Part shown: positions 1-64,000 of the stretch, one piece after another | How positions within the stretch are numbered: position 1 is the stretch's first letter | How the letters are laid out: each line of letters opens with the position of its first letter | Source of the DNA: an uncultured Gammaproteobacteria bacterium | GTDB lineage: Bacteria; Pseudomonadota; Gammaproteobacteria; GCA-001735895 | Reading direction: 5' to 3' | DNA length: 64,000 bases | Assembly (NCBI GenBank): GCA_964480635.1 | Contig: CAYZQE010000001.1 | Coordinates: 8,812 to 72,811, forward strand | The notes under the pieces: model-generated | Told to the model about the DNA's origin: nothing | The model's input: the letters and a program-made list of their open reading frames with translations, nothing else | Database searches by the model: none | Translations under genes and position numbers: made by a program

Positions 1-2
1 GT

Positions 3-611
3 ATGGTGATGTCACTTATCTTGTTAGCACCTAGTTGGGGTGGCATGATTAACGGCATTATGACGTTATCGGGCAGTTGGGAAAAATTGCGCACTGACCC
101 TATTTTAAAATTCTTAGTTGTTTCCGTATCGTTCTATGGCATGGCAACTTTTGAAGGCCCTATGATGGCGATCAAAACGGTTAATGCTTTGTCTCATTAC
201 ACTGACTGGACTATTGGTCATGTTCATTCAGGTGCTTTAGGTTGGGTGGCGTTCATTTCGATTGGAGCCTTGTATTACTTATTGCCGCGTCTTTATAATC
301 GTGAAATGTACAGCACAAAACTGATTGAAATGCATTTTTGGATCGCAACAGTTGGCATTGTTTTATACATCACATCCATGTGGATCTCAGGCATCATGCA
401 AGGTTTGATGTGGAGAGCTATAAATGCCGACGGCACCTTAACCTATAGCTTTGTTGAAAGTGTTCAAGCCATGCATCCTTTTTACATTATCCGCTGGTTA
501 GGCGGTGTATTCTTTGTTGCCGGCATGTTTATTATGGCTTACAACATTTACAAAACAATTAAAGGGGCGGAACCTGCTACTGCAAATGTTCCCGTACCGG
601 CGGCTCATTAG
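3..611 (+). CDS. ccoN: cbb3-type cytochrome c oxidase subunit I (CcoN), C-terminal fragment; 5' end lies outside the window
   Basis: The ORF is open from the window edge and translates to a multi-TM, His-rich protein (HVHSGALGW). It sits immediately upstream of ccoO, ccoQ and ccoP in the canonical order. Confidence 0.85.
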
Positions 612-620
612 GAGAAGACC

Positions 621-1229
621 ATGAATTTACAAGAAAAAATTGAACAAAATATTGGTCTTTTAGCCTTCTTCACAATCTGCGTTATTAGTATTGGCGGACT
701 GACACAAATTGTGCCTCTATTTTTTCAAGAAAGCACAACGAAACCGGTAGAGGGTTTAAAGCCCTATACAGCTTTAGAGCTTACTGGACGTGATATCTAC
801 ATTCGTGAAGGCTGTGTGCAGTGCCACTCGCAAATGATTCGCCCTTTTAGAGCAGAAACAGAGCGTTATGGTCATTATTCTGTGGCGGGCGAATTTATTT
901 ATGACCGCCCTTTTCTTTGGGGTTCGAAACGAACTGGGCCTGATTTACATCGGGTTGGTGGTCTCTATTCTGACGAGTGGCATATTGTTCACTTAATCAA
1001 CCCCAGAGATGTTGTGCCTGAATCTATTATGCCCTCATACCCTTGGCTTGCTGAGAATAAAATTGATGCCAGTGACATTCAAAATAAATTGAAAGCGCTA
1101 CGCTTTTTGGGTCATCCCTATTCTGAAGAAGAAATTAAAAATGCGCCTAATGAGTTAGAGGGTAAAACAGAAATGGATGCCATGGTGACATACTTACAAT
1201 CACTCGGCACTTCTTTAAAGAAGATGTAA
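621..1229 (+). CDS. ccoO: cbb3-type cytochrome c oxidase subunit II (CcoO), mono-heme c
   Basis: It has an N-terminal TM helix and a single CVQCH heme-c motif. Its length (202 aa) and position after ccoN fit CcoO, and an RBS (GGAGAAG) precedes the start. Confidence 0.9.
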
Positions 1230-1244
1230 CCCAAGGGGAATAAA

Positions 1245-1448
1245 ATGGATAACACAACCATACAATCTATCTGGACTGTTTTAGTTTTTATCACCTTTAT
1301 TGGTATCATTTTTTGGGCCTATAGTGGTGCTAGAAAAAAAGAGTTTGATGCAGCGGCTAATTCCATCTTAGAAGAGGATGATTTACCGATGAGTCCGGCT
1401 AAAAAAACAACCTCTAATAGCGACGAAAACACCAAGGAGACAAAATAA
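1245..1448 (+). CDS. ccoQ: cbb3 oxidase small subunit CcoQ-like (67 aa, single TM)
   Basis: A small single-TM ORF lies between ccoO and ccoP. Its stop overlaps the ccoP start (TAATG). Confidence 0.6.
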   Translation: MDNTTIQSIWTVLVFITFIGIIFWAYSGARKKEFDAAANSILEEDDLPMSPAKKTTSNSDENTKETK

Positions 1449-2344
1449 TGTCTGATTTTTACAGTGGATTTTGGACCGTTTGGATTGCCATTGGTGCCTT
1501 AGGCGGCATTGGGTTTTTAATGATTTTATTAATAACAAATACAACGCAAACCATAAAGCCAGGTGAAGAAGCCAAATCAATGGGGCATAGTTGGGATGGC
1601 ATTGAGGAACTCAACAATCCTCTCCCTCTATGGTGGCTGATTATGTTTTGGCTATCTATTTTCTTTGCCCTCGGATACCTTATAGTCTATCCAGGCATCG
1701 GCAGCTACACGGGTTTCTTAAAAACAAATATCGAAGAATATAATGAAGAGATTATCTTAGCTGACGTTAAATTTAATCCAATCTTCGAAAAATATGCCGC
1801 AATCGATATTGTCACTTTATCCAAAGATGAAAAAGCGATGAGAACGGGCGGACGCTTATTTTCGAATAACTGTGCCATCTGTCATGGATCAGATGCGCGA
1901 GGCTTTAGAGGATTCCCTAATCTAACCGACAAGGCCTGGTTATTTGGCGGTCAACCTGAACAAATTAAAGCCTCGATCCTTAATGGCCGCAATGGTGTCA
2001 TGCCAGCTTGGCAAGCTATTTTAGGTGATGAGGGTGTTAAGGAGGTAACTTCTTATGTTTTAAGCTTATCTGGGCGTAAAGCACCTGCTGACGAAGTTGC
2101 CGCTGGAAAAACTAAATACGCTGCTTGTGCCGGCTGTCATTTGCCGACAGGTACTGGCATGCATGCTTTAGGTGCGCCTGACTTAACCGATAATGTTTGG
2201 TTATATGGTGCTAATCGTAAAGCCATAGAAAAATCCATAGCACTCGGACGTAAAGGTGTTATGCCCAAGTTTATGGATAAATTAGGTGAAGATAAAGCTC
2301 ATTTAGTTGCCGCTTATGTCTATAGCCTAGGCGAAAAAGAGTAA
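1448..2344 (+). CDS. ccoP: cbb3-type cytochrome c oxidase subunit III (CcoP), di-heme cytochrome c
   Basis: It has an N-terminal TM helix and two CxxCH motifs (CAICH, CAGCH). Its length (298 aa) and synteny fit CcoP. Confidence 0.9.
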   Translation: MSDFYSGFWTVWIAIGALGGIGFLMILLITNTTQTIKPGEEAKSMGHSWDGIEELNNPLPLWWLIMFWLSIFFALGYLIVYPGIGSYTGFLKTNIEEYNEEIILADVKFNPIFEKYAAIDIVTLSKDEKAMRTGGRLFSNNCAICHGSDARGFRGFPNLTDKAWLFGGQPEQIKASILNGRNGVMPAWQAILGDEGVKEVTSYVLSLSGRKAPADEVAAGKTKYAACAGCHLPTGTGMHALGAPDLTDNVWLYGANRKAIEKSIALGRKGVMPKFMDKLGEDKAHLVAAYVYSLGEKE

Positions 2345-2356
2345 GAGGAAAATGGG

Positions 2357-2635
2357 ATGGATACAAATACCAAAGACCGCAGACAAAGCCTACCTCAAAC
2401 CCAAAGAGTCATTTGTGTTTTATGGCCTTCTTTTCTAGCTGCGGGCATTCAAACCATTTTCTTTTTCGTCCTATTCGACCCTGGTATTATCTTTTATGAG
2501 TATAACATCAGTCGTTTAGGCTCTTATTCTGTCGGTTTTTTTGCTTTTTGGTTTTTTTCCATTATCCCCAGCCTATTAACACTCTATTTCGCAAAGCCTT
2601 GTAGGCCTTGCAACATTATTAAAGACGACCGCTAA
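2357..2635 (+). CDS. small hydrophobic hypothetical protein (92 aa) between ccoP and ccoG
   Basis: A good RBS (AAGAGGAAAA) sits 7 nt upstream of the ATG. The protein has two predicted TM segments. I recognise no family. Confidence 0.35.
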   Translation: MDTNTKDRRQSLPQTQRVICVLWPSFLAAGIQTIFFFVLFDPGIIFYEYNISRLGSYSVGFFAFWFFSIIPSLLTLYFAKPCRPCNIIKDDR

Positions 2636-2661
2636 TTCAACACCCCTCCTTTTTAAAGTGA

Positions 2662-4083
2662 GTGATGACAGAGAAACCAATGACTGACCTTAATAAGTCT
2701 AACAACTCCGAAGCTGAAGAAATTACACAATCTTTATACGCTAAACGAGAAAAAATCTACCCTCGTGAAGTGCACGGTATGTTCGCTGCTCTACGCGTCA
2801 GTGGCGTGTCTTTATTACTTGGGTTTTATTATATTATGCCTTGGCTTATGTGGGATGGTCGCCAAGCCATTTTATTTGACTTACCCGAACGAAAATTTTA
2901 TGTCTTGGGCATGATATTTTGGCCACAAGATTTTATTTATCTGGCATTAATGCTTGTGGTAGCCTCTTTAGTTCTGTTCTTTTTTACTGCTTTAGCCGGT
3001 CGTTTATGGTGTGGTTTTGCTTGCCCTCAAACCGTTTGGACTGAATCATTTTTATGGATTGAACGTAAAATTGAGGGCACTCGTGTTCAACAAATGAAGC
3101 TGGATAAAATGCCTTGGAACGCTAATAAAATCAGTAAAAAAGGCACTAAACATTTTCTTTGGTTAGCTTTTTCTTTATATACAGGCTTCACCTTTGTTGG
3201 TTATTTTTCACCGATTCAACAACTCAGTGTTGATTTTATTGGCTTTAACCTCGGCCCTTGGGAAACCTTTTGGATTTTCTTTTACGGTCTTGCCACCTAT
3301 GGCAATGCTGGCTGGCTACGCGAGCAAGTGTGTAAATTTATGTGCCCTTATGCCCGCTTTCAAAGCGCCATGATTGATAATGACACGCTGATTATTTCGT
3401 ACGATACAAAACGCGGCGATCCAAGAGGCTCACGCAAGAAAGACAGTGATTTTGAAGCCGAAAATTTGGGCAGCTGTATTGACTGCTCAATCTGCGTTCA
3501 GGTCTGTCCGACGGGTATAGATATACGCGATGGCTTGCAATATGATTGCATTGGCTGTGCGGCCTGTATTGATGCCTGCGATGATGTTATGGATAAGATG
3601 GGTTATCCCAAGGGCTTAATTAAATACACCACCATGAACAATATTGAAGGCAATAAAACCCAAATTTTACGCCCACGTATCATTGTCTATGGCATTATTT
3701 TAATCGCTGTTATTGTAGGTACTTTTGCTAGTATTATTGCCCGCTCACCCATAGAGTTGGATGTTATACGTGATCGTAATACTCTATTTCGTGAAACCGA
3801 TGAGGGTTTAGTTGAAAATGTATACATTGTGAAAGTTATCAATAAAGATAATCGGGCACATGAGTACTCTTTGACAGCTTCAGGTATCGAAGACATGCAA
3901 ATATTTATTTCTCGTAAACGTATTTATGCTGATTCTGGTTTAGTCGTTGAAATACCTGTGCGGCTCGTCGTAGACCCAGATATGCTTAAACAACGTAGTA
4001 GTAAAATACATTTTCACCTCAAGGCTTTGGATGCAGATTTAAGCGCTGATGAAGAAGCACGCTTTTTAGGGCCACAATTTTAA
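2662..4083 (+). CDS. ccoG: cbb3 oxidase accessory protein CcoG/FixG (polyferredoxin-like, 4Fe-4S)
   Basis: It has TM helices plus two ferredoxin-type cysteine clusters (CIDCSICVQVCP and CIGCAACIDAC). Its length (473 aa) and position fit CcoG. Confidence 0.85.
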   Translation: MMTEKPMTDLNKSNNSEAEEITQSLYAKREKIYPREVHGMFAALRVSGVSLLLGFYYIMPWLMWDGRQAILFDLPERKFYVLGMIFWPQDFIYLALMLVVASLVLFFFTALAGRLWCGFACPQTVWTESFLWIERKIEGTRVQQMKLDKMPWNANKISKKGTKHFLWLAFSLYTGFTFVGYFSPIQQLSVDFIGFNLGPWETFWIFFYGLATYGNAGWLREQVCKFMCPYARFQSAMIDNDTLIISYDTKRGDPRGSRKKDSDFEAENLGSCIDCSICVQVCPTGIDIRDGLQYDCIGCAACIDACDDVMDKMGYPKGLIKYTTMNNIEGNKTQILRPRIIVYGIILIAVIVGTFASIIARSPIELDVIRDRNTLFRETDEGLVENVYIVKVINKDNRAHEYSLTASGIEDMQIFISRKRIYADSGLVVEIPVRLVVDPDMLKQRSSKIHFHLKALDADLSADEEARFLGPQF

Positions 4084-4601
4084 TGACAACAATGAAACAA
4101 CCACATTGGGCAAAAAATCCATTGGTTTGGATGATTATTTTCTTTCCAACTGCAGCCGTTGTTGCTGGCTTTAATTTACTCTATCTCGCCATAGTGACTG
4201 ATGATGGGCTTGTCTCTGGAGACTATTACAAGGAAGGTATGGGCATTAATAAAACCATTACTCATGACCTAATTGCCATAGAAAAAAACATCAATGGCTT
4301 AATGAGCATTAATGCCAGTACTGGATCTATTCAAACACGATTTTCTAACGATATTAAGTCATCGTTAGGTAAATCATTACCGTTCGAACTCGTTCATCGT
4401 ACAATTCCGGGGTTCGATCAACAGACAACATTAAACCAAGTAGGTGATACCTTACTTTACACGGGCAACATTAATAGCTTACCCAATACAGGCGGACGAT
4501 GGCGTTGGAAAATCCAACATGACGATTGGCGTATTAGTGAACGCTTTACAACGAAAAAACAAGAGGTTATTGTTCATAGCTTCCCTAGTATTCCACAATA
4601 A
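4083..4601 (+). CDS. ccoH: FixH/CcoH-like assembly protein
   Basis: Its start is translationally coupled to the ccoG stop (TAATG). It has a single N-terminal TM helix, is 172 aa long, and sits in the FixH position. Confidence 0.6.
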   Translation: MTTMKQPHWAKNPLVWMIIFFPTAAVVAGFNLLYLAIVTDDGLVSGDYYKEGMGINKTITHDLIAIEKNINGLMSINASTGSIQTRFSNDIKSSLGKSLPFELVHRTIPGFDQQTTLNQVGDTLLYTGNINSLPNTGGRWRWKIQHDDWRISERFTTKKQEVIVHSFPSIPQ

Positions 4602-4625
4602 GTATTCTTCAATAAGTACTAGACT

Positions 4626-5345
4626 ATGTTGCATGACCTCATACTGACGGCATTTATTATGGGTTTATTTGGCTCCATTCATTGCATTGGCATGTGTGGG
4701 GGTATTATTGGTACGTTAAGCATGAGCTTATCGACCCAACTCAAACCAAAACCACGTCCTCTTTATTTATATTTACTAAATTATAATATTGGGCGCATTA
4801 TAAGTTATGTTATGGCGGGTGCTATTGTGGGTTTAATAGCAAACTTTACAATCCAACAATTACCTAATCCCCACCAATACAGCATGATAATTTCAGGGGT
4901 TTTTCTCGTTGCCTTTGGTTTATATATTAGTCAGTTGTGGATGGGGCTATCTAAGTTAGAGCAGTTTGCTGCCCCTTTTTGGCAAAAAATACAACCTCTG
5001 GCACATCAGTTTTTACCGCCTAAAACACCGCTTAGGGCTTTGCCTTTAGGTTTAGTTTGGGGTTGGCTACCCTGTGGCTTAGTGTATGCGGTATTGCCCA
5101 TTGCTTACAGTGCAAATTCTATTCAAGGCTCCATGCTTGTTATGCTTGCATTTGGTTTAGCGACTCTCCCTATGTTAATGCTCTTAGGCAGCTCTGCTCT
5201 GTACGTAAAATCGTTAATGCAAATTAAAGCCGTTAGATTAATCTTGGGTGGTTTATTAATATTATGGGGGCTTAATCAAATTTTTGGCTTATCTCAATAT
5301 CTATTCAATCAAGATCAGGCTCATCAGCAGATGATTCATCACTAA
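4626..5345 (+). CDS. TauE/SafE-like or DsbD-like polytopic membrane protein with an HCxGMCGG motif, of the type often linked to ccoS loci
   Basis: It has 6-7 predicted TM helices and an N-terminal 'SIHCIGMCGG' motif. It occupies the position where ccoI and ccoS normally follow ccoGH. Confidence 0.5.
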   Translation: MLHDLILTAFIMGLFGSIHCIGMCGGIIGTLSMSLSTQLKPKPRPLYLYLLNYNIGRIISYVMAGAIVGLIANFTIQQLPNPHQYSMIISGVFLVAFGLYISQLWMGLSKLEQFAAPFWQKIQPLAHQFLPPKTPLRALPLGLVWGWLPCGLVYAVLPIAYSANSIQGSMLVMLAFGLATLPMLMLLGSSALYVKSLMQIKAVRLILGGLLILWGLNQIFGLSQYLFNQDQAHQQMIHH

Positions 5346-5348
5346 AAA

Positions 5349-5663
5349 TTAAGGCTCAACCGTTACCATCAAAACCATATTAGGGTGAATAGCACAATTA
5401 ACTTCTACCTCGCCTGCTTTGTCGAAATCAATACCTTTTGATTCACCCGGTGGATAAGAACCTAATTCAAATGATTTTATAGCCGATAAACTATACACAT
5501 TATGAAAAAACGGGTCTTTATTGGGGAATTCGATTCGATCACCTACTTTTATTGTGATCGCCTTAATCGAAAATGCTTTTTTAAACTGAGACACTTCAAA
5601 TATTTCTGCTTGAACTGAACTTGCCAATAGCATTAAAAATAACAATTTAATAGTATGCTTCAT
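5349..5663 (-). CDS. secreted minimal cupredoxin (type-1 copper protein, amicyanin/pseudoazurin-like)
   Basis: It has a signal peptide. Candidate T1-Cu ligands are a His (FHNV) and C-A-I-H-P-N-M near the C-terminus. It lies 1 nt downstream of the MauG-like gene on the same strand. Confidence 0.6.
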   Translation of the reverse strand: MKHTIKLLFLMLLASSVQAEIFEVSQFKKAFSIKAITIKVGDRIEFPNKDPFFHNVYSLSAIKSFELGSYPPGESKGIDFDKAGEVEVNCAIHPNMVLMVTVEP

Positions 5664-5664
5664 C

Positions 5665-6699
5665 TTATCTTTTTCCTGGTAAATTGGGATATTGAAATGG
5701 CTTTTGCTGGCTTGTTAGTGCTTTCAAAAACTCAATAATTTGTGATTTTTCTTGTTTCGTTAATTCTAAATTTAAATTTATGCTGGGTGATAAATTCTTT
5801 TTCACTTGATTAGCGCCCAAATAGTGCTTCATTACACTGCTTAAATCTTTCGCTGAACCATCATGAAAATACGGCGCTCTTAGGGCAATATCTCTTAATG
5901 TAGGGGTTTTAAATGCACCATCTAACATGGCTAGGGGCACTATTTCTTTTCGCCCTAATAAATGATTCGGGCTATCGAAACTTTGTAACCCAATGTTATG
6001 AAAACCATCATCGGTAAAATTGGGTGCTTGATGACAAAGAATACATTGGGCTTTTTCAGAAAACAATTGAAACCCTGCTACTTGATTGTTTGTTAATGCG
6101 TTTTTATCACCTTTAATCCATTGATCAAATAATGAATTATCACTGAGTATTGTTCTTTCAAAAGCGGCTAATGCTTCTGCTATGGTTTTTTTACTTATTC
6201 CTCGTTCTGGGAAAAGTGATTTAAACTGACGAGAGTAAATAGGAATTGCTTTTAAATCTACAATAACCTTGGCAAATGTTTTGTTAGAATGAGCATTTAA
6301 ATTAGCCCTTGAGCCTAAAGCTGCATAAGCTTCAAATTCTAATGTTTTAGCCCGTCCATTCCATGTGAAAATAGTTTGGTAAGCAACATTAACCAATGTT
6401 TGAGTATGAACACGTGATTTTTTACCGCCTAATCTCACGGCAGTGACTAAACCATCTTCCCAGCCTTTTTCAGGAATATGGCACGACGAACAAGAGACTT
6501 TCCCAGAACTGGATAAACGTTCATCAAAAAATAATTGCTTACCAAGTGATGCAAGGGCTTTATTTTGTTCGTTATGAGACGCAACACTGGGTAATAACCA
6601 ATGTTGTAAACTGGGATGCCCCGCTTGGTAAACTTGAGAAAAAGTAGAACTTGAGTAAAAAAGTAGTCCAATAAGAAGTGCGCGTAAGATATTCTGCAT
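5665..6699 (-). CDS. di-heme cytochrome c peroxidase of the CCP/MauG family
   Basis: It has a signal peptide and two CxxCH motifs (CSSCH, CILCH). Its length is 344 aa, typical for the family. Confidence 0.75.
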   Translation of the reverse strand: MQNILRALLIGLLFYSSSTFSQVYQAGHPSLQHWLLPSVASHNEQNKALASLGKQLFFDERLSSSGKVSCSSCHIPEKGWEDGLVTAVRLGGKKSRVHTQTLVNVAYQTIFTWNGRAKTLEFEAYAALGSRANLNAHSNKTFAKVIVDLKAIPIYSRQFKSLFPERGISKKTIAEALAAFERTILSDNSLFDQWIKGDKNALTNNQVAGFQLFSEKAQCILCHQAPNFTDDGFHNIGLQSFDSPNHLLGRKEIVPLAMLDGAFKTPTLRDIALRAPYFHDGSAKDLSSVMKHYLGANQVKKNLSPSINLNLELTKQEKSQIIEFLKALTSQQKPFQYPNLPGKR

Positions 6700-6780
6700 G
6701 ACTCTTTATAGGACAAACCACTATAAAAGTCTAGGTTTATCACTAATAGAGTGCTGTTTAGAGCGATATAGTGTTAAGGC

Positions 6781-6860
6781 GACCACTGGGAACGCACGAG
6801 GAATCTGCTGTCTTTAAGTTCTAATATGAGTGTAGAGATTCTCGTTTATTCGCAGTGGTC
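6781..6860. other. long imperfect hairpin (about 80 nt) upstream of the MauG-like gene
   Basis: Outer arms gaccactg (6781-6788) and cagtggtc (6853-6860) pair. Inner arms cgaggaatc and gattctcg also pair. Confidence 0.3.
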
Positions 6861-6868
6861 AATTAAAT

Positions 6869-7090
6869 TCAAAAACCTATCAATTCTGCATGATAGCCCT
6901 GGCCAATAAGAGCGCCCAATATGTGCTGAGAGCTAATTTCTTTATAATCATAATCGACAATCATTAAATGTGGATGTTTATCCGTGCCTGTAACGGTGTT
7001 AACACCGTTTAAGGCTTCTAGGTTATGTTCGACGTCATGAAAAGCAGAAATATCTAAGTTCTCATCTATATGGACTGTGACATTACTCAT
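6869..7090 (-). CDS. hypothetical protein (73 aa counted from the internal ATG with a strong RBS)
   Basis: An AAAGGGGAATCCAATG RBS and start context lies at 7090. I recognise no family. The upstream in-frame extension to 7180 has no RBS. Confidence 0.35.
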   Translation of the reverse strand: MSNVTVHIDENLDISAFHDVEHNLEALNGVNTVTGTDKHPHLMIVDYDYKEISSQHILGALIGQGYHAELIGF

Positions 7091-7248
7091 TGGATTCCCC
7101 TTTAAACCCCTATTTAGTGGGTACAGATAAAGAATAGAGCAAGAAAATTTAATATGGTAATTAAATTTTTTTATAAGCAATTGTCGCAGATGCTTTAATT
7201 AAAATTTTAAATATTATGAGGCTTTAATAAAGACGTAAAAACAGTAGC

Positions 7249-8223
7249 TTATACAACAAACTTAGATGCTTTTGTAATGGTATGAACATCTGAATTTTCT
7301 TTGTTTGCCTGCTCACTTAAGTAACGCCGCCACTGCTTTGCACTGGGTTGACCGTGAAACAAACCGATTATATGCGGCACTATTTTTGTTAAACGCATCC
7401 CTTTCGTCATTTGGTTTTCAATATAAGGCAATATTTTGTCTAAAATATCATGCCGCGTTAAGGTGCTTTTCTCGCCATTAAACAACATTTCATCTATGTC
7501 ATTTAACATATAAGGGTTGGCATAAGGTTCACGCCCTAACATCACGCCATCACAATGCTCTAAATGTCCTTGGCATTCTGTTAATGTTTTAATGCCTCCA
7601 TTGATAATCATTTCTGTGTTTGAGAACTGTTTTTTTAAATCATAGACCCATTGATAGTTTAAAGGCGGCACATCTCTATTTTGCTTTGGGCTTAAGCCTT
7701 TAAGCCATGCTTTACGGGCATGAATAATTAACGCATCAACACCGGCATCAACTTGGCATTGAACAAAACGCTGTAATTCGTCATAGCTGTCTTGGTCATC
7801 AATACCAATGCGATGCTTTACTGTGATTGGAATGTTGACAGCGCGCTTCATCGCATCAACACATTCGGCAACAAGCTCTGGGCTTGCCATTAAACAGGCA
7901 CCAAAAAAACCAGATTGCACACGATCACTGGGGCACCCCACATTAAGATTGATTTCGTCATAACCCCATTGTTCGCATATTTTTGCGACTTCAATTAGCT
8001 CATTTATATCAGAGCCTCCCAACTGAATGGCGATGGGGTGCTCTGTTTCGTCAAAGTCGAGTAAATATGGTCGATCACCAAACAAAATTGCTTTTGTGGT
8101 TATCATTTCGGTATACATCAAAATATTCTTTGAAAATAAACGCAAAAAGTAACGCGCATGGCGATCGGTACAATCGAGCATGGGCGCGACGCTAAAACGC
8201 CGATCAACCTTATGCTTAGTCAT
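7249..8223 (-). CDS. dusA: tRNA-dihydrouridine synthase A
   Basis: The N-terminal 'FSVAPMLDCTDRHARYF' and overall TIM-barrel Dus signature match DusA. The protein is 324 aa. Confidence 0.85.
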   Translation of the reverse strand: MTKHKVDRRFSVAPMLDCTDRHARYFLRLFSKNILMYTEMITTKAILFGDRPYLLDFDETEHPIAIQLGGSDINELIEVAKICEQWGYDEINLNVGCPSDRVQSGFFGACLMASPELVAECVDAMKRAVNIPITVKHRIGIDDQDSYDELQRFVQCQVDAGVDALIIHARKAWLKGLSPKQNRDVPPLNYQWVYDLKKQFSNTEMIINGGIKTLTECQGHLEHCDGVMLGREPYANPYMLNDIDEMLFNGEKSTLTRHDILDKILPYIENQMTKGMRLTKIVPHIIGLFHGQPSAKQWRRYLSEQANKENSDVHTITKASKFVV

Positions 8224-10354
8224 TAATTCGTTTCACACTTTGAACATGATTGACTTGTAATAATTTATCCATAATCAAGCCTAAGCGAGACACATTATCT
8301 ACCTCTATGGTGATTCGAGTGGTCACTAATAACGTTTGTTGATTCGTATCTGAATTAATTCTTAATAGATTCAATTTTTCATTGCTTAACACTGAACTAA
8401 TGTCTTTAAACAGCCCTGTTCGGTCATAGGCAATAATTAATAAATCGGTTTGGTAGCTATCTTTAGTTTGTTCTGTCCAAGCAACATCAATTAAACGTTG
8501 GCGCTTTTCGTCGTCTAAGGCCAACATATTAGAACATTCGTGCTTATGAATGGTCACGCCTGCCCCTTGGGTAATATATCCAATGATACGATCACCAAAC
8601 ACTGGCTTACAGCAATTTGCTATTTGCGTTAATAAATTACCAACACCTTGAATCGACACGCCTTTGTCAGAGCCCACATCCTTTTTTGGTTTGCTAATTT
8701 TATTAATGGTTTTTTGTTCGTGTTCATCATGTTGTAAAAAACCAATAATTTGAGGGCTTGTAATATGGCCGCGACCAATTTCTGCATAAAAGGCTGATTC
8801 ATCACTCATTTTAAAATGCTTAACTAATAACTTTAAGTCAAAATGCTGAATTGAAAATTTTGTGCATTCTTTATCTAACAAATGTTTGCCGTCTAAAACA
8901 TTTTGTTCAAAGTCTTGATGATTAAACCAGTTTCTAACTTTTGAGCGTGAGCTTGTTGATTTTAAAAAACCCAAGTTTTGGTTCATCCAGTCCCTACTGG
9001 GCGCAGGTTCTTTCGTGGTGAGGATCTCGACCGTTTCAGCCATTTCTAAAGGTGTTGTTAAGGTCACGATTTTACCGTTAACCTTTGCCCCTCTGCATCT
9101 GTGCCCAATGGATGTATGAATGGCATAAGCAAAATCTAGGGCTGTCGCACCCAAAGGTAAATCAATAATTTTACCTTGAGGTGAAAACACATACACACGG
9201 CTACTGGCCAGTTCAGTGTCTAAGCCTCCCACAATGTCGCTGGCATCTTCGGCTGAATTGTCTAATAGCTCACGTAGCACCATGAGACTTTTTTCCATGC
9301 TTTCATCAAGCTTTACGCCTTCTTTATAGCGCCAATGGGATGCTATGCCAAATTCAGATTTTTCATGCATGTCATTGGTGCGAATCTGAATTTCTACTAT
9401 TTTGCCACCTTCTCCAATCACCGCCGTATGGATAGATTGATAACCATTTCCCTTTGGGTTGGCGACATAATCATCAAATTCATCGGGTATATGTTTCCAT
9501 GCGGTATGCACAATGCCTAGTACAGCATAGCAATCTGCCACTGAATCGACCAAGATACGCACGGCTCTAACATCAAACAATTGATGAAACTCTAGGTTTT
9601 TTCGCTGCATTTTACGCCAGATGCTAACAATGTGCTTTACTCGCCCAGACACATTGACTTTGATGCTTTGCTTTTTAATTAAATCAGCTAGTTCAGACGT
9701 AAATGATTGAATAAAAAACTCTCGATCAACACGCTTTTCTTCTAGTAGCTTGGCAATATGTTTGTAGGCTTGTGGGTCTAATGCTCTAAAGGCTAAGTCT
9801 TCTATTTCCCACTTTAAATGACCAATGCCTAAACGATTTGCCAGTGGTGCGAAGATATCCATCGATTCATTTGCAATGCACATTCGCACATCATAACTGC
9901 TGTGTTTTAAATGTTTTAATCGAACGACTCGATAACATAATTTGATGAGCATGACGCGTACATCATCAATAATTGCCAATAATAAACGACGTAGTTTTTC
10001 AGCTTGCTCTGGTGTCGAGTTGAAACCTTTGTCGCAACTGGTCATGTCATTTAGCTTTAAGACTCCCTGAACTAATTTTGCTACGTTATGACCAAAAAGC
10101 TGTTCGATGCTTGCTTGCTGTTCTTCTTCGCGAAAGTTTTGATCACTTAATAGGGTCGCCAAAATGGTATCTTTGTCATAGCTCAACTGTAAGATATAGG
10201 GCAATACTTCAACACCAGTGGGCAAAGATTTATCATCGGCCACTTTTTCTAAAGCCAAATCGAGTGCTTTATCTAAATCATTATCCCACGAAAGATTTTT
10301 TTCTATCAGCGCTTTTAGTTCTGACTTGTTTAAATTTACGTCACTATGCTTCAT
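8216..10354 (-). CDS. relA: GTP pyrophosphokinase, (p)ppGpp synthetase RelA
   Basis: This 712 aa RelA/SpoT-family protein has a synthetase-domain signature (QSIHTAVIGEGGKIVEIQIRT...HWRYKEG). I see no HD hydrolase motif, so I call RelA rather than SpoT. C-terminal TGS and ACT-like regions are present. Confidence 0.8.
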   Translation of the reverse strand: MKHSDVNLNKSELKALIEKNLSWDNDLDKALDLALEKVADDKSLPTGVEVLPYILQLSYDKDTILATLLSDQNFREEEQQASIEQLFGHNVAKLVQGVLKLNDMTSCDKGFNSTPEQAEKLRRLLLAIIDDVRVMLIKLCYRVVRLKHLKHSSYDVRMCIANESMDIFAPLANRLGIGHLKWEIEDLAFRALDPQAYKHIAKLLEEKRVDREFFIQSFTSELADLIKKQSIKVNVSGRVKHIVSIWRKMQRKNLEFHQLFDVRAVRILVDSVADCYAVLGIVHTAWKHIPDEFDDYVANPKGNGYQSIHTAVIGEGGKIVEIQIRTNDMHEKSEFGIASHWRYKEGVKLDESMEKSLMVLRELLDNSAEDASDIVGGLDTELASSRVYVFSPQGKIIDLPLGATALDFAYAIHTSIGHRCRGAKVNGKIVTLTTPLEMAETVEILTTKEPAPSRDWMNQNLGFLKSTSSRSKVRNWFNHQDFEQNVLDGKHLLDKECTKFSIQHFDLKLLVKHFKMSDESAFYAEIGRGHITSPQIIGFLQHDEHEQKTINKISKPKKDVGSDKGVSIQGVGNLLTQIANCCKPVFGDRIIGYITQGAGVTIHKHECSNMLALDDEKRQRLIDVAWTEQTKDSYQTDLLIIAYDRTGLFKDISSVLSNEKLNLLRINSDTNQQTLLVTTRITIEVDNVSRLGLIMDKLLQVNHVQSVKRIND

Positions 10355-12786
10355 CGTAAAAGGTGCATTGGGCTACTGTCATAGGTTTTTCTAACCGCGT
10401 ATAAGCCGGTCGCTGATAGTAGCAATATGCTACTGCCTAAACCAATCAACCAAAGCCAAGGGTTAAGGGTATAAACGATATTGAATAGAAAGTGTGACAC
10501 CGCCCATCCAGCAATGGATGCTAAGCTCGAGGCAATAAAACCAATCACTGCACCCATCAATGCAAATTCTGCTATTTGAGATTTTATAATTTGCTGGCGA
10601 GAAGCTCCAAAGCTTTTCAGTAAAGCAATTTCACTGATGCGTTGCTGTTGGCTCGCTAACACCGAAGATAACAACACGACGATACCTGCCAATAATGCAA
10701 AGATAAAAAAGAACTCTAAAGCCAATGCAGAACGATCTATTAACTGTTTGATGCGCGCCATGAGTTGGGTAATGTCTAACCAAGTGACCGATGGGAATTG
10801 CTTGTGTAATAATGCTAGTGTCTGTTTTTTATGGTCAGGCACAAACACGCTCATAATATAGGTTTGGGGTAAGTCTTGAATCTCTTCTACATGACTTAAC
10901 ACATAAAAATTGGGTTTAAAATTTTCCCATACCGCCGTTCTAATGCTGGATACGGTCACGATGAACTCTTGCCCTGCAATATCAAACTGTACCGTATCAT
11001 TTAACTTTATATTTAAAATTTCAGCCATTGATATTTCAATAGAGGCGCTACCTTTTGGTGGTGGCCACTGCCCTTCTACAATAGTATTTTCATCGGGTAA
11101 TTGCTCTGACGCACTGATTTTAAATACCCGTGATATAAAGTGCTGCGCCCTTGGGTGAGAGGTCTCTAAATCACTTAAAGCCACTTGATTAATATGAGTG
11201 ATACGTGCGCTAATTAAAGGGTATAAATTTGACGCGTCCAAACCATTGGCATCGAGTAGTTTGGTTAATTTTGGAGCTTCATGTTGTTGAATATTAATCG
11301 CAAAATAATTGGGTGTGTCATCTTTTAGCATGCCTTGCCAATCAGCAAATAAATCATCTTTTACGACGCCGACTAACAGTACTGATAATAGTGTCATCAT
11401 AAAAGCAGTCATTATAAATAAGGCATTACGTTGTTTATTTAACAACCGTGAAATAACAAACCCTCTTAACCAAAACCGAGAGCCCAACATTTTTTTTATG
11501 CTGATTAATAAAAGTTTGATCAGTAATGGTACTAATGAAACTATTAACAATATCACTATTAAACTGGCTAAACTTAGCTTCCAGTCTTGAATTAAAATAA
11601 ATAATAGCAGTGCTAAAACGGCAATAACTGAAACAAACATGCCATATTGACGAGGTTCAAATTGCCATTGCATTGAACGTAAAACGTTATTTGGGCTTGT
11701 TTTTAACAGCACGAGTATAAAAGGCACGCTAAAACCAAATAAACCAATAGCACCAAACAGCCCACCCATACCATAGGCTATTAAACCGCTGTCGGGCAGA
11801 TTATTGCTAAACCATTGCCCCAATAACCATTCGATTGGAATTTGCGAGAGCCAACCAAACAACCAACCAATAGGTAAGGCAACTAACCACACTAACCATA
11901 TTTGTTTCAGGTAATAACTGAGCAAGCTTTTTTGTGGCACGCCAAAAACACGCATAACCGCCACTTTTTTTGCTTCGAGTGATGCAATATAACGCGCTGA
12001 TAAAGCGATTGCCGACATCGAAATAACGAGCGTCATAACAATACCAAAAGCAAAAAAGTCTCTCACTCTCTCTAGAGCTACACGCATTTCTGGCCGAGCA
12101 TTTTGCAAGCTCTGAATTGATTCATCTGCACTCAGTAGGGGCGTTATCTCATCTATGAATTGCTTGATAAGCTCTGGTTTAGAGGCAAATAAAGCATAAT
12201 ACTGGACACGGCTACCTGGTAAAATTAATTCGGTTTTATCTAAATCAGCCATATGAATCATTACGCGTGGCGCTAAATTAAATAGGCTGCCTCCACGATC
12301 TGGCTCTAAACTTAATATTTTTGTTGGCTTTATGTCTAGTTGACCCAATTCGATTGTGGGCACTGTTATTAATTCTGCTATTTGTTGGTCTATCCAAAGC
12401 TCACCTTGTTTTGGGCCATGTAAACGTTTTGTCACGTCACCAAACGCTTGCTGCTTAGTTTCTAAATGACCGCGTAAAGGGTATAACGAATCGACCGCTT
12501 TTAACTCTACTAGCTGCAATCCATTTTCTGTAAAAATTGCTGTGCGTAAACTGGTTGTTGCTGCAACACTTATCCCTAGCTCTTTTGCACGTTTGATAAA
12601 CTGTGGATTAATCGGGGCGTTTGACAATACCAGTGCATCTGCGGCTAATAGTTCACTGGCTTGTAAGTCTAATAATCGACTTATTTTATCGGTAAATAAT
12701 TGGCTTGCAGTAATTATCGTAATGCTAATGACCGCTGCCACTAACATAAAAGAATAGCCTTTATATTGAGTCATTAAAGCGTTCAA
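10351..12786 (-). CDS. ybbP: FtsX-family ABC transporter permease (YbbP-like, duplicated permease domains)
   Basis: At 811 aa with two FtsX-type 4-TM modules it resembles YbbP. It is coupled to the upstream ABC ATPase by an overlapping stop and start. Confidence 0.75.
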   Translation of the reverse strand: MNALMTQYKGYSFMLVAAVISITIITASQLFTDKISRLLDLQASELLAADALVLSNAPINPQFIKRAKELGISVAATTSLRTAIFTENGLQLVELKAVDSLYPLRGHLETKQQAFGDVTKRLHGPKQGELWIDQQIAELITVPTIELGQLDIKPTKILSLEPDRGGSLFNLAPRVMIHMADLDKTELILPGSRVQYYALFASKPELIKQFIDEITPLLSADESIQSLQNARPEMRVALERVRDFFAFGIVMTLVISMSAIALSARYIASLEAKKVAVMRVFGVPQKSLLSYYLKQIWLVWLVALPIGWLFGWLSQIPIEWLLGQWFSNNLPDSGLIAYGMGGLFGAIGLFGFSVPFILVLLKTSPNNVLRSMQWQFEPRQYGMFVSVIAVLALLLFILIQDWKLSLASLIVILLIVSLVPLLIKLLLISIKKMLGSRFWLRGFVISRLLNKQRNALFIMTAFMMTLLSVLLVGVVKDDLFADWQGMLKDDTPNYFAINIQQHEAPKLTKLLDANGLDASNLYPLISARITHINQVALSDLETSHPRAQHFISRVFKISASEQLPDENTIVEGQWPPPKGSASIEISMAEILNIKLNDTVQFDIAGQEFIVTVSSIRTAVWENFKPNFYVLSHVEEIQDLPQTYIMSVFVPDHKKQTLALLHKQFPSVTWLDITQLMARIKQLIDRSALALEFFFIFALLAGIVVLLSSVLASQQQRISEIALLKSFGASRQQIIKSQIAEFALMGAVIGFIASSLASIAGWAVSHFLFNIVYTLNPWLWLIGLGSSILLLSATGLYAVRKTYDSSPMHLLR

Positions 12787-13526
12787 ATGATTCGTCCTGC
12801 TTCCATTTTTATAATACGGTCACCGCGCTGTGCTAGGCTTGTTTCATGAGTGACTAACACCAGTGCTGTACCTGAATTGTCTCTTAAATTAAACATTAAG
12901 TCTGCAATCTGTTGACCATTTTTACTGTCAAGATTGCCGGTTGGTTCATCGGCAAATAATATTTTGGGCTGCACGGCAAAGGCTCTTGCAATTGACACCC
13001 GCTGTTGCTCTCCACCCGATAAATAATCAACCATGGTGTTTGCTTTATTAAATAAACCAACCTGTTCTAAAGCCTCTAACGCCTTTTCTTTTATATGCGA
13101 CATTCCAAGCAGCTCTAGGGGTAATTGAATATTTTCTAATGCGGTTGCACCTTGAATTAATTGAAAGCTTTGAAAGACAAAGCCAACATTCCCTTTACGA
13201 ACTGCGGCGCGCTGCTCTTCATTTGCTTGTGTTATATCTTGACCGAGTAGTGTGACGCTACCTGTGTCTGCATGATCTAACCCAGCCATAATACTCAACA
13301 AACTTGTTTTACCCGAACCAGAGGCTCCTGTAATAACAACCGCTTCATGAGCACTTACTTTTAGATTAATATCGTTTAAGATAGTTAATTGACTATCCGA
13401 CGTTTTAACCGTTTTATTAACTTGCGACACGCTAATGCATTCATTTTCATTCATATCAATTGCCAGTATTTTTTTATTGTGCTTTTTAAAAACCAGTTCC
13501 GCAGCGACTCTTAACGAGCAAACCAT
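12783..13526 (-). CDS. ybbA: ABC transporter ATP-binding protein (YbbA-like); the true start is probably the internal ATG near 13454
   Basis: It carries Walker A (GASGSGKT), the signature LSGGEQQR and Walker B. The first approximately 25 codons overlap the divergent tesA and are probably not translated. Confidence 0.8.
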
Positions 13527-14058
13527 TTTAATTATGGGTGACAGTTTAAGTGCTGCCTATAACATCAAAATTCAATCCAGTTGGCCTGTTTTATTACAAA
13601 AAAGATTTAACAAGCTCAATTCTAACGTCACGCTCATCAATGCCAGTATTAGCGGTGAAACCACATTTGGGGGCAAAAACCGTATCGAAGCATTACTTAA
13701 AATGCATAACCCAAGCACTGTTATTATTCAATTAGGTGGTAATGATGGATTAAGAGGTTTAAACCTCTCTATAAGCCAACAGAATATTGTAGCCATGATA
13801 ACGCATGCTAAAAATAGCCAAAGTAAAGTACTGCTGATTGGTGTTCGCTTACCGCCAAACTTAGGCCGCCGCTATAATGAAAAGTTTCAGTCTATGTATC
13901 AAACGATTGCGACCACGGAACAAGTGCACTATTTACCTAAATTTTTAGCCCATGTTGCAGAACATAAAGAGTTGATGCAACGAGATGGCATTCACCCCGT
14001 GGCTAAGGCTCAACCCATTTTGCAAGACAAGGTATTTAAAGCGTTGCTAAAGATGTAA
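13435..14058 (+). CDS. tesA: SGNH/GDSL arylesterase / acyl-CoA thioesterase I (TesA) with a signal peptide
   Basis: It has a signal peptide followed by '[12 protein letters not shown]', the GDSL catalytic-Ser block. It lies divergent to ybbA and ybbP as in E. coli. Confidence 0.8.
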   Translation: MHSFSFISIASIFLLCFLKTSSAATLNEQTILIMGDSLSAAYNIKIQSSWPVLLQKRFNKLNSNVTLINASISGETTFGGKNRIEALLKMHNPSTVIIQLGGNDGLRGLNLSISQQNIVAMITHAKNSQSKVLLIGVRLPPNLGRRYNEKFQSMYQTIATTEQVHYLPKFLAHVAEHKELMQRDGIHPVAKAQPILQDKVFKALLKM

Positions 14059-14713
14059 TAATTGTTGGCGGAACACCCATTTTTTGGGGCCAAAGTTTTT
14101 TATTTCGATTCACCCAAATTCCTTGCCAACCTGCATTTTTAGCACCAACCATATCAATAGCGATATCATCGCCACAATAGAGGCACTCTGATGCCTCACA
14201 TTGTGCTTGCTGTGCGATCACTTCAAACATTTTTATATCTGGTTTTGTGGTTTTTACATCGGCTGCATTAATAGAATACGAAATATAGGGCGCTGCTTCT
14301 GTTTGCATCACATCAGCATTGCCATTACTAATGGTGGCTAGGGTATAGGTTTGCGATAACCGCTTTAATGCAGGGATAACATCTGAAAAATAGCTCACTG
14401 TATTGCGCCATTGCATAAAGACTTTAAAGCCCTGCTCTGCTACATCATGTGGTGAATAATGACATTGAAGCGCTAAATGGGATAAAAACTGAAGCCTCAT
14501 TGCTGATAAGTCGACCTGAAGTTCTGGGTGTTTTAATGCAAAATCATGACGTAAACCCATCATCGAAGTCATAGAGTATCGATTAGTAATTAAAGGGTAG
14601 TTATCAGATAGCCATTGATAGAGAGCGCCTTCTGCTTTAATAATCGTTGGCATACAGGGCCAAAACGTATCATCTAGGTCAAAGGCTATGAGTTTTATGG
14701 AAGATGGAATCAA
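14036..14713 (-). CDS. HAD-superfamily hydrolase
   Basis: It has HAD motif I (IAFDLDDTFW) and HAD motif IV (CLYCGDD). The protein is 225 aa. Confidence 0.55.
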   Translation of the reverse strand: MIPSSIKLIAFDLDDTFWPCMPTIIKAEGALYQWLSDNYPLITNRYSMTSMMGLRHDFALKHPELQVDLSAMRLQFLSHLALQCHYSPHDVAEQGFKVFMQWRNTVSYFSDVIPALKRLSQTYTLATISNGNADVMQTEAAPYISYSINAADVKTTKPDIKMFEVIAQQAQCEASECLYCGDDIAIDMVGAKNAGWQGIWVNRNKKLWPQKMGVPPTIITSLATL

Positions 14714-14728
14714 ATTAATTTATGTCTA

Positions 14729-15775
14729 TTATCGTTTAGACGCCAGCTCTAATATTTTTTCTGCGATGCCATGTAAAGGCATTACAAAATCAGCATGACC
14801 TCGTTTGACGCATTCACCTGGCATTCCCCACACGACACTGGTCGCTTCATCTTGAGCAATGGTAGGTGCGCCTGCTGCTCGCATTGTACCCATCGCTTCA
14901 GAACCATCAGCGCCCATACCAGTGAGCATAATACACATTGCATTTTTGCCCACATTTTTAGCCACCGAGTTAAACATCACTTCAACTGAAGGTTTATGTC
15001 GATTGACTGGATCAGTATCGAGTAATCGACAAATAAAACGAGCGCCATCTCTAATCACTTCTAAGTGCTTATCACCTGGTGCGACATAAGCATGCCCAGG
15101 TAAAATTTGCTGCCCATTTTCAGCATGGTGCACTGTCATTGATGAATTAGCATCTAAACGCTCTGAAAATGACTGACTAAAAGCAAGTGGAATATGCTGT
15201 GTGATAACAATGCCGGGGCAATTACTGGGTAACTGGCATAACACATCTTTTAAAGCCTCGGTACCGCCTGTCGACGCACCAATAGCAATGACCATATCGG
15301 TCGTTTTAAAGCTGCTTGAACTAAAGGTTGATTGGGTAGCCGCCGTACTTTTGGGTACAGCAGCATTTAACCCCCTCACTTTTGCCATCGCCGCTGTTTT
15401 AACTTTTTGTTTTATCTCAGCGGCATAAGCCAGCATTTCTTCTTTTACGTTAACCTTTGGCTTAGACACATAATCAACAGCACCTAATTCAAGTGCCTCA
15501 AGCGTTACATCAGCACCCGCTTCCGTTAAGGTAGAAACCATAACCACTGGCATCGGACGAAGTCGCATCAAATTACGTAAAAAAGTGACGCCGTCCATTT
15601 TGGGCATTTCAACATCGAGGGTTAAAACATCGGGGTTTAATTTTTTAATTTTTTCGCGTGCTACAAGCGGGTCTTGCGCCGTACCAATGACTTCAATTTC
15701 TGGATCAGACGACAATATTTCCGTCATCAACTGACGAATTAATGCTGAATCATCGACTATTAATACCTTAACCAT
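14729..15775 (-). CDS. cheB: chemotaxis response regulator protein-glutamate methylesterase CheB (REC + methylesterase)
   Basis: An N-terminal receiver ([11 protein letters not shown]...D) is fused to a methylesterase domain with a GASTGG region. The protein is 348 aa. Confidence 0.9.
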
Positions 15776-15800
15776 AAAATTCCACTTTTAAATAAATTAT

Positions 15801-16427
15801 TTACTGAAACATATCCACATCACCCGATGTATCTGATGAACTTAGTTTAGATTTATAACTCACTTCACGCTTAACAATTGTGTCGTTATGTAAATCCTTT
15901 AATTTTTTAACTCTAACTTTTCCTGTTAGAGGGTTATATAGTACCTTTCTTGGGTTTATGCCACCCACATCTTCAGCTTTTATGTCAAAACCTTCTAAAA
16001 CGATAAATGATTTAACAAAATCAATATTACTCTGACCAATATCAGTCATCGCTTGCATAATTCGAGAACCACCAAATATTTTTATTTCTAAATTTTCCTT
16101 TTTACCACCATGTTTCAGAATATCATTAATCATATGCTCCATGGCATAGTTACCATAACGAGTTGCTAAACTATCTAGCTCAGTTTTAGAGGTCCATTTT
16201 TCTTTATTCGTCAGCGGCAGTAAAAAATGATTCATTCCCCCAATACAGTTTACTGGATCACGAATACATGCCGATACACATGATCCTAAAACAGTTGTAA
16301 TGAGCTCTTTACTTTTACTCACATAATATTCACCTGGTAAAATTTTCGCAGCATAAACATCATTTCGTTTATCCCAATAACGATTTACGTGATTAAAGCC
16401 AGGCAGTATTTTAGGCAGGTCATGCAT
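15801..16427 (-). CDS. cheD: chemoreceptor glutamine deamidase CheD
   Basis: It is 208 aa and sits between cheR and cheB as in cheR-cheD-cheB (F7/Che2-type) clusters. It has a conserved Cys (GSCVSAC). Confidence 0.8.
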   Translation of the reverse strand: MHDLPKILPGFNHVNRYWDKRNDVYAAKILPGEYYVSKSKELITTVLGSCVSACIRDPVNCIGGMNHFLLPLTNKEKWTSKTELDSLATRYGNYAMEHMINDILKHGGKKENLEIKIFGGSRIMQAMTDIGQSNIDFVKSFIVLEGFDIKAEDVGGINPRKVLYNPLTGKVRVKKLKDLHNDTIVKREVSYKSKLSSSDTSGDVDMFQ

Positions 16428-16483
16428 TATTTAGTTGAATATCACATCAAAAGCTAAGCCCAACTAGGCTCAACATTTTTCGA

Positions 16484-17311
16484 CTATGATTTTTGATAGA
16501 TTGTTTTGCCAAGTAAATCATATTGTTCTGAAATACCATGTAGTGATTCTGAATGCCCCATAAGCAAATAGCCATTTTTTTTCAATTGATTATAAAAACG
16601 ACCAACTAGACTCACTTTGGTTTCTTTATCAAAATAGATCACCACATTGCGACAAAAAATCACATCCATTTTTTCATTAATCGACCAAGGCTTTAATAAA
16701 TTCATCTGGTTAAAGCGAACCAATGATTTAACTTTATCATTCATTTTAATAAAGCCAGCATTACTGCCCGCACCTTTTTTCATGTGCGTTTTAACACGTT
16801 TAGGGTCTAAACTATCAATCCGCTCTACATTATAAACGCCCGCCTTAGCCGTTTTTACGACATTAGAGTCAATATCAGTCGCATAAATTTTTATATCCCA
16901 TTGGTCAATATCTTTAATCGAATCAACTATGGTCATGGCAATTGAATACGGCTCTTCACCGGTTGAACACGCGGCTGACCATATGCGTATGCTTTTATCG
17001 TTGTTTTTTATTTTTTCAGCAACAAGAGTCTCCGCTAAAAAGTCAAAATGATGTTCTTCTCGATAAAAAGCCGTTAAATTGGTGGTGACAGCATTTACCA
17101 ATTCAATGCTCTCAGTTGCTAAGTTATTGGCTAAAAACTGGCGGTAAGCAGCAAAGTCTGGTAATTTTAATTTTCGTACTCGACGCGACAGACGAGAGTA
17201 ATACATGGTGTACTTGCCTTCATCCGAAATAATGCCTGTTTCTGTCTTAACAACTCCCCTTAAAAAATTAAAATCATCTTGAGTGAATTTAAATTCTTTA
17301 TCTTGCTCCAT
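16484..17311 (-). CDS. cheR: chemotaxis protein methyltransferase CheR
   Basis: It is 275 aa with a SAM-methyltransferase fold signature (IWSAACSTGEEPYS). Confidence 0.85.
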   Translation of the reverse strand: MEQDKEFKFTQDDFNFLRGVVKTETGIISDEGKYTMYYSRLSRRVRKLKLPDFAAYRQFLANNLATESIELVNAVTTNLTAFYREEHHFDFLAETLVAEKIKNNDKSIRIWSAACSTGEEPYSIAMTIVDSIKDIDQWDIKIYATDIDSNVVKTAKAGVYNVERIDSLDPKRVKTHMKKGAGSNAGFIKMNDKVKSLVRFNQMNLLKPWSINEKMDVIFCRNVVIYFDKETKVSLVGRFYNQLKKNGYLLMGHSESLHGISEQYDLLGKTIYQKS

Positions 17312-17313
17312 GT

Positions 17314-17877
17314 TTAAAAGAACTCGATATCGTTTTCTAAATCTTCTTTATGGGCTTCGTTGAAAGCATGAATCGCATCCCGCACATCGACACCATCCAT
17401 CACCGCTTGAAACATTTCAACTTCTTCACGCATGCTATATTTTGACTTTATTTTTTCTTGTAGCGCTTTCCATTCATAGGGGTTAAATATTTTCGACGTG
17501 TCGCCAACTAATTCTGACAACGCTTCTACGCTAGAACTTACATGCGCTAAGCGTTGGGTTAATTTATCGTAAAATTGAAAGGCAACAATAGCGCCTTGCA
17601 TTGTTTCACTTACTTTATCAGCATTATGAGCGATTGTTTTTCGTATCACTTCAGTTTCAGGTGTTGGTGGTAAATCTTCTACTGCCATTTTAATGACATT
17701 TTCATAACCGATCATGGAGGTAAAGGCATCGGTTAAATGCAGTACTGAATCATCACTTTCCCTTAATGCTATCTCAATTTGAGCGGTTGCTAAAAACAGC
17801 ATGCGAACAGTTTCTCTCACTTGGCTCCAGTCTAAATCGGGCGCTACCGCATTTGATGGCTTACTTTCACTACTCAT
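17314..17877 (-). CDS. acidic hypothetical protein (187 aa) embedded in the chemosensory operon; C-terminus ...DIEFF
   Basis: It is tightly packed between cheR and the STAS-repeat gene. It is helical and acidic, with an 'FQFYDKLTQR' segment faintly reminiscent of the CheZ active-site 'QDLTGQ'. I make no confident family assignment. Confidence 0.45.
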   Translation of the reverse strand: MSSESKPSNAVAPDLDWSQVRETVRMLFLATAQIEIALRESDDSVLHLTDAFTSMIGYENVIKMAVEDLPPTPETEVIRKTIAHNADKVSETMQGAIVAFQFYDKLTQRLAHVSSSVEALSELVGDTSKIFNPYEWKALQEKIKSKYSMREEVEMFQAVMDGVDVRDAIHAFNEAHKEDLENDIEFF

Positions 17878-17909
17878 TTTGTATCCTCATTATTATTTTT
17901 ATATCTGGC

Positions 17910-18818
17910 TTAAAAAAACCCAGAACTTCCGTCATCTGCATCTTTAGGTGGCATATTTTCTTCGAAAAAACCAAAGCAGGCTTCTTTACTTTTAGGCGCT
18001 AAAATAGGCATTCCAATCATTTCTGCCGAATCATTAATGACCGTGCTAGTACCAATCCATTTAATATGATGCCCTGTCTGACTTAATGTTTCTTTTAGGC
18101 TATATAGCAACTGTAAGCCTGCTGTATCAATCTTTATCATTTCATCTGCATTGATTATTATTTCTTCATCGGCTGAGATCAAACTGGCGATTTGATCCTT
18201 TACTTCAGCAACTGTTTTTATCGTGAGCTCTGAACCTAAATTAATCGCATCTTCTTTTGAAATATCTAATGTTTCCATATTTGTCGCCTCTAAAACGCTG
18301 TTATCGTCGTCAGTAAAAAAACCAAAGCCATCTTCTGATGAGGTGTCCTCTACTTTAGGGCTATTTAACTCTTCTGCAAAAAAACCAAAACCATCTTCTG
18401 CTGATGTATCTTCTGCTTTAGATGTGACTGGCTCTTCTTTAAAAAAACCAAAGCCATCTTCCGACGAGCTGCCCTCTTCTTTAGAACTCTTTGATTCTTC
18501 TGAAAAGAAGCCGAAACCATCTTCTGCTGATGTATCTTCCACCTTAGAGTCATTTGACTCTTCAGTAAATAAACCAAAGCCTTCACTGCCATCGGTATTC
18601 GTTACTTCCTTAACAGCCTTATTCTTAGCTTTCTTTTTTACTGTTTTCTTTACCGAATTTTTAGCCGCTTTCTTTACTATTTTCTCTGTCTTACTGACCG
18701 CTTTTTTAGGCTTTGATGTTTTTTCAGTTGGCTCATTTTTACCTTCTGACGCGTCAGGCTCTTTTAACCATGCTAAAGGATCATAGTCTAAAACTGATTT
18801 TTTTTTCTTTTTAACCAT
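17910..18818 (-). CDS. repeat-containing STAS-domain protein: polybasic K-rich N-terminus, five 21-aa acidic repeats with a core EDGFGFF, and a C-terminal STAS (anti-sigma-antagonist-like) domain
   Basis: The repeats are read directly from the translation. The STAS signature is 'DTAGLQLLYSL'. The C-terminal tail carries two more FGFF/GFF motifs. Confidence 0.6.
   Translation of the reverse strand: MVKKKKKSVLDYDPLAWLKEPDASEGKNEPTEKTSKPKKAVSKTEKIVKKAAKNSVKKTVKKKAKNKAVKEVTNTDGSEGFGLFTEESNDSKVEDTSAEDGFGFFSEESKSSKEEGSSSEDGFGFFKEEPVTSKAEDTSAEDGFGFFAEELNSPKVEDTSSEDGFGFFTDDDNSVLEATNMETLDISKEDAINLGSELTIKTVAEVKDQIASLISADEEIIINADEMIKIDTAGLQLLYSLKETLSQTGHHIKWIGTSTVINDSAEMIGMPILAPKSKEACFGFFEENMPPKDADDGSSGFF
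18306..18593. repeat. tandem 63-bp in-frame coding repeats (about 5 copies) encoding the EDGFGFF repeat units
   Basis: The DNA shows near-identical units ttcttctgaaaagaagccgaaaccatcttctgctgatgtatcttc and ttctgcaaaaaaaccaaaaccatcttctgctgatgtatcttc. The shadow ORFs on other frames are artefacts of this repeat. Confidence 0.7.
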
Positions 18819-18820
18819 GA

Positions 18821-19312
18821 TTATTCCATTTCAGCTATCGTTTCAAACTCTTCAGAATCCAACAAACGTTCGGAATCCACTAACATGACCATATGTTCTT
18901 CTTTAGTCACCATGCCAATGACATAATCAGTATTAATCTTACTCCCCAAACTCGGAGACACTTTAATTTCATCTCGAGTCACCGACAACACGTCTGACAC
19001 GGCGTCTACAACTATACCCATCATGTGACCATCCTCTTCACCCACTGTTAATACAATAATGACCGTTGTAGGGTGATATTCAATATCATTAAGATTAAAT
19101 CTAATTCTTAAATCAACAATAGGTACAATGCTGCCACGTAAATCTAAAACACCTTTAATAAAATCAGGCGTATTATGTAATTCCCGTATTTTTTCCCAAC
19201 CTCTAATTTCCTTAACCTTCAGAATATCTATTCCATAGTCTTCTTGACCTAAGGTAAAGGTTAAAAACTCTAGCCTTTCATTTAGGTTATCGGTTTGATT
19301 TTGCTCTGACAT
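18821..19312 (-). CDS. cheW: chemotaxis coupling protein CheW
   Basis: It is 163 aa with a CheW-like domain (TFTLGQEDYGIDILKVKEIRG...GVLDLRGSIVPIVDLR). Confidence 0.9.
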   Translation of the reverse strand: MSEQNQTDNLNERLEFLTFTLGQEDYGIDILKVKEIRGWEKIRELHNTPDFIKGVLDLRGSIVPIVDLRIRFNLNDIEYHPTTVIIVLTVGEEDGHMMGIVVDAVSDVLSVTRDEIKVSPSLGSKINTDYVIGMVTKEEHMVMLVDSERLLDSEEFETIAEME

Positions 19313-19318
19313 AATTTA

Positions 19319-21883
19319 CTAACCTTTTATTTTTTGCTCAATCGACGTAAGGTTTGCCACCACTTGCGTTGAGCATACAGTTACTTTGTTATATAGGTTT
19401 TCTGCGCTATCGCAATCGCCACCTTCCTTTGCATCAATAATAGCTGAAATATAGCTGTGCATTTCTTTATGCGTTTTTTCCATATCCAGCAATTCTTGAT
19501 GCTCGCCATAAACTCTTAAGCCATCGGCATACAACCATTTACCTAAATCGCAATGTCTATGTGACACGGCCTGCTCTTGTGTTAACTCTTCTTTATCATC
19601 TAGAAATTTTCTTAGTCGTTCTTTCCATGCTAAGTGCTTCGTTTTAGCTAATTTAAAGTCTAAGGTACTTGTGGCAACTGCTTTAACAATATCTGTTTTA
19701 AAGAACTGCATTTGGCCATTCATGGTATTCGACTGCTCAGACATATGTGTACTGGCTGCTGACGCTTCTTCTGCTAAAGCGGCATTTTGCTGTGTTAAAT
19801 CATCAAGGCCGGTTAGGGCTTTACTAACTTGATCAACCCCTGTTGATTGCTCGGCACTAGCCGCTGCAATTTCACCAACAATATCGCTTACTTTTTTTAC
19901 ACCTAAAACAATGTGACCTAATGTTTCACCTGATTCATTCACTAAGTCAGAACCTGCTTTCACCTTATTAACACTATCTTGAATTAACTCTTTAATTTCT
20001 TTTGCAGCGGTTGCTGAACGCTGTGCTAAATTACGCACTTCAGTTGCTACAACTGCAAAACCACGGCCTTGATCACCGGCTCTAGCAGCTTCTACACTCG
20101 CATTAAGCGCCAACAAATTAGTTTGAAAAGCAATTTCGTCAATGACGCTAATAATTTCTGCTATTTTACTACTCGATTGGTTAATCTCTTCCATCGCATT
20201 AATAGCATCAGCAACCACATGACCACCCTTATCTGCAGTGTCCCCTGCTTCTGCTGCTAATTGGTTTGCTTGCGCGGCATTACCCGCGTTTTGTTTTACT
20301 GTCGAAGTTATTTCTTCCATGCTTGCCGCCACTTCTTCTAGTGCAGTTGCTTGCTGCTCTGTACGGTTTGATAAATTATTGTTACCCGAAGCAATTTCTT
20401 GCGAGGAATTATTAATCTGATTCGATGAATCCCTAATGCCATTCACGATATCTCTTAATTTAACAATCGTCTTATTCACATTATCTTTAACTTCACCGAA
20501 CACACCATCATAAGCTCGATCAATCGTTTGCCCTAGATTACCACCAGCAACGCCTGACATAACTTGATTAACATCTGCAAAGGTTGCTTCTAACACATCC
20601 AACATTTCATTTAAGTTAACTGATAAATTTTTGAAAAAACCAACCTGGCTAGTCGCATTCAGTCGCGAACTTAAATTACCCGATTGAGCAGCAACCACTA
20701 GATGCTCAATCTCTTTTTCAAAATTACGCTCAATTGTTAAATCACGCCACTCCAAGATAGTGCCAACGCGCTGGCCATCTTGAATCACGGGACTCGAATT
20801 AATACTTAATACTCGACGACCTAATGACTTTTCTTCTGTATGACTATTTTTTAATCCATCTAATAATCGACGTTGTTTTACCGCATCATTATAAAAGATG
20901 TCTAAAGGTGTGCCCAAAAGTTTTTCGGCATTAAAGCCTGTTACTTGCTGAGAAATATCGTCAGTCGCATCTTTAAACATCGACTTAATCGTTTCATTTA
21001 AATAGATAATATTATAATTTTGATCAACTAACATAACGTTCGATCCCGCATTATCTAACGCTGATTGAATACGCTGGCCAGCTGTTGCTTTTTCACGCGC
21101 ATCCATCACATCAAAGCCTAAACGCACTTGCAATGTAAACAACCGTCTTAATAAACTACCCATATCATCTTTACGAGAAATATCAGTCCAGTTAAAATAT
21201 TCTCCTCGACTTATCTCTGATATTTTATCGTATAGATAGTCCATTGGTTTACTGATTTTTTTTACTAAAAAAATACCTAAGACCAAAAAGATAATCGCTA
21301 AACCTAACATTAGCTGAGCGACAAATATCACCTCGACCCCCCTCATCAATAGGATACTCATGAGTAACATGACGAGAGAGAAAAAACCGACTCCAATATA
21401 TTGAAGACCAACAGATGATAACGACTGAAACTTTTCTATTAACGCACCAAAGCCTGTTTTTGTTAAAGTTTCTTGGCCTGAATTAACCTGTTGATAAAGC
21501 TTTTCTGCATCGCTTATCTGTTGGTCTGTAGGTCGTGTTCTTACTGACATATACTCAACAATACTGCCATCCTGATAAATAGGCGACACATTGGCATTAA
21601 CCCAATAATAATCACCATTTTTAGCCCTATTTTTAATGGGTGCTGTCCATGGGATTTTCTTATTAAGATCATCCCATAAAGATTGAAATGCTTCTGATGG
21701 CATGTCTGGGTGTCGTACTAAATTATGATTCTTACCCATCAATTCGTCATAACTAAACCCACTAATTTCCATGAATTCTTTATTACAATAGGTAATAACC
21801 CCTTTTAAATTTGTTTTTGAAACCAAAATAGACCCTTCACGCATTTTGACTTCGTTATTCGTTACTGGCTCATTAACTTTCAT
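19319..21883 (-). CDS. methyl-accepting chemotaxis protein with an Aer-type N-terminal PAS (FAD) domain, TM hairpin, HAMP, second PAS, MA domain and a C-terminal CZB (chemoreceptor zinc-binding) domain
   Basis: The N-terminus ([33 protein letters not shown]...[16 protein letters not shown]) closely matches the E. coli Aer PAS. The MA tip is [30 protein letters not shown]. The C-terminus ([11 protein letters not shown]...H...H) is a CZB motif. Confidence 0.85.
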
Positions 21884-21908
21884 TCTTTAAATTCCTTAGA
21901 GTTAATTA

Positions 21909-24641
21909 TTAGAATTCATCCCAATCATCAGATGATTGTAAATCTATTCCTTTTTTGGCTACTGAATTTTTTGTTTCTATTTCGGGCTGCTTCTTTTCTG
22001 ACGGCTTCTTTTCTGGCTCTTCATCAAAAATCATTGGCTCATTAAAATGTACCCTTTTATTGTCTACATTTCCGCTGTCATCAATTTTAAAGAAGCTGAC
22101 ATCTTGTTGCATAATTGAAGACCGTTCTGACAAATTAATACTTGCTGCCGTCACTTCTTCCGCTAAAGTCGCATTTTGTTGAGTGAGCGTATCCATTGAT
22201 GTGATGGCAATATTGACTTCTTGAATGCCTTTTGATTGCTCTTCACTGGCTGCCGCGATTTCAGAAATAATGTCTACCACCTTTCTCACGCCAGTTTCAA
22301 TGTCAGCTAGCGATTGCCCTGAGTCATTGACAAGTTTTGACCCTGCTTCCACCTTAATAACACTATCGTTTATTAACTCTTTAATTTCTTTTGCTGCGGT
22401 TGCAGAACGTTGCGCTAAATTTCGAACTTCTGTTGCAACGACGGCAAAACCCCTGCCTTGATCACCCGCTCTTGCAGCTTCTACACTAGCATTCAGTGCT
22501 AATAAATTTGTTTGGAAAGCAATTTCATCAATCACACCGATTATGTCGGCAATCTTTGTGCTTGATTCATTAATCTGTGCCATCGCATCAATGGCATCAT
22601 GAATAACACTGCCACCCTCTTGAGCTATATGTTGGGCTTCTTTTGCTAAACCATTTGCCATTATTGAATTAGACGTATTTTCAGACACAGTTGCTGTTAA
22701 TTCAGCAATACTCGCGGCGGTTTCTTCTAAGGCTGCGGCTTGCTGCTCAGAGCGCATCGATAGATTTCCGTTACCTTCCGCGATCTCATTAGAAATTCCA
22801 TCAATCACACTGGCGCTGGTAATAATTTTTTTGGTTATTTCACGTAAATTGATGACGGTCTTAGCGGCTGCTTGCTCAACTTTGCCAAAAATGCCGACAT
22901 TGACTTCATTAACATCCTTTGTTAAATCACCTTTTGCGAGTGTTTGCATGGATTCGTTTAATGAATTTAAGGCGTTTTCGACAATGACTAATAGCTCATT
23001 AGTATTTGAGCTTAAGGTTGCAAAGAAACCTGTTTTATTAGACAAATCAATTTTAGTCGCTAAGTCACCCCCCATAGCAAGAGATACAACATTAGCAATC
23101 TCTGACTCCATAGAAATCTCTAAGGTTTTATCTTGAATTTCATAAACCTTACCAAGTAACTCTCCATCATCTGCAAAAATTTTATTTGAAGTAACCAATA
23201 AGGTATTACCCTGATATAACACTTTTTGTTTATCACATTCTTCATGCTCACTCAGAAAAACATCATGTGTTAACACACTACTTGCTGCGCCATTTTCTAG
23301 TGACAATTGATCAACTTTGTCATACAACTCTTGAGCCATGTTATTAACATAAACCACTTTATTTTTATTATCTATAACCAGAACATTCCCAGAAATGCTA
23401 TCTAATGCTGTTTTTACTCGTGCATTTTCACGTGAAATTAAACGCTCAGTATCAATACTGTCTTTCAATTCCTTTTGCATATGACCCAACGACTTGAAGA
23501 GTTGCCCAAATTCATCAGTCGATTTAACTATAATATTGTTATTTAAATTTCCTTTAGCAATTTCTTTGGCCAAACTAACCGCCCAATTTAATGAATGTGT
23601 AATCAAACGACTTAAGAACCAAGCGATCAAAAGCGCCATGACTATCACTACAACTAACACTATATAAAATTGTTTTGATTGAGCAGTGTAAATATTGTCA
23701 ACGTGTTCTTGGGCTAGCGATATGTTTTCTTTTTGACGATAAATTAATGCGTCTATTTTTTCTTTTATGCTCAGTAATAAGGGTGTGACTTGCGTTTTTA
23801 CAATGTAAGCGTCTTGACGCCATTTATCACTATTATGAAGCTCAATTAACTGACCAAAATTATTCATGAATTGTGTTTTTAAAGCTATAAATTGCTCTAA
23901 AGAGTCTGATTGATCTAAAGTTAATAAGTCATCATCATTTTGTAGTACCAACAACCTTTCGACCATAGCATCAACATTGCTGCTATATAACTTAATATTA
24001 TCAATAGCCGCGGGGGCTTTGAAGGCTAAAAATAAACGTAATTCAGTCATCACACTGGCCCAGCTATACCTTAATTTATGAATTAAAGTTATCACCTCTT
24101 TTCGCTCTTCAATGTATTCTTCTTCGTCTTCAGAGCTTAGCATTTGCCCTAATAACTGTAACAGCTCCCTATTTAAAGGGTTAATTTTTTCTTGGGCAAA
24201 GCCCACTGCCAAAATATTGAGATTATTGTCTTTCGATAAGGCCAACAACCTGGGTTTAATTTTTTGAATGGCCTCAACGTCAACGGCTATTTTATTGATT
24301 AATTCGACAGATTGTTGATCAGCCGCTATTGCCTTTTCTTTTTTTAGTGACTTCATGGTGATCGTGATACGGTTTAAACCCACCACAAAACTTTGTTCTT
24401 TATCCGCATCACCGGTCAGTAAATAAATACCCATCGCTCCAAAAACAGCTTCTATTTGGGCATTTAAAAGGCCTGCTTTTTCGACAGCCACTTGATTTTC
24501 AGTAGACACTGTTTGAAAGGTTTCATACACCAAATTTAAACTATTATTAGAACTGACGGCTTTTAGCACAAAAATACTAACGACCACCATAAAGCCTAAA
24601 GAAATTTTATATCGGATTGATAAATTATTAAAAAATTGCAT
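21909..24641 (-). CDS. methyl-accepting chemotaxis protein (910 aa): periplasmic sensor domain, HAMP, PAS, MA domain, and a C-terminal DDWDEF pentapeptide-like tail
   Basis: Two TM helices flank an approximately 300-aa periplasmic region. The MA tip is conserved. The protein ends in ...SSDDWDEF. Confidence 0.85.
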   Translation of the reverse strand: MQFFNNLSIRYKISLGFMVVVSIFVLKAVSSNNSLNLVYETFQTVSTENQVAVEKAGLLNAQIEAVFGAMGIYLLTGDADKEQSFVVGLNRITITMKSLKKEKAIAADQQSVELINKIAVDVEAIQKIKPRLLALSKDNNLNILAVGFAQEKINPLNRELLQLLGQMLSSEDEEEYIEERKEVITLIHKLRYSWASVMTELRLFLAFKAPAAIDNIKLYSSNVDAMVERLLVLQNDDDLLTLDQSDSLEQFIALKTQFMNNFGQLIELHNSDKWRQDAYIVKTQVTPLLLSIKEKIDALIYRQKENISLAQEHVDNIYTAQSKQFYIVLVVVIVMALLIAWFLSRLITHSLNWAVSLAKEIAKGNLNNNIIVKSTDEFGQLFKSLGHMQKELKDSIDTERLISRENARVKTALDSISGNVLVIDNKNKVVYVNNMAQELYDKVDQLSLENGAASSVLTHDVFLSEHEECDKQKVLYQGNTLLVTSNKIFADDGELLGKVYEIQDKTLEISMESEIANVVSLAMGGDLATKIDLSNKTGFFATLSSNTNELLVIVENALNSLNESMQTLAKGDLTKDVNEVNVGIFGKVEQAAAKTVINLREITKKIITSASVIDGISNEIAEGNGNLSMRSEQQAAALEETAASIAELTATVSENTSNSIMANGLAKEAQHIAQEGGSVIHDAIDAMAQINESSTKIADIIGVIDEIAFQTNLLALNASVEAARAGDQGRGFAVVATEVRNLAQRSATAAKEIKELINDSVIKVEAGSKLVNDSGQSLADIETGVRKVVDIISEIAAASEEQSKGIQEVNIAITSMDTLTQQNATLAEEVTAASINLSERSSIMQQDVSFFKIDDSGNVDNKRVHFNEPMIFDEEPEKKPSEKKQPEIETKNSVAKKGIDLQSSDDWDEF

Positions 24642-24674
24642 GAATTAAATCTCTCTCATCCTACTTATTATGAC

Positions 24675-27389
24675 TTAAAATTCTTCCCATTCATCAGCCG
24701 CAGGAGCAGATGGCTCTGGTATCGCTACTGGTGACGAAGTGGGCTTTGATTCACTAGAGGGTGCCTCTTTTTTCAGAGCAGAAGGTGCTTTTAAACTAGT
24801 CTGCGCATCAGATTCAGTTAATTTAAAGTACGTCATTTGCTCTAACATATCATTGGCTCCCTGTGTCATATTGACACTGGCTGCCGATGTTTCTTCTGCT
24901 AACGCTGCATTTTGTTGCGTCATCTCATCCATACTGGCTACCGCAGTATTCGCTTGTTCAATACCCGCTGTTTGCTCTTCACTGGCTGCTGCAATTTCGC
25001 CGACAATATCGCCTACTTTTTTAATGCCTTGAACAATTTCATCCAATGTTTCACCTGATTCATTCACCAAAGAAGAACCAATTTCTACTTTTTTAACACT
25101 ATCTTGAATGAGTTCTTTAATCTCTTTTGCAGCAGTTGCTGAACGTTGCGCTAAATTTCTAACCTCGGTTGCCACAACAGCAAAGCCTCTACCTTGCTCA
25201 CCAGCGCGGGCAGCCTCAACACTCGCATTAAGGGCTAATAGATTAGTTTGGAAGGCAATTTCATCAATCACTCCAATAATTTCTGCAATTTTGTTACTTG
25301 AACTATTGATTTCAGTCATCGCCTTAATCGCGCCTTCTACAACATCACCACCTTTATTGGCAACTTCTCTTGCCGATGCTGCTAAAATATTAGCTTGTTG
25401 TGCGTTATCTGAATTTTGCTTTACGATTGAGGTCAATTCTTCCATGCTGGCAGCGGTTTCTTCAAGAGCACTGGCTTGCTGATCTGTACGACCTGAAAGA
25501 CTATTATTACCCGAGGCTATTTCTGTTGATGCATTGGTCAAATCTGACGTAGAACTGCGTATTTCTCCAATCACTCGGGCAAATTGAACAATGGTTTCAT
25601 TCACATGATCGCTGACCTCGCCAAATGTTCCGCCATAATTATTTTCTATGTGTTTGGTTAAGTCACCGTGAGACAGTGCTGACATGACATTTTTAATGTC
25701 ATCTAATGTATTAGAAATTTCGGCAACCATGTCATTAATACCTTCACTTAAATTAAGGAAGAAACCTGATTTGCCTTGAGTTGCAATGCGTTGATCTAAA
25801 TCACCAGATTTAGCGGCGACTACTATTTGTTCGATTTCTTTTTCGACATTAACTTCTATTGTTCTATCTTCCCATTCCACTACGGTACCAATACGCTCAC
25901 CGTCATCACTCACAACAGGGTTCGCAATAAATCGCATATTATGACCGCCAACAAGAAAATCAGCTTCATGACGCGACTCTAACATTTTAACCAAGCCTCT
26001 TTGGTAACTTGACTCTTTATTAAAAATATCCATATTTGAGCCAACCAAGCTATCAACTGAAAATGCGGGTAAATCTTTAACAATACCTTCTTCTGCATTT
26101 CTAAACATAGAAATAGCAGCATCGTTCATATAAATAATGTCATTTTTTTGATTCACGAGCATGACATTTGCGCTGACATTATCGAGAGCCTGTCTAATAC
26201 GTGAATTCTCTCGACTAATGACCGCATCACTTTCAATGCGCTCTTTAAGGCCTGTTTGCATCGTCTTTAACGAGCCCAACATATTACCCAATTCATCCGT
26301 ACTATTGACGGTGATAGCCCCTGTTAAATCACCCTTAGCTATTTTTTGTACCATATTTAATGCACTAGCAACCGACTCTCTAATGCCTTTTTGGACGATA
26401 TAACCTAAAAACAATGTAATCAGAATTGAAAAAATAGACACTAATGCCGCTGAAATCAATGTCGAGCTTGCTGTATCGCCCATTTCTTTTGATTTATTAA
26501 TTAATGATGTCGTTAAGCTATCTGCAACTTTATTTAATAAATTGATTTTTCCAGTTTGCTGCTGAACCCATTCATCTGGCTCTATGCCAAAAGCACCGTA
26601 ATCTGATGCTTCAAAGGCCTTAGCCCTCATTGCGGCCGTTTTATCAACATATTCACCAACCATTGTGGCGATATAAAGTTCTTTTTGTTGAGCGCTTGCC
26701 AACGAAAGGTAAACGCTTTCATAAACATTTTGCCCGTTGACCGCATTATTAAAATCTGAAAAATTAGCACCTACAAATTGATCGTTTTTAAACACTTGGG
26801 CAAGCACTTTACGCTCTGTAATGGCTAAACTTTTTATGTGTAAAAAATTAGAATAAGATGCCGAAATAATCGCGGCTTCTTTACTGGGGCTCATGGCGGG
26901 TAATAAGCCAATCACATCAAGTAAACTTGAGCTCAGTTGCTTATAAAATGCTGCCGCTTTATTGCGTTTTAATTTTTTATTGTTAATAGCGCTGCGCTTA
27001 TCGTCAATAGTTGCTAACATTTCTTGAGAGCTAGCAACTTGTGCGCTAAAGACATCCGTTACTGCATTATTATCTATGTCATTTAAGGCACCTTTTAGAT
27101 TACTAATGGCTTTATTAGTGTTGCCTCGAGCATTCTCTATTTCTTCGCCAAACTTTTTACCTCTGGCTCTTTGGTACTTTTCGGTAATATTTTTTTCAAT
27201 AACCAATACATCCAATAGCTTATTCGTTGCAATAGCCATTTCAATTAAATTGCTCATCGCCGCAGCTTCTGACGCTGTGTTTTGTGCATTTAGAAACTGT
27301 TTACCCGAAAAAAATACTAAGCTAACTAATGGAATGATTAACATCAATCCTAGTTTTTTACCCAATTTCATATTATTAATTAAATTCAC
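24675..27389 (-). CDS. methyl-accepting chemotaxis protein (904 aa): large periplasmic sensor (NIT-like?), HAMP, PAS, MA domain, and a C-terminal ADEWEEF tail
   Basis: Its architecture resembles the preceding MCP. It ends in ...PAADEWEEF, which resembles the GWEEF CheR-tethering pentapeptide of Pseudomonas McpB/Aer2. Confidence 0.85.
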   Translation of the reverse strand: MNLINNMKLGKKLGLMLIIPLVSLVFFSGKQFLNAQNTASEAAAMSNLIEMAIATNKLLDVLVIEKNITEKYQRARGKKFGEEIENARGNTNKAISNLKGALNDIDNNAVTDVFSAQVASSQEMLATIDDKRSAINNKKLKRNKAAAFYKQLSSSLLDVIGLLPAMSPSKEAAIISASYSNFLHIKSLAITERKVLAQVFKNDQFVGANFSDFNNAVNGQNVYESVYLSLASAQQKELYIATMVGEYVDKTAAMRAKAFEASDYGAFGIEPDEWVQQQTGKINLLNKVADSLTTSLINKSKEMGDTASSTLISAALVSIFSILITLFLGYIVQKGIRESVASALNMVQKIAKGDLTGAITVNSTDELGNMLGSLKTMQTGLKERIESDAVISRENSRIRQALDNVSANVMLVNQKNDIIYMNDAAISMFRNAEEGIVKDLPAFSVDSLVGSNMDIFNKESSYQRGLVKMLESRHEADFLVGGHNMRFIANPVVSDDGERIGTVVEWEDRTIEVNVEKEIEQIVVAAKSGDLDQRIATQGKSGFFLNLSEGINDMVAEISNTLDDIKNVMSALSHGDLTKHIENNYGGTFGEVSDHVNETIVQFARVIGEIRSSTSDLTNASTEIASGNNSLSGRTDQQASALEETAASMEELTSIVKQNSDNAQQANILAASAREVANKGGDVVEGAIKAMTEINSSSNKIAEIIGVIDEIAFQTNLLALNASVEAARAGEQGRGFAVVATEVRNLAQRSATAAKEIKELIQDSVKKVEIGSSLVNESGETLDEIVQGIKKVGDIVGEIAAASEEQTAGIEQANTAVASMDEMTQQNAALAEETSAASVNMTQGANDMLEQMTYFKLTESDAQTSLKAPSALKKEAPSSESKPTSSPVAIPEPSAPAADEWEEF

Positions 27390-27449
27390 TCTTCCACCTT
27401 TCTTACTTTAAGTTTTTACTTTTTTGTATTATATTTTCATGACTGAGTT

Positions 27450-27959
27450 CTATTCTTCTTCTATCTCAACAACTTCATCATATAAATCAGGTGATTTTAA
27501 AAATTCAACGGCATCAAACAGCATGACCATTTGTCCATCTGAATCAGCTAGACCCTTTATAAAGTCAACATCAATACGGTCTGAAAACTCTGGAGTTTTT
27601 CTTATTTTACTTTTTTCAGCATTCAGAACATCTGAAACAGCATCAACAACAATACCTGCAATACGCTCTTTTTCTTGAACTTCGCCTCGCAAAATAATTA
27701 AGACTGTTGTTGCTTCATAAGTCACATGCTCACAATGGCTTTTCATTCTCATATCAACGATGGGGACTGCTGTACCACGCAAATTAAGAACGCCTTTGAT
27801 ATATTTTGGTGTATTAGGAACTCGGGCTACCGACTCCCATCCTCTTATTTCTTGAACACTCAGTAATTTAACACCATATATTGACTCACCAACTGTATAG
27901 GTTAGATATTGTTCAAAGTCTTCATTTTGAGATAAATCCTGGGTTGCTTCTTCACTCAT
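27450..27959 (-). CDS. cheW: chemotaxis coupling protein CheW
   Basis: It is 169 aa with a CheW-like domain. Confidence 0.9.
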   Translation of the reverse strand: MSEEATQDLSQNEDFEQYLTYTVGESIYGVKLLSVQEIRGWESVARVPNTPKYIKGVLNLRGTAVPIVDMRMKSHCEHVTYEATTVLIILRGEVQEKERIAGIVVDAVSDVLNAEKSKIRKTPEFSDRIDVDFIKGLADSDGQMVMLFDAVEFLKSPDLYDEVVEIEEE

Positions 27960-27961
27960 TG

Positions 27962-30076
27962 TTATGCCGCCACATCAGTTTTATCGCTCTTCTTTTCAAG
28001 CTTTTTGTTCAGAGTTAAAATCCCGGGCATATCGATAATAAGCGCGACAGAACCATCACCTAAAATAGTGGCCCCTGAAAAACCTTCTATTTTTTTGTAA
28101 TTACTTTCTAATGATTTGATCACCACTTGCTGCTGCCCTAGTAATTCATCAACAAACAAACCTACGTGTTTGTTTTCAACTTCAACAACTACCAATAGCC
28201 CATCTTTTAGATCAACAGGTTTTTCTAGTTCAACACCAAAAATGTCATGCAGCTTTATAATGGGGACGTATTCTTCTCGTAGCTTGAATGTTTCTCCCTG
28301 CCCCCCAACCATATTGACCATATCAGGTTGTATTTGGATTGACTCTACAATTGAAATAATAGGGATAATGTAATTTTCATTACCAACAGAGACTGTTTGT
28401 CCATCGACAATTGCTAGGGTTAATGGCAAACGAATTCGCATTGTACTGCCTTTTCCTAACGCTGAATCAATCTCGATTGAGCCCCCAAGCTCTAAGATAT
28501 TTCGACGAACCACATCCATGCCAACACCACGGCCAGACACATCACTAACAACCGCAGCTGTTGAGAAGCCCGGCAAGAAAATCAATTCAAATATTTGACG
28601 ATCAGTTAAAATATCACCTTCGATAATAAGCCCCTTTTCGACTCCTTTTTTATATAAAACATCCTTATCCATACCTTTACCATCATCGATAATTTCGATA
28701 ACAATATTACCGCCTTGGTGATAGGCATTTAAATTTATTGTTCCTAACTCTTCTTTACCTGCTGCCACACGATCTTCTGGCATTTCAATACCATGATCTA
28801 AACTGTTACGCACAAGATGTACGAGAGGGTCACCAATTTTTTCAATAACTGTCTTGTCTACTTCAGTTGCCTCACCCGAAAGAATCAATTCTATCTTCTT
28901 GCCCATTTTTCCTGATAAATCACGAACCAAACGTGGAAAACGTGAAAAGGTAAAACTAATCGGCATCATTCGAACTTGCATCACGCTTTCTTGCAGCTCA
29001 CGTGAATTACGCTCTAACTGCATCAAACCATCGCGTAAACGGTCTATTTCAGCGACATCAATTGATCCTCTTTCTTCAATGTTTTCACCAATTAAACCTA
29101 GCATTGATTGAGTAATCACTAACTCACCCACCATATTGATCAAAGCATCAATTTTATCGGTATCTACTCTTATAGAGGCATTAGCTTGAGCTGCTGGTTT
29201 TTTACTTCCTCTTCGGTCATTCTTACGGCGATCACCACCTTTGGCCTTTTCACTGTCTGCACTATCACCATCTCTTCTTTGAGGAATGGGTAATTGTGAC
29301 TTTTCTGCCGGCTTCACCCCATCTGCTTGTGCATTGCCATCTTGTAATGCAATAATTTCTAAATCACAAAGGTCTTCAACCCAAGCAAAAATCTCACTGA
29401 GCACATCTTTATCTGCATCCGTTATTATTTTCAATTCCCAACTGATATAACTTTGTTCAGCATCGAGCATTTCAAAGGGCGGTATCGCATTTAAATCTGT
29501 TGTCAGCTCTACTTCACCTAGTGATGAAAGCTCTCTTATTAATGGTAATGGATCATTACCCGTATGAAAAATATCGCTGTTTGGCTTAAACTTTATCAAC
29601 CAACCTTGGCCAGGCGAGTCACCTGCCGTTACGGCTTTAGTAGGAGCGTTTGTTTCTTCTTTAGCCGCTAAATTTTCGCCAGCAGCTTCATTACCCAGTT
29701 CTTTTTCGAGCATTGCTTTATGCTCTTTAACACGTGCTTCGTCTGGGTCATCGCCTTCTTGCGCGGCTTCTAGCATTTCTCTTAAACAGTCGGTTGACTT
29801 TAATAGAAGGTCTGAATTTGCAACAGTAACATCACGCTTACCATCTCGCATTTCATCAAGAAGCGTTTCCATGACATGGGTAAACGAAGCGACTTCCATA
29901 AAGCCGAAAGTACCCGAACCACCCTTTATAGAATGAGCGGCTCTAAAAACACTATTAATAACCTCAGAATCAGCTTCACCTGGCTCTAAATCCATTAATC
30001 CGGTTTCCATAATTTCGATGCCTTCGAAACTTTCTTCAAAAAACACCTGATGAAACTGAGCCATATCTATCGACAT
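27962..30076 (-). CDS. cheA: chemotaxis histidine kinase CheA (P1-P5)
   Basis: It has a P1 HPt (FRAAHSIKGGSGTFGF), P3 dimerisation (IRVDTDKIDALINMVGELV), a P4 HATPase with G1/G2 boxes, and a P5 CheW-like domain. Confidence 0.9.
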   Translation of the reverse strand: MSIDMAQFHQVFFEESFEGIEIMETGLMDLEPGEADSEVINSVFRAAHSIKGGSGTFGFMEVASFTHVMETLLDEMRDGKRDVTVANSDLLLKSTDCLREMLEAAQEGDDPDEARVKEHKAMLEKELGNEAAGENLAAKEETNAPTKAVTAGDSPGQGWLIKFKPNSDIFHTGNDPLPLIRELSSLGEVELTTDLNAIPPFEMLDAEQSYISWELKIITDADKDVLSEIFAWVEDLCDLEIIALQDGNAQADGVKPAEKSQLPIPQRRDGDSADSEKAKGGDRRKNDRRGSKKPAAQANASIRVDTDKIDALINMVGELVITQSMLGLIGENIEERGSIDVAEIDRLRDGLMQLERNSRELQESVMQVRMMPISFTFSRFPRLVRDLSGKMGKKIELILSGEATEVDKTVIEKIGDPLVHLVRNSLDHGIEMPEDRVAAGKEELGTINLNAYHQGGNIVIEIIDDGKGMDKDVLYKKGVEKGLIIEGDILTDRQIFELIFLPGFSTAAVVSDVSGRGVGMDVVRRNILELGGSIEIDSALGKGSTMRIRLPLTLAIVDGQTVSVGNENYIIPIISIVESIQIQPDMVNMVGGQGETFKLREEYVPIIKLHDIFGVELEKPVDLKDGLLVVVEVENKHVGLFVDELLGQQQVVIKSLESNYKKIEGFSGATILGDGSVALIIDMPGILTLNKKLEKKSDKTDVAA

Positions 30077-30274
30077 GCTTTATACCCTCTATTTTTATTT
30101 GCTTTTATCATTATTTTTTTAGGCATGACTTGCGTAATGCATTGAAACTTTCATTATTTATAGAACAAATGCGAGATTTTGCACAAATTTAATTAGTCTT
30201 TTTATCGACAGATCAACTTTTATCTGTAGAAAAAGTTATAATTTAATTTTTCTAATCTAATTTTTAAAATCAGT

Positions 30275-31474
30275 ATGCAAAAGCACAGTGTAAAAATAGG
30301 TAATATTTTTGTTGGTGGGAATCATCCCGTCATGATCCAATCAATGACCAATACAGATACTGCTGACATTAATAAAACAGTAGAGCAAATTAAAGCTTTA
30401 GCTGATGCGGGTTCTGAATGCGTGCGGGTGACGGTTAACAACAATGAATCTGCTGCTGCCATACGTCCTATTAAAGAAAAGCTGTTACAACAAAATTACA
30501 CCACACCTATCATTGGTGACTTTCATTTCAATGGACATAAATTATTAAAAAAATATCCTGAGTGCGCTGAGTTTTTAGATAAATACAGGATCAACCCAGG
30601 CAATGTTGGCAAAGGAAAAAAAAGAGACTCTCAATTTCATGAAATGATTGAAACTGCTTGTCAATTTAATAAACCTGTCCGCATTGGGGTCAACTGGGGG
30701 AGTTTAGACCAATCCCTTTTAGCGAATCTTCTGGATACTAACTCTGCTTTAAAAATACCGAAACCTTTAACCGACATCAATAAAATTGCGGTTATTCAAT
30801 CAGCCCTTGAGAGTGCAAAAATGGCTGAACATATTGGTTTAGGTAAGGATCAGATTATTATTAGTTGCAAAATGAGCCGAGTGCCTGACTTAATTGATGT
30901 GTATGAAAAATTAAACGCCCAATGTGACTATGCCTTACATTTAGGTTTAACTGAGGCGGGCATGGGCAGTAAAGGCATCGTATCTTCTACTGCTGCACTG
31001 TCTATTTTACTCAGGCAAAACATAGGTAACACGATTAGAATCTCGTTAACACCTGAACCTGGTGAAGCCCGAACAAAAGAAGTGCAAGTGGCTCAAGAGA
31101 TATTACAATCACTCGATTTACGATCGTTCACACCGAGTGTTGTTTCATGCCCCGGTTGTGGTCGAACGAGCAGTGAGTATTTTCAAGTGCTTGCTAAAGA
31201 TATTCAGCAACAGCTCAACGACAATATGTCTAGCTGGAAATACAGCCATCCAGGTGTCGAAAAAATGAACGTGGCGATTATGGGCTGCGTTGTTAATGGC
31301 CCAGGTGAAAGCAAACATGCCAATATTGGCATTAGCCTACCGGGAAATGGAGAGCTACCTGTCGCACCTGTTTATGAGGATGGTAAAAAAACAGTCACCT
31401 TAAAAGGTGACTCAATTGCTAATGAGTTTATGCAGTTAGTTGAAAATTATGTCGCTCGAACTTATTCGCAATAA
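30275..31474 (+). CDS. ispG: 4-hydroxy-3-methylbut-2-enyl diphosphate synthase (IspG/GcpE)
   Basis: Conserved IspG blocks are [49 protein letters not shown] and YEDG. It is on the opposite strand to all flanking signalling genes. Confidence 0.85.
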
Positions 31475-31506
31475 TTAAGCGACAGATTGTATTGCTTTGA
31501 ATATTT

Positions 31507-31812
31507 TTAAAGGATATTCAAAATCTCACAAGCCACTTCAAATTTAATAGGCACTGATCCTTCAATAGGAATAGAGCGAATAACAGATGCTCTTGCTTCC
31601 ATAGGCGGCGTAATCGAATTAACAGGCGTCAACTTCACCAATAATTCTGACTTAGGCTCAAACTCATCTTCTAACTCTAATAAAAAACCTTTCGCGCTTA
31701 AATTTTTAACACCACCTTCACCTGATCGACTATCTGCCTCACAGCAATACGTCATGACACATTCAATGGCCATCCTTTGGAAGTCGCGTTTTTCATCATA
31801 ATTATGATCCAT
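31507..31812 (-). CDS. single-domain PilZ protein (c-di-GMP binding)
   Basis: It has the RxxxR motif (RDFQRM) and the D/NxSxxG motif (NLSAKGF). It is 101 aa. Confidence 0.6.
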   Translation of the reverse strand: MDHNYDEKRDFQRMAIECVMTYCCEADSRSGEGGVKNLSAKGFLLELEDEFEPKSELLVKLTPVNSITPPMEARASVIRSIPIEGSVPIKFEVACEILNIL

Positions 31813-31827
31813 AAAATTTCCCCTCAG

Positions 31828-32142
31828 TTAAATTTTAAATAATTTACCAAAGTTGGCAACGTCTAATATTTTTTTAACATCTACGGATGTATTAACAATA
31901 TCAACTTTAGAGCTTTCCCCACCTGCATGTTCTCTCAGTAATAAAAGCATACCTAAAGCGGAGCTATCTAAATATTCAGTCGCCGACAGATCGACAACAT
32001 AATGCACACCATTCCCATCTGTTTCATCATATGATGTTCTAAATTCATCATATAACTGAAAGTCAAACTTACCTGATACTGATATTGTTACTTTTTTACC
32101 GCCATCTGCGATCGTACTATTTATTGCCATCAATGACTCCAT
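31828..32142 (-). CDS. STAS-domain protein (SpoIIAA-like anti-sigma factor antagonist)
   Basis: It is 104 aa and carries the conserved phosphorylatable-Ser region 'VDLSATEYLDSSALGMLL'. Confidence 0.7.
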   Translation of the reverse strand: MESLMAINSTIADGGKKVTISVSGKFDFQLYDEFRTSYDETDGNGVHYVVDLSATEYLDSSALGMLLLLREHAGGESSKVDIVNTSVDVKKILDVANFGKLFKI

Positions 32143-32200
32143 TACAATTTAATTTTTAATTTTTAATGCTTAATGTATAGCAGCTATTTCAGTTACTGCC

Positions 32201-32245
32201 ATAATTTTTAAACTTTTTAAACTTTTTAAACTTTTTAAACTTTAA
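32201..32245. repeat. 9-bp tandem repeat (taaactttt, about 4.5 copies) in the MCP-like/STAS intergenic region
   Basis: It is read directly from the sequence at 32201-32245, immediately 3' of the MCP-like stop and upstream of the STAS gene. Confidence 0.7.
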
Positions 32246-32249
32246 TTCC

Positions 32250-33458
32250 TTAAAATAATTCTATTTCACCTTCTTCCATCGAACTCTGTCCAACTGCCTT
32301 GTTAATAGGCGTAGACCATTCTTGCTTTAATACTTCTATGCTAGATTTAAATTCATTTAAAACTAATAAGGTATCTAGATCATTTACATTTGTATTTTCT
32401 TGTAACACATTCATTTGAGACTTTAAGTTTTGTACGAGATCATGCAAACGATTCACATGTTCGCCGCTATATTGAACAACTTGAGAAACGACATCTTCAA
32501 ATTGTAATGACAGTATAGCCACGCCGACTGATTTATTAATATCATCTGTTACTGCTGAAATTTTCTTTAGTTCCTCAGCTACATGTTCATCGTATCGACC
32601 AATATCATCTAACATTGAATCTACTCTATCTTTTGAAGATATTGTCTCTGTCATATCTCGAGACGCCATAGCCGTTACTAACGCTTTAGCCTCAGAAATA
32701 CCTGCTTTAGATTTAACAATAACAGTGCGTATCTTTTCACTAAAGTCATTTGAGTTTTTAGACAGATTACGTACTTCATCAGCAACAACAGCAAAGCCTC
32801 GACCCGCCTCACCCGCTCTAGCCGCTTCAATCGCTGCATTTAATGCCAATAAATTAGTTTGTTGGGCAATTTTACTCACATCATCAAGCAGCTTAAACGC
32901 CTGATCCATTTCTTTAGCAATATCATCAATGGTGTAAACCATTTTCATACTGCTTTGGCTGGTGGATAACAGCATTTGAATAAAGTGCTGCAATAGCTGA
33001 TTGGTCTCATCAACAAAACCACGCATATTAAAACTACCATTATCTTCATCTGGCTCAACCATGCCTAGAACTAGAGCGCCTTGAAGCTGGCTAAACTGAT
33101 TTAAATCTGTAAAGCTCCCGCCTAACTTACCCGTGGCATCAAGAACAACCGTATTAATTTGAGTGAGTGAATCTTTAATCTCATTTGTTTGACCTTCAAC
33201 TAAGCTGTTTAAACCCAACAATAAATCAAATAGTTCTTTAATAACGACACTATGAACTTGATCTGAAGATTCAATATCACTTAGTTTCTCTTCTTCAGTA
33301 TTAAGACCCAATAGAACACCTATAAATGCCACTAGGAGCAAACCATCTAAAAGTTCAAACGAACTTAGTAAACGAATAATAATAATGCTAAATACAGTCA
33401 CTGCACTGATTGCCAATAAACGATGTTTTAGCACAAATTGTTTTGTTAATAATTTCAT
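32250..33458 (-). CDS. membrane-anchored MCP-like signalling protein (two N-terminal TM helices with essentially no periplasmic domain, plus an MA domain)
   Basis: It has the conserved MA hairpin tip [37 protein letters not shown]. It is 402 aa and ends ...EEGEIELF. Confidence 0.75.
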
Positions 33459-34228
33459 TATGCCGTTACCATCGTACGGTGATTTAACAAATCATCCGCT
33501 AATTTGGCATAATCTAAGGCACCATTACTGCGAGGTTTATATTCAAAAATTGTTTGCCCAAAACTAGGACTTTCTGCCACGGGGGCGCATTCTCTCACTG
33601 GTGTCGCCAAAACTTGATTAGGAAAGTAACTCATTAATTTATCTTTAATTTCATTTGATAATCGACGCCTTACAGTGAAACGAGTAATAGCCACCCAAAT
33701 TTTAAGCGTTTTACCCATGTAGCTTTCTGTGCTTTTTATTGTTTTTAATAATTGAGATAAGCCATGTAATGCCAGATAATCACTAGACACAGGGATGACT
33801 ATTTCATCAGCAGCGAATAAGGCATTAAAGTTAAGCAAGCCTGAGGTTGGTGGGCAATCAAAAATAATAAAATCATATTGAGTACGAATACCTTCGAGTG
33901 CTTGCTGCAATAACTTGGCTTGAGAAGCACCCTTTGCTGATAACTTTTCAACCTCGGTTAATCTATATCCTGAAGGAATTAAGTCTAGGTTTTTTCGCAC
34001 CGTAACAATACTATCAACAATATCATCACCATCTAAAAACACATCGTCTATGCCAGCATTTTCGGGGTCTGTTTCACCTAAACTTACAGACAAATGGGAC
34101 TGAGGATCAAGATCAATGGCCAACACCTTATGGCCTTTAAGCGCGAATGAATAGGATAAATTAGAAGCAGTTGTTGTTTTTCCTACACCGCCTTTATTAT
34201 TTAAGACGGCTATGACACGAGTTTCCAT
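33458..34228 (-). CDS. ParA/MinD-family P-loop ATPase
   Basis: It has a deviant Walker A ([16 protein letters not shown]). It is 256 aa and overlaps the downstream MCP-like start. Confidence 0.8.
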
Positions 34229-34255
34229 GTGAATACTACACCATTTTATTTAAAA

Positions 34256-34618
34256 CTAACCCAAAGCGCGTTTTATCACTGACAGCAATTGGTCCGGATT
34301 AAAAGGCTTTACAATCCAACCAGTAGCTCCGGCATTTTTACCTGCCATTTTCTTATCTGCAGCTGATTCGGTTGTAAGCATTAATAAAGGAGTGAATTTA
34401 AAACTAGGTAGCTTTCTTAACTCTGCGATAAGAGATATACCATCCATATTTGGCATGTTTACATCCGTTATCACTAGATCAAAACTCTTTGTTTTCGCAA
34501 TATTTAATGCGACCAACCCATCTTCGGCATCAGTCACATCATAACCAGCACTTTTTAATGTAAATGAAACCATTTGTCTCATTGATGCTGAATCATCAAC
34601 AGCTAAAATTGTAGCCAT
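34256..34618 (-). CDS. single-domain response regulator (CheY-like receiver)
   Basis: It is 120 aa with a REC domain. Its residues include DD (ILAVDDS), the phospho-acceptor D (LVITDVNMP) and the T/K pair. Confidence 0.8.
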   Translation of the reverse strand: MATILAVDDSASMRQMVSFTLKSAGYDVTDAEDGLVALNIAKTKSFDLVITDVNMPNMDGISLIAELRKLPSFKFTPLLMLTTESAADKKMAGKNAGATGWIVKPFNPDQLLSVIKRALG

Positions 34619-34787
34619 TCTTCACTCCTAAATATTATATTAAATTATTGTTTAGCGACCTATCTTAAGCTGCCTTTTTCTTCTTCAATGAAGTATAGCG
34701 GCATATTTAAAAAATTCTTTAAAATATTAAAGATTAAATTGTATTGAATTTTAAATATGACAATTTATGACACATTGTAAAAGTATT

Positions 34788-35783
34788 TTAACCGACAATA
34801 ATTCTGTTTTTTCCCGCTTTTTTCGCCTTATAGAGCGCTTTATCTGCGCGTTTAAATGACCTCTTAAAATCATCTCCAGCCAAGACCATCGTCACACCAA
34901 TACTCACACTGATTTCAATACTTGGATCACAATCAGGTAAGGTTAAATTATCAATGCCTAATCTCACTCGCTCTGCCACGTCTAACGCACCTTGCATATC
35001 CGTTTGAGGTAACGCACTGACGAATTCATCCCCCCCATAACGATAGAGTAAATCTGTATTTCTCACCGCTTCTTGTAAAACAACCCCAACATCTTGCAGC
35101 ACTCGATCTCCGGCATCATGGCCGCATAAATCATTGATAACTTTAAATCCATCTAAATCCATAACCATCATTGCCATAGAGTGTTCATGCCTTTTTACTA
35201 AGCCAATTTCTCTTGGCAAGAACTTTTCCATTGCCGTACGATTTCCTAAATGTGTCAGTGGATCGACATAAGCAGATTTTAGAGCTGTCTGATACATCAA
35301 TGCGTTTTTTACTGGATATACTAAACCACACAGATAATCTTCAAACTCACAGACTTCATTAGTCGAAAATCGACTATTTCGATAGATCGTTATTTCACCT
35401 AATAACTGCTCGCGTAATGTAATGCGATAATGCAAGCTAAACCGATCGACATTCCCCATGCTCACTGGTGCATCAACCCTCTCTGAAATAAACCGATAGG
35501 CATTATGGGGAATTAAATTCTGGATTTCACCCGAAAAAGAGCTGATCACATCAGTGATTTCTAAAGTTCGTGATAGCAAATCAGACAATTGTAGTATTTT
35601 TATAAACTTTTTATCACTGGTTACAAGTTCACTTTTACGCGAGTCTAAAGCAATAACTTGAGCATTTCGTGATTTGCTTGTCACATTTAATATCGTCGGT
35701 GTATTCATAAGCTCTATACCTAAATTCAATAATATCTTTAAACATGCGAAAGTCATGCCAATAAAAAAATCATAGGGAATCAA
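34788..35783 (-). CDS. GGDEF-domain diguanylate cyclase with an uncharacterised N-terminal sensory region
   Basis: It has a 'RYGGDEF' active-site motif. The N-terminal start is uncertain because an internal ATG is possible. Confidence 0.8.
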   Translation of the reverse strand: MIPYDFFIGMTFACLKILLNLGIELMNTPTILNVTSKSRNAQVIALDSRKSELVTSDKKFIKILQLSDLLSRTLEITDVISSFSGEIQNLIPHNAYRFISERVDAPVSMGNVDRFSLHYRITLREQLLGEITIYRNSRFSTNEVCEFEDYLCGLVYPVKNALMYQTALKSAYVDPLTHLGNRTAMEKFLPREIGLVKRHEHSMAMMVMDLDGFKVINDLCGHDAGDRVLQDVGVVLQEAVRNTDLLYRYGGDEFVSALPQTDMQGALDVAERVRLGIDNLTLPDCDPSIEISVSIGVTMVLAGDDFKRSFKRADKALYKAKKAGKNRIIVG

Positions 35784-35986
35784 TGAGTTACAAAAATAAA
35801 TATAATCACACTCAATAAACAGTCATGTTTTTGACTAAAAATAGGTGCTTTTATCGGAATTTGTAAAATATTTAAGAAAAAAAGGAATGTACATGTTTTT
35901 TAGTCAATTTATTGGCTCATAAAATTAGCCCTTACTTTAGTCTCCTCTAAGGTTTATATTAACTATGATGATTAAGCGGAAATATT

Positions 35987-37639
35987 TTGCCCACCATGGA
36001 AATTAAGGCCACAAACACTGCCACCTTGAATTCTAAAACTGTTCATAAGCTACAAGATTTACTCATTAAGTTTGAACACAATTTATTTAAAGCAATTATT
36101 AGCGCTAAAGTTAGCAATGAAACATTTGTCATCAATAGCAAGGCAGGTTCATTACAAATTAGCAGCAAACTTAATCTACAAATTGGCGATGAACTCACAT
36201 TAAATGTTAAGCTCGATAAAGCGTCACAGACTTTGTCTTTAAATATTTCTAAAATTGAGCGCCCTGTTGTTAAAACCCAGAATCTACAAACTTTAAACGC
36301 AACGCCGATCACTATTAGTCATAAAAATGATATAAAGCAGTTACCCCATACTCAAGAGCACTTCGTTGCGAAGATTATCAGTATCGATAAAAAACATATT
36401 TATCTTCAAGATTTAAAAGGACAAAATTTTTCGGTAACGAAAGCAAACCTTAGTCATCTTTCATCTAATTTTCAAAAAGGTGAGCACGCCATCATCAAGT
36501 GGACATCCCCCGAAAAGGCAGAAATTCGGCCTATCGTTAAAGAGCATTTATTACACCAAGTCCAACGTCAATTATTACCTCAGCAAACAAGCAACCAACA
36601 AACTCATCAACGTTTAACCCAAGCCGCCTTTAAGCTATTTCAGGCCATCAATAACGAGATCATAAGCAAGAACAACGCATCGACAACATCTGCTGCTTCA
36701 GTCCACGCCAAACCAACCGAGAGACAGGCACCTTTGGCTATACTTAAGGCTCAACAAACGCATAGTACTGTAAAAGAAAATATCGATGTGAAGCTTGGCA
36801 ACCTCAAAGAAGCTATAAAACCAAGCCCATCAGTTGCACCACAGGTTTCAAAACCAAGCAATAGTAACAACGTCATTATTAAGCATACTCAAGATACTAT
36901 TGAGACCATTAAAATTGATTTACAACGTCTTTTAACGACACATAAAATCACACCCAATCTACTTAAGTCAGAGACTATTCTAAAGCTTCTAACTGACTTA
37001 AATATCATTAGTAAATCAATCCTCCATGACTCAAGCAATAAAACATTTATTCACAAATTATCTCTTATTACCCAGTCTATCGACCTTGTTTTAAATGCAT
37101 CAGACGATATGAAAAAGGGCGCCAAGCAAAATAGTAACGATGAATTATTGAGTGAACTATTAAAAACAACTTTAAAGGATGCTAAACAAACGATTGAATT
37201 GACTATTCATAAAATGCTTTTTCAAACGGCTTCATCCAAATTAAACCAAGAAATAAACTCTTCATTATTAATCAATACCCAAATTCCTTTTGAAATAGAC
37301 AAAAAAACGAAAGATATCGCTTTAAAAATCAAACAACATAAAAATGATAGCCATGATAAAGAGGATACTTGGGAAATTCATTTATCCTTAGAAATGGGTT
37401 TATTAGGATTAATTAGCACAAAGATTATCCTTAAAGATAGTTTAGATGTCTCTGTTACCTTTTGGGCTGAACTGTATAAAACCAAACAACTCATCGATGA
37501 AAAAAAGAATGTTTTTCATCGGCAAATGACTAAAGCTGGGTTTAACTTAAGTCACATCAATATATTTCTTGGAAAAAAAATTGATGAGGTGCCACCTATT
37601 CAAATTAGCGACAAACAATTTATTGATATCAATGTCTAA
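35987..37639 (+). CDS. Q/T/K-rich protein, possibly a flagellar hook-length control (FliK)-like protein
   Basis: It is 550 aa and low-complexity. I recall similar 'FliK-like' genes paired with FlhB-C-like genes next to cheW in Vibrio and Shewanella. I cannot confirm the family from the sequence alone. Confidence 0.35.
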   Translation: MPTMEIKATNTATLNSKTVHKLQDLLIKFEHNLFKAIISAKVSNETFVINSKAGSLQISSKLNLQIGDELTLNVKLDKASQTLSLNISKIERPVVKTQNLQTLNATPITISHKNDIKQLPHTQEHFVAKIISIDKKHIYLQDLKGQNFSVTKANLSHLSSNFQKGEHAIIKWTSPEKAEIRPIVKEHLLHQVQRQLLPQQTSNQQTHQRLTQAAFKLFQAINNEIISKNNASTTSAASVHAKPTERQAPLAILKAQQTHSTVKENIDVKLGNLKEAIKPSPSVAPQVSKPSNSNNVIIKHTQDTIETIKIDLQRLLTTHKITPNLLKSETILKLLTDLNIISKSILHDSSNKTFIHKLSLITQSIDLVLNASDDMKKGAKQNSNDELLSELLKTTLKDAKQTIELTIHKMLFQTASSKLNQEINSSLLINTQIPFEIDKKTKDIALKIKQHKNDSHDKEDTWEIHLSLEMGLLGLISTKIILKDSLDVSVTFWAELYKTKQLIDEKKNVFHRQMTKAGFNLSHINIFLGKKIDEVPPIQISDKQFIDINV

Positions 37640-37934
37640 TTCAAATTCATCGACCAAACAAAATTTTGCCATTGCATTAAGTTACGATGGCGATGCCCCA
37701 CCTATCGTCACTGCGACTGGTCAAAATGATACTGCGGAAGAAATTTTAAAGCTTGCCGAAGAGGCTGATGTACCCATTTTTGAAGATCATGAATTGGCTA
37801 CTTTATTAAATGACCTAGAATTGGGCGAGCATATCCCAAAACCACTTTATAGGATCATTGCTGAAATACTGAGCTTTGCTTATATGCTCTCAGGAAAACA
37901 TAAAAGCTTTATGGACAAACTGAAGCGCCCATAG
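37632..37934 (+). CDS. FlhB C-terminal-domain-like protein (EscU/YscU/FlhB_C family paralogue)
   Basis: 'KQNFAIALSYDGDAPPIVTATGQND...IPKPLYRIIAEIL' aligns with this window's FlhB C-terminus 'NPTHFAVALQYNPDNMAVPKVLAKGKD...IPAHLFFAVAQIL'. The start at 37632 overlaps the upstream ORF by 8 nt. Confidence 0.7.
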   Translation: MSNSNSSTKQNFAIALSYDGDAPPIVTATGQNDTAEEILKLAEEADVPIFEDHELATLLNDLELGEHIPKPLYRIIAEILSFAYMLSGKHKSFMDKLKRP

Positions 37935-38063
37935 CTCAATGATTGGGCTATGTTAAGGAGACACTGATTAAGTGTTTATTTCAAGAAAAGCAATGAGCTG
38001 ATTAAGGTCAAATCATTGTCGGCTAGACTAATACTGTTCACCCTAAGCCTTATCTTAAAATAA

Positions 38064-38540
38064 TTAAAACCCTGACATATCGCCCCATTCGGATTCAGAT
38101 AGTAGTTTATTTAAATCAACCAAAATTAATAATTGCTCTCCTCTGCTAACAACACCATCAATATACTTAGAGGTGTCATCATTACCAACATTAGGAGCCG
38201 TTTCAATTTCTGAGCGTTTAATATCGACAACTTCAGCAACGCTGTCTACCAATATGCCTATCGTATGTGTACTAGCCTCTATAACGATGATACGTGAAAG
38301 ATCATCATCCTCTTTAGACATTAAACCAAAACGAGTACGTGCATCGATAACACTGACCACATTACCACGTAAATTAATAATGCCAATCACATAATGTGGT
38401 GCACCAGGAACTGGTGCTACTTCTGTTTCTCGCAGTACTTCTTGCACTTGCATAACATTAATGCCGTAAATCTCACCTTCTAAGGTAAAAGTCACACATT
38501 GAAAATCGTCTTTTGTATCATCGTTGTCTTGTTGAGCCAT
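38064..38540 (-). CDS. cheW: chemotaxis coupling protein CheW (flagellar cluster)
   Basis: It is 158 aa with a CheW-like domain. Confidence 0.9.
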   Translation of the reverse strand: MAQQDNDDTKDDFQCVTFTLEGEIYGINVMQVQEVLRETEVAPVPGAPHYVIGIINLRGNVVSVIDARTRFGLMSKEDDDLSRIIVIEASTHTIGILVDSVAEVVDIKRSEIETAPNVGNDDTSKYIDGVVSRGEQLLILVDLNKLLSESEWGDMSGF

Positions 38541-38574
38541 TTAATGCCTCCAAAGTTTATTGTTGTAATTAAAA

Positions 38575-38622
38575 CTCTTTGCGTAAAACTAAATTTCAAG
38601 CGTTTTAGCTTTATGCAAAGAG
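38575..38622. other. hairpin in the parP-cheW intergenic region / cheW 5' leader
   Basis: The arms ctctttgc and gcaaagag flank an approximately 30-nt loop. Confidence 0.4.
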
Positions 38623-38646
38623 TTCATCTAATAAGCGATATTTAAT

Positions 38647-38673
38647 ATATCGGCAAAACTACCTATAAATTAA
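38647..38673 (-). promoter_or_regulatory. candidate sigma-28 (FliA) promoter upstream of cheW
   Basis: The minus strand reads ttaattta-N11-gccgatat, compared with the TAAAGTTT-N11-GCCGATAA consensus. The -10 matches 7 of 8 positions and the -35 is weak. Confidence 0.25.
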
Positions 38674-38729
38674 GCACATTTTAAAAAAAATGCTTAATTA
38701 TTTTCTATTTCTTTTAAAAATCATAACTA

Positions 38730-39482
38730 TTAGTCAGTCATTCTTTCAATATCATCTGTTTTTATAAGTTTTTTTCGAATGGCTTCGGGGTTTAATACCA
38801 GTGCTAACGTTTTTTTTATCGTCCCTAAAGACAAGCGATCCTTCTCTCCTGTATGCCATTTAATATCATCTTCATTTAACGTCACTACGTCCAATAATTC
38901 ATCACAAGAAATAGCCCAGTCATTATCTTTAAAAACTAATAAATGACTTGGGTTAAAGTCATCATTATCCTTGCCTTGTACTATACCCATTAATAATGCC
39001 GCCGTATCAGCCACGCGCACATTACTATCCCTATGTTTCAATAAGCCTTTAAAATAATTAGGGCTATACGGTAATTGAGTTAAGCGATTGCCAAAAGGCA
39101 CAACGCTACCCATTCGTATTAAGGGAATAGAGAGTAAATGCCCTTTCACTTTAAACATTAGGCACTGAACTGGGAAGTTTAACTCTTCTTTTAGTGTTCG
39201 TTCTTGAGCTTTCTTTTTTTGTAGCTTTATTGATGTCTTTTCTAATTCAGTCTCATTGTCATTAACCGATACTTCTGCCGTAATAACAACATCATCTTTA
39301 GTCAACTGCTTTAACGCCGTTAAAGGCGTCTCTAAAACATGAATATTATGGTTTTCATTATTGGCAACAAATTTAACATTTGGCTCGGCAACCGGTTCTG
39401 TCGCCTCTTGTAATAAATGATCAAGATAGCTTTCTACCGCTGTGTTAGCATCAAGCAATTTGCTGGGTTTTATTTTTTTCAT
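38730..39482 (-). CDS. parP: ParP-like protein (C-terminal CheW-like domain) of the ParC/ParP chemotaxis-array positioning system
   Basis: It is 250 aa with a CheW-like C-terminal region. It lies between the ParA-like parC and cheW, as in Vibrio cluster II. Confidence 0.55.
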   Translation of the reverse strand: MKKIKPSKLLDANTAVESYLDHLLQEATEPVAEPNVKFVANNENHNIHVLETPLTALKQLTKDDVVITAEVSVNDNETELEKTSIKLQKKKAQERTLKEELNFPVQCLMFKVKGHLLSIPLIRMGSVVPFGNRLTQLPYSPNYFKGLLKHRDSNVRVADTAALLMGIVQGKDNDDFNPSHLLVFKDNDWAISCDELLDVVTLNEDDIKWHTGEKDRLSLGTIKKTLALVLNPEAIRKKLIKTDDIERMTD

Positions 39483-40260
39483 CTTCTGTTCGCTGCTGTA
39501 TGCCTAATAAAAAATCAAGCAATTGACGGTACGCAATACTACCTCGCGCTTTAGGGTCATACATAGATAATGGCTTGCCAACCTTGCTTGCGTCTCTAAA
39601 TTTTGTATCTATTGGAATGACAGAACCCCATACATTAAAACGATATAGCTCTTTCATTTGCTTTAATGCATCAATAGATGCTCTGGTTCTTTTATCGTAC
39701 ATGGTTGGGATAATCATATAAGGCGTTTTAGTATGCAATGATTTTTCAACCATCTCTAAAGTATGAGTCATACGCTCTAAACCTTTTAACGATAAGAAGT
39801 CTGTTTGCGCTGGAATTAATAACTGATCGCAAGCAGCTAAGGCATTAATCATTAAAATACCTAACATAGGCGGGCAATCAATCACACAATAAGCAAAACG
39901 TGATGAGACCGCTTTTATTGCCTTAGCAACAACTAAACCCTTACCCTGCCCTACGCCCATTTGGCGATCTAAGGTCGCTAATGCAGTCGATGCCGCAAAT
40001 AAATAGGTGTTTTTAATATTCGTTGGTAGTAACAATTTTGCGATATCAACTTGGGATTCAGTTGGGTTTGCAAACAGATTATAAATCCCTGTTTCCATAT
40101 CATCTGGATCATATCCTAAATAACTTGTTAACGAGCCATGAGGATCTAAATCAACCAATAAGGTTCGTTCATCGCCTTGGCATAAATGCCCCGCTAATGT
40201 AACAGCAGTCGTTGTTTTACCAACACCACCTTTTTGATTGATAATTGCCCAAGTTTTCAT
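39451..40260 (-). CDS. parC: ParA-family ATPase ParC-like (chemotaxis array positioning)
   Basis: It has a deviant Walker A ([17 protein letters not shown]). It is 269 aa and sits between cheA and parP. Confidence 0.7.
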   Translation of the reverse strand: MKTWAIINQKGGVGKTTTAVTLAGHLCQGDERTLLVDLDPHGSLTSYLGYDPDDMETGIYNLFANPTESQVDIAKLLLPTNIKNTYLFAASTALATLDRQMGVGQGKGLVVAKAIKAVSSRFAYCVIDCPPMLGILMINALAACDQLLIPAQTDFLSLKGLERMTHTLEMVEKSLHTKTPYMIIPTMYDKRTRASIDALKQMKELYRFNVWGSVIPIDTKFRDASKVGKPLSMYDPKARGSIAYRQLLDFLLGIQQRTEDEKNKTQQIA

Positions 40261-40342
40261 AATTTTTAATCAAATAACAAATCATTATTAAGGGAACCTC
40301 TGACTAAGTCCATAATTTTTATCTAAGCCAAATTTTACTCAG

Positions 40343-40498
40343 CTAGGCGTAGCATTGCAACGTCATCTAGATACCGTAAGATGCTAGAACGACGTTGAGT
40401 GAAATTTGGCAACGACCCGAAGGGCGAGTTATCAAGCCACTCTCTCCGTCGTTCCAACTTTCACTAAGGACTCGTCATTAGCTTCAAGTTGCGCCTAG
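40343..40498. other. structured non-coding element (about 155 nt) bounded by inverted repeats ctaggcg / cgcctag with nested internal hairpins; candidate REP/MITE-like element or small RNA
   Basis: The pairs read from the sequence are ctaggcg...gcaac with gttgcgcctag, caacgtc with gacgttg, tctag with ctaga, and gaacgacg with cgtcgttc. No ORF is present. Confidence 0.45.
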
Positions 40499-40550
40499 GA
40501 TAGAATGGCTTGATAGATCGTAAAAGTTTATGGAGTTAATCAGGATCTCC

Positions 40551-42608
40551 TTAAGTGTAAACTTTCAATAAGCCAGGGACATCTAAAATGATAGCAATGT
40601 TACCATCACCTGTAATTGTTGAACCGGCAAGCCCTGGTAATCCATGCAGCATCGCACCTAAAGGTTTGATAACGACTTCTTCTTGACCAATAACTTGATC
40701 TACAACAAACCCGACGGATGAACTCCCCACTTGAACCATAATCACCTGAGGGTCTCCCTCATATTCAAGATGAGTTTCATTCTTCCCTAACAACCATTTT
40801 CTTAAATAGAAAATAGGTGGCGCTTTACCTCGATTAAGCACCACTTCTTTACCATCTATAATACTCGTTTTTTTAGAGCTTAATTCAAAAATTTCATTGA
40901 CGATAGACAAAGGTAATGCAAATTTACGATCCCCTAGCTGAACCATTAATGTAGGTAAAATAGCTAATGTTAATGGGACTTTTATCGTTAAAACAGTGCC
41001 TTTACCAAGAGCAGATTCAATATCAATGGTGCCATTTAATTGAGTAATCTTAGTTTTAACAACATCCATACCCACGCCACGACCAGAGACATCTGATATC
41101 GCTTCTTTTGTGGACAAGCCGGGCAAGAAGATAAGGTCAAAACAGCCTTTATCGTCTAGGCGTGAGGCCGTTTCAGCATCCATTAAACCTTTCTCAATCA
41201 CTTTATTACGCAACACTTCAGGATCCATCCCAGCGCCATCATCGGTGATTGATAAAAGGATATGATCACCTTCTTGTTTAGCCGCTAAAATAACCTTTCC
41301 TTCTTGAGATTTTCCTGCTTTTTCGCGTATCGAAGGAATTTCAACGCCATGGTCAACTGAATTTCTAACTAGATGTACTAATGGATCGGCTAATGCCTCG
41401 ACTAAATTTTTATCTAAATCGGTTTCTTCACCAACCAATTCTAAACTAATTTCTTTTTTTAAGGTTCTTGCCAAGTCACGAACCACTCGAGGAAAACGAC
41501 CAAACACTTTTTTAACGGGTTGCATTCGTGTTTTCATGACCGCCGTTTGTAAATCAGCGGTAACAACATCTAAGTTTGATATTGCTTTATGAACGCGCTC
41601 ATCATCAATCGTTGCTCTTAATGTCGTCAAGCGATTACGTGCCAGCACGAGCTCTCCAACTAAATTCATAATGTCATCAAGCCGAGCAGTATCGACACGA
41701 ACAGTTGTTTCACCTTTTAACGCACCAGAAGGTTCTTTTTTAGCCGGTGCTACTTTAGCTTTAATGGCTGGTTTCTTGATTACTGGATTAGGTTTCTTTT
41801 CAACTGGAGCAGCTTTGGCTGCCTCTTTAGCCTTTAGGGCTGGGCCTTTTCCAGCCCCATGCATATCATCAAGTAAACTTTCAAATTCGTCAGATGACAT
41901 TGCATCACCTGAATTTTCTGGCGGAGGTGTTGCAGTTGGTTTTTTTGCAGTGCTCTCGACCGAAGATTTTGGCGCTGTACCCTTGCCATGAATATCATCT
42001 AATAGTGATTCAAATTCATCATCAGATATATCGTTACCTTGAGCGGGCGCTGGAGTTTCTTTAACTACTGGTGCGCCGGCTGATCCATGCAGAGCATCTA
42101 AAAGCGATTCAAATTCATCATCAGATATATCATCCCCACCACCAACATGTTCGACAACTGGCGGTGCTGTCGCTTCTGACTCTTGCGCAGCAGTAGCGTC
42201 GGGCTCTGCAGGGGCATCACCTGGGGTCTGCATATCAATTAATTCTTGTAATAGCGCAGGGTCGGCTGGCGTAGGGTCTTCACCAGAGCGAATTTCCCCA
42301 AACATTTTAGTCACCTCATCCAAGACGCGTAAAAACGCATCCATTTTTTCGCTGTCTAAAGTAATCTCATTATTACGCAATAAATTGAAAACATCTTCAG
42401 ATTTATGGCATACCTCAACCAAGCTGGTTAAGGCTAAAAAACTGCCACCACCTTTTATTGTATGAAATCCTCTAAAGATCGTATTTAGCAAATCAGCATC
42501 ATCAGGAGATTGCTCTAAATCAACCAATTGCTCATTTAGCTCTTCTAAAATCTCACCTGCTTCAACTAAAAAGTCTTGCAGAATTTCATCTTCTAGATCT
42601 ATTGCCAT
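40551..42608 (-). CDS. cheA: chemotaxis histidine kinase CheA (flagellar cluster); the P2 region is replaced by three repeats of a FliM-N-terminus-like peptide and a KPAA-rich basic linker
   Basis: It has a P1 HPt (FRGFHTIKGGGSF), P3 (VRVDTARLDDIMNLVGELV), P4 and P5. The linker repeats are DISDDEFESLLDALHG, DISDDEFESLLDDIHG and AMSSDEFESLLDDMHG. Confidence 0.9.
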   Translation of the reverse strand: MAIDLEDEILQDFLVEAGEILEELNEQLVDLEQSPDDADLLNTIFRGFHTIKGGGSFLALTSLVEVCHKSEDVFNLLRNNEITLDSEKMDAFLRVLDEVTKMFGEIRSGEDPTPADPALLQELIDMQTPGDAPAEPDATAAQESEATAPPVVEHVGGGDDISDDEFESLLDALHGSAGAPVVKETPAPAQGNDISDDEFESLLDDIHGKGTAPKSSVESTAKKPTATPPPENSGDAMSSDEFESLLDDMHGAGKGPALKAKEAAKAAPVEKKPNPVIKKPAIKAKVAPAKKEPSGALKGETTVRVDTARLDDIMNLVGELVLARNRLTTLRATIDDERVHKAISNLDVVTADLQTAVMKTRMQPVKKVFGRFPRVVRDLARTLKKEISLELVGEETDLDKNLVEALADPLVHLVRNSVDHGVEIPSIREKAGKSQEGKVILAAKQEGDHILLSITDDGAGMDPEVLRNKVIEKGLMDAETASRLDDKGCFDLIFLPGLSTKEAISDVSGRGVGMDVVKTKITQLNGTIDIESALGKGTVLTIKVPLTLAILPTLMVQLGDRKFALPLSIVNEIFELSSKKTSIIDGKEVVLNRGKAPPIFYLRKWLLGKNETHLEYEGDPQVIMVQVGSSSVGFVVDQVIGQEEVVIKPLGAMLHGLPGLAGSTITGDGNIAIILDVPGLLKVYT

Positions 42609-42633
42609 TTTACTAACCTTTTACCCTATTTTT

Positions 42634-43380
42634 TTAAAAACCCAGACTTGCTAATAAATCATCAACATCATCTTGATTTGTTGCTACATCGTCTTTACTC
42701 GCTGATGGTAACTGTGGACCATGCGCCTTAGTACCATCTTTCGGCTGATCTTTAGAATCCTTTAGCTTTGCACCAGAAATAGCGACTAATCTGACTAATT
42801 TTTCTTCGACTTCCTTAACCATGGTAATGACTTGTTTAATCATTTGCCCCGTTAAGTCCTGATAATCTTGAGCCAACATGATTTCAGTCATGGATTGATT
42901 GATTTTTGCAGTCTCATTAGGAATAGAAGTCAAAAATTCATCAATGTCGTCACTTAGAACAACAAACTCTTCTTTTGATAGCTCTCTATTACGAAATTGC
43001 TCCCAACGATTTTTAATCTTACTGGCATGATCAGAAAAATTTCCGACAACGGTCATTGTTTCTTCAGCGCCATTCATTGTTTTGTGGGCGGCTTCGTTGG
43101 TTTTTTCGACAATAAAATTTAATCGCTCTGTCGCATCGGGTATTTCATTTTCGGCTAATTCTGCCACTCGATCATCGTCGCTAAAAGCATTTATCGATTC
43201 GTGTATTTCACGCGTTAATTTTCCTAGTTCTTGAAATAAAGACGACTCTCTTAACGTCGTTAACTCACCGACCAAACGATTGACTTCATCAGTATCTTTT
43301 TTATCAATGGCTTTATTCAAGCCTTGAATACGCTCTAAATAATCATCACTTAAAAAATCATCACTGGATTCCGTATTCAT
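42634..43380 (-). CDS. cheZ: CheY-P phosphatase CheZ
   Basis: It has the active-site region '[16 protein letters not shown]' and the C-terminal CheY-binding tail '...[10 protein letters not shown]'. It is 248 aa. Confidence 0.85.
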
Positions 43381-43763
43381 CCATCTATCCTCTCAAATAT
43401 TTTTTCTATTTTTTCTTTAAGAGTGATGGCAGTGAACGGCTTCACAACATATCCGTTTACGCCTGCTTGTGCGGCTTCAATAATTTGTTCACGCTTAGCC
43501 TCTGCTGTAACCAACAAAATTGGCATTGTAGAAAGCTTATCGTCAGCCCTTACTTTTTTTAACAACGTCAAGCCATCCATACCAGGCATATTCCAATCAG
43601 TGACTAAAAAATCATAGTTTCCTGATTGTAATAAAGGCCATGCCGTTTGCCCATCATCAGCTTCTGATGTGTTATTGAACCCCAAATCACGTAGAAGATT
43701 CTTTATGATTCGGCGCATTGTCGAAAAATCATCAACAATTAGTATCTTCATATTTTTATTCAT
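43377..43763 (-). CDS. cheY: chemotaxis response regulator CheY (the start is probably the internal Met, [12 protein letters not shown])
   Basis: Its REC domain carries [12 protein letters not shown]...D...[11 protein letters not shown]...K. Its stop overlaps the cheZ start. Confidence 0.9.
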
Positions 43764-43814
43764 GCAACCTCCATAGCATTGCATTGTGTTTTACAGCAAC
43801 TGCGCTAAATTAAC

Positions 43815-43841
43815 TTAACGGCAGTTTTTGCAAAGAGTTAA
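43815..43841 (-). promoter_or_regulatory. candidate sigma-28 promoter upstream of cheY-cheZ-cheA
   Basis: The minus strand reads ttaactct-N11-gccgttaa. The -10 matches GCCGATAA at 7 of 8 positions. It lies about 50 nt upstream of the cheY start. Confidence 0.25.
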
Positions 43842-44099
43842 ATTATTTTTTTAATAAACCTTTTTTATTAAACCAATTACTTGGTTTTCAACCCTAAGAA
43901 TAGACTATAAATTTTATTTTGCAGAAGGAATCTTGAATCATAGCCATAATTTTTTATGGCGCCAAATAATCAATTACTCAGCATCTTTTATGGCGTTATT
44001 AAGAGAAGGGTAAATACAAAAAAGATATTGAAATCATTCTTAATTAGTTATGACATAGTAAGCTAATAAGCCATTTATTCCGTTATAAAGCGTTATAAA

Positions 44100-44825
44100 T
44101 TATTCTTCACTCCAGTGGCTCATTCTTGATTTTATTCGCAATAAAGCTTGGCCATGAATTTGACAAACTCGAGACTCACTAATATCTAACACGCTTCCAA
44201 TTTCACGTAAATTTAACTCTTCATCATAGTACAATGACATCACCATTTGTTCGCGATCAGGCAAGGCCTTAATGACATCAGCTAATGAGCTTTGAAAGCT
44301 TTGTTTGCTGACAGATTCAAAAGGCGTTGGGCTAGAATCCGTTGCCTTTATAACGGCATGATCGTCGTCATCCATGGTATCAATACTAAATATTTTCGAC
44401 GTCGTTGAATCAACTAATATCTTGTGATACTCACTCAGTTCCATCCCCAAATATTCGGCAACTTCGGCATCTTTTGCATCTTCACCTGATTTATTTTCTA
44501 TCTCTTTGATGGCCAGAGCGACTTCTCTGGACTTTCTATGAACGGAACGTGGCGTCCAATCTAAACGACGTATTTCATCAATCATTGCCCCTCGAATGCG
44601 AATACTGGCGAAGGTTTCAAAGCTAGCACCGTGACCCATTGCATAATTGCTAGAGGCTTCTAATAGGCCTAGCATTCCCGCTTGAATTAAATCATCGATT
44701 TGAATATTAGGAGGGAGTCGATTTATTAGGTGAAATGCGATTCTTTTAACCAAAGCAACATGTTCTGTCACCAGATTGTTGCTAGCAAGCTGTTCCACTT
44801 GTGCATACATCGCATGACCATTCAT
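44100..44825 (-). CDS. fliA: flagellar sigma factor FliA (sigma-28); the start is assigned to the Met whose ATG overlaps the flhG stop by 1 nt
   Basis: Regions 2 and 4 match E. coli FliA (DDLIQAGMLGLLEA...IRGAMIDEIRRLDWTPRSV...LYYDEELNLREIGSVLDISESRVCQIH). Confidence 0.85.
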   Translation of the reverse strand: MNGHAMYAQVEQLASNNLVTEHVALVKRIAFHLINRLPPNIQIDDLIQAGMLGLLEASSNYAMGHGASFETFASIRIRGAMIDEIRRLDWTPRSVHRKSREVALAIKEIENKSGEDAKDAEVAEYLGMELSEYHKILVDSTTSKIFSIDTMDDDDHAVIKATDSSPTPFESVSKQSFQSSLADVIKALPDREQMVMSLYYDEELNLREIGSVLDISESRVCQIHGQALLRIKSRMSHWSEE

Positions 44826-45688
44826 TAGCTCTGCCCTCCGCTCTGGCTGTTGTAATTGATCAGCCTCTCGATAAAAAACTCCAGATGTCCTTCTATCGTT
44901 TTTGGCACCACCCATTTCTGTGCTTTCTTCGCTATCTGGCGAAATGCCATCGATGAGGGACTTCGGGGGTAGATGTCTGTTACACACTTTTGTTTTTGCA
45001 CCGCTTTTTTAAGGTATTCGTCATAAGGTATAGCACCCATATAATCTAATGCAACTTCTAGATATTTATCAGAGACTTTAGCAAGCTTCATATACAGCTC
45101 TCTGCCCTGCTGCATAGTTTGTGCTTGATTGGCTAAAACATGCATACGCTGGATACCAAAGTCTTTGTTCAACACTTTAATCATGGCATAGGCATCAGTA
45201 ATTGAAGCCGGCTCATCGCAGACCACAACTATCACTTCTTTAGCCGCACGAACAAAACTAATAACCGCATCGTTTAAACCCGCCGCTGTATCGACAATTA
45301 AGGTATCAACTGGTCGTGTTAATTCTGAAAACGCTTGAATAATACCCATGTTTTGTGCCGGCGTAAGCTCTGCCATTTTGCGTACGCCTGAAGACGCGGG
45401 GATAATACTGATGCCCGCAGGTCCAGAAAGAATAATATCGTCTAAGCTGCATTCACCGTCTAAAACGTGCAATAAATTTTGTTTGGGTGACAAGCCTAAT
45501 AAAATATCTAAATTAGCAAGTCCCATATCGGCATCCATGACCAACACATTTTCACCCGCTTGAGACAAACTCACTGCTAGGTTTAAACTAACATTGCTTT
45601 TTCCCACCCCACCTTTACCGCTGGTTACCGCAATAACACGAACTGGTTTTGGCTTATTCATACTTCTAATACCTTGAGCCTGATCCAT
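44825..45688 (-). CDS. flhG: flagellar number regulator FlhG (MinD-like ATPase, FleN)
   Basis: It has a deviant Walker A (VTSGKGGVGKSNVS). It is 287 aa and sits between flhF and fliA. Confidence 0.8.
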   Translation of the reverse strand: MDQAQGIRSMNKPKPVRVIAVTSGKGGVGKSNVSLNLAVSLSQAGENVLVMDADMGLANLDILLGLSPKQNLLHVLDGECSLDDIILSGPAGISIIPASSGVRKMAELTPAQNMGIIQAFSELTRPVDTLIVDTAAGLNDAVISFVRAAKEVIVVVCDEPASITDAYAMIKVLNKDFGIQRMHVLANQAQTMQQGRELYMKLAKVSDKYLEVALDYMGAIPYDEYLKKAVQKQKCVTDIYPRSPSSMAFRQIAKKAQKWVVPKTIEGHLEFFIERLINYNSQSGGQS

Positions 45689-45741
45689 AATTTATCTTTT
45701 AGTTTTAGTGACTATCATAATTATTTATTGCTTGTAAATCC

Positions 45742-47391
45742 CTAAGCTCCAAATGAAACAATTTTATTGAATCTCATGGCCATTGTTTCAGCATTCGGTG
45801 TTTCTTTATATTGCTGCATCAGCGCCACAGCTTTACTAATTAAACGATGACTTTTAGCCACTTCTAAGTCTTCTGGTACTTGCTGCCCAAGGCCGCAAAA
45901 ATTAATGGGTAACTGATGCCTTATTGATGTGGTTATTACCCCACCTAAACTTGCTGCCTCATCTAGTTTAGTCACGATTGACCCCGCTAACCGAACTTTT
46001 TCAAAGTTTTTTATGGTTTGATTAAGTGCTGCCAATTGCGTATTCGCCGACAACACTAATAAAGGCTGAATATCAGGCGAACCTTTATGTAAAGTATGAA
46101 ATTGCTCTGACAAACGCATGTCGTTTTGGCTCACGCCCGCTGTATCAATCAGCACGAGTTTTTTATCCGTTAACATCGCTAAACAGTCTGATAGCTCTTC
46201 ACTGCTGTTTGCAGTTAATAAGGGGATTTGCAATAATTTTGCATATTGCTGTAATTGTTCTTGTGCACCAATTCTAAAATTATCTGTCGAAATCAAGGCC
46301 ACTGAACGCTTACCATGCACATGTGCAAAACGCGCTGCTATTTTTGCAATGGTGGTTGTCTTGCCGACACCCGTCGAGCCAACTAAGGCAAATATTCCAC
46401 CTTTATCTAAAAGATCATTATGATTAATGGGTAATAATTTTGCTAATAAACCTATGGCATGACGCCACATTAATTGAGGGTCTTCACTGCTTAAATCCAT
46501 TTGGTTTATCACCCGTTCACAAATATCAGAACCCAGCCCTAATTCAGTTAACAAATTAAGCAACACAGAATGAACGGGGTGACGCTGTTTATACTTATCC
46601 CAATCCAAAGAAGTAAGCTGGCATTGCATCAATTGACGCATGTTTCTCATTTCTTCTTTCATTTCATCAAGTACTGGCTGCATCTGATCTTTAAAATCAC
46701 TTGAATTACCCGATGACTGCTGACTCACTGCTTCATGAGCATTGTTTTTAAGTGATGAGGCTTGATGAACCGCTTCACTTTCCATTTGAGGTTTATGAAA
46801 ACGGCTATCATCTTCCGCTTTAAGCGCGGTTTTGCCGACACTATTAACGCTGCCTTGAGGAGAGTCTGATAAATGTGATTGCAAATCTTTAATTGAATTC
46901 AATAAGCTTTCGGCATGAGCCTTACCATCAAAGGCTAATGTCTCATCTTTTATGACAGGCGTATCAGATTGCCAATCGAATGATGTTTTTACCGAAGATT
47001 TGGATTGATGAAGCGCTTTTTTTGTCGCAGATAAAGCCACTGGTTTACTAACCTTATGCCCCTCAGAAACATTAATCTCACCAAACACAGGTTCTTGCCT
47101 ATCTGATATCTCTGCGTTAGTAATAGAGATGGATGGATTGGTTTTTATGCGGTTTTCAGGCACTAAAGATACGGGCGTATCGTTTTGTAATTTTGTTTGT
47201 TTGCGCTTAATAGCGGCTTGTGCCGCTAATTCTGCATTTATTTGCGCTTGGTCATAATCAATTGCTGAAATAATTTCGACGCCGCCAGGTACTTTATTAT
47301 TCCCTAAAATCACTGCATCATCGCCTTGTTCTAATTTGACGATATTCAGTGCCTCCCGCATAGTGGGCGCAAACGTTCTTTTAATTTTCAT
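45742..47391 (-). CDS. flhF: flagellar biosynthesis GTPase FlhF (SRP-type)
   Basis: It has a C-terminal SRP-GTPase domain (LVGSTGVGKTTTIAKIAA, DTAG). It is 549 aa and follows flhA. Confidence 0.8.
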   Translation of the reverse strand: MKIKRTFAPTMREALNIVKLEQGDDAVILGNNKVPGGVEIISAIDYDQAQINAELAAQAAIKRKQTKLQNDTPVSLVPENRIKTNPSISITNAEISDRQEPVFGEINVSEGHKVSKPVALSATKKALHQSKSSVKTSFDWQSDTPVIKDETLAFDGKAHAESLLNSIKDLQSHLSDSPQGSVNSVGKTALKAEDDSRFHKPQMESEAVHQASSLKNNAHEAVSQQSSGNSSDFKDQMQPVLDEMKEEMRNMRQLMQCQLTSLDWDKYKQRHPVHSVLLNLLTELGLGSDICERVINQMDLSSEDPQLMWRHAIGLLAKLLPINHNDLLDKGGIFALVGSTGVGKTTTIAKIAARFAHVHGKRSVALISTDNFRIGAQEQLQQYAKLLQIPLLTANSSEELSDCLAMLTDKKLVLIDTAGVSQNDMRLSEQFHTLHKGSPDIQPLLVLSANTQLAALNQTIKNFEKVRLAGSIVTKLDEAASLGGVITTSIRHQLPINFCGLGQQVPEDLEVAKSHRLISKAVALMQQYKETPNAETMAMRFNKIVSFGA

Positions 47392-47565
47392 ATCTCATCT
47401 CTTTATTAAGGAGCCTCTGATTAAGTTAATAAAATTTGAGCGCAGAAAAAACTGTCGCTATTTTCGTCGAAATGAGCCGTAATAGTCACTCTATTGCTGC
47501 GATTTTCGGTGAAAATATCGGCAGTTTTAGCAAGTTCAAAATTATTGAGCTTGTTCAGAGACTCC

Positions 47566-49680
47566 TTAAGTCTTGCTACCCCCTTGAACTCCAGCTTGAG
47601 GGTTGCCAACACTGGCTATGACCTTAATTTGCTTATCTTCTGGTATCTCTTCATAACTCAAAATATGCAAGCCTTGAATACCATGCCTTAACATGCGAGC
47701 CAAAAAGGTGCGTAATGCTTGAGACACTAACAACACGGCTGGTTCGCCTTTGGCTTGCTGCTTTTGCGTCGCTTCATTCAATGAGCTATGCAATAACTGA
47801 GCAATGCCAGGCTCTAAAGCCATGGCGACACCATCAGTGCCTTGAATATTCTTTTGCAATAACTGTTCCAATGTTGGGTGAAGCGTCATAATAGATAGCT
47901 CTGAAGCCATTCCAAAGATGTTTTGAACAATTTGACGCCCTAAATTGACGCGTACAAATGACGTTAAAATGGCAGGTTCTTGACTTTTATTGCCCTGCTC
48001 TGCCAAAGATTCGGCGATAGAGCGCAAATCTCTAATGGACACCTGCTCTTGTAATAAATTTTGAAACACCTTAACAATGACATTCAGCGCTAAAGGCTTA
48101 GGCGTGAGCTCTTCAACTAATTTTGGCGCGGTGCGCTTAAGCACGTCCATTAATTTTTGCACTTCTTCATGGCCTATTAATTCATGCGCATTATCTTGTA
48201 ACATTTGGCTTAAATGGGTTGCAATAACGGTGGAGGCATCCACCACGGTGTAACCCATCACTTGGGCTTGATCTCTTAAAGCAGGATCAATCCAAACCGC
48301 ATCTAAACCAAAGGCAGGATCTTTGGTGGGAATGCCATTTAGCTCGCCATAGACTGTGCCTGGGTTTATGGCCATGTCTTGCCCAGGTTGTATTTCAGCT
48401 TCGCCCATCGGTACGCCTAACAAACTTAAACGATAGGTATTGGCAGGCAAATCTAAATTATCTCGAATATGCACGGACTGAACTAAAAACCCCAGTTCTT
48501 GTGACAACTTTTTACGCACTCCTTTAATGCGCGTCATTAACTCGCCGCCTTGTTTTTTATCCACCAATGAAATTAAGCCATAGCCTACTTCTAAACCAAT
48601 CATGTCCACAGTTTCAACATCATCCCAACTGAGCTCTTTTTGCCCAGGCTCAACGGGTAAGACTTCGGCTTGTTTCACTTCTGTTTCTTGAAGCACGGCT
48701 TGTTTATTTTTTTGCACCACCGACCAAGCTACAGCACCTGCAATAGCCGCAATGGTTAAGAATGAAAACGTTGGCATACCTGGGATAATACCCATAAAAG
48801 CAATAATGCTTGCCGCCACAATGATTGACCTTGGGTCTTTAAACATTTGCGTAAACACTTGTGATGACATTTTTTCTGATGCTGAAACGCGGGTCACGAT
48901 AATCGCAGTAGCCACTGATAAAATAAGCGATGGTATTTGCGCAACTAAACCATCACCAATGGTTAGGATGGTATAGTTTTCTACCGCTACCGACATGCTT
49001 AGGTCGTGCTGTAACATACCAATAGCGATGCCACCGATAATATTGATGAATAAAATTAAGATGCCTGCAATCGCATCACCACGAACAAACTTACTCGCGC
49101 CATCCATCGAGCCATAAAAATCAGCTTCTTGGGCAACTTCTGTACGACGCAACCTGGCTTCGTCTTGGGTGCATAAACCGGCATTTAAATCGGCATCTAT
49201 AGCCATTTGTTTGCCGGGCATGGCATCTAAGGTAAACCGCGCGCTAACTTCTGAGACACGCCCTGCACCTTTTGTAACCACCACAAAGTTAATAATAACT
49301 AAGATCGCAAACACCACTAAACCTACTGCGTAATTACCACCAATAACAAAACCACCAAACGCTTCGATGACCTTGCCAGCGGCTGCTCCACCGGTATGGC
49401 CTTCTAGCAAAACAACTCGCGTTGAGGCAATGTTTAGCGCTAAACGCAACAGGGTCGCAATTAATATAATGGTTGGGAAAACCGTAAAGTCGAGTGGCCT
49501 TAAGGCATACACAGACACTAACAACACCACCAAACTAAAAGCAATATTGAAGGTGAAAAACAAATCTAATAACAATGGTGGCATGGGTAGCACCACCATT
49601 GATAGCATCACAATTAATAACAGTGGCGCTCCCAAGCCGGCAAACTTTATATTTTTTAATTGCTCTAATGCATTACCCAT
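47566..49680 (-). CDS. flhA: flagellar type III export apparatus protein FlhA
   Basis: It is 704 aa with an N-terminal 8-TM domain plus a cytoplasmic domain, which is the typical FlhA architecture. Confidence 0.9.
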   Translation of the reverse strand: MGNALEQLKNIKFAGLGAPLLLIVMLSMVVLPMPPLLLDLFFTFNIAFSLVVLLVSVYALRPLDFTVFPTIILIATLLRLALNIASTRVVLLEGHTGGAAAGKVIEAFGGFVIGGNYAVGLVVFAILVIINFVVVTKGAGRVSEVSARFTLDAMPGKQMAIDADLNAGLCTQDEARLRRTEVAQEADFYGSMDGASKFVRGDAIAGILILFINIIGGIAIGMLQHDLSMSVAVENYTILTIGDGLVAQIPSLILSVATAIIVTRVSASEKMSSQVFTQMFKDPRSIIVAASIIAFMGIIPGMPTFSFLTIAAIAGAVAWSVVQKNKQAVLQETEVKQAEVLPVEPGQKELSWDDVETVDMIGLEVGYGLISLVDKKQGGELMTRIKGVRKKLSQELGFLVQSVHIRDNLDLPANTYRLSLLGVPMGEAEIQPGQDMAINPGTVYGELNGIPTKDPAFGLDAVWIDPALRDQAQVMGYTVVDASTVIATHLSQMLQDNAHELIGHEEVQKLMDVLKRTAPKLVEELTPKPLALNVIVKVFQNLLQEQVSIRDLRSIAESLAEQGNKSQEPAILTSFVRVNLGRQIVQNIFGMASELSIMTLHPTLEQLLQKNIQGTDGVAMALEPGIAQLLHSSLNEATQKQQAKGEPAVLLVSQALRTFLARMLRHGIQGLHILSYEEIPEDKQIKVIASVGNPQAGVQGGSKT

Positions 49681-49682
49681 GT

Positions 49683-50810
49683 TTATTTCTCTTCTTCTGG
49701 AGGTATGTAAGGATCAGGACGTTTCGGCATTGGTAAGCCTTGTTCTTTGACCGTGCGTAATTGAAAGACAAAGGCTAAAATTTGTGCGACTGCAAAAAAT
49801 AAATGTGCTGGAATTTCTTGTTGAATGTCACAACTGGCAAACAAAGCTCTTGCTAGTGGTGGTGCTTCAAATATTTCAATATCGTTTTCTTTGGCAATTT
49901 CTCTTATGCGCAAAGCAATTAAATCTTTACCTTTGGCGAGTACTTTTGGTACCGCCATATTGTCTGGGTTATATTGTAAAGCAACGGCAAAATGAGTTGG
50001 GTTGGTAATAATAACGTCGGCTTGCGGCACATCTTCCATCATCCGTTTTTGCGCCATTTCTTGCTGTAATTGTCTAATTTTAGATTTAATTTCAGGTTTC
50101 CCTTCGGTATTTTTCATTTCATCTCGCACTTCTTGCAAAGTCATTTTTAATTCTTTGATATGTTGAAACACTTGAAAAGGCACATCAATGGCGGCAATAA
50201 GAATTAAGCCCGTCGATAAAATTAAAAAGCTATAAACAAACAACCAAGCTCCATGCACCATGGCTTCGTCAAATGACTCTCGCCCTAAATTAATCAAGTC
50301 TTGATGAAACAAAATGTAGATGATGTAAGCAGCCATCGCAACAACAAACACCTTGCCAATGGCTTTCAATAACTCCATTAAAGCTTTGACAGAAAACATA
50401 CGTTTTATGCCAGCCGCAGGGTTAATACGGCTAAACTTTGGTGTAATTTGGTCTGAACTCATAATCCACCCGCCTAGCAAAGCAGGTGTAAAAATAGCGA
50501 CTATAGCCATGAGCATTAAAAATGGCGTAATGGCCCATAATGCCGAAAATAGCGCCTCGCCAAATCGAGTGACCATAATATCTGGCGCCATCAATTCTTC
50601 ACGTGTAAGCGTCCAGCCCTGCTTCATCATTTCGCTTAGATCTTCGATCATTTTTTGACCGAACATAATAAAACCAATAGCACCAAACACCATAATAGTC
50701 ATCGCATTAAGTTCTTTTGAACGCGGAACTTGCCCTTTGTCACGAGCATCTTTTAGCTTTTTTTCGGTGGGTTCTTGGTCTTTTTCTTGTCCGCTTTCGC
50801 TTTCAGCCAT
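49683..50810 (-). CDS. flhB: flagellar export switch protein FlhB
   Basis: It is 375 aa with 4 TM helices and the NPTH autocleavage site (ITNPTHFAVAL). Confidence 0.9.
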   Translation of the reverse strand: MAESESGQEKDQEPTEKKLKDARDKGQVPRSKELNAMTIMVFGAIGFIMFGQKMIEDLSEMMKQGWTLTREELMAPDIMVTRFGEALFSALWAITPFLMLMAIVAIFTPALLGGWIMSSDQITPKFSRINPAAGIKRMFSVKALMELLKAIGKVFVVAMAAYIIYILFHQDLINLGRESFDEAMVHGAWLFVYSFLILSTGLILIAAIDVPFQVFQHIKELKMTLQEVRDEMKNTEGKPEIKSKIRQLQQEMAQKRMMEDVPQADVIITNPTHFAVALQYNPDNMAVPKVLAKGKDLIALRIREIAKENDIEIFEAPPLARALFASCDIQQEIPAHLFFAVAQILAFVFQLRTVKEQGLPMPKRPDPYIPPEEEK

Positions 50811-51628
50811 TAGGGAGCTCCTCCCCCTATGCCCACCCCTATCGCAGCAGGGGGGCTTATCTGCGCTATTGCCTGGCTCACTTGCATGGCATCAAACAAC
50901 ATGCGACTAAAGTGATCTGGAAAAGTAGGCATAATTAACATAACGATTACAAAGCCCATAAAAATGGTCACTGGGAAACCCACCGAAAAGATATTAAGTT
51001 GCGGTGCCGCTCGTGTCATAACACCCATGGCTAGGGTTAACACTAAAATTGATATGAGGGCAGGAATAGCCAACCAAATCGCCCCGACAAACATCGTTGA
51101 ACCCCAACTGACAATGGCCCAAAAACTATCTCGTGAAATGCCTATTTCGGCAATAGGCAGAGTCGTAAAACTATTCACTAATAACTGAATTAACATCAAA
51201 TGCCCCCCTAATGACAAAAACAACAAGGTGCCCATTATGAGAAAAAACTGAGATAAAACAGGCACACTCACTCCATTTTGAGGGTCTATCATGGTGGCAA
51301 AACCTAAACCCATACCCATTGAAATAGCCTCACCTGCAATTAATAATGCGCCCATTACCAGCTGTAAAATAAACCCCATGGCAATGCCAATAAGCACTTG
51401 CTGCACTGAAATTAATAAGCCACTTAGCGATAAAGGCTCTACTGCGGGTACTTCAGGAATTAAGGGGAATACTAATATGGTGATCGCCATTGACAGTAAA
51501 ACACGAACTCTGGTTGGCACGAGTCTCGTACCCAACACTGGGATAGCCATTAACATGGCGCTGATGCGCATAAATGGCCAAAGTAACGACCCCACAAAAG
51601 CAGTCGCTTCTGCAGCAGAAATTTCCAT
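50810..51628 (-). CDS. fliR: flagellar export protein FliR
   Basis: It is a 272-aa polytopic membrane protein positioned between fliQ and flhB. Confidence 0.8.
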   Translation of the reverse strand: MEISAAEATAFVGSLLWPFMRISAMLMAIPVLGTRLVPTRVRVLLSMAITILVFPLIPEVPAVEPLSLSGLLISVQQVLIGIAMGFILQLVMGALLIAGEAISMGMGLGFATMIDPQNGVSVPVLSQFFLIMGTLLFLSLGGHLMLIQLLVNSFTTLPIAEIGISRDSFWAIVSWGSTMFVGAIWLAIPALISILVLTLAMGVMTRAAPQLNIFSVGFPVTIFMGFVIVMLIMPTFPDHFSRMLFDAMQVSQAIAQISPPAAIGVGIGGGAP

Positions 51629-51897
51629 TAGCCGATAAGCCCTGGAATGTTAAGATAAAGTTCGCGCGTATAATTAACCAGTAAATCTAACATCCATGGC
51701 CCTGCTACCATTAAAGCGATGACTAAAATAAATAACTTAGGGATAAAGCTTAAGGTCATTTCGTTGATTTGAGTGGCTGCTTGAAACATACCCACTGTTA
51801 AGCCAATTACCAATGCAGAGATAAGCATTGGTGCCGCTAACAACACTACAATGTAGAGCGCCTGCTGCGAAAGATCAATAATGGTGTCTTCATTCAT
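51628..51897 (-). CDS. fliQ: flagellar export protein FliQ
   Basis: It is 89 aa with 2 TM helices, positioned after fliP. Confidence 0.85.
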   Translation of the reverse strand: MNEDTIIDLSQQALYIVVLLAAPMLISALVIGLTVGMFQAATQINEMTLSFIPKLFILVIALMVAGPWMLDLLVNYTRELYLNIPGLIG

Positions 51898-51906
51898 TTT
51901 TAAGCC

Positions 51907-52722
51907 TTATGTTGCGACTAAAAAACTGGTAGCGAGCATGCCCATTATTAATGCCCATCCATCCACCAGTACAAACAGCATTAATTTAAACGGTAATGAA
52001 ATCATCATGGGTGACAGCATCATCATACCCATCGACATTAAGACACTGGCGACCACCAAATCTATAATAACAAAAGGCACGAACACCAAAAAACCAATTT
52101 GAAAGGCCGTTTTTAACTCACTGGTGACAAAAGCAGGCATTAATAAGGTAAAAGGTGTGTCTTCTGGTGATTGAATATGCTCTACGCCTGCGATATCGGC
52201 AAACATTCGAATATCGGTCTCACGCGTTTGCGCTAGCATAAATGTTTTAATTGGCCCTGAGCCTTTTTCTATGGCTTGAAATACACTGAGTTCTTGTTCC
52301 AAATAAGGCTGTACCGCTACTTCATTTATTTCTTGAAAAACGGGGGTCATAATAAAAAGGGTTAAAAACAACGCCAAACCTAAAATGATTTGATTCGACG
52401 GTGTTTGGGCGGTACCTATGGCTTGGCGTAAAATACCCAAAACAATGACAATTCGAGTGAACGAGGTCATCATTAGTAACATCGCAGGCAATAAGGTCAA
52501 CACCGTCATTAACGCAATAATTTCTATGGTGACGCTATAGCTTTGTCCATCGGCTGCGCCGCCTTGAACCGTAATAGCAGGGATACCGGTATTAGCGACT
52601 TGAGCAAAAGCATCTATGCCAATCAGTGACAAACCCAAAATGGTCACTATTTTTAAAAATAATGGCTTAATCATTAATTTTACCACCGTCTGCTTTTTTA
52701 TTTTTAAGCGCTTGTTTATCAA
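51907..52722 (-). CDS. fliP: flagellar export protein FliP
   Basis: It is 271 aa with a signal peptide and 4 TM helices. Confidence 0.9.
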
Positions 52723-53110
52723 TTAGGCTATTAAACTTTGATTTAAACGATACGTTCGTCGAATTAGACGTATCAACGGGTGTTTTTAAACTGTGTAATT
52801 TAGATATTTTTCCAGGCGATAATGCAATTAATAGCTGCTCATCTCCCACTTGAATTAATGCGATTCGGTCTCGTGAGCCAACCGATAAGGTGGATATTAT
52901 TTTTATCAATCCTTGGCTTTGATGAGGGATAACGTTAAAACGCTTTACCATCCATGCTAGTAAAAAAATAATACCAACGACTAAGCCTAACGATAACAAA
53001 AGTTTCGTTATGTAGTCACCGGTTAGTGGCCCAGTCACTGTTTTATCAGTTGCCGCATTAACGCTGGCTGATAAGTAAAAACAAAAAAATAAAACGGCTT
53101 TTATTTTCAT
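52667..53110 (-). CDS. fliO: flagellar protein FliO
   Basis: It is a 147-aa single-TM protein between fliN and fliP. Its 3' end overlaps the fliP start as is common. Confidence 0.5.
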
Positions 53111-53532
53111 TATTTTAAATTTTTAATACGTTCTGCTGGGCTAATAACATCGGTTAAGCGAATGCCAAATTTTTCATTAACCACCACCACTTCGCCATGG
53201 GCAACTAAGGTATTGTTGACCAATACATCCATTGGCTCACCTGCTAATCGATCAAGTTCTACGACTGAGCCTTGATTGAGTTGCAATAGATTGCGAATAC
53301 TAATTTTAGTACGACCTATTTCCATGGCTACGGTAACAGGTATGTCTAAAATCACATCTAACTTAGCATCACCCGTTGTAAACTCGCCGCCAGAGTCTGA
53401 TAACTCATCCATTTCTGCTACTTCAGGTTCATCTCGAGAAGGCGGCCCATCTACATCTTCCTGTTCTTCCATTGCAGCGGCCCATTCATCGGCCATCGCA
53501 TCTTGGTCTACATTTTCGTCTTCATCACTCAT
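53110..53532 (-). CDS. fliN: flagellar motor switch protein FliN
   Basis: It is 140 aa with an acidic N-terminus and a C-terminal SpoA-type domain (LVNNTLVAHGEVVVVNEKFGIRLTDVI). Confidence 0.85.
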   Translation of the reverse strand: MSDEDENVDQDAMADEWAAAMEEQEDVDGPPSRDEPEVAEMDELSDSGGEFTTGDAKLDVILDIPVTVAMEIGRTKISIRNLLQLNQGSVVELDRLAGEPMDVLVNNTLVAHGEVVVVNEKFGIRLTDVISPAERIKNLK

Positions 53533-53544
53533 TCGTTTTTCCTC

Positions 53545-54603
53545 TTATTTTTTCTTGCGGCTTTTAGCAATATCACTGGATGAGGCTCTATTTCCTTTTA
53601 AGGCTGCTGTAATTTCCTTATTCTCCATATCAAACAGCTCAATTATTTCGGTGACAGATATTGCTGCCTTATCATTATGCTGACCATACTTGCCCCTTAA
53701 TACCGGCATTTCTTCTGCTAGTAATAGAACACTTTCTGGCATATCAAAAGGGATGATGTCGCCTTCTTTTAAATCAACTAAGTCTGAAAACTTCATTTCT
53801 TTTTCACCCAGCAAAGCCGACACTTCGACTTTGGCGTGCATTAATTCTTCACGTAATAAAATAGCCCAACGCTCATCAGCCTCACCAAGGTCGCTCTGTA
53901 CGCCAGCATCTAGCATTGTTCTAATGGGTTCTATCATTGAATAAGGTAAAACAAAGTGGATGTCACCACCGCCACCATCCAGCTCGATATGAAAGCTTGA
54001 AACCACAATAACTTCTGAAGGGCTAACGATATTAGCCATATGGGGATTCACTTCATGACTGTGGTAAGAGAAATCAACGCTCATTACTGGCATCCAAGCT
54101 TTGACCATGTCGTCAAAAATCATATGCACGACTTTTTCTATGACTCGAAGTTCAGTATGAGTAAATTCTCGACCTTCTATTTTGGCGTGAATCGAACCAT
54201 CACCACCAAAAAAATTATCGACGATAATAAACACAAGCTTAGGATCCATCATCACTAAACCCGTACCGCTTAAAGGCTTCATCTTCATTAAGCTTAAGCT
54301 GGTAGGCACGAACAAACTGTGAATATATTCTGAAAACTTAACCATCTGAATACCATTCACCGAGAGTTCGGCTGTTTTACGCAACATATCAAAAACACTG
54401 ACACGAAAATAACGAGCAAAACGCTCATTGATCATTTCAAGGGTCGGTAAACGTCCTCTAACGATCCGTTCTTGATTATTAAAATCAAAACTTCTGGCCT
54501 CACCATCTTCAACTTCATCTTCAGACGTGGTATCAACCGCACCGTCATCGACACCATGCAATAAGGCATCAACTTCATCTTGGCTTAAAATATCAGTGCT
54601 CAT
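53545..54603 (-). CDS. fliM: flagellar motor switch protein FliM
   Basis: It has the N-terminal CheY-P binding peptide 'ILSQDEVDALLHGV'. It is 352 aa. Confidence 0.9.
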   Translation of the reverse strand: MSTDILSQDEVDALLHGVDDGAVDTTSEDEVEDGEARSFDFNNQERIVRGRLPTLEMINERFARYFRVSVFDMLRKTAELSVNGIQMVKFSEYIHSLFVPTSLSLMKMKPLSGTGLVMMDPKLVFIIVDNFFGGDGSIHAKIEGREFTHTELRVIEKVVHMIFDDMVKAWMPVMSVDFSYHSHEVNPHMANIVSPSEVIVVSSFHIELDGGGGDIHFVLPYSMIEPIRTMLDAGVQSDLGEADERWAILLREELMHAKVEVSALLGEKEMKFSDLVDLKEGDIIPFDMPESVLLLAEEMPVLRGKYGQHNDKAAISVTEIIELFDMENKEITAALKGNRASSSDIAKSRKKK

Positions 54604-54639
54604 TTCCTACTCATTTTGTTTTTATAATATTTATCTTGC

Positions 54640-55155
54640 TTACTGCATAACAAAGTCAGTAAAGAAAATATTTTCAACTTCTCCACCACTGCCATACTTA
54701 TCGATAACATCTTGTACCGTTTCAAGCACTTGTTGTTGTAATTTAGCCTTACCTTCTGACGTGCGTAAATCGGCTGATTTTTGTAACCCAAACATGGTGA
54801 ATAGATTATTTTTAATCAACGGCATATGCGTTGTTAGCTCTTCCCCTACTTCGTCGGAATAGGTTAAAATTTGTATACCCACCTGTAAGAAACCAACGGG
54901 ATCATTTGGGTCTAAATTAACCGTAAAGGCCGGTTTAATTTCAATATAAACAGGGTCTCCTTTAGGTTCGACTTCAACCACTTCTTCTGTAGCGGCGTCT
55001 GAAGCATCTTCATCACCCCCCATTAAAAACAGGGTAGCACCAACGGCAATGCCAATTAATAACACGGCGCCACCGATGATCATCATCATTTTTTTCTTAC
55101 CGCCACTACCTTCTTCGCCGTCTTCAGCTTCTTCGGTTTTTTGTTCTTTAGCCAT
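54640..55155 (-). CDS. fliL: flagellar basal-body-associated protein FliL
   Basis: It is a 171-aa single-TM protein with a basic N-terminus, first in the fliLMNOPQR order. Confidence 0.7.
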   Translation of the reverse strand: MAKEQKTEEAEDGEEGSGGKKKMMMIIGGAVLLIGIAVGATLFLMGGDEDASDAATEEVVEVEPKGDPVYIEIKPAFTVNLDPNDPVGFLQVGIQILTYSDEVGEELTTHMPLIKNNLFTMFGLQKSADLRTSEGKAKLQQQVLETVQDVIDKYGSGGEVENIFFTDFVMQ

Positions 55156-55230
55156 TTTTGTTTCCTCTTTTGCTCAATATGATAAATCAGACACGTTTGA
55201 GCTTAGTTTTATTATATAAAGTTTTGTTAA

Positions 55231-55246
55231 GCAGATTGCATGCCAA
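55231..55246 (-). promoter_or_regulatory. candidate sigma-54 promoter for the fliL operon
   Basis: The minus strand reads TTGGCATGCAATCTGCTT, with GG and GC separated by 10 nt as in TGGCAC-N5-TTGCA. It lies about 80 nt upstream of the fliL start. Confidence 0.3.
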
Positions 55247-55346
55247 TAAATAAAACAAAGTAATTTCAAACACTTAGGCTTATTAATTAGAATGATTTTA
55301 GGGTTTGTCAATAAAAGAGCGCTAATTTCGACAAAATAATGACGTT

Positions 55347-55661
55347 TTAAGAAAGATACGTACAATAGTAGTCCGTGATGCTAAAAATCTTTAGTTGAAA
55401 TTTAGAGTTAGCCGCAACAGTAAATGATTCTCCACCTTTAACCGCAAGCCAATCTGTCGCATTTGGCAACATCACCTCTAATTCACCCGATAAAATTTCC
55501 ATGATTTCTTTTTCGGCTGTACCGAACTCATACTCACCCGGCATCATCACACCTAAAGATTGCTTTGAACCATCGGCTAAAACAAAACTGCGGCTGGTGA
55601 CTTTGCCGTCAAAATAGCTGTTAACTTCTTTTGTTAATGTTACATTTTTTATTTCTGACAT
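55347..55661 (-). CDS. ppnP: pyrimidine/purine nucleoside phosphorylase PpnP (YaiE, DUF1255 cupin)
   Basis: 'NSYFDGKVTSRSF...GVMMPGEYEFGTAEKEIMEILSGELEVMLPNATDW...FQLKI...DYYCTYL' aligns closely with E. coli YaiE. Confidence 0.8.
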   Translation of the reverse strand: MSEIKNVTLTKEVNSYFDGKVTSRSFVLADGSKQSLGVMMPGEYEFGTAEKEIMEILSGELEVMLPNATDWLAVKGGESFTVAANSKFQLKIFSITDYYCTYLS

Positions 55662-55695
55662 ATCTTTTCTCTCTAGTTGTAAGCGATAGCCTCAA

Positions 55696-56940
55696 TCACT
55701 GCCATAAGCGTTCAATTTCTGCTTTTAATATAGCAATACCTTTTTTAATTTGTGCTTCACTTTGCACAATATTCATTCGAATACATTCGTGCTGATGCTC
55801 ATCATCGTCATTTCTGCCGGGATAAAAATATTCACCGGGCACAACAAGCAGACCTTTTTCCTTAAGACGTTGATATAGCTCTGTGGTACTTATCCCTAAT
55901 GACTTAAAACGTAACCACACAAAAATTGCACCTTCTGGCTGATGAATACTAAAACGTTCATCCGAAATGGCTGATTTTAATAAAGACACAATTAAGTCCA
56001 CCTTTTGCTGATAAAAAGGTTTAATCGTGTTTTGACATAAATCATCTAGCACATCGGTTTTTATCATTTGAGTGACTATTGAAGCGCCAATACCAACTGG
56101 TGACAAACTATGATTTGCAGTGATATTGGACAAGGTTTTTATAATTTCTTCTTGGGCAATCACAATACCGGTTCGCACTCCAGGTAAGCCCAGTTTAGAT
56201 AAGCTCATACACACAATCGTATTGCTATTCCAAAAGGGCTGAATCTGGCTAAACACAATACTAGGAAACGGCGTACCGTAAGCATTGTCTATCAACAAAG
56301 GTAATTTATATTGCCTAGCTAAGGCATCTAACCTTTTTATTTCATCGTCACTCAACACATTACCACTCGGGTTTGTCGGTCGAGACACGGTCATTAAACC
56401 AATCGTTTCATCTAAGGGTAAGTGATCAAAATCGACATGATATTTAAAAAAACCATTTGCTTTCTCTTCAATCAAGGCGGGATGACCAATAAGTTGATCA
56501 CCTCTAATACCGACATCACTATAGCCAAGATATTCAGGTGTTAATGGCAGCAATACCTTTTTATTAATCCCTTGCGAATTTTCGCCTGAGAACATGTTAA
56601 ACAGTGAAAAAAATGAATTTTGGCTGCCTTGAGTCAAGGCAATATTTTTTCGTGATAACGTCCATCCAAATTTACTTTGAAAATAATCAACTAAAGCATC
56701 TAAGAAAGAATCTTTTCCTTGTGGCCCATCATAGTTAGCAATAGCATTCATCAATTCACCAGAATTCAATTGCTGCTGCAAAATACTATTAACTTCTATT
56801 TGTACCTGTTTTATCGCTGCGGGGTTACCGCCACCTAACATGACGACATCTTCTCGTAAGAGACCTTCATTGAGATCATCCATTAATTGAGTAATGCCAG
56901 AAAAACGATTAAATCGGTCGCCAAAATTTGAATAGTTCAT
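55696..56940 (-). CDS. avtA: valine-pyruvate aminotransferase AvtA (PLP-dependent)
   Basis: It aligns with E. coli AvtA along its full length from memory (FGDRFNRFSGITQLMDDLNEGL...MLGGGNPA...NYDGPQGK...VSRPTNPSGNV...CMSLSKLGLPGVRTGI...). It is 414 aa. Confidence 0.8.
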   Translation of the reverse strand: MNYSNFGDRFNRFSGITQLMDDLNEGLLREDVVMLGGGNPAAIKQVQIEVNSILQQQLNSGELMNAIANYDGPQGKDSFLDALVDYFQSKFGWTLSRKNIALTQGSQNSFFSLFNMFSGENSQGINKKVLLPLTPEYLGYSDVGIRGDQLIGHPALIEEKANGFFKYHVDFDHLPLDETIGLMTVSRPTNPSGNVLSDDEIKRLDALARQYKLPLLIDNAYGTPFPSIVFSQIQPFWNSNTIVCMSLSKLGLPGVRTGIVIAQEEIIKTLSNITANHSLSPVGIGASIVTQMIKTDVLDDLCQNTIKPFYQQKVDLIVSLLKSAISDERFSIHQPEGAIFVWLRFKSLGISTTELYQRLKEKGLLVVPGEYFYPGRNDDDEHQHECIRMNIVQSEAQIKKGIAILKAEIERLWQ

Positions 56941-57449
56941 AGTATAGAAGGGTCTCTAAAACCTTATTAAAAAACAAAAATTTAAAATAACTAAAGCATT
57001 CTCTGGATAAGTCTAGTCATCAACCCAGTGCTTAATGCAACGCTCAATAAAATGTACCGTTTTCATTATTTTATGATACAAAGAACCGTCATAATATTTC
57101 TAACTAACGACCAACTTTTTTAATCTAAGCTTAGGGGCATACTATAAAAAACAATGTTGCAATAACATAAAGAACATCTTCACCCCATATAAAATAATGA
57201 TTGCCTAGATATAGTGAATCCTTTTAAAAAGAATGGCTTATCAAACATACGTAAAAGAATTAATCATTCATTGACAAATTCAATCAAACTTTAATGGAGC
57301 TTTAATGAGCCTACGACTTTAGTCTAATGCGGTTTTAAGTAGGCTAAAAGATTTAATTTTGCACTGTTGCAATCTAAATCCAGAGTGTTACATTGCCTGT
57401 CATAGTGAAAGAAGCTATATCTAAAAAATTATATTTCAGAGGAATATCA

Positions 57450-58457
57450 ATGAATAAATTAACAACTACTATTGCTTTAGGCGCTGCCCTAGCAATTTCT
57501 GTAACAACTGCATCTGCTGACACGTTAAGTGAAGTTAAAAAGAAAGGCTACGTCCAATGTGGCGTTAGTACTGGTTTAGGCGGCTTTTCTAGCGCTGATG
57601 CCAAAGGTAACTGGCAAGGTATGGACGTTGATGTTTGCCGTTCAGTTGCTGCCGCTGTACTAGGCGATGCTAATGCCGTTAAATTCACACCGTTAACAGC
57701 TAAAGAGCGTTTCACTGCTTTACAGTCTGGCGAAATTGACATTCTTTCTCGTAACACGACTTGGACTTTAACGCGTGATGCATCACTTGGCTTAAACTTT
57801 GCTGGTGTTAACTACTATGATGGTCAAGGCTTCATGGTGACTAAATCTTTAGGTGTTAAATCTGCATTAGAATTAGACGGCGCTGCTGTTTGTATTCAAG
57901 CGGGTACTACATCTGAATTGAACCTTGCTGATTATTTTGGCGAGCATGGCATGAAGTATAAAGCAGTTACTTATGATTCATCTGATGCAACTATCAAAGG
58001 TTTTGAAGCCGGTCGTTGTGACATGTTGACATCTGATCAATCTCAGCTTTATTCTCTACGTATCAAATTAAAGAACCCTGGTTCTGCCATGGTACTTCCA
58101 GAAGTTATTTCTAAAGAGCCTTTAGGTCCTGTTGTTGCTCAAGGCGATGACAAATGGTTTAACATTGTTAAATGGTCTCATAACGCTATGTTAAACGCTG
58201 AAGAGCTTGGCTTAACATCTGCTAACGTTGATAGCATGATGTCTAGCAAAAACCCTGCAATCGCTCGTATGTTAAGCGGTCAAGGCGAAAAGCTTGGTTT
58301 ACATGATAGCTGGTCTTACAACATCATCAAGCAAGTGGGCAACTACGGCGAATCTTTCGAGCGCAACGTAGGCATGGATTCACCTCTTAAAATTTCACGC
58401 GGCTTAAACGCATTGTGGAACAAAGGCGGCTTAATGTACGCACCACCTATTCGTTAA
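57450..58457 (+). CDS. general L-amino-acid ABC transporter periplasmic substrate-binding protein (AapJ/BztA/YhdW family)
   Basis: It has a signal peptide (MNKLTTTIALGAALAISVTTASA) and a type-3 SBP fold, and is 336 aa. An AGAGGA RBS precedes the ATG at 57450. Confidence 0.75.
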   Translation: MNKLTTTIALGAALAISVTTASADTLSEVKKKGYVQCGVSTGLGGFSSADAKGNWQGMDVDVCRSVAAAVLGDANAVKFTPLTAKERFTALQSGEIDILSRNTTWTLTRDASLGLNFAGVNYYDGQGFMVTKSLGVKSALELDGAAVCIQAGTTSELNLADYFGEHGMKYKAVTYDSSDATIKGFEAGRCDMLTSDQSQLYSLRIKLKNPGSAMVLPEVISKEPLGPVVAQGDDKWFNIVKWSHNAMLNAEELGLTSANVDSMMSSKNPAIARMLSGQGEKLGLHDSWSYNIIKQVGNYGESFERNVGMDSPLKISRGLNALWNKGGLMYAPPIR

Positions 58458-58470
58458 TTCGAATTTAAGA

Positions 58471-58500
58471 AAGGGGCATAATTTATGCCCCTTTTTTTCT
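58471..58500 (+). terminator. rho-independent terminator after the substrate-binding protein gene
   Basis: The stem aaggggcata / tatgcccctt has a 3-nt loop and is followed by TTTTTTT. Confidence 0.6.
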
Positions 58501-58622
58501 TTATTTATCCAGTATTTTTTTTACTATAAGACAAATACTGAATAAATAACAATAATAGAAACGACTTAGTTTGCTTTATTCTAACCATTAAGTCATACAA
58601 TAATTATAAATTGGAGTACACA

Positions 58623-59810
58623 ATGTCTGATCTAGAAAGCGGACTAAAACCGTCTAAACCCCCCATTTGGAATGACCCAAAATATAGAGCTCTATTCTTT
58701 CAAATACTCTTAGTCGTGGGTTTAGGCTACTTTTTAATTTCCATCGTCAGTAACACTTTAAATAATATGGAAGCCCGTGGTATTTCTACTGGTTTTGCAT
58801 TTCTGTCTGAAGTTGCTGGTTTTGGTATTTTACAATCACTGATAGAGTTCAACGAAACATCTACCTATGGCCGAACCTTCTTAGTCGGCTTATTAAATAC
58901 CCTTTTAATCGCTGGTTTAGGTATCTTTTTTGCGACTATTATTGGTTTTGTTATGGGTATCGCCCGATTATCTCAAAACTGGCTAATTTCTAAAGTTGCA
59001 ACTGTCTATATAGAAATCTTTAGAAACATACCGTTATTACTACAGATTTTCTTTTGGTATTTTGCTGTATTAGGTGCTTTACCAACCGTTAGAGATAGTA
59101 TTTCATTAGGCGCAGGCATCGAATTTAACAACCGTGGCTTGTATATGCCTGGGCCTGTCCCCGAAGATGGTTTTGCCTTAGTTTTATGGCTCTTTATCAT
59201 CGGCATTATTGCGACAGTATTTTTAAGTAAATGGGCCTCTAAGCGCCAAGAAAAAACGGGGCAGCAATTTCCAGTTTTCTTAACCAGTTTAGGCCTTATT
59301 TTCGTCATACCTTTTATCGTTTTTTTAAGCATAGGCGCTCCACTCAGTTGGGACTATCCTGAATTAGGTCGTTTTAATATTGAAGGTGGCATATCCATTA
59401 TCCCTGAGCTATTAGCCTTATTAATCGCATTAACTATTTACACAGGTACTTACATTGCTGAAACTGTGCGCGGTGGCATTAATGCTGTTAATCATGGTCA
59501 AACAGAAGCGGCTTTATCCCTAGGTATGACGCAGGGACAAACCATGCGTTTAATTATTATCCCCCAAGCTATGCGCGTTATTATTCCACCATTAACCAGC
59601 CAGTACTTAAACTTAGCAAAAAATTCTTCACTTGCAACCGCTATTGGTTATCCCGATATCGTCGCAGTGTTCATGGGTACTACACTAAATCAGACCGGTC
59701 AAGCCGTGGAAATAACAATAATGACCATGGCCGTTTATTTAACCATTAGCTTAAGCATTTCAATGTTTATGAATTGGTTTAATGCCCGCGTCGCTTTGGT
59801 AGAGAGATAG
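58623..59810 (+). CDS. amino-acid ABC transporter permease (AapQ/BztB/YhdX family)
   Basis: It is a polytopic membrane protein with an EAA-like loop, and a GGAG RBS precedes the second ATG. Confidence 0.7.
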   Translation: MSDLESGLKPSKPPIWNDPKYRALFFQILLVVGLGYFLISIVSNTLNNMEARGISTGFAFLSEVAGFGILQSLIEFNETSTYGRTFLVGLLNTLLIAGLGIFFATIIGFVMGIARLSQNWLISKVATVYIEIFRNIPLLLQIFFWYFAVLGALPTVRDSISLGAGIEFNNRGLYMPGPVPEDGFALVLWLFIIGIIATVFLSKWASKRQEKTGQQFPVFLTSLGLIFVIPFIVFLSIGAPLSWDYPELGRFNIEGGISIIPELLALLIALTIYTGTYIAETVRGGINAVNHGQTEAALSLGMTQGQTMRLIIIPQAMRVIIPPLTSQYLNLAKNSSLATAIGYPDIVAVFMGTTLNQTGQAVEITIMTMAVYLTISLSISMFMNWFNARVALVER

Positions 59811-59820
59811 GAATACAATA

Positions 59821-60936
59821 ATGACAACGACTACAGAAACTTACGAGCCTGGCTCACACCCGGATTTACCAGCCCCAACTAATACCACTGGATTCATTGC
59901 ATGGTTACGCAAAAACTTATTTGCTACTTATGTTGATACCATCTTTACGCTGTTTATATCGTACTTAATTTATTTATACATGCCCCCTTTAATTGAATGG
60001 CTATTTGTTGATGCCGTTTGGACTGGCGCTACAAGAGATGTTTGTGATGTTGAAGGTGCTGGCGCTTGTTGGGCATTTGTCGATAATCGCATGAACCAGT
60101 TTATGTATGGCTTTTATCCTGAAGAACTATTATGGCGCCCCGATTCGGCAGGCCTTTTATTTATCGCTTTAATGATCCCATTATTCATTAAGTCTTTTAA
60201 ATATAAGTTTTATTTAGGTGCGTTTATCTTAATTATTTACCCCATCATTGCTTACATTTTAATTCATGGTGGTTCGTTTGGCTTAGAAATCGTAGAGACT
60301 AATAAATGGGGTGGCTTAATGCTGACACTCATTTTGTCAGCTGTTGGTATTGTCGCTGCATTGCCATTGGGCATTATGTTTGCACTAGGTAGACGCTCTG
60401 AAATGCCTATTGTTAAATCAGTGTCTGTTATTTATATTGAATTTTGGCGCGGTGTCCCATTAATTACCGTACTGTTCATGTCATCGGTTATGTTACCTTT
60501 ATTTTTTGCCGAAGGAACAAGCTTTGATAAGCTATTACGCGCCATGATCGGCCTTATTTTATTTCAAACTGCTTATATGGCCGAAGTTATTCGAGGTGGT
60601 TTACAGGCCATACCAAAAGGTCAATATGAAGCGGCTCAAGCACTGGGCTTAAGCTACTGGAAAACCATGCTCCTCATTATTTTACCGCAGGCACTAAAAT
60701 TAGTGATTCCTGGCATAGTCAATACCTTTATCTCACTCTTTAAAGATACAACATTGGTATTAATTATCGGTTTATTTGATTTACTCGCTATTATTCAGCA
60801 AGCTAATTCGGATACATCATGGCTAGGCTTTGATACAGAAGGTTATGTGTTTGCTGCCTTTGTCTTTTGGATTTTTTGCTTTGGAATGTCTCGTTATTCC
60901 ATTTCTTTAGAAGAAAAATTACATACGGGTCATTAA
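59821..60936 (+). CDS. amino-acid ABC transporter permease (AapM/BztC/YhdY family)
   Basis: It is a polytopic membrane protein and the second permease of the operon. Confidence 0.7.
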   Translation: MTTTTETYEPGSHPDLPAPTNTTGFIAWLRKNLFATYVDTIFTLFISYLIYLYMPPLIEWLFVDAVWTGATRDVCDVEGAGACWAFVDNRMNQFMYGFYPEELLWRPDSAGLLFIALMIPLFIKSFKYKFYLGAFILIIYPIIAYILIHGGSFGLEIVETNKWGGLMLTLILSAVGIVAALPLGIMFALGRRSEMPIVKSVSVIYIEFWRGVPLITVLFMSSVMLPLFFAEGTSFDKLLRAMIGLILFQTAYMAEVIRGGLQAIPKGQYEAAQALGLSYWKTMLLIILPQALKLVIPGIVNTFISLFKDTTLVLIIGLFDLLAIIQQANSDTSWLGFDTEGYVFAAFVFWIFCFGMSRYSISLEEKLHTGH

Positions 60937-60998
60937 GAAGACACTGAACGCTAATCTCATGCTTATTTTTATAAGAATAATAAATACAGGAAATCACT

Positions 60999-61748
60999 AT
61001 GTCAGATAACAATGAAAACGTTATAGAAATGAACGGCGTCCATAAATGGTATGGCAACTTTCACGTCCTAAAAGACATTAACCTTAAAGTAAAAAAAGGT
61101 GAGCGGATTGTTGTTTGTGGCCCTTCTGGATCTGGCAAATCAACTCTTATTCGTTGTATCAACCACCTTGAAGAGCATCAAAAAGGACAGATTATCGTTG
61201 ATGGCATCGAGATTAATCAAGATTTAAAAAAGATTGAGCAAGTCAGAAAAGAAGCGGGCATGGTGTTTCAACACTTTAACTTGTTCCCTCATTTAACCAT
61301 TTTAGAAAATCTTGTCTTAGCCCCTATTTGGGTTAGAAAAATGCCTCGTAAAGAAGCAGAAGAATTAGCTATGCGCTATTTAGAGCGTGTTAAAATTCCT
61401 GAGCAAGCACACAAATTTCCTGGGCAAATGTCGGGTGGACAACAGCAACGTGTGGCTATTGCGCGAAGCTTATGCATGAACCCAAAGGTTATGCTATTTG
61501 ATGAGCCTACATCAGCACTTGATCCTGAAATGATATCTGAAGTACTGGATGTAATGGTAGGCTTAGCTGAAGAAGGCATGACCATGATTTGTGTAACCCA
61601 CGAAATGGGTTTTGCTAAACGTGTTGCTGATAGTGTTATTTTTATGGATCAGGGTGAAATTATTGAATGTAACAACCCCAATGATTTCTTTAATAATCCA
61701 CAAAATGAACGTACTCAGTTATTTTTGAGTCAAATCATCCAGCATTAA
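60999..61748 (+). CDS. amino-acid ABC transporter ATP-binding protein (AapP/YhdZ family)
   Basis: It has Walker A (GPSGSGKST), a Q-loop, the signature ([13 protein letters not shown]), Walker B ([10 protein letters not shown]) and an H-loop. Confidence 0.85.
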
Positions 61749-61761
61749 ATTGATTAAAAGA

Positions 61762-61855
61762 TACCGGAGTCAAACACGCACCATTTTAACGTCACTCCTT
61801 TTATAACTAATACGACTAAACTGTTGTTAGTTATAGTGTTCGATTGACTCCGGTA
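61762..61855. repeat. 12-bp perfect inverted repeat (taccggagtcaa ... ttgactccggta) separated by about 70 nt with a nested inner inverted repeat (ataactaa / ttagttat), in the convergent intergenic region
   Basis: It is read directly from the sequence. It lies between the converging ABC ATPase gene and the MocR gene. Confidence 0.5.
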
Positions 61856-61931
61856 GCGTTAATACATTTAGTTCTAAACAATATCTCCTTCGGGTTTTTG
61901 CATACTTTGTCAAAACTCTTAGGGGATATTG

Positions 61932-63374
61932 TTACTTCAAAGCATTAACAATAGCGGCTAAATCTTCAATTGCTTGCTCATTTTTTTCTGTCCAAGGAAA
62001 GCCACAATTAATTCGAATATAGTTTTTATACTTCCGAGTTGCTGAAAACAAAATTCCCGGCGTAATGCCAATATTTATTTTCATTGCTTCATCAAAAACA
62101 TCAATACAATTAATACCTCTTGGCATTTCTACCCACAACACAAAACCACCTTGTGGATTACTAATACGCGTCCCTTCGGGAAAGGACTTTGCAATCATAA
62201 AACGTCCTTTTTCAACTTGCTCTCTAAACGCTTTGCGTAAACGAACCAAATGACGTTCGTACTCACCCGATGCTAAAAACTCTGCCATAGCCATCTGCAA
62301 TAAGGATGCAGTCGCAGAAAAGGTAGCTTGCTTCCATTCCAGCAATTTATCAAAATATTGCCCCGGCAATACCCAACCCACTCGATAACCTGGCGCTAAG
62401 GTTTTAGAAAATGATGAACAACTTAATACTAAACCTTTTTTATCATAGTTTTTTGCAATGGTTGGTCGACTCCCTGAAAAATACACATCACCGTACACAT
62501 CATCCTCAATTAATGGCACATCATAAGATGACAACAATTCGACCATTTCTTTTTTCTTAGCATCTGGCATTAACGAGCCTGTTGGATTATTAAAATTAGT
62601 CACCGTTAACACGGCCCTAATATCCATAGTCTCTAAGGCATCGGCTAATGACTCTAAAACAATACCTGTTTCTGGGTCTGTTTCAATTTCTAATGCCATC
62701 ATGCCCATACGTTCAATCATACGCAGCACCGCAAAATAAGTGGGAGTTTCAATGGCTATAATATCACCCCGCTTTGCGACCACTTGAAGGCTTAACGATA
62801 AGGCCTCTGTCGCACCACTGGTCGTAATCACTTCATCAGGGCTTACTGAAATGCCAATATTTTGATATTGCATGGCAATTTGCTCACGTAGACGTTTATG
62901 TCCGGGTGGAAAACAATAATCTAATGCTGCTTTTGGAAACCGTGCTGCAACACGATTAGTTGCTCTAATTAACCCTTTAAACGGCATTAAATCGATAGAA
63001 GGTTTAGCCGCTCCAAAGGGAATAACACTAGGGTCATTAGCCATTTCGAATACTTCTTCAAATATTTTCCCAAACTTAACCTTACGCGGTGCGGATGAAT
63101 GAGGTTTGCATTTAGGAATTTTGATCGAGGTATCAAGCGTGGCACTGACATAAAAACCAGACTGCGGTTTCGCCTTTAACACGCCCTGCGTTTCTAAACT
63201 TAAATACGCTTGATTAACCGTCGTAATGCTGACTTTCAGTTGCTTACTTAATTTTCTTAATGAAGGGGCTTTATCACCTGGTTTTAAAGTACCTTTCTCA
63301 ATCAAATCTCCAATATATTTTGATACCTGATCGTAAAGAAAGCTTTCAGAATTTGTATTTAAAGAAACTGACAT
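61932..63374 (-). CDS. MocR/GabR-type transcriptional regulator (GntR HTH + aminotransferase class I/II domain)
   Basis: It has an N-terminal GntR-type wHTH (LPSLRKLSKQLKVSITTVNQAYLSLETQG) and a C-terminal PLP-aminotransferase-like domain. It is 480 aa. Confidence 0.8.
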   Translation of the reverse strand: MSVSLNTNSESFLYDQVSKYIGDLIEKGTLKPGDKAPSLRKLSKQLKVSITTVNQAYLSLETQGVLKAKPQSGFYVSATLDTSIKIPKCKPHSSAPRKVKFGKIFEEVFEMANDPSVIPFGAAKPSIDLMPFKGLIRATNRVAARFPKAALDYCFPPGHKRLREQIAMQYQNIGISVSPDEVITTSGATEALSLSLQVVAKRGDIIAIETPTYFAVLRMIERMGMMALEIETDPETGIVLESLADALETMDIRAVLTVTNFNNPTGSLMPDAKKKEMVELLSSYDVPLIEDDVYGDVYFSGSRPTIAKNYDKKGLVLSCSSFSKTLAPGYRVGWVLPGQYFDKLLEWKQATFSATASLLQMAMAEFLASGEYERHLVRLRKAFREQVEKGRFMIAKSFPEGTRISNPQGGFVLWVEMPRGINCIDVFDEAMKINIGITPGILFSATRKYKNYIRINCGFPWTEKNEQAIEDLAAIVNALK

Positions 63375-63632
63375 GACGCACCCTTAATTGTGTATGTAAC
63401 ATTTAAAGTTTTTAGCAACTGTCACTCTATCAGTTATAGAGTGATTAACCTATTTTATGCACAGTCCCGAATCCTCAGATAGAAATGTGAAAAGAGTGTA
63501 ATCGCTTGATGTGCATAGTGAAACGAAAAACTTCGAGGTCACCTTATTGGTGATAAGAAGATTTTTGGTTTTGCTAGGTGCATTAAGAGGTTGCGATATT
63601 TTTATGTTCTATATCTGAGGATTTGGGACAAT

Positions 63633-64000
63633 CTATTTATAGACTTTTTTATCTACGCCGTGCTTTTGCATTTTGTCGTACAGTGTTTTGCGAGGAATAT
63701 CTAGAATATCCATCGTGGTTTTTAATACCCCGCCAGACTTTACCAAAGCTTCTTCAATCATAGCCTTTTCAAAAGCATCGGTATGTTCAGCAAGACTCAT
63801 GGGCGCGCATGGCTTTAGCCCTTTACCGTCTATTTTCAAACCGCAATCATCGCCTAATAGCACATGCCTTTCTGCTACATTTCTAAGCTCTCGTACATTG
63901 CCTGGCCAGTTAAAACTCATTAACATTTGGTTTGCATTATCTGGAATAACGGGCGCTTCTTTGCCATAACGCGAAGCCGCTATTAACAAAAAGTGTTGAA
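63633..64000 (-). CDS. C-terminal part of a sigma-54-dependent enhancer-binding protein (AAA+ end + Fis-type HTH); the gene continues beyond the window
   Basis: It has the 'NWPGNVRELRNVAERHVLL' GAFTGA-region signature of NtrC-family activators plus a C-terminal HTH. Confidence 0.6.
   Translation of the reverse strand, partial: QHFLLIAASRYGKEAPVIPDNANQMLMSFNWPGNVRELRNVAERHVLLGDDCGLKIDGKGLKPCAPMSLAEHTDAFEKAMIEEALVKSGGVLKTTMDILDIPRKTLYDKMQKHGVDKKVYK

Follow-up and report, generated by a model that had tools for sequence, protein, structure and literature searches.

A gammaproteobacterial ancestral F7 chemosensory cluster is split in two by ispG and carries a predicted diguanylate cyclase and a PilZ protein around its displaced front half

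The closest described relatives of the locus analyzed here are the "ancestral F7" chemosensory clusters. cheY, mcpA, and the gene for a STAS antagonist have been described as parts of the 'stage 1/2' clusters of this family (Ortega et al. 2020, PMC7184735), and an F6 system is present in all stage 1/2 genomes (PMC7184735). Systems of the same kind are cluster III of Vibrio cholerae, Che2 of Pseudomonas aeruginosa, and Che1 of Shewanella oneidensis. In canonical relatives, the genes form one contiguous cluster with the order cheY-cheA-cheW-aer2-cheW-(ParA-STAS)-cheR-cheD-cheB-mcpA-STAS-(phosphatase), in which the closing phosphatase gene has the domain composition REC/SpoIIE/HATPase_c_2. We found this order in distant relatives and in Vibrio aestuarianus (L002), and the published definition of stage 1 has the same order (PMC7184735). 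In canonical clusters, the STAS protein linked to McpA would pair with a REC-PP2C-kinase of the CrsR/HsbR type that controls RpoS.

How does the locus in our window, a 64-kb stretch of DNA from an uncultured gammaproteobacterium, compare with this arrangement? All canonical F7 genes except the phosphatase are present. Their order is changed: cheY, parA, mcpA, and the STAS gene lie ahead of cheA, with ispG trapped between, in the window and in ∼20 related contigs (here called type A). The first-pass annotation had described a compact set of six co-oriented genes at this site (GGDEF, REC, ParA, MCP-like, STAS, and PilZ). We recovered all six open reading frames at their annotated positions on the minus strand, and each reaches its Pfam gathering score. 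The tight packing also held, with 27 bp between the REC and ParA genes and one base common to the ParA stop and the MCP start. As annotated, the six genes include no cheA, cheW, cheR, or cheB, and the housekeeping gene ispG (GcpE; 30275 to 31474, plus strand) is the sole gene between pilZ and the next cheA (27962 to 30076, minus strand). The type A sample comprised 9 distinct complete copies plus fragments, ∼20 loci in all, in which GcpE Pfam matches marked the ispG orthologue. Every related contig with enough flank has the order GGDEF-cheY-parA-mcpA-STAS-pilZ-ispG(<)-cheA. The spacing is similar throughout: 18 to 35 bp between cheY and parA, ≤6 bp between parA and mcpA (one locus excepted), ∼100 to 190 bp between mcpA and the STAS gene, and ≤30 bp from there to pilZ. 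The six genes are therefore co-conserved, and their arrangement is no chance juxtaposition. ispG, which is a passenger, is found at this site in all type A loci whose flank is long enough; because this unrelated gene is co-conserved as well, synteny is a weaker argument for function.

We then compared the individual members of the block with the genes of canonical clusters. The stand-alone receiver (34256 to 34618, minus strand; Response_reg, 98 bits, 4.1e-28) is 54 to 76% identical to the CheYs encoded immediately before F7 cheA in canonical clusters (59% for V. aestuarianus) versus 35% to the window's own F6 CheY. Judged by sequence, it is orthologous to these F7-linked CheYs and is the CheY of the F7 system. 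The MCP-like protein (32250 to 33458, minus strand; MCPsignal, 106 bits, 3.4e-30) has two hydrophobic segments within residues ∼14 to 53, with a connecting loop just a few residues long, and Pfam and hydrophobicity analyses revealed neither a sensor nor a HAMP domain, consistent with the first-pass description. It is a member of a family of ∼400-residue proteins with an invariant C terminus, and its conserved tail (...EGEIELF) is the one that Suppl. Table 12 of PMC7184735 gives for McpA-like receptors (EIELF for SO_2117 and EVELF for PA0180). Identity to the window protein among related loci is 39 to 49% over the C-terminal region, and the N terminus is poorly conserved even within type A.

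The gene following mcpA encodes a STAS/STAS_2 anti-sigma-factor antagonist (31828 to 32142, minus strand; STAS_2, 5.7e-11), whose start is, from the alignment, probably Met5 (32130) and not 32142. Its relatives include TIGR00377 (ant_ant_sig), with SpoIIAA and TM1442 as the best solved structures. Of 70 metagenome loci with sequence beyond McpA, 45 have a STAS gene after it, and the window protein is the antagonist usually encoded after mcpA. Its Y-L-D-S-S-A-L-G motif holds the predicted phosphorylatable Ser, and DSSALGMLL is nearly invariant in the alignment of McpA-linked STAS proteins. With Met5 as residue 1, the first of the two Ser residues is number 56, matching Ser56 of HsbA.

The ParA/Soj-type ATPase (33458 to 34228, minus strand; AAA_31/CbiA/ParA-type, 175 bits; AAA_31, 1.9e-51) has a deviant Walker A motif, KGGVGKT, and its closest solved structures are chromosomal ParA/Soj proteins (8ray and 6iub). 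It is 57 to 65% identical to the type A copies (metagenome loci), 46 to 53% to ParAs inside canonical F7 clusters, and 27 to 30% to ParC; one orthologous group spans type A and the canonical clusters. Named relatives come from a Cycloclasticus sp. and Sulfuriflexus mobilis. Of 16 canonical loci whose sequence includes the middle of the cluster, 14 have ParA, and it is also present in Cycloclasticus. It is a regular member of F7 clusters, one that is apparently undescribed.

Do the six genes nevertheless form a system of their own? The first-pass annotation had described a CheA-less module unlike known sets and suggested that it may link second-messenger signaling to receptor-array positioning or to a chemosensory output; taken further, this would be an autonomous system of a new kind in which ParA, coupled to c-di-GMP, positions receptor arrays or the MCP-like protein itself. 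In favor of this proposal, the genes share one orientation, are compactly arranged, and are conserved together, translational coupling links parA to mcpA in the window, the two genes lie ≤6 bp apart in all but one of the type A loci with both, and ispG separates the block from cheA, so that the block would be transcribed apart from the rest. However, cheY, parA, mcpA, and the STAS gene are ordinary members of contiguous F7 clusters elsewhere, the receiver is the orthologue of a CheY that adjoins F7 cheA, ParA is coupled to another gene in canonical clusters, and the N terminus of McpA is not conserved. Since four of the six genes are regular F7 members, these genes belong to the adjacent F7 cluster, as its displaced front, and are no separate system; the domain assignments and the tight packing stand, and we consider an autonomous module very improbable. 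Together the six make up the front half of a cluster of the known ancestral F7 kind, which ispG splits in two, and the best explanation of the block is the promoter-proximal part of a stage-1-like F7 system.

The rest of the cluster, assigned by Pfam, lies on the minus strand between 14729 and 30076. Downstream of cheA are cheW (27450 to 27959), a NIT-sensor MCP (24675 to 27389), a 910-residue receptor MCP (21909 to 24641), a PAS/CZB Aer2-like MCP (19319 to 21883) for which the Vibrio Aer2 model is the best match, a second cheW (18821 to 19312), cheR (16484 to 17311), cheD (15801 to 16427), and cheB (14729 to 15775). Two of the MCPs end in the CheR-tether pentapeptides EWEEF and DWDEF. The CheA is F7-like, as the first-pass annotation had it: it matches the E. 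coli-type CheA model along its entire length with 607 bits, compared with a partial match of 370 bits for the F6 CheA, and its class assignment is based on these scores. Between cheR and the STAS_2 gene described below, a conserved 187-residue protein (17314 to 17877, minus strand) without a Pfam or NCBIfam family ends in DIEFF, a tail of the type found in McpA. Its family, every member of which terminates in DIE[FL]F or DVELF, is conserved in type A and in some canonical clusters. An F6 operon with ParC/ParP lies alongside the F7 cluster in the window.

In canonical loci, the ParA stop overlaps the start of a gene for a STAS protein with a DPLAW motif in 15 of 15 cases, indicating translational coupling. 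The window's version of this protein has 302 residues (17910 to 18818, minus strand; STAS_2, 6.7e-09), with a Lys-rich N terminus, a YDPLAWL motif, five EDGFGFF repeats, and a C-terminal GFF; the DPLAW motif occurs nowhere else in the window. A DPLAW-type N-terminal motif is present in 21 of 21 such STAS proteins whose cluster encodes the F7 ParA and in 0 of 5 whose cluster lacks this ATPase; in Cycloclasticus, the motif is carried by a globin-PAS protein just downstream of ParA. In the type A variant, the ParA gene is coupled to mcpA and not to the DPLAW-STAS gene. The 302-residue protein is a likely candidate for the partner or adaptor of the F7 ParA.

One potential alternative is that ParA positions or partitions the McpA-like receptor through the receptor's N terminus, in the manner of PpfA and TlpT, rather than the F7 array through the DPLAW-STAS protein. 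ppfA adjoins tlpT, parA and mcpA, which share one base in the window and are tightly spaced in type A, resemble such a pair, and the N terminus of the window McpA has several Lys/Arg residues. Even so, that N terminus is poorly conserved, the 15 canonical loci have ParA far from mcpA, and many clusters with McpA lack ParA altogether (Vibrio L002, L086, and stage-2 loci). McpA is moreover membrane anchored, and its orthologues were experimentally shown to join the polar F6 array in three species (PMC9855816; PMC7184735). Positioning of the MCP-like protein by ParA is thus weakly supported, and we regard it as improbable.

The remaining two genes of the block, the GGDEF cyclase and the PilZ gene, are additions of this lineage to the F7 cluster. 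The GGDEF gene (34788 to 35708, minus strand; Pfam GGDEF, 151 bits, 2.9e-44) encodes a predicted soluble diguanylate cyclase that is specific to type A; alignment with 11 orthologues places its start at the ATG at 35708 (306 residues) and not at the TTG at 35783. The GGDEF active site and the RxxD I-site are intact, and RNTD-x5-GGDEF is conserved in the 11 orthologues, as is an N-terminal domain of ∼145 residues. This domain has no match in Pfam or PDB profiles, and no hydrophobic segment was found in the cyclase. A full-length match to Shewanella DgcS (NF051473) is weak (152 bits versus a cutoff of 400). The enzyme is not an orthologue of HsbD, which, in contrast, is membrane bound.

The GGDEF gene lies 114 to 448 bp from cheY across type A loci and is probably transcribed from a promoter of its own. 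In the window, the two genes are 169 bp apart, and this gap contains a conserved −10-like box, CGCTATACT (34692 to 34700, minus strand), which is a candidate sigma-S/sigma-70 promoter for cheY-parA-mcpA. By itself, so short a motif has no significance in the window; a GC(C/T)GCTATA or CTGCTATA box recurs in the GGDEF-cheY intergenic region of most type A loci examined. A sigma-28 promoter was rejected because the −35 part is not conserved.

The PilZ gene (31507 to 31812, minus strand; 31.6 bits, 2.2e-07) encodes a single-domain protein and lies 15 bp from the STAS gene. The motifs RxxxR (EKRDFQRM) and NLSxxG (general form, [DN]xSxxG) are invariant in full-length type A copies. An AF2 model (pLDDT, 78.5) is a six-stranded barrel without C-terminal helices, with the best fold matches to the PilZ domain of Alg44, PA0012, PA4608, and YcgR. 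The family HMM matched only type A loci, save one weak match (E = 0.002) in an unrelated locus, and a search of 5.8 billion proteins returned 19 relatives. This is a clade-specific PilZ protein with canonical c-di-GMP-binding motifs, and binding is predicted. The domain searches suggested in the first-pass annotation thus yielded canonical motifs and fold for PilZ and no profile match for the cyclase N terminus; the c-di-GMP link that it had drawn is plausible.

A single-domain PilZ protein with canonical motifs inside a che locus could also act as MapZ does, binding the cluster's CheR at high c-di-GMP and altering receptor methylation; c-di-GMP would then feed into the F7 (or F6) array and not be its output. 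Such binding is established for MapZ and CheR1 (preprint 10.1101/2020.02.11.943704), and the F7 CheR is the sole CheR in the window. Against this, PilZ and MapZ share no sequence similarity, the fold similarity is only generic (TM, 0.52 to 0.62), the model, which stops at the end of strand six, has no counterpart of the two C-terminal helices through which MapZ contacts CheR1, and pilZ is coupled to the STAS gene and not to cheR. We consider an action on CheR unlikely.

Could the cyclase and PilZ instead be passengers like ispG, with the rearranged F7 front acting through an unlinked CrsR/HsbR-type switch to RpoS? That ispG has been retained by synteny shows that unrelated genes persist at this locus, and a functional link is consequently not proven by the constant placement of the GGDEF and PilZ genes. 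The long gap between the GGDEF gene and cheY is in line with this explanation, as is the unchanged STAS Ser motif, expected of a kinase/phosphatase substrate. We detected no PP2C/kinase (CrsR/HsbR-type) gene in the 64-kb window, and the rest of the genome could hold one; in canonical loci, such genes are often not beside the STAS gene (directly after it in just 7 of 23 informative cases). On the other hand, the STAS gene and pilZ overlap or lie ≤30 bp apart in all type A loci, the PilZ family is nearly confined to these loci, and the catalytic motifs of the cyclase and the binding motifs of PilZ are clearly constrained. GGDEF genes are found, independently, next to further F7/CrsR loci as well (L110, L149, and Cycloclasticus L169), and regulation of cyclases by STAS proteins has a precedent: HsbA-type proteins bind and regulate the diguanylate cyclases HsbD and CfcR (preprint 10.1101/2024.11.25.625174). 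We therefore view passengers as a rather unlikely explanation.

Homology and synteny indicate that the F7 CheA, the two CheW proteins, and the cluster's receptors (NIT and PAS/CZB Aer2-like) form the sensing array adapted by CheR, CheD, and CheB, with the stand-alone CheY of the block as the cognate regulator of CheA. By analogy with its orthologues, the sensor-less McpA-like receptor probably joins the neighboring polar F6 array and not the F7 array. ParA may be the cluster's own positioning ATPase, paired with the DPLAW-STAS protein in a manner likened to ParC/ParP and PpfA/TlpT. Two features set this clade apart: the cyclase and canonical PilZ protein flank the block, and a CrsR/HsbR-type phosphatase is absent nearby. 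Because the REC-PP2C-kinase is missing at the locus and these two genes surround the block, the STAS branch is probably read out through c-di-GMP, which is the least certain step. The STAS protein would modulate the product-inhibited cyclase, as HsbA does with HsbD or CfcR, and the PilZ adaptor would relay the c-di-GMP signal to some target. Taken together, these data are best read, with reasonable confidence, as a variant of the F7 system whose STAS branch would be wired to c-di-GMP.

The first-pass annotation had described six co-oriented genes between positions 31507 and 35783. We found six open reading frames on the minus strand at these positions, with every encoded domain above its Pfam curated threshold: GGDEF (34788 to 35783), receiver (REC; 34256 to 34618), ParA/MinD-type ATPase (33458 to 34228), MCP signaling domain (32250 to 33458), STAS (31828 to 32142), and PilZ (31507 to 31812). 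The tight packing was confirmed, with a gap of 27 bp between the REC and parA genes and an overlap of 1 base between parA and the MCP gene. The MCP has no sensor or HAMP domain; its two hydrophobic segments lie within residues ∼14 to 53 and are joined by a few residues. Alignments of orthologues shifted the start of the GGDEF gene to the ATG at 35708, which yields a protein of 306 aa, and indicated that the STAS protein probably starts at Met5.

Does this module operate without a kinase, as its earlier description as CheA-less implied? The gene ispG (30275 to 31474, plus strand) is indeed the sole gene between the module and the next cheA. Beyond it, the low-coordinate cluster (14729 to 30076, minus strand) contains cheA, cheW, three receptor genes, a second cheW, a STAS_2 gene, the gene for a 187-aa protein (p187), cheR, cheD, and cheB. 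Its CheA matched the E. coli-type (F7) CheA model over the full length with 607 bits, compared with 370 bits for the CheA of the flagellar operon. Assignment of this CheA to class F7 is indirect, from the gene order and the E. coli-type model score, and agrees with what had been suspected at first pass. The REC protein of the module is 54 to 76% identical to CheYs encoded immediately 5′ of F7 cheA elsewhere and 35% identical to the flagellar CheY of the window; as judged from these identities, it is a CheY orthologous to the F7 CheYs. With this gene, the F7 order cheY-cheA-cheW...cheR-cheD-cheB is complete, and only ispG and the moved block come between cheY and cheA. The cheY, mcpA (MCP), and STAS genes are canonical F7 parts; therefore, the module is not functionally CheA-less, the gene for its cognate kinase being 1.4 kb distant on the far side of ispG. 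It is very probable that the module is a displaced part of the F7 cluster, that is, that a seemingly orphan signaling module is a piece of the adjoining cluster moved away. The observations made at first pass stood; the interpretation did so only in part, the reading as a separate, CheA-less module being the unsupported portion.

Stage 1 F7 clusters comprise an anti-sigma antagonist, cheY, cheA, two cheW genes, aer2, cheR, cheD, cheB, mcpA, a second antagonist, and a serine phosphatase, and the Aer2-like PAS receptor of stages 1 and 2 belongs to the 36H class and carries a CheR-tether pentapeptide (PMC7184735). The F7 cluster of the window encodes a PAS/CZB Aer2-like receptor (19319 to 21883, minus strand), for which the Vibrio Aer2 model was the best match (495 bits; cut-off, 1200) and which has no CheR-tether pentapeptide. 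It also encodes two large transmembrane receptors (21909 to 27389, minus strand), one with a NIT nitrate/nitrite-sensing domain and the other of 910 aa. These terminate in EWEEF and DWDEF, pentapeptides of the CheR/CheB-tether type.

The MCP-like protein of the module belongs to a large, well-conserved receptor family of ∼400 aa with the invariant C terminus ...EGEIELF. McpA-like receptors have been defined as transmembrane proteins without a sensor, of unclassifiable heptad class, with a strikingly conserved C terminus distinct from the CheR pentapeptide; EIELF is the tail of S. oneidensis SO_2117 and EVELF that of P. aeruginosa PA0180 (PMC7184735, Supplementary Table 12). The window protein shows a two-transmembrane hairpin, the MCPsignal domain alone, an EIELF end identical to the SO_2117 tail, and no x[HFYW]xx[HFYW] pentapeptide. 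In Vibrio aestuarianus, a member of this family occupies the VCA1088 position. Tails of the McpA type were also observed in p187 (17314 to 17877, minus strand), a conserved 187-aa protein that has no Pfam or NCBIfam assignment and whose homologues all end in DIE[FL]F or DVELF and share a AFQFYDKLTQRL motif that resembles a motif of McpA. Direct comparison of p187 with McpA gave weak matches only (BLASTP, E = 0.41; hhalign, E = 0.014 with a probability of 3%).

On the high-coordinate side of the module lies a polar-flagellum operon, fliM...flhA-flhF-flhG-fliA-cheY-cheZ-cheA-parC-parP-cheW. An F6 system (fliA-cheY-cheZ-cheA-parC-parP-cheW, 38064 to 44987) is thus present together with the F7 system, and the ParC/ParP positioning pair proper (38730 to 40260) is part of the F6 operon. 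The che portion of this operon (38064 to 43784, minus strand; cheY-cheZ-cheA-parC-parP-cheW) has no cheB between cheA and parC; within the 64 kb, CheB and CheR are encoded by the F7 cluster alone, as is the case in related loci with the same gene order. The F6 cheW is separated from the GGDEF gene by a plus-strand pair (35987 to 37934), divergent from the GGDEF gene, that encodes a FliK-like protein with a Flg_hook domain and an overlapping 121-aa protein that consists of the FlhB C-terminal domain only; this pair is present in all loci of that order. A RelA/SpoT-family (p)ppGpp synthetase/hydrolase (8216 to 10354, minus strand) is encoded ∼4 kb outside the F7 cluster on its low-coordinate side, with HAD hydrolase, ABC, and FtsX genes in the interval.

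Scanning metagenomes with an alignment of the McpA C terminus as the seed gave 80 loci, which we mapped by phmmer against the window proteins. In genome contigs, for which the full-length McpA alignment was used and the seed fell on the hairpin tip common to all MCPs, most matches were unrelated receptors, and only loci L001 to L003 contained family members. Three arrangements were found among the surveyed loci. Type A, the order of the window, runs from F6 cheA-parC-parP-cheW through a FliK-like gene on the opposite strand to GGDEF-cheY-parA-mcpA-STAS-pilZ, and then from ispG on the opposite strand to cheA-cheW-(MCPs)-cheW-STAS302-p187-cheR-cheD-cheB, in which STAS302 is the gene of the 302-aa STAS_2 protein. 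It was seen in the 17 best-matching metagenome loci, four contigs bearing the surveyed protein P0024, and an 843-kb contig. Type B is the contiguous stage 1 order, mostly with genes for ParA and a STAS protein of ∼170 aa inserted after the second cheW and before cheR. Type C corresponds to the stage 2 order, mcpA-cheY-cheA.... Among distant members of the McpA family, whose neighborhoods follow the published stage 1 definition, V. aestuarianus (L002) has the textbook F7 order; the neighborhood of protein P0106 reads cheY-cheA-cheW-MCP(PAS,CZB)-cheW-STAS-cheR-cheD-cheB-mcpA-STAS; and a Chromatiales contig reads ...cheW-parA-STAS-192aa-cheR-cheD-cheB-mcpA-STAS-REC/SpoIIE/HATPase_c_2.

The six-gene order is kept across type A loci, so that it is not a one-off juxtaposition. 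In these loci, the cheY-parA gap is 18 to 35 bp, the parA-mcpA gap is at most 6 bp (with a single exception among loci with both genes), the mcpA-STAS gap is ∼100 to 190 bp in most loci, the STAS-pilZ gap is at most 30 bp, and the GGDEF gene lies 114 to 448 bp upstream of cheY. Also kept in every type A locus, between pilZ and the F7 cheA on the opposite strand, is ispG, with a 32-bp gap to the convergent pilZ and a 198-bp gap to the divergent cheA. Because this housekeeping gene is conserved in position everywhere in the clade, conserved position alone is no proof of a common function. In two type A loci (L095, Ga0209142_1000826; L096, Ga0233441_1010556), pilZ is frameshifted and the GGDEF gene is reduced to its last ∼75 codons. 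Because the essential gene ispG is broken by a 317-aa open reading frame and frameshifted there as well, we read the damage as poor assembly or general decay and not as an informative co-loss.

In 45 of the 70 metagenome loci with sequence beyond mcpA, this gene is followed by a STAS gene. These McpA-linked STAS proteins form one family, orthologous across the variants, and their alignment shows a nearly invariant DSSALGMLL motif. Numbered from Met5, the serine of the DSS motif is residue 56; HsbA is phosphorylated at Ser56 (10.1101/2024.11.25.625174). In Shewanella and Pseudomonas, a STAS/REC-PP2C-kinase pair controls RpoS (PMC9855816; 10.1101/2024.11.25.625174), and HsbA-type STAS proteins bind diguanylate cyclases and control their activity, stimulating HsbD and inhibiting CfcR (10.1101/2024.11.25.625174). 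In motif position and gene context, the locus resembles the HptB-HsbR-HsbA system with HsbD or CfcR, and the CrsR-CrsA system: a small STAS protein that carries the Ser56 motif and a diguanylate cyclase are encoded side by side. It differs in that the window has no HsbR/CrsR or HptB gene, and in that the cyclase is soluble, without the membrane anchor of P. aeruginosa HsbD or the receiver domain of P. putida CfcR. No REC-PP2C-kinase or serine phosphatase gene was found at the locus or anywhere in the 64-kb window. The phosphatase gene is missing beside the STAS gene in many canonical loci as well, and in several relatives, a gene of REC-PP2C-HATPase_c_2 (HsbR/CrsR) architecture lies 3′ of the same STAS family.

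Sigma-S-type promoters have been reported for F7 clusters of other species. Upstream of cheY, we found a −10-like box, CGCTATACT (34692 to 34700, minus strand), whose GCTATA(C/T)T core recurs at the corresponding place in most of the type A loci examined and would fit transcription by sigma-S/sigma-70; by itself, the GCTATA box does not reach significance in the window. A sigma-28 promoter was also considered for cheY, since TAAA-N15-GCCGCTA matches there, once in the window with 0.13 matches expected; it was rejected, as only the −10-like GCTATA box is kept across related loci. A similar −10-like box, TGCTATACA (32174 to 32182, minus strand), is located within the 107-bp gap 5′ of the STAS gene.

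Two of the six genes, those for the GGDEF and PilZ proteins, are specific to type A. The string RNTD-LLYRY-GGDEF, in which an RxxD I-site precedes GGDEF by five residues, is conserved in 11 of 11 aligned orthologues, and from these motifs, we predict an active, product-inhibited diguanylate cyclase. The cyclase has no membrane segment, and its N-terminal domain of ∼145 aa is conserved among orthologues. Our impression is that this domain may be GAF-like; it had no Pfam match at E ≤ 10, a PDB profile search gave nothing, and a single-sequence AlphaFold model reached a pLDDT of 35. Over its full length, the cyclase weakly resembles Shewanella DgcS (NCBIfam), far under the cut-off.

All full-length copies of the PilZ protein carry RxxxR (R9 to R13) and [DN]LSxxG (N37 to G42), together with a distinctive invariant loop, LTPxNxITPPM. 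An AlphaFold model from 13 sequences gave a six-strand barrel (pLDDT, 78.5), which Foldseek matched with a probability of 1.00 to c-di-GMP-bound PilZ domains, including those of Alg44, PA0012, PA4608/MapZ, YcgR, and MotI. On motifs, a Pfam score above the cut-off, and modeled fold, the protein is a canonical domain of the c-di-GMP-binding type and a predicted binder. Its family is narrow: the family HMM detected type A loci only, save for one weak match in an unrelated locus, and a search of 5.8 billion proteins returned just 19 relatives. The protein is like MapZ, which binds CheR1, and HapZ, which binds the SagS receiver, in being a stand-alone PilZ barrel with RxxxR and [DN]xSxxG in a chemosensory or partner-switch context; it differs as a separate sequence family with the LTPxNxITPPM loop. 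MapZ contacts CheR1 through two C-terminal helices (10.1101/2020.02.11.943704). We rejected an identification with MapZ, given that no sequence match to PA4608 or any PDB chain was found, the structural likeness is that of the generic PilZ fold, and the model has no C-terminal helices.

The module ParA is a Soj/ParA-type ATPase. It is 57 to 65% identical to other type A copies and 46 to 53% identical to the ParAs of type B clusters, compared with 27 to 30% for ParC. Because of this difference in identity, we place it, on sequence grounds, in an orthologous group specific to F7 clusters. The group is represented in 14 of the 16 type B loci whose sequence spans this part of the cluster and also in Cycloclasticus sp. 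and Sulfuriflexus mobilis. The first-pass view that the module is neither a Wsp nor a ParC/ParP set agrees with these results. The parA gene is followed by mcpA and not by a CheW-like gene, and the GGDEF protein lacks a receiver domain, the receiver being the separate F7-type CheY. The module is not ParC/ParP, not Wsp, and not MapZ.

What, then, does this ParA position? Typically, a portable basic N-terminal peptide encoded right after ParA marks a protein as a partner of the ATPase, as in ParB, McdB, and ParP. In type B loci, parA and the STAS gene after it overlap, stop codon with start, in 15 of 15 cases. The products of these STAS genes and the 302-aa protein of the window have three features in common: a Lys/Arg-rich N terminus followed by [YF]DPLAW[LM], an acidic linker, and a C-terminal GFF. 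The DPLAW motif tracks ParA: all 21 such proteins from clusters with ParA had it, three apparent exceptions being mapping or contig-edge artifacts, and none of the five short STAS proteins from ParA-less clusters did. In Cycloclasticus, the STAS protein is short and has no DPLAW motif, and the globin-PAS protein encoded just after ParA starts with MVDKNKGKKGASLGFDPLAWM.... The motif occurs once in the six reading frames of the window. The partner of the module ParA may be the DPLAW-STAS protein (17910 to 18818, minus strand), an assignment whose chances we put just short of even. If it is right, ParA and its partner come from opposite halves of the split cluster, which again argues that both halves form one system.

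We also observed that the 302-aa STAS_2 protein has an N-terminal lysine run, YDPLAWL, five near-identical acidic EDGFGFF repeats, and a GFF end; its homologues have one to five repeats of this type and end in GFGFF, AAGFF, or GLF. In the Cycloclasticus sp. locus (L169, JBFLJV010000003.1, 1 to 18403), the F7 parA is followed by a 54-aa open reading frame and then the gene for the DPLAW globin-PAS protein; divergent genes encode STAS, REC-SpoIIE-HATPase_c_2, MCP, and REC-REC-GGDEF proteins, a further independent F7/GGDEF neighborhood.

An alternative explanation is that ParA positions the receptor encoded beside it, McpA. In Rhodobacter sphaeroides, the ParA-like ATPase PpfA partitions a cytoplasmic receptor cluster via the N terminus of TlpT, a cytoplasmic receptor encoded adjacently. 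As in the ParC/ParP and PpfA/TlpT systems, a che cluster includes here the gene for a ParA/MinD-family ATPase, and translational coupling links this gene in canonical loci to one whose product has a basic N-terminal peptide. Compared with PpfA/TlpT by description, however, the receptor beside ParA is membrane anchored and its N terminus is poorly conserved. Moreover, many clusters with McpA have no ParA, and in experiments, McpA orthologues joined the polar F6 array, not the F7 array (PMC9855816, PMC7184735). The DPLAW-STAS protein, our preferred candidate, differs from the partners in both known systems in that it is a STAS-domain protein and not CheW-like or a receptor. In the searchable literature, of which coverage is incomplete, we found no paper that describes a ParA, PilZ, or GGDEF gene as a component of an F7 cluster. 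A dedicated F7 ParA with its putative DPLAW partner is common among uncultured relatives and seems not to have been described.

Of the known systems, the stage 1/2 F7 cluster comes closest; it is represented by V. cholerae cluster III (VCA1088 to VCA1096), P. aeruginosa Che2 (PA0173 to PA0180), and S. oneidensis Che1 (SO_2117 to SO_2126). Shared with these are cheY, cheA, two cheW genes, a PAS-type Aer2-like receptor, cheR, cheD, and cheB, an McpA-like receptor with a [DE][IVL][ED]LF tail, a STAS antagonist beside mcpA, and a coresident F6 flagellar system. The window cluster differs in being split by ispG with cheY-mcpA-STAS ahead of cheA, in having no serine phosphatase/kinase gene and an added GGDEF cyclase and PilZ protein, and in two extra transmembrane receptors. 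It differs further in its ParA, DPLAW-STAS, and 187-aa proteins, which are unmentioned in the published description (PMC7184735). The features of the variant are the ispG split, the dedicated ParA with its candidate DPLAW partner, and the cyclase/PilZ pair.

Homology and context point to an F7 sensing and adaptation core with its CheY, an McpA-like receptor, and a STAS antagonist that is predicted to be phosphorylatable; by their motifs, the catalytic and inhibitory sites of the cyclase and the binding motifs of PilZ are intact. From experiments on orthologues, stationary phase and stress induce F7 systems of the ancestral type, and these systems do not drive the flagellum. The STAS protein may modulate the neighboring cyclase, and PilZ, whose gene is tightly coupled to the STAS gene, may relay c-di-GMP to some partner, possibly a receiver domain as in HapZ-SagS. 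ParA and the DPLAW-STAS protein would position the F7 array. That c-di-GMP is the output of the variant strikes us as somewhat less likely than not. We propose, tentatively and with the balance somewhat against it, a combined reading: ancestral F7 systems would have their own ParA positioning with a portable, Lys-rich DPLAW adaptor peptide, and the output of this clade would have been rewired from RpoS to a local c-di-GMP circuit. The peptide, which most clusters have on a STAS protein and Cycloclasticus has on a globin-PAS protein, would mark the cargo adaptor, and the circuit of cyclase, STAS protein, and PilZ would replace the RpoS partner switch.

The function of ancestral F7 systems "remains unclear" according to the paper that defined them (PMC7184735), and the output of V. 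cholerae cluster III, P. aeruginosa Che2, and S. oneidensis Che1 is an acknowledged open question. If ParA positioning and c-di-GMP rewiring are true, this long-standing problem becomes experimentally approachable. Both elements are absent from the model organisms: a dedicated ParA with a recognizable, putative partner peptide predicts placement and inheritance of the F7 array, and a cyclase/PilZ pair that replaces the phosphatase gene predicts a measurable c-di-GMP output and names a candidate effector. The variant overturns no current view but opens both the output and the placement of ancestral F7 arrays to testing.

Follow-up and report, generated by a model that had tools for sequence, protein, structure and literature searches.

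The stretch of DNA analyzed here, a 64-kb window, contains a che operon whose genes were assigned with Pfam and follow the order cheY-cheZ-cheA-[290 nt]-parC-parP-cheW, on the minus strand throughout. This is the order that the initial annotation of the window had proposed. The genes of the operon, together with fliA, are as follows.

44100-44987, minus strand, fliA
43377-43784, minus strand, cheY
42634-43380, minus strand, cheZ
40551-42608, minus strand, cheA, the gene upstream of the element described below (Pfam Hpt, H-kinase_dim, HATPase_c, and CheW)
39451-40260, minus strand, parC, encoding a ParA-like ATPase, the gene downstream of the element (Pfam AAA_31/CbiA/ParA)
38730-39482, minus strand, parP, CheW-like
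38064-38540, minus strand, cheW

The gap that separates the stop of cheA from the start of parC spans 40261-40550. Its description as a 290-bp region free of open reading frames holds, in that the longest frame found is 40 aa with a TTG start and stops are present in six of six frames. A second che cluster is located at 14729-30076 and consists of cheA, two cheW genes, three MCP genes, a gene for a STAS protein, cheR, cheD, and cheB. The cheB (14729-15775) and cheR (16484-17311) of this cluster are the only ones in the window, again as originally described.

In Vibrio-type clusters, cheB is located at the cheA-parC position, and the gap had initially been viewed as the place where cheB normally sits. 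Syntenic loci were fetched via ParC and FlhA homologues, and eight lineages contributed ten related loci. For loci that include parC, the identity of ParC to that of the window is 93% for L003/L020 and L004, 91% for L005/L006, 88% for L024, and 86% for L025; the more distant loci are L014/L015 (78%), L016/L017 (76%), L022 (71%), and L023 (70%). At ten of ten related loci, parC follows cheA directly at a distance of 9-79 nt and the element is missing, and no cheB lies between the two genes at any of them, from 93% down to 70% ParC identity. The premise that cheB belongs at this position consequently fails for the clade. The absence of cheB from all ten loci argues that the cheB-less order is ancestral in a broad group of mostly uncultured Gammaproteobacteria and that no recent loss took place here.

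Alignment of the junction with that of the relatives placed all of the surplus DNA immediately 3' of the cheA stop and resolved the region into the following features.

40551-40554, minus strand, upstream copy of a TTAA target-site duplication, read from the sequence; its TAA is the cheA stop
40292-40550, minus strand, MITE A, 259 nt, non-coding, an insertion relative to L003, L005, L004, L006, and other relatives
40523-40550, minus strand, left terminal inverted repeat of A, degenerate in the window (GGAGATCCTGATTAACTCCATAAACTTT)
40425-40520, minus strand, hairpin domain 1, long and internal, holding the CGCCTAG arm
40328-40409, minus strand, hairpin domain 2, long and internal, with the CAACGTC/GACGTTG and TCTAG/CTAGA stems and the CTAGGCG arm
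40292-40319, minus strand, right terminal inverted repeat of A (reverse complement GGGAACCTCTGACTAAGTCCATAATTTT)
40288-40291, minus strand, downstream copy of the TTAA duplication, read from the sequence
40261-40287, minus strand, native cheA-parC spacer, intact, with the parC translation-initiation region; it aligns to the 12-27-nt spacers of L003/L005

The junction reads ...ACACTTAA, followed by GGAGATCC ... GGTTCCC and then by TTAATAATGATTTG...ATG, such that the left end of A (GGAGATCC...) adjoins the cheA stop codon and 27 nt of native parC leader are kept downstream of the element. When A is excised together with one TTAA, the remaining sequence (ACTTAATAATGATTT) aligns without gaps to the corresponding sequence of L003 (ACATAGTAATGGTTT). 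The terminal repeats are ~28 nt long and imperfect; an inverted-repeat search found the outer arms at 40300-40320 and 40523-40543 to be 81% complementary. These features mark a precise insertion, not a deletion scar; the insertion is recent and strain-level, and the junction is empty in all relatives examined. The duplication can also be read as CTTAA, in which case A would span 40293-40550.

The initial annotation had delimited a unit of ~155 nt by the inverted repeats CTAGGCG (40343-40349) and CGCCTAG (40492-40498). Both repeats exist, as do the stems CAACGTC/GACGTTG and GAACGACG../..CGTCGTTC reported for the gap. The boundaries of the unit, however, were wrong, as the pair is internal to the 259-nt element. 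The CTAG...CTAG-bounded 156-nt interior could conceivably be a second element nested in a shorter MITE, although it lacks convincing terminal repeats itself.

The element is not unique and belongs to a dispersed family. BLASTN had been suggested as a check for a dispersed repeat, and the outcome was divided: a blastn search with the gap found no second A-type copy in the rest of the 64-kb window, and copies were found in relatives. An A-type homologue of 300 nt is located in the fliA-cheY spacer of L003 (2302-2601) and again in L020. The L003 copy is 76% identical to A over 293 columns (blastn E 1e-67; nhmmer E 1e-93 / 1e-111), contains an extra 42 nt internally, in the loop of hairpin domain 1, and is flanked by TTTA/TTAA, one mismatch short of a perfect duplication. 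Three further features of the window were related to the family by their termini or by alignment.

47410-47565, minus strand, sister element B, 156 nt, separating the stop of flhA from the start of flhF, with A-like termini and a different interior
43925-44099, minus strand, probable remnant of the fliA-cheY copy, decayed and lacking its 5' part, in collinear alignment with the right half of the element in L003
37957-38055, minus strand, one-ended remnant C in the cheW / flhB-like spacer, with one terminus intact

Element B is flanked by TTAA at 47406-47409 and 47566-47569, and the flhA stop lies inside a TTAA. The flhA-flhF spacer of relatives is 11-34 nt long, as compared to the B-bearing junction of the window. 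Two B-type copies were found outside the window. The one in L020 (2123-2277, 80% identity, E 4e-32) occupies a DUF4266/DUF3570 spacer, sits on the TTAA of the DUF4266 stop codon, and is flanked by TTAA/TTAA. The other, at approximately 16443-16617 of L018, was detected as a blastn match over 16452-16553 (73.5% identity, E 5e-12) and has the flanks CTAA/TTGA. The intact terminus of remnant C, TTAAGGAGACACTGATTAAG, was located at 37953-37972 on the plus strand, and its opposite end is unrecognizable; the cheW / flhB-like spacer measures 129 nt in the window as compared to 20-28 nt in L003 and L005. For the fliA-cheY spacer of the window, 5 of 500 shuffles reached the observed score in a local-alignment test. 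We tentatively suggest that this spacer probably holds a decayed orthologue of the L003/L020 copy.

A partial mosaic member, element D, extends from L003 11322 to the contig end. It is located after the GGDEF gene of L003/L004, starts at the TTAA of the stop codon of that gene, and mixes B-type ends with an A-type hairpin module (L003 11382-11425), which corresponds to hairpin domain 2 of A. A scan of the window with the terminus pattern TTAAGGAGNCTCTGAYTAAG, allowing up to three mismatches, returned five occurrences where 0.02 were expected; these are both ends of the cheA-parC element and the sites at 47406, 47569, and 37953. A gapless scan for TTAA and terminal-repeat pairs found B and missed A because of an indel in the left end of A. 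Of the seven family insertions, four occupy precisely a TTAA overlapping the stop codon of the preceding gene; of the six copies that could be oriented, five run sense to the gene that precedes them. In this flagellar/chemotaxis region, the family has at least two to four members, A among them.

With its size below ~500 bp and no coding capacity, terminal inverted repeats that recur on all family members, a target-site duplication at a site left empty in relatives, and multiple dispersed copies (A-type, B-type, and partial D, across the window and relatives), A has the attributes of a MITE. One of the options offered by the initial annotation was a REP/MITE-like element, and the terminal repeats, the target duplication, the empty sites, and the homologous copies elsewhere support it.

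The family was searched for in wider collections. A blastn search in distant mode gave no plasmid or phage match in PLSDB or INPHARED. An exact-word scan of 185,579 species genomes with a terminus 19-mer gave one chance match, in a Cyclobacteriaceae MAG; a terminus 18-mer gave six matches in JGI metagenomes, which were limited to the 18-20-nt word and thus reflect chance; and an interior 23-mer gave none in viral contigs. Overall, the family had no match in Rfam, in phage and plasmid records, in GTDB species genomes, or in JGI metagenomes, and a literature search on TTAA-duplicating MITEs of bacteria returned nothing specific. Our reading of these sequences is that they represent a MITE family with two size classes and mosaic members, which is probably undescribed.

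A second allele of A was provided by the Logan short-read assembly SRR9822617, which contains the same strain as the window. Contig L001 of this assembly is identical to window positions 34545-40334, and 6,885 nt of contig L002, reaching through cheA, likewise agree fully with the window. At the cheA-parC junction, the left end in L002 is GGGCACCTCTGACTAAGTCCATAAGTTTT; compared with the right end in reverse complement (GGGAACCTCTGACTAAGTCCATAATTTTT), it agrees at 27 of 29 positions. The left end in the window (GGAGATCCTGATTAACTCCATAAAC) is a more degenerate variant of it. The two alleles differ by 19 gapless differences confined to 40516-40548 and are otherwise identical; simple transposition does not explain this difference. 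The end of L002 (40486) and the start of L001 (40334) each fall ~30 nt (k-1) into the sequence shared with the window. In total, six Logan contig ends lie inside family elements (the start of L001, both ends of L002, both ends of L021, and the end of L004). Such breaks are expected where other paths of the assembly graph share the sequence, as for a repeat.

The duplication and the termini of the family both resemble those of IS5. IS5 makes 4-bp duplications of the form 5'-YTAR-3', which include TTAA (PMC5009759), and TTAA flanks A, B, and the L020 B-type copy. An annotated E. coli copy of 1195 bp, labeled 'IS5 family transposase' (L026), was used as the reference for the IS5 ends. Its left end is GGAAGGTGCGAATAAG and its right end, as the reverse complement, is GGAAGGTGCGAACAAGTCC, from which the end pattern GGAAGGTGCGAA(T/C)AAG(TCC) was obtained. 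The termini of the family, GGAAG.T..GA.(C/T)AAGTCC, are comparable to the right end and are identical to the IS5 ends at 10-13 of the first 17 positions, with both ends of A aligning only at a 1-nt offset. The closest match is B20_left (GGAAGCTCTGAGCAAGTCC), which shares 15 of 19 positions with the right end of IS5. As a background, 14 of 127,966 17-mers of the window reach at least 12 of 17 positions against the IS5 ends.

Beyond the duplication and the ends the two diverge: IS5 is 1195 bp long, whereas members of the A/B family are 156-300 nt, without a transposase gene, and have an interior unrelated to IS5. No transposase with the family termini (GGRRNCTCTGAYTAAG) was found in ~200 kb of sequence from the relatives. 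The sole transposase in this sequence is an IS110-type gene in L016. The duplication of A can also be read with a central TA, or as the CTTAA mentioned above, and an IS630-type partner would then be remotely possible. Given IS5-like ends and a YTAR-type duplication, a MITE mobilized by an IS5-family transposase is the most economical reading, and we infer the identity of the mobilizing enzyme as IS5-family on these grounds.

To the extent that the gap is transcribed with the operon, it would form a highly structured RNA. As sense RNA, it folds at -96.3 kcal/mol as compared to -65.1 ± 5.2 kcal/mol for dinucleotide shuffles (z = -5.96, with 0 of 200 shuffles as good). The ~155-171-nt core of the initial annotation gave z = -2.4 in the sense and z = -4.3 (-4.29) in the antisense direction, the L003 A-type copy z = -7.74, and element B z = -6.19. 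The architecture is common to A and the L003 copy and consists of paired termini, domain 1, a small CCC/GGG hairpin, and domain 2; in both, the small central hairpin carries a UUCG/UACG-type loop. Between the two copies, 0 of 82 consensus pairs are broken and one double compensatory change is present. Selection at the RNA level was assessed by taking the Watson-Crick pairs of each copy in turn as the reference and scoring the other copy, which resulted in 10 G-U versus 5 A-C outcomes. This difference is not significant and its asymmetry stems from one copy, and G-U retention was rejected as a sign of function. Since the antisense strand folds comparably and the G-U test was null, the structure is that of a palindromic transposon and there is no positive evidence of selection on the RNA.

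Signals that would act on the transcript were looked for as well. No terminator-like site was detected on either strand of 40150-40700, and the pairing of a GC-rich hairpin with a U-tract, conserved at the junction, that marks an intrinsic terminator or attenuator was not found. Two sigma-70-like hexamer pairs face parC, at 40360-40332 and 40312-40284, as weak 9/12 matches in AT-rich DNA. The covariance-model check proposed at the outset was run with Rfam 15, which at the gathering threshold matched no family across the whole window; a permissive search of 40150-40650 had a best E-value of 3.1, scoring 8.5 bits where the gathering cutoff is 50, with an unrelated lncRNA model.

Several other origins of the gap were weighed against a MITE insertion. 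A deletion scar or pseudogene remnant of a cheB lost between cheA and parC, which the initial annotation had offered as the footprint of a cheB loss, is suggested by the presence of cheB at this place in Vibrio-type clusters and by the location of the only cheB of the window in the other cluster. We give it almost no credence. Relatives down to 70% ParC identity have spacers of 9-79 nt with no cheB, the surplus DNA is bounded by a target duplication and terminal repeats and has homologues at unrelated loci, and neither a tblastn search of the gap with the CheB of the window (best E = 7.5) nor its six-frame translation revealed a CheB-like residue.

A REP/BIME-type repeat mobilized by RAYT, or a palindromic element derived from IS200/IS605 (PATE), would in turn account for the highly palindromic, modular, and mosaic character of the family, with D combining B-type ends and an A-type hairpin, and for its intergenic positions within operons, which REP/BIME elements share. 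REP units are 20-40 nt long and RAYT-mobilized, and, to our knowledge, neither REP units nor IS200/IS605 derivatives have terminal inverted repeats or a target duplication. Element A, in contrast, is 259 nt long, its ends are IS5-like and form terminal repeats of 28 nt, and it is flanked by a 4-bp duplication, so that a REP/BIME or PATE origin is very improbable. Closer parallels are found among elements regarded as MITEs. The 127-nt ERIC/IRU elements of enterobacteria and Vibrio are, like A, imperfect palindromes in transcribed intra-operon spacers and also form size variants through internal insertions, comparable to the 42-nt indel of the A family. At 259-300 nt, the A family exceeds ERIC in length, its termini differ, and no sequence relationship between the two was established. 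The Correia elements of Neisseria (NEMIS/CREE) are likewise MITEs beside or between genes and are co-transcribed with their neighbors, as is presumed for A. They are ~100-160 nt long with ~26-nt terminal repeats, duplicate TA, and reach hundreds of copies in one genus, whereas the A family duplicates TTAA and belongs to another lineage.

Whether the RNA of A does something for the operon is a separate matter. The initial annotation had listed an attenuator, a processing site, or a small RNA, and the lack of conservation at the junction, of an Rfam match, and of a terminator-like site speaks against these. A role that would add to the MITE origin, in which the RNA of A is a processing or stability determinant or A supplies an outward promoter, thereby uncoupling parC-parP-cheW from cheY-cheZ-cheA, has several points in its favor. 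The mRNA-sense fold is very stable in A and in the L003 copy, the architecture is retained with none of the 82 consensus pairs broken, most copies that could be oriented run sense to the gene before them, parC is faced by two sigma-70-like hexamer pairs, and precedents exist. The RNA hairpins of ERIC can alter the stability of flanking mRNA via RNase E, and those of Correia elements are cleaved by RNase III, with some copies carrying promoters (PMC10969869). We nevertheless regard this role as unlikely. The element is missing at the junction in 10 of 10 relatives, and hence there is no conserved function; the retention of G-U pairs is non-significant; a single pair is compensatory; the antisense strand is comparable (core z = -4.29), as is expected of a DNA palindrome; and the promoter-like matches are weak.

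A small-RNA gene in its own right, or an RNA of a known structured class, between cheA and parC could draw on the stable fold and on the UUCG/UACG-type loop shared by both copies. Neither an Rfam match at the gathering threshold, nor a terminator on either strand, nor conservation at the cheA-parC locus was seen, however, and we consider this origin highly implausible. A broader proposal, for which we see only a slim chance, is that the MITE family constitutes a mobile intercistronic RNA module that shifts the expression of operon segments, with B-type members that could deliver FliA-dependent promoters. The B-type carries the motif AAACTGCCGATA, the same sequence as in the sigma-28 -10 region that precedes cheY. 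The family insertions to which this proposal refers are inside tightly packed flagellar/chemotaxis operons. Any effect of the hairpin RNA of A on the operon would be incidental and strain-specific, because none of the relatives has A at the junction, and the fold is not an evolved regulatory fold of the che operon.

We therefore hold with high confidence that A is a 259-nt non-coding MITE, derived from a cut-and-paste insertion sequence that most likely belongs to the IS5 family. In the proposed mechanism, a transposase supplied in trans would recognize the ~28-nt terminal inverted repeats, for which the family consensus is about GGRRNCTCTGAYTAAGTCCATAA, and would have inserted A at the TTAA in which the cheA stop codon lies, duplicating the 4 bp. 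As a result, the cheA stop codon and the native 27-nt leader of parC have both been kept. The strong fold stems from the architecture of the element itself, in which the termini pair and each of the two long palindromic modules in the interior folds back on itself. Element A is probably co-transcribed with cheA and parC and presumably read through, and read-through into parC is expected because there is no terminator-like site. The insertion is likely neutral. The 31-nt ancestral junction contains only two TTAA sites at which no gene is disrupted, and A was probably tolerated because the stop-codon TTAA of cheA is one of them.

Mechanistically, A is ordinary and belongs to a known kind of element. 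For annotation, its recognition removes a false lead, as there is neither a cheB scar nor a conserved riboregulator at the cheA-parC junction. If the hairpin RNA or the sigma-28-like motif were active, the locus would represent a natural re-wiring of a flagellar/chemotaxis operon by a MITE. The family repeatedly fragments short-read assemblies of these genomes, and its insertions suggest that stop-codon TTAA sites offer transposons a harmless entry into compact operons. The cheB-less order fliA-cheY-cheZ-cheA-parC-parP-cheW holds throughout the clade of these uncultured marine-type Gammaproteobacteria.

The flagellar-linked che operon, compared between the window (38064-44987) and loci L003, L005, L014, L016, L020 and L022-L025 of its relatives, has the clade-wide order fliA-cheY-cheZ-cheA-parC-parP-cheW and contains no cheB, an arrangement that differs from that of Vibrio and Pseudomonas. 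The cheB, cheR and cheD genes of the window are confined to a second cluster (14729-30076), for which L014 shows synteny as well. Elsewhere in the window, the MCP gene at 32250-33458 has in its upstream spacer a perfect tandem repeat (32205-32243) with 4.3 copies of the 9-nt unit TTTTTAAAC, and an in-frame 63/126-nt repeat array (18310-18581) lies within the STAS-domain ORF at 17910-18818.

The 259-nt IS5-type MITE between cheA and parC (A-type) has a shorter sister, the B-type MITE, with the same type of termini and a different interior, and a mosaic relative, element D. Copies of these two were located as follows.

Window 47410-47565: B-type MITE, second family member, 156 nt, flanked by TTAA at 47406-47409 and 47566-47569, in the spacer that separates the flhA stop codon from the flhF start
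L020 2123-2277: B-type homologue
L018, approximately 16443-16617: B-type homologue
L003 11322-11550 and L004 6180-6311: element D, mosaic

The flhA-flhF junction of relatives measures 11-34 nt, as compared to the 156-nt B-type MITE found there in the window. The L018 copy comes from a close relative (NCBI GCA_054046365.1, FlhA 93% identical), in which fliA is not followed by cheY-cheZ-cheA; in their place are an opposite-strand GerE-type response regulator, the B-type copy, which falls within an "ORF" called at 90 aa, and then a large opposite-strand gene. This region (15376-18919) is a rearranged locus adjoining the MITE.

The B-type element of the window contains AAACTGCCGATA (47516-47527, minus strand). 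With one mismatch, the same motif occurs in the conserved region upstream of cheY (43816-43827, minus strand), where it forms a sigma-28 -10-like box of the GCCGATAA type, and the L020 B-type copy also retains GCCGATAT. At least two matches of the motif were obtained in 5 of 100 shuffles. The B-type motif could be either a portable FliA-dependent promoter or a product of chance.

Two alleles of the left terminus of the cheA-parC element were found, one in the window (40516-40548) and one in L002 (6886-6920), a Logan contig of the same strain. The surrounding DNA is otherwise identical (100% over a 6.9 kb flank). In the Logan allele the terminal repeat is near-perfect, and in the window allele it is degenerate; gene conversion, with a further copy of the family as donor, or hypermutation at this site may account for the difference.

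The convergent spacer between cheW and the flhB-like gene (window 37953-38063) is 129 nt as compared to 20-28 nt in relatives, and contains one intact family terminus, TTAAGGAGACACTGATTAAG, with no recognizable second element end. A solo terminus, AACCAGAGACTCCTTAAG, occupies the corresponding position in L005, and we therefore suggest that this spacer is the site of an old insertion that has since been mostly deleted. At the same operon-end region, L016 (an ENA relative) carries a further mobile element, an IS110-family transposase inserted downstream of cheW (12349-13353), which is unrelated to the MITE termini. The fliA-cheY spacer (window 43925-44099) is probably a decayed, 5'-truncated orthologue of a 300-nt element that is intact at the same position in L003 and L020; their alignment is collinear, with a score reached by 5 of 500 shuffles.

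Element D combines a B-type left end and B-type subterminal segment with an A-type hairpin module, followed by more GC-rich hairpins (CCACGCCC-TTCG-GGCGTGG). Members of this family appear to exchange modules by shuffling, in a manner that resembles BIME- or ERIC-type mosaics.

Follow-up and report, generated by a model that had tools for sequence, protein, structure and literature searches.

Organisation of the cheA locus

The window, that is, the whole 64,000-nucleotide stretch of DNA analysed here from an uncultured Gammaproteobacteria bacterium, carries a flagellar-cluster (F6-type) cheA gene that encodes a histidine kinase of 685 aa (40551..42608, - strand), as recognised from the ORF, Pfam and PDB sequence matches. 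The genes around it lie on the same strand and comprise cheY (43377..43763, 128 aa; Pfam Response_reg), cheZ (42634..43380; ORF, Pfam CheZ), parC, which codes for a ParA-like ATPase and is localised directly downstream of cheA (39451..40260; Pfam AAA_31/CbiA/ParA, orthologous position in 76 loci), parP, whose product has a C-terminal CheW-like (AIF) domain and an N-terminal YLxxLL motif (38730..39482; Pfam CheW at residues 106-235), and cheW (38064..38540; Pfam CheW, E = 7e-38). The window has the gene order fliA-cheY-cheZ-cheA...parC-parP-cheW, as do practically all complete loci of the 80 genomes compared. Within the species set, a gammaproteobacterial MAG was the nearest genome, at 68% identity.

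Pfam assigned Hpt (residues 8-99), H-kinase_dim (301-360), HATPase_c (408-547) and CheW (554-682) domains to CheA and called no domain between Hpt and H-kinase_dim, while the PDB sequence matches covered residues 2-118 and 268-680 only. In the AlphaFold2 model, for which a 120-sequence alignment was used, P1 (aa 1-128; 42225..42608, - strand; AlphaFold2 and Pfam) was formed by five helices with pLDDT of about 90 (8-33, 38-57, 61-78, 86-107 and 117-126), so that its end, which the sequence-only reading had placed around residue 110, has to be moved to about residue 126. The P3-P4-P5 core occupied residues 300-685 (40554..41711, - strand; Pfam, PDB matches and AlphaFold2). P1 and P3 were joined by about 175 residues of predicted disordered linker.

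The absence of a globular P2 domain, proposed beforehand from the sequence, was borne out by the model: the linker showed only three isolated helices of 11-12 residues, there was no strand at residues 127-306, and pLDDT was below 50 outside the three short helices. As a positive control, the second CheA encoded in the window (CheA-2) was modelled with a beta-alpha-beta-beta-alpha-beta P2 unit, whose elements AlphaFold2 placed at E158-165, H177-184, E188-194, E212-218, H223-229 and E237-243. Pfam at E up to 10 gave spurious sub-threshold GemA and SHOCT matches on the repeats of the linker and no match to the real P2 of CheA-2; because this real P2 was missed, the silence of Pfam says nothing either way about P2.

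Three repeats in the linker between P1 and P3

Three near-identical repeats of 16 residues were found between P1 and P3, as had been claimed, with identities of 14/16 between repeats 1 and 2, 12/16 between repeats 2 and 3 and 11/16 between repeats 1 and 3. Repeat 1, DISDDEFESLLDALHG, corresponds to aa 160-175 (42084..42131, - strand; predicted helix 163-173; profile score 38.4 bits); repeat 2, DISDDEFESLLDDIHG, to aa 193-208 and is followed by KG (41985..42032, - strand; predicted helix 196-206; 38.0 bits); and repeat 3, AMSSDEFESLLDDMHG, to aa 236-251 and is followed by AGKGP (41856..41903, - strand; predicted helix 239-250; 35.2 bits). At the DNA level, an interspersed-repeat search recovered them as a three-copy family of 47 nt with 70-89% identity, repeats 1 and 2 being unusually alike in this CheA (an identical 12-mer, 89% DNA identity). 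Tandem Repeats Finder reported nothing, because the repeats are spaced 99-129 nt apart.

The profile used for the scores was built from 299 distinct repeat instances of orthologous CheAs. With it, the CheA repeats reached 35-38 bits and the next best six-frame match in the window 7 bits; judged by these profile scores, the repeats are far beyond chance. Their majority-residue frequency was 0.65-0.80, as high as that of the catalytic domains, versus 0.24-0.27 in the spacers, and the three short amphipathic acidic helices were the sole conserved elements of the P1-P3 linker. In the repeat 1 helix the hydrophobic face consisted of F166, L169, L170 and L173, with equivalents in the other repeats. 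No relevant structure was retrieved when the repeat region was used as a query against PDB sequences.

The repeats were followed by a basic Lys/Ala/Pro-rich linker (aa 252-299; 41712..41855, - strand; assigned from the sequence, pLDDT < 50), whose 48 residues include 13 K, 12 A and 7 P, in agreement with the KPAA-rich basic linker reported earlier. The position of this strongly basic stretch directly after the acidic helices could indicate that the repeats act inside CheA or the array instead of recruiting another protein, for example with the helices folding back on the basic linker, P1/P4/P5 or CheW and so tuning P1 mobility or kinase control. The pLDDT of 77 of the repeat 3 block in the monomer model and the fold that P5 and CheW share with the AIF domain of ParP would fit such a role, which we nevertheless consider improbable, given that conservation of the basic linker is poor (majority-residue frequency 0.41) and that the two-hybrid data in PMC5706961 indicate ParP.

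The repeats and the ParC/ParP system

The repeats are not confined to this genome: one to four copies were present in each of the 320 related CheAs. The consensus in these 320 proteins was DEITDDEFEALLDxLHGKG, and their genes were always localised in a fliA-cheY-cheZ-cheA...cheW cluster, with parC-parP nearly always present too. The repeat profile matched CheA only.

The repeats have already been described: they are the EFExLLD repeats of the CheA LID region. According to PMC5706961 and PMC7534058, both of which cite Ringgaard et al. 2014, ParP has its binding site on CheA in a domain termed the LID (localisation and inheritance domain). This domain is described as restricted to ParC/ParP-associated CheAs, its partner in Vibrio is reported to be the CheW-like domain of ParP, and the ParP substitution W305A is said to abolish CheA binding. 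A 2025-26 preprint on Pseudomonas putida (bioRxiv 10.1101/2025.10.27.684771) describes in the CheA of that species three 19-residue repeats, DEITDAEFESLLDQLHGKG, with the core EFExLLD. It notes that they overlap with the LID, are restricted to organisms possessing ParC/ParP, and turn up repeatedly as the predicted ParP contacts in AlphaFold3 models. We equate the LID with the repeats because the preprint states this overlap and no other conserved element is present in the linker.

Taken together, this suggests that the three repeats are probably the conserved core of the LID of F6-class CheAs, through which ParP is tethered. In the literature, the LID is described as binding the CheW-like AIF domain of ParP, and ParP as interacting at the cell pole with ParC, the ParA-like ATPase; CheA is thereby held in the polar array and the arrays are passed to the daughter cells. 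The repeats may then each serve as a docking site for ParP, and their presence in several copies on a flexible linker would be expected to give higher capture and avidity.

Several lines of evidence argue for ParP tethering. Immediately downstream of cheA come parC and parP. The repeats are conserved at the level of the catalytic domains, and the profile matches are restricted to CheA. The CheA shows the P1/P3/P4/P5 core, the gene order and the EFExLLD linker repeats of a LID-type F6 CheA, and the putative partner is a ParP with a CheW-like AIF domain and conserved tryptophans, which are candidate counterparts of W305. A natural experiment is provided by a Thioalkalivibrio-like clade (for example GCA_046484025.1) whose operon is without parC-parP: one or both HGKG-type repeats were lost there, whereas sister taxa with parC-parP had three repeats.

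The overall divergence of ParP (majority-residue frequency 0.42) had been considered as an argument that it could not be the partner of a near-invariant motif. This argument is weakened by two tryptophans of the AIF domain, W189 (66/70 genomes) and W209 (70/70), whose retention in a divergent ParP would be in line with CheA binding, because a tryptophan in the AIF domain is needed for CheA binding (PMC5706961). On the other side, each of CheY, CheZ, ParC and ParP is present in nearly all of these loci, so that the co-occurrence with ParC/ParP is inseparable from that with the F6 CheY/CheZ pair and cannot tell the partners apart. Repeat 1 was intact in the Thioalkalivibrio-like clade without operon parC-parP, though its CheAs have diverged to 68% identity, which suggests a ParP-independent function. 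The arrays of V. cholerae contain ParP in sub-stoichiometric amounts (1.4 ParP to 7.5 CheA; PMC7534058), too few for ParP to occupy the majority of the repeats.

Direct binding of the repeats to ParC, in imitation of the N-terminal ParC-binding motif of ParP, was also considered, because the conserved ParP N-terminal helix [AL]xxY[LF]xxLL (LDDYFSALLDE in Vibrio) resembles them. This is very improbable: the resemblance is weak, the best such match scoring 8 bits against the repeat profile, and PMC5706961 puts the CheA contact on the AIF domain of ParP and not on ParC.

Similarity to the CheY-binding peptides of FliM and CheZ

The sequence-only reading had likened the repeats to the N-terminal peptide of FliM, MSTDILSQDEVDALLHGV (54550..54603, - strand), localised at the start of the FliM ORF (53545..54603). 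This likeness held only in part. An acidic-hydrophobic-LL core was common to the repeats, to FliM-N (LSQxEIDALL) and to the C-terminal peptide of CheZ (QDxVDDLLxSLGF), which is putatively CheY-P-binding by homology with E. coli CheZ (42637..42678, - strand; ORF, Pfam CheZ) and whose tail QD[DE]VDDLLSSLGF was conserved in 80 loci. All three take the form of acidic amphipathic helices built on the core [DE][DE]-phi-[DE]-x-L-L, and the repeats are in register with CheZ for a further xxL-[HG]-[GF]. The profile searches, in contrast, made no such link: the repeat profile did not pick FliM-N or CheZ-C in the six frames of the window, nor did the CheZ-C profile pick the CheA repeats.

The pattern [DE][DE][FIVLM][DE]xLL, drawn up after the sequences were seen, had five matches in the 74,551 six-frame residues of the window, namely FliM-N, CheZ-C and the three repeats, where about 0.4 would be expected by chance (estimated by us on the basis of typical residue frequencies). 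Among related loci, 1.1 million residues in all, it matched CheA 167 times, CheZ 75 times and the rest 12 times. Moreover, the FliM N-terminus was the top non-self BLOSUM62 match to ISDDEFESLLD among 58,391 six-frame positions. The repeats also have features of their own. They are internal (aa 160-251 of 685) and repeated, while FliM-N and CheZ-C are terminal and single, and they have invariant residues of their own, with Phe at the position taken by Val/Ile in FliM and CheZ, Glu in place of Asp, and an LHGKG tail, which points to a distinct specificity.

These observations bear on a second explanation, by which the repeats mimic FliM-N and CheZ-C, bind the alpha4-beta5-alpha5 face of CheY (or CheY-P) and replace P2 by concentrating CheY beside P1, perhaps in addition to ParP binding. 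We regard it as doubtful, though CheY docking as a second function is plausible, if hypothetical. The positions common to the repeats, FliM and CheZ correspond to those that form the CheY-contacting helix in structures of E. coli CheY with FliM and CheZ peptides. P2 is absent and the repeats occupy its exact place; repeats (0.8) and CheY (0.86 across 70 genomes) both have high majority-residue frequencies; the five matches in the window, the CheA and CheZ enrichment and the BLOSUM62 result agree with it; repeat 1 persists without operon parC-parP; and the many repeats per scarce ParP would better fit an abundant partner. At residues of the alpha4-beta5-alpha5 face (R92, Q94, V103), F6 CheYs are unlike P2-partnered CheYs (PMC7184735), and the CheY of the window carries the F6 residues.

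Other points speak against CheY docking. The linking pattern was defined post hoc, the profiles did not cross-detect each other, and both the distinct invariant residues and the internal position set the repeats apart from the free termini of FliM and CheZ. FliM-like peptides prefer CheY-P, which is the product of the kinase and not its substrate. Since similar acidic phi-xx-LL helices occur at the ParP N-terminus, such motifs are not exclusive to proteins that bind CheY. P2 is missing from more than half of all CheAs and is dispensable even in E. coli (PMC10782961), so that no substitute is required, and CheY docking was not proposed in the literature searched.

Discussion

With ParP tethering as the preferred explanation, the repeats of this CheA are an ordinary orthologue of a described feature and add little alone. 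They raise, however, the question of how CheY is recruited by the most widespread class of flagellar CheA, which is P2-less: many polar flagellates, Pseudomonas, Vibrio and Shewanella among them, use F6-class CheA as their main flagellar chemotaxis kinase, and the sole conserved elements in the place of P2 share a core with the two known CheY-P-binding peptides, whose genes lie a few kilobases from cheA. We tentatively propose, with low confidence, that the EFExLLD repeats could be bifunctional, serving as ParP tether and, at least in the case of repeat 1, as CheY dock through the surface used by FliM and CheZ, which would make the LID a functional P2 replacement. If this were true, a P2-less kinase would recruit its substrate by a multivalent mimic of motor and phosphatase peptides. 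Should CheY bind the repeats, a single array of motifs would serve ParP tethering as well as substrate docking, in competition or in cooperation, and array localisation would be linked to signalling kinetics.

Compared with known systems, the CheA described here belongs to the same protein family as those with the LID of Vibrio cholerae and V. parahaemolyticus and with the repeats of P. putida. The gene order cheY-cheZ-cheA...parC-parP-cheW and the position between P1 and P3 are common to Vibrio, P. putida and this locus; the repeat consensus is the same, DEITDAEFESLLDQLHGKG in P. putida and DISDDEFESLLDDIHGKG here, with three copies in both. The differences from the Vibrio and P. putida systems are confined to details; in this lineage, neither cheB nor motCD lies between cheA and parC. 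A review places the LID "between P2 and P3", which does not fit here because these CheAs are without any P2. In E. coli and T. maritima, the CheY-binding P2 folds into an alpha/beta domain some 70-90 residues long, whereas three isolated helices of 11-12 residues are predicted here; nevertheless, P2 and the repeats have the same place in the protein, with flexible linkers beside P1, and by analogy partner recruitment may be a purpose common to both.

Absence of a P2 domain in the flagellar-cluster CheA

The flagellar-cluster (F6-type) CheA is encoded by a minus-strand ORF of 685 residues (40551..42608), in which Pfam assigned Hpt (8-99), H-kinase_dim (301-360), HATPase_c (408-547) and CheW (554-682) domains and no domain at residues 100-300. 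Three near-alike repeats were found in the gap between P1 and P3, where the sequence-only reading had placed them: R1 (DISDDEFESLLDALHG, aa 160-175, DNA copy 42085-42131), R2 (DISDDEFESLLDDIHG, aa 193-208, 41986-42032) and R3 (AMSSDEFESLLDDMHG, aa 236-251, 41857-41903). They were identical to each other at 11-14 of 16 residues, and their DNA formed a three-copy family with 47 nt per copy and 70-89% identity. The basic linker that had been described C-terminal to the repeats was also present, with 13 Lys, 12 Ala and 7 Pro in the 48-residue stretch after R3.

R1 and R2 had an identical 12-mer in common (DISDDEFESLLD) and 89% DNA identity over 47 nt (41985-42131); because they were more alike here than in orthologues at 73% identity, this suggests gene conversion between them in the lineage of the window. 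A plus-strand ORF of 106 residues antisense to the cheA linker (41671-41991) is in all likelihood spurious, a product of the biased Ala/Pro/Lys coding on the opposite strand.

PDB sequence matches to this CheA were confined to aa 2-118 (P1) and 268-680 (P3-P5), and none was found for the P1-P3 gap, even against full-length E. coli CheA or the E. coli P1-P2 construct. In an AlphaFold2 model predicted with an alignment of 120 homologues, P1 consisted of five helices (8-126) and residues 131-306 were a low-confidence chain with zero strands, whose sole structure was three isolated helices at 163-173, 196-206 and 239-250 (block pLDDT of 67, 58 and 77), corresponding to R1-R3. As a positive control, the second CheA of the window (27962..30076) was predicted with 68 homologues, and it showed a compact unit between P1 and P3 (E158-165, H177-184, E188-194, E212-218, H223-229 and E237-243; block pLDDT 61-87), which in the model agrees with the four-stranded, two-helix fold of P2. 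Since Pfam also missed the P2 of this second CheA, it is the structural comparison that carries the argument, and the predicted models bear out the claim that the flagellar-cluster CheA is devoid of a globular P2. P2 is missing from more than half of all CheAs, in which the linker from P1 to P3 is unstructured (Berry et al. 2023, PMC10782961); that work does not describe the repeat motif.

Second chemosensory cluster

The second CheA, which is E. coli-like and has the predicted P2 fold, belongs to a separate minus-strand cluster (14729-34618) that also encodes a REC protein (34256-34618), a ParA-like ATPase (33458-34228), an MCP (32250-33458), CheW (27450-27959), three ORFs of 850-910 residues (19319-27389), a further CheW (18821-19312), a STAS protein (17910-18818), CheR (16484-17311), CheD (15801-16427) and CheB (14729-15775), the CheB and CheR being the only ones in the window. 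The one scanned of the three large ORFs was a PAS/HAMP/MCP/CZB receptor (19319-21883). The cluster is similar to the ancestral F7-type systems treated in PMC7184735. A GGDEF diguanylate cyclase (34788-35783, minus strand; Pfam E = 3e-44) and a low-complexity Ser/Asn/Lys-rich ORF of 550 residues (35987-37639, plus strand) separate it from the flagellar chemotaxis cluster.

Conservation of the repeats

Counted with a profile made from 299 distinct repeat instances, there were three repeats in 113 of the 120 closest homologues, two in one and four in six. The 80 species-representative genomes, which take in Pseudomonas, Vibrio, Shewanella, Marinomonas, Methylomonas, Methylophaga, Colwellia and others, had two (10 genomes), three (45) or four (25), and 120 homologues of a Thioalkalivibrio CheA had 1 to 4; copy number across CheA orthologues varied from 1 to 4 over these three sets. 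The consensus was DEITDDEFEALLDxLHGKG, with E, F, L, L and D essentially invariant, and when the 120 closest homologues were aligned, no columns from P1 to P3 other than those of the repeats were conserved. Majority-residue frequency in 70 genomes was 0.65-0.80 in the repeats, comparable to P1, P3, P4 and P5 (0.74-0.84), versus 0.24-0.27 in the spacers. Each position kept its own signature from genus to genus (LLDALHG for R1, LLDxMHGKGKGP for the last repeat), and so the repeats are old and not recent duplications. Among 7,705 ORFs of related loci, the top 257 matches to the profile were all CheA, with none outside it, and the next match scored 8 bits. The repeats behave as a functional array of short linear motifs in a disordered linker; that they act intramolecularly we consider unlikely.

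Likeness to the FliM and CheZ peptides

The sequence-only reading had likened the repeats to the CheY-P-binding N-terminus of FliM (53545..54603; MSTDILSQDEVDALLHGV) and proposed that they dock CheY in place of P2. The likeness stood at the level of a short core, and the whole-repeat profile did not recover it: neither FliM-N nor CheZ-C, the C-terminal 14 residues of the CheZ encoded directly upstream of cheA, was among its best 25 matches in the window. Likewise, a profile of 65 CheZ C-termini left the CheA repeats unscored among the 7,705 ORFs. In an ungapped BLOSUM62 scan with ISDDEFESLLD (six frames, 58,391 positions), the FliM N-terminus came first after the three self-matches, by a narrow lead (26 vs 24). 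The pattern [DE][DE][FIVLM][DE]xLL, picked after the sequences had been viewed, occurred five times in 74,551 window residues (FliM-N, CheZ-C and R1-R3), for a roughly estimated chance expectation of ~0.4, and in 1.1 million residues of related loci it occurred 167 times in CheA, 75 in CheZ and 12 in all else. The scan and the counts together show that the common core is real and rather specific, and this DEφDxLL signature appears to have gone unremarked in the literature searched.

A core common to two known CheY-P binders, the absence of P2 and the proximity of the repeats to P1 all speak for CheY docking. However, the repeats have an invariant Phe where the peptides have Val/Ile, and HGKG instead of SLGF-COOH, and these invariant residues of their own argue for a distinct specificity; no proposal of the repeats as CheY docks was found in the literature searched.

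Gene context and loss of parC-parP

Downstream of cheA lie parC (39451..40260, a ParA-like ATPase, directly following), parP (38730..39482, 250 residues with a C-terminal CheW-like domain) and cheW (38064..38540), an order that recurs in related loci. The cheA-parC interval (40261-40550) is a 290-nt gap without cheB or motCD; cheB comes after cheA in most related loci, and the shortened layout is common to the window and its closest relative. ParP was the least conserved protein of the operon (majority-residue frequency 0.42), with W189 and W209 of its CheW-like domain conserved in 66/70 and 70/70 genomes, a pattern compatible with a conserved peptide that sits in a conserved pocket. V. cholerae W305, which is needed for CheA binding, is probably the counterpart of one of the two.

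The ParP N-terminus (39420-39482), compared between the window and the ParP ORFs of L001-L080 (related loci), had a conserved acidic helix, [AL]xxY[LF]xxLL (AVESYLDHLLQE in the window, LDDYFSALLDE in Vibrio), and this helix presumably binds ParC. Its amphipathic logic is that of the CheA repeats, and such Y[LF]xxLL helices show that this type of helix serves several partners in the system. Binding of the CheA repeats to ParC itself seems highly improbable.

Three members of a Thioalkalivibrio-like clade had the operon cheA-cheB-motA-motB-cheW without parC-parP, which was kept at the same spot in the sisters T. sulfidiphilus and Ectothiorhodospira shaposhnikovii. The sister CheAs had three repeats, two of LLDELHGKG type, and those of the clade only 2 or 1, with a single repeat of this type left, altered to LLDEFHGK or LVDEFHGT, and none in one member (CheA of 645 aa). 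The direction of change fits ParP dependence of the HGKG-type repeats, the loss being one evolutionary event and an operon-level absence, since those genomes may carry ParC/ParP at another place. Repeat 1 was intact (DEITD[DA]EFEALLDAI) in 5/5 CheAs of the clade, despite divergence to 68% identity, which hints at a ParP-independent role for it and counts in favour of CheY docking.

Relation to the CheA localisation and inheritance domain

As given in the passages of Alvarado et al. 2017 (PMC5706961) and Ortega et al. 2020 (PMC7534058) that cite Ringgaard et al. 2014, ParP binds a CheA domain, the LID, which is restricted to CheAs associated with the ParC/ParP system; ParP W305A abolishes the interaction, which keeps CheA in polar arrays. 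These domain-level experiments, the genomic setting and the fact that the repeats have partly decayed where parC-parP was lost make it probable that the repeats are a ParP tether. CheY docking, with which ParP binding may hold too, gains from the repeats being far more numerous than ParP in arrays (7.5 CheA to 1.4 ParP, PMC7534058); we regard it as possible yet clearly less probable, an interesting hypothesis and not a finding.

According to a preprint (10.1101/2025.10.27.684771), the CheA of P. putida has three repeats of 19 residues each (DEITDAEFESLLDQLHGKG, with EFExLLD as core); they overlap the LID and are restricted to organisms that have both ParC and ParP. CheY is not mentioned in that preprint, where the repeats are recurrent ParP contacts in AlphaFold3 models, a prediction only, according to its authors, with a CheA side that differed from model to model. 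The repeats of the window are this already described feature, and its CheA is a typical orthologue of the CheAs whose LID bears EFExLLD repeats and has ParP as documented partner.
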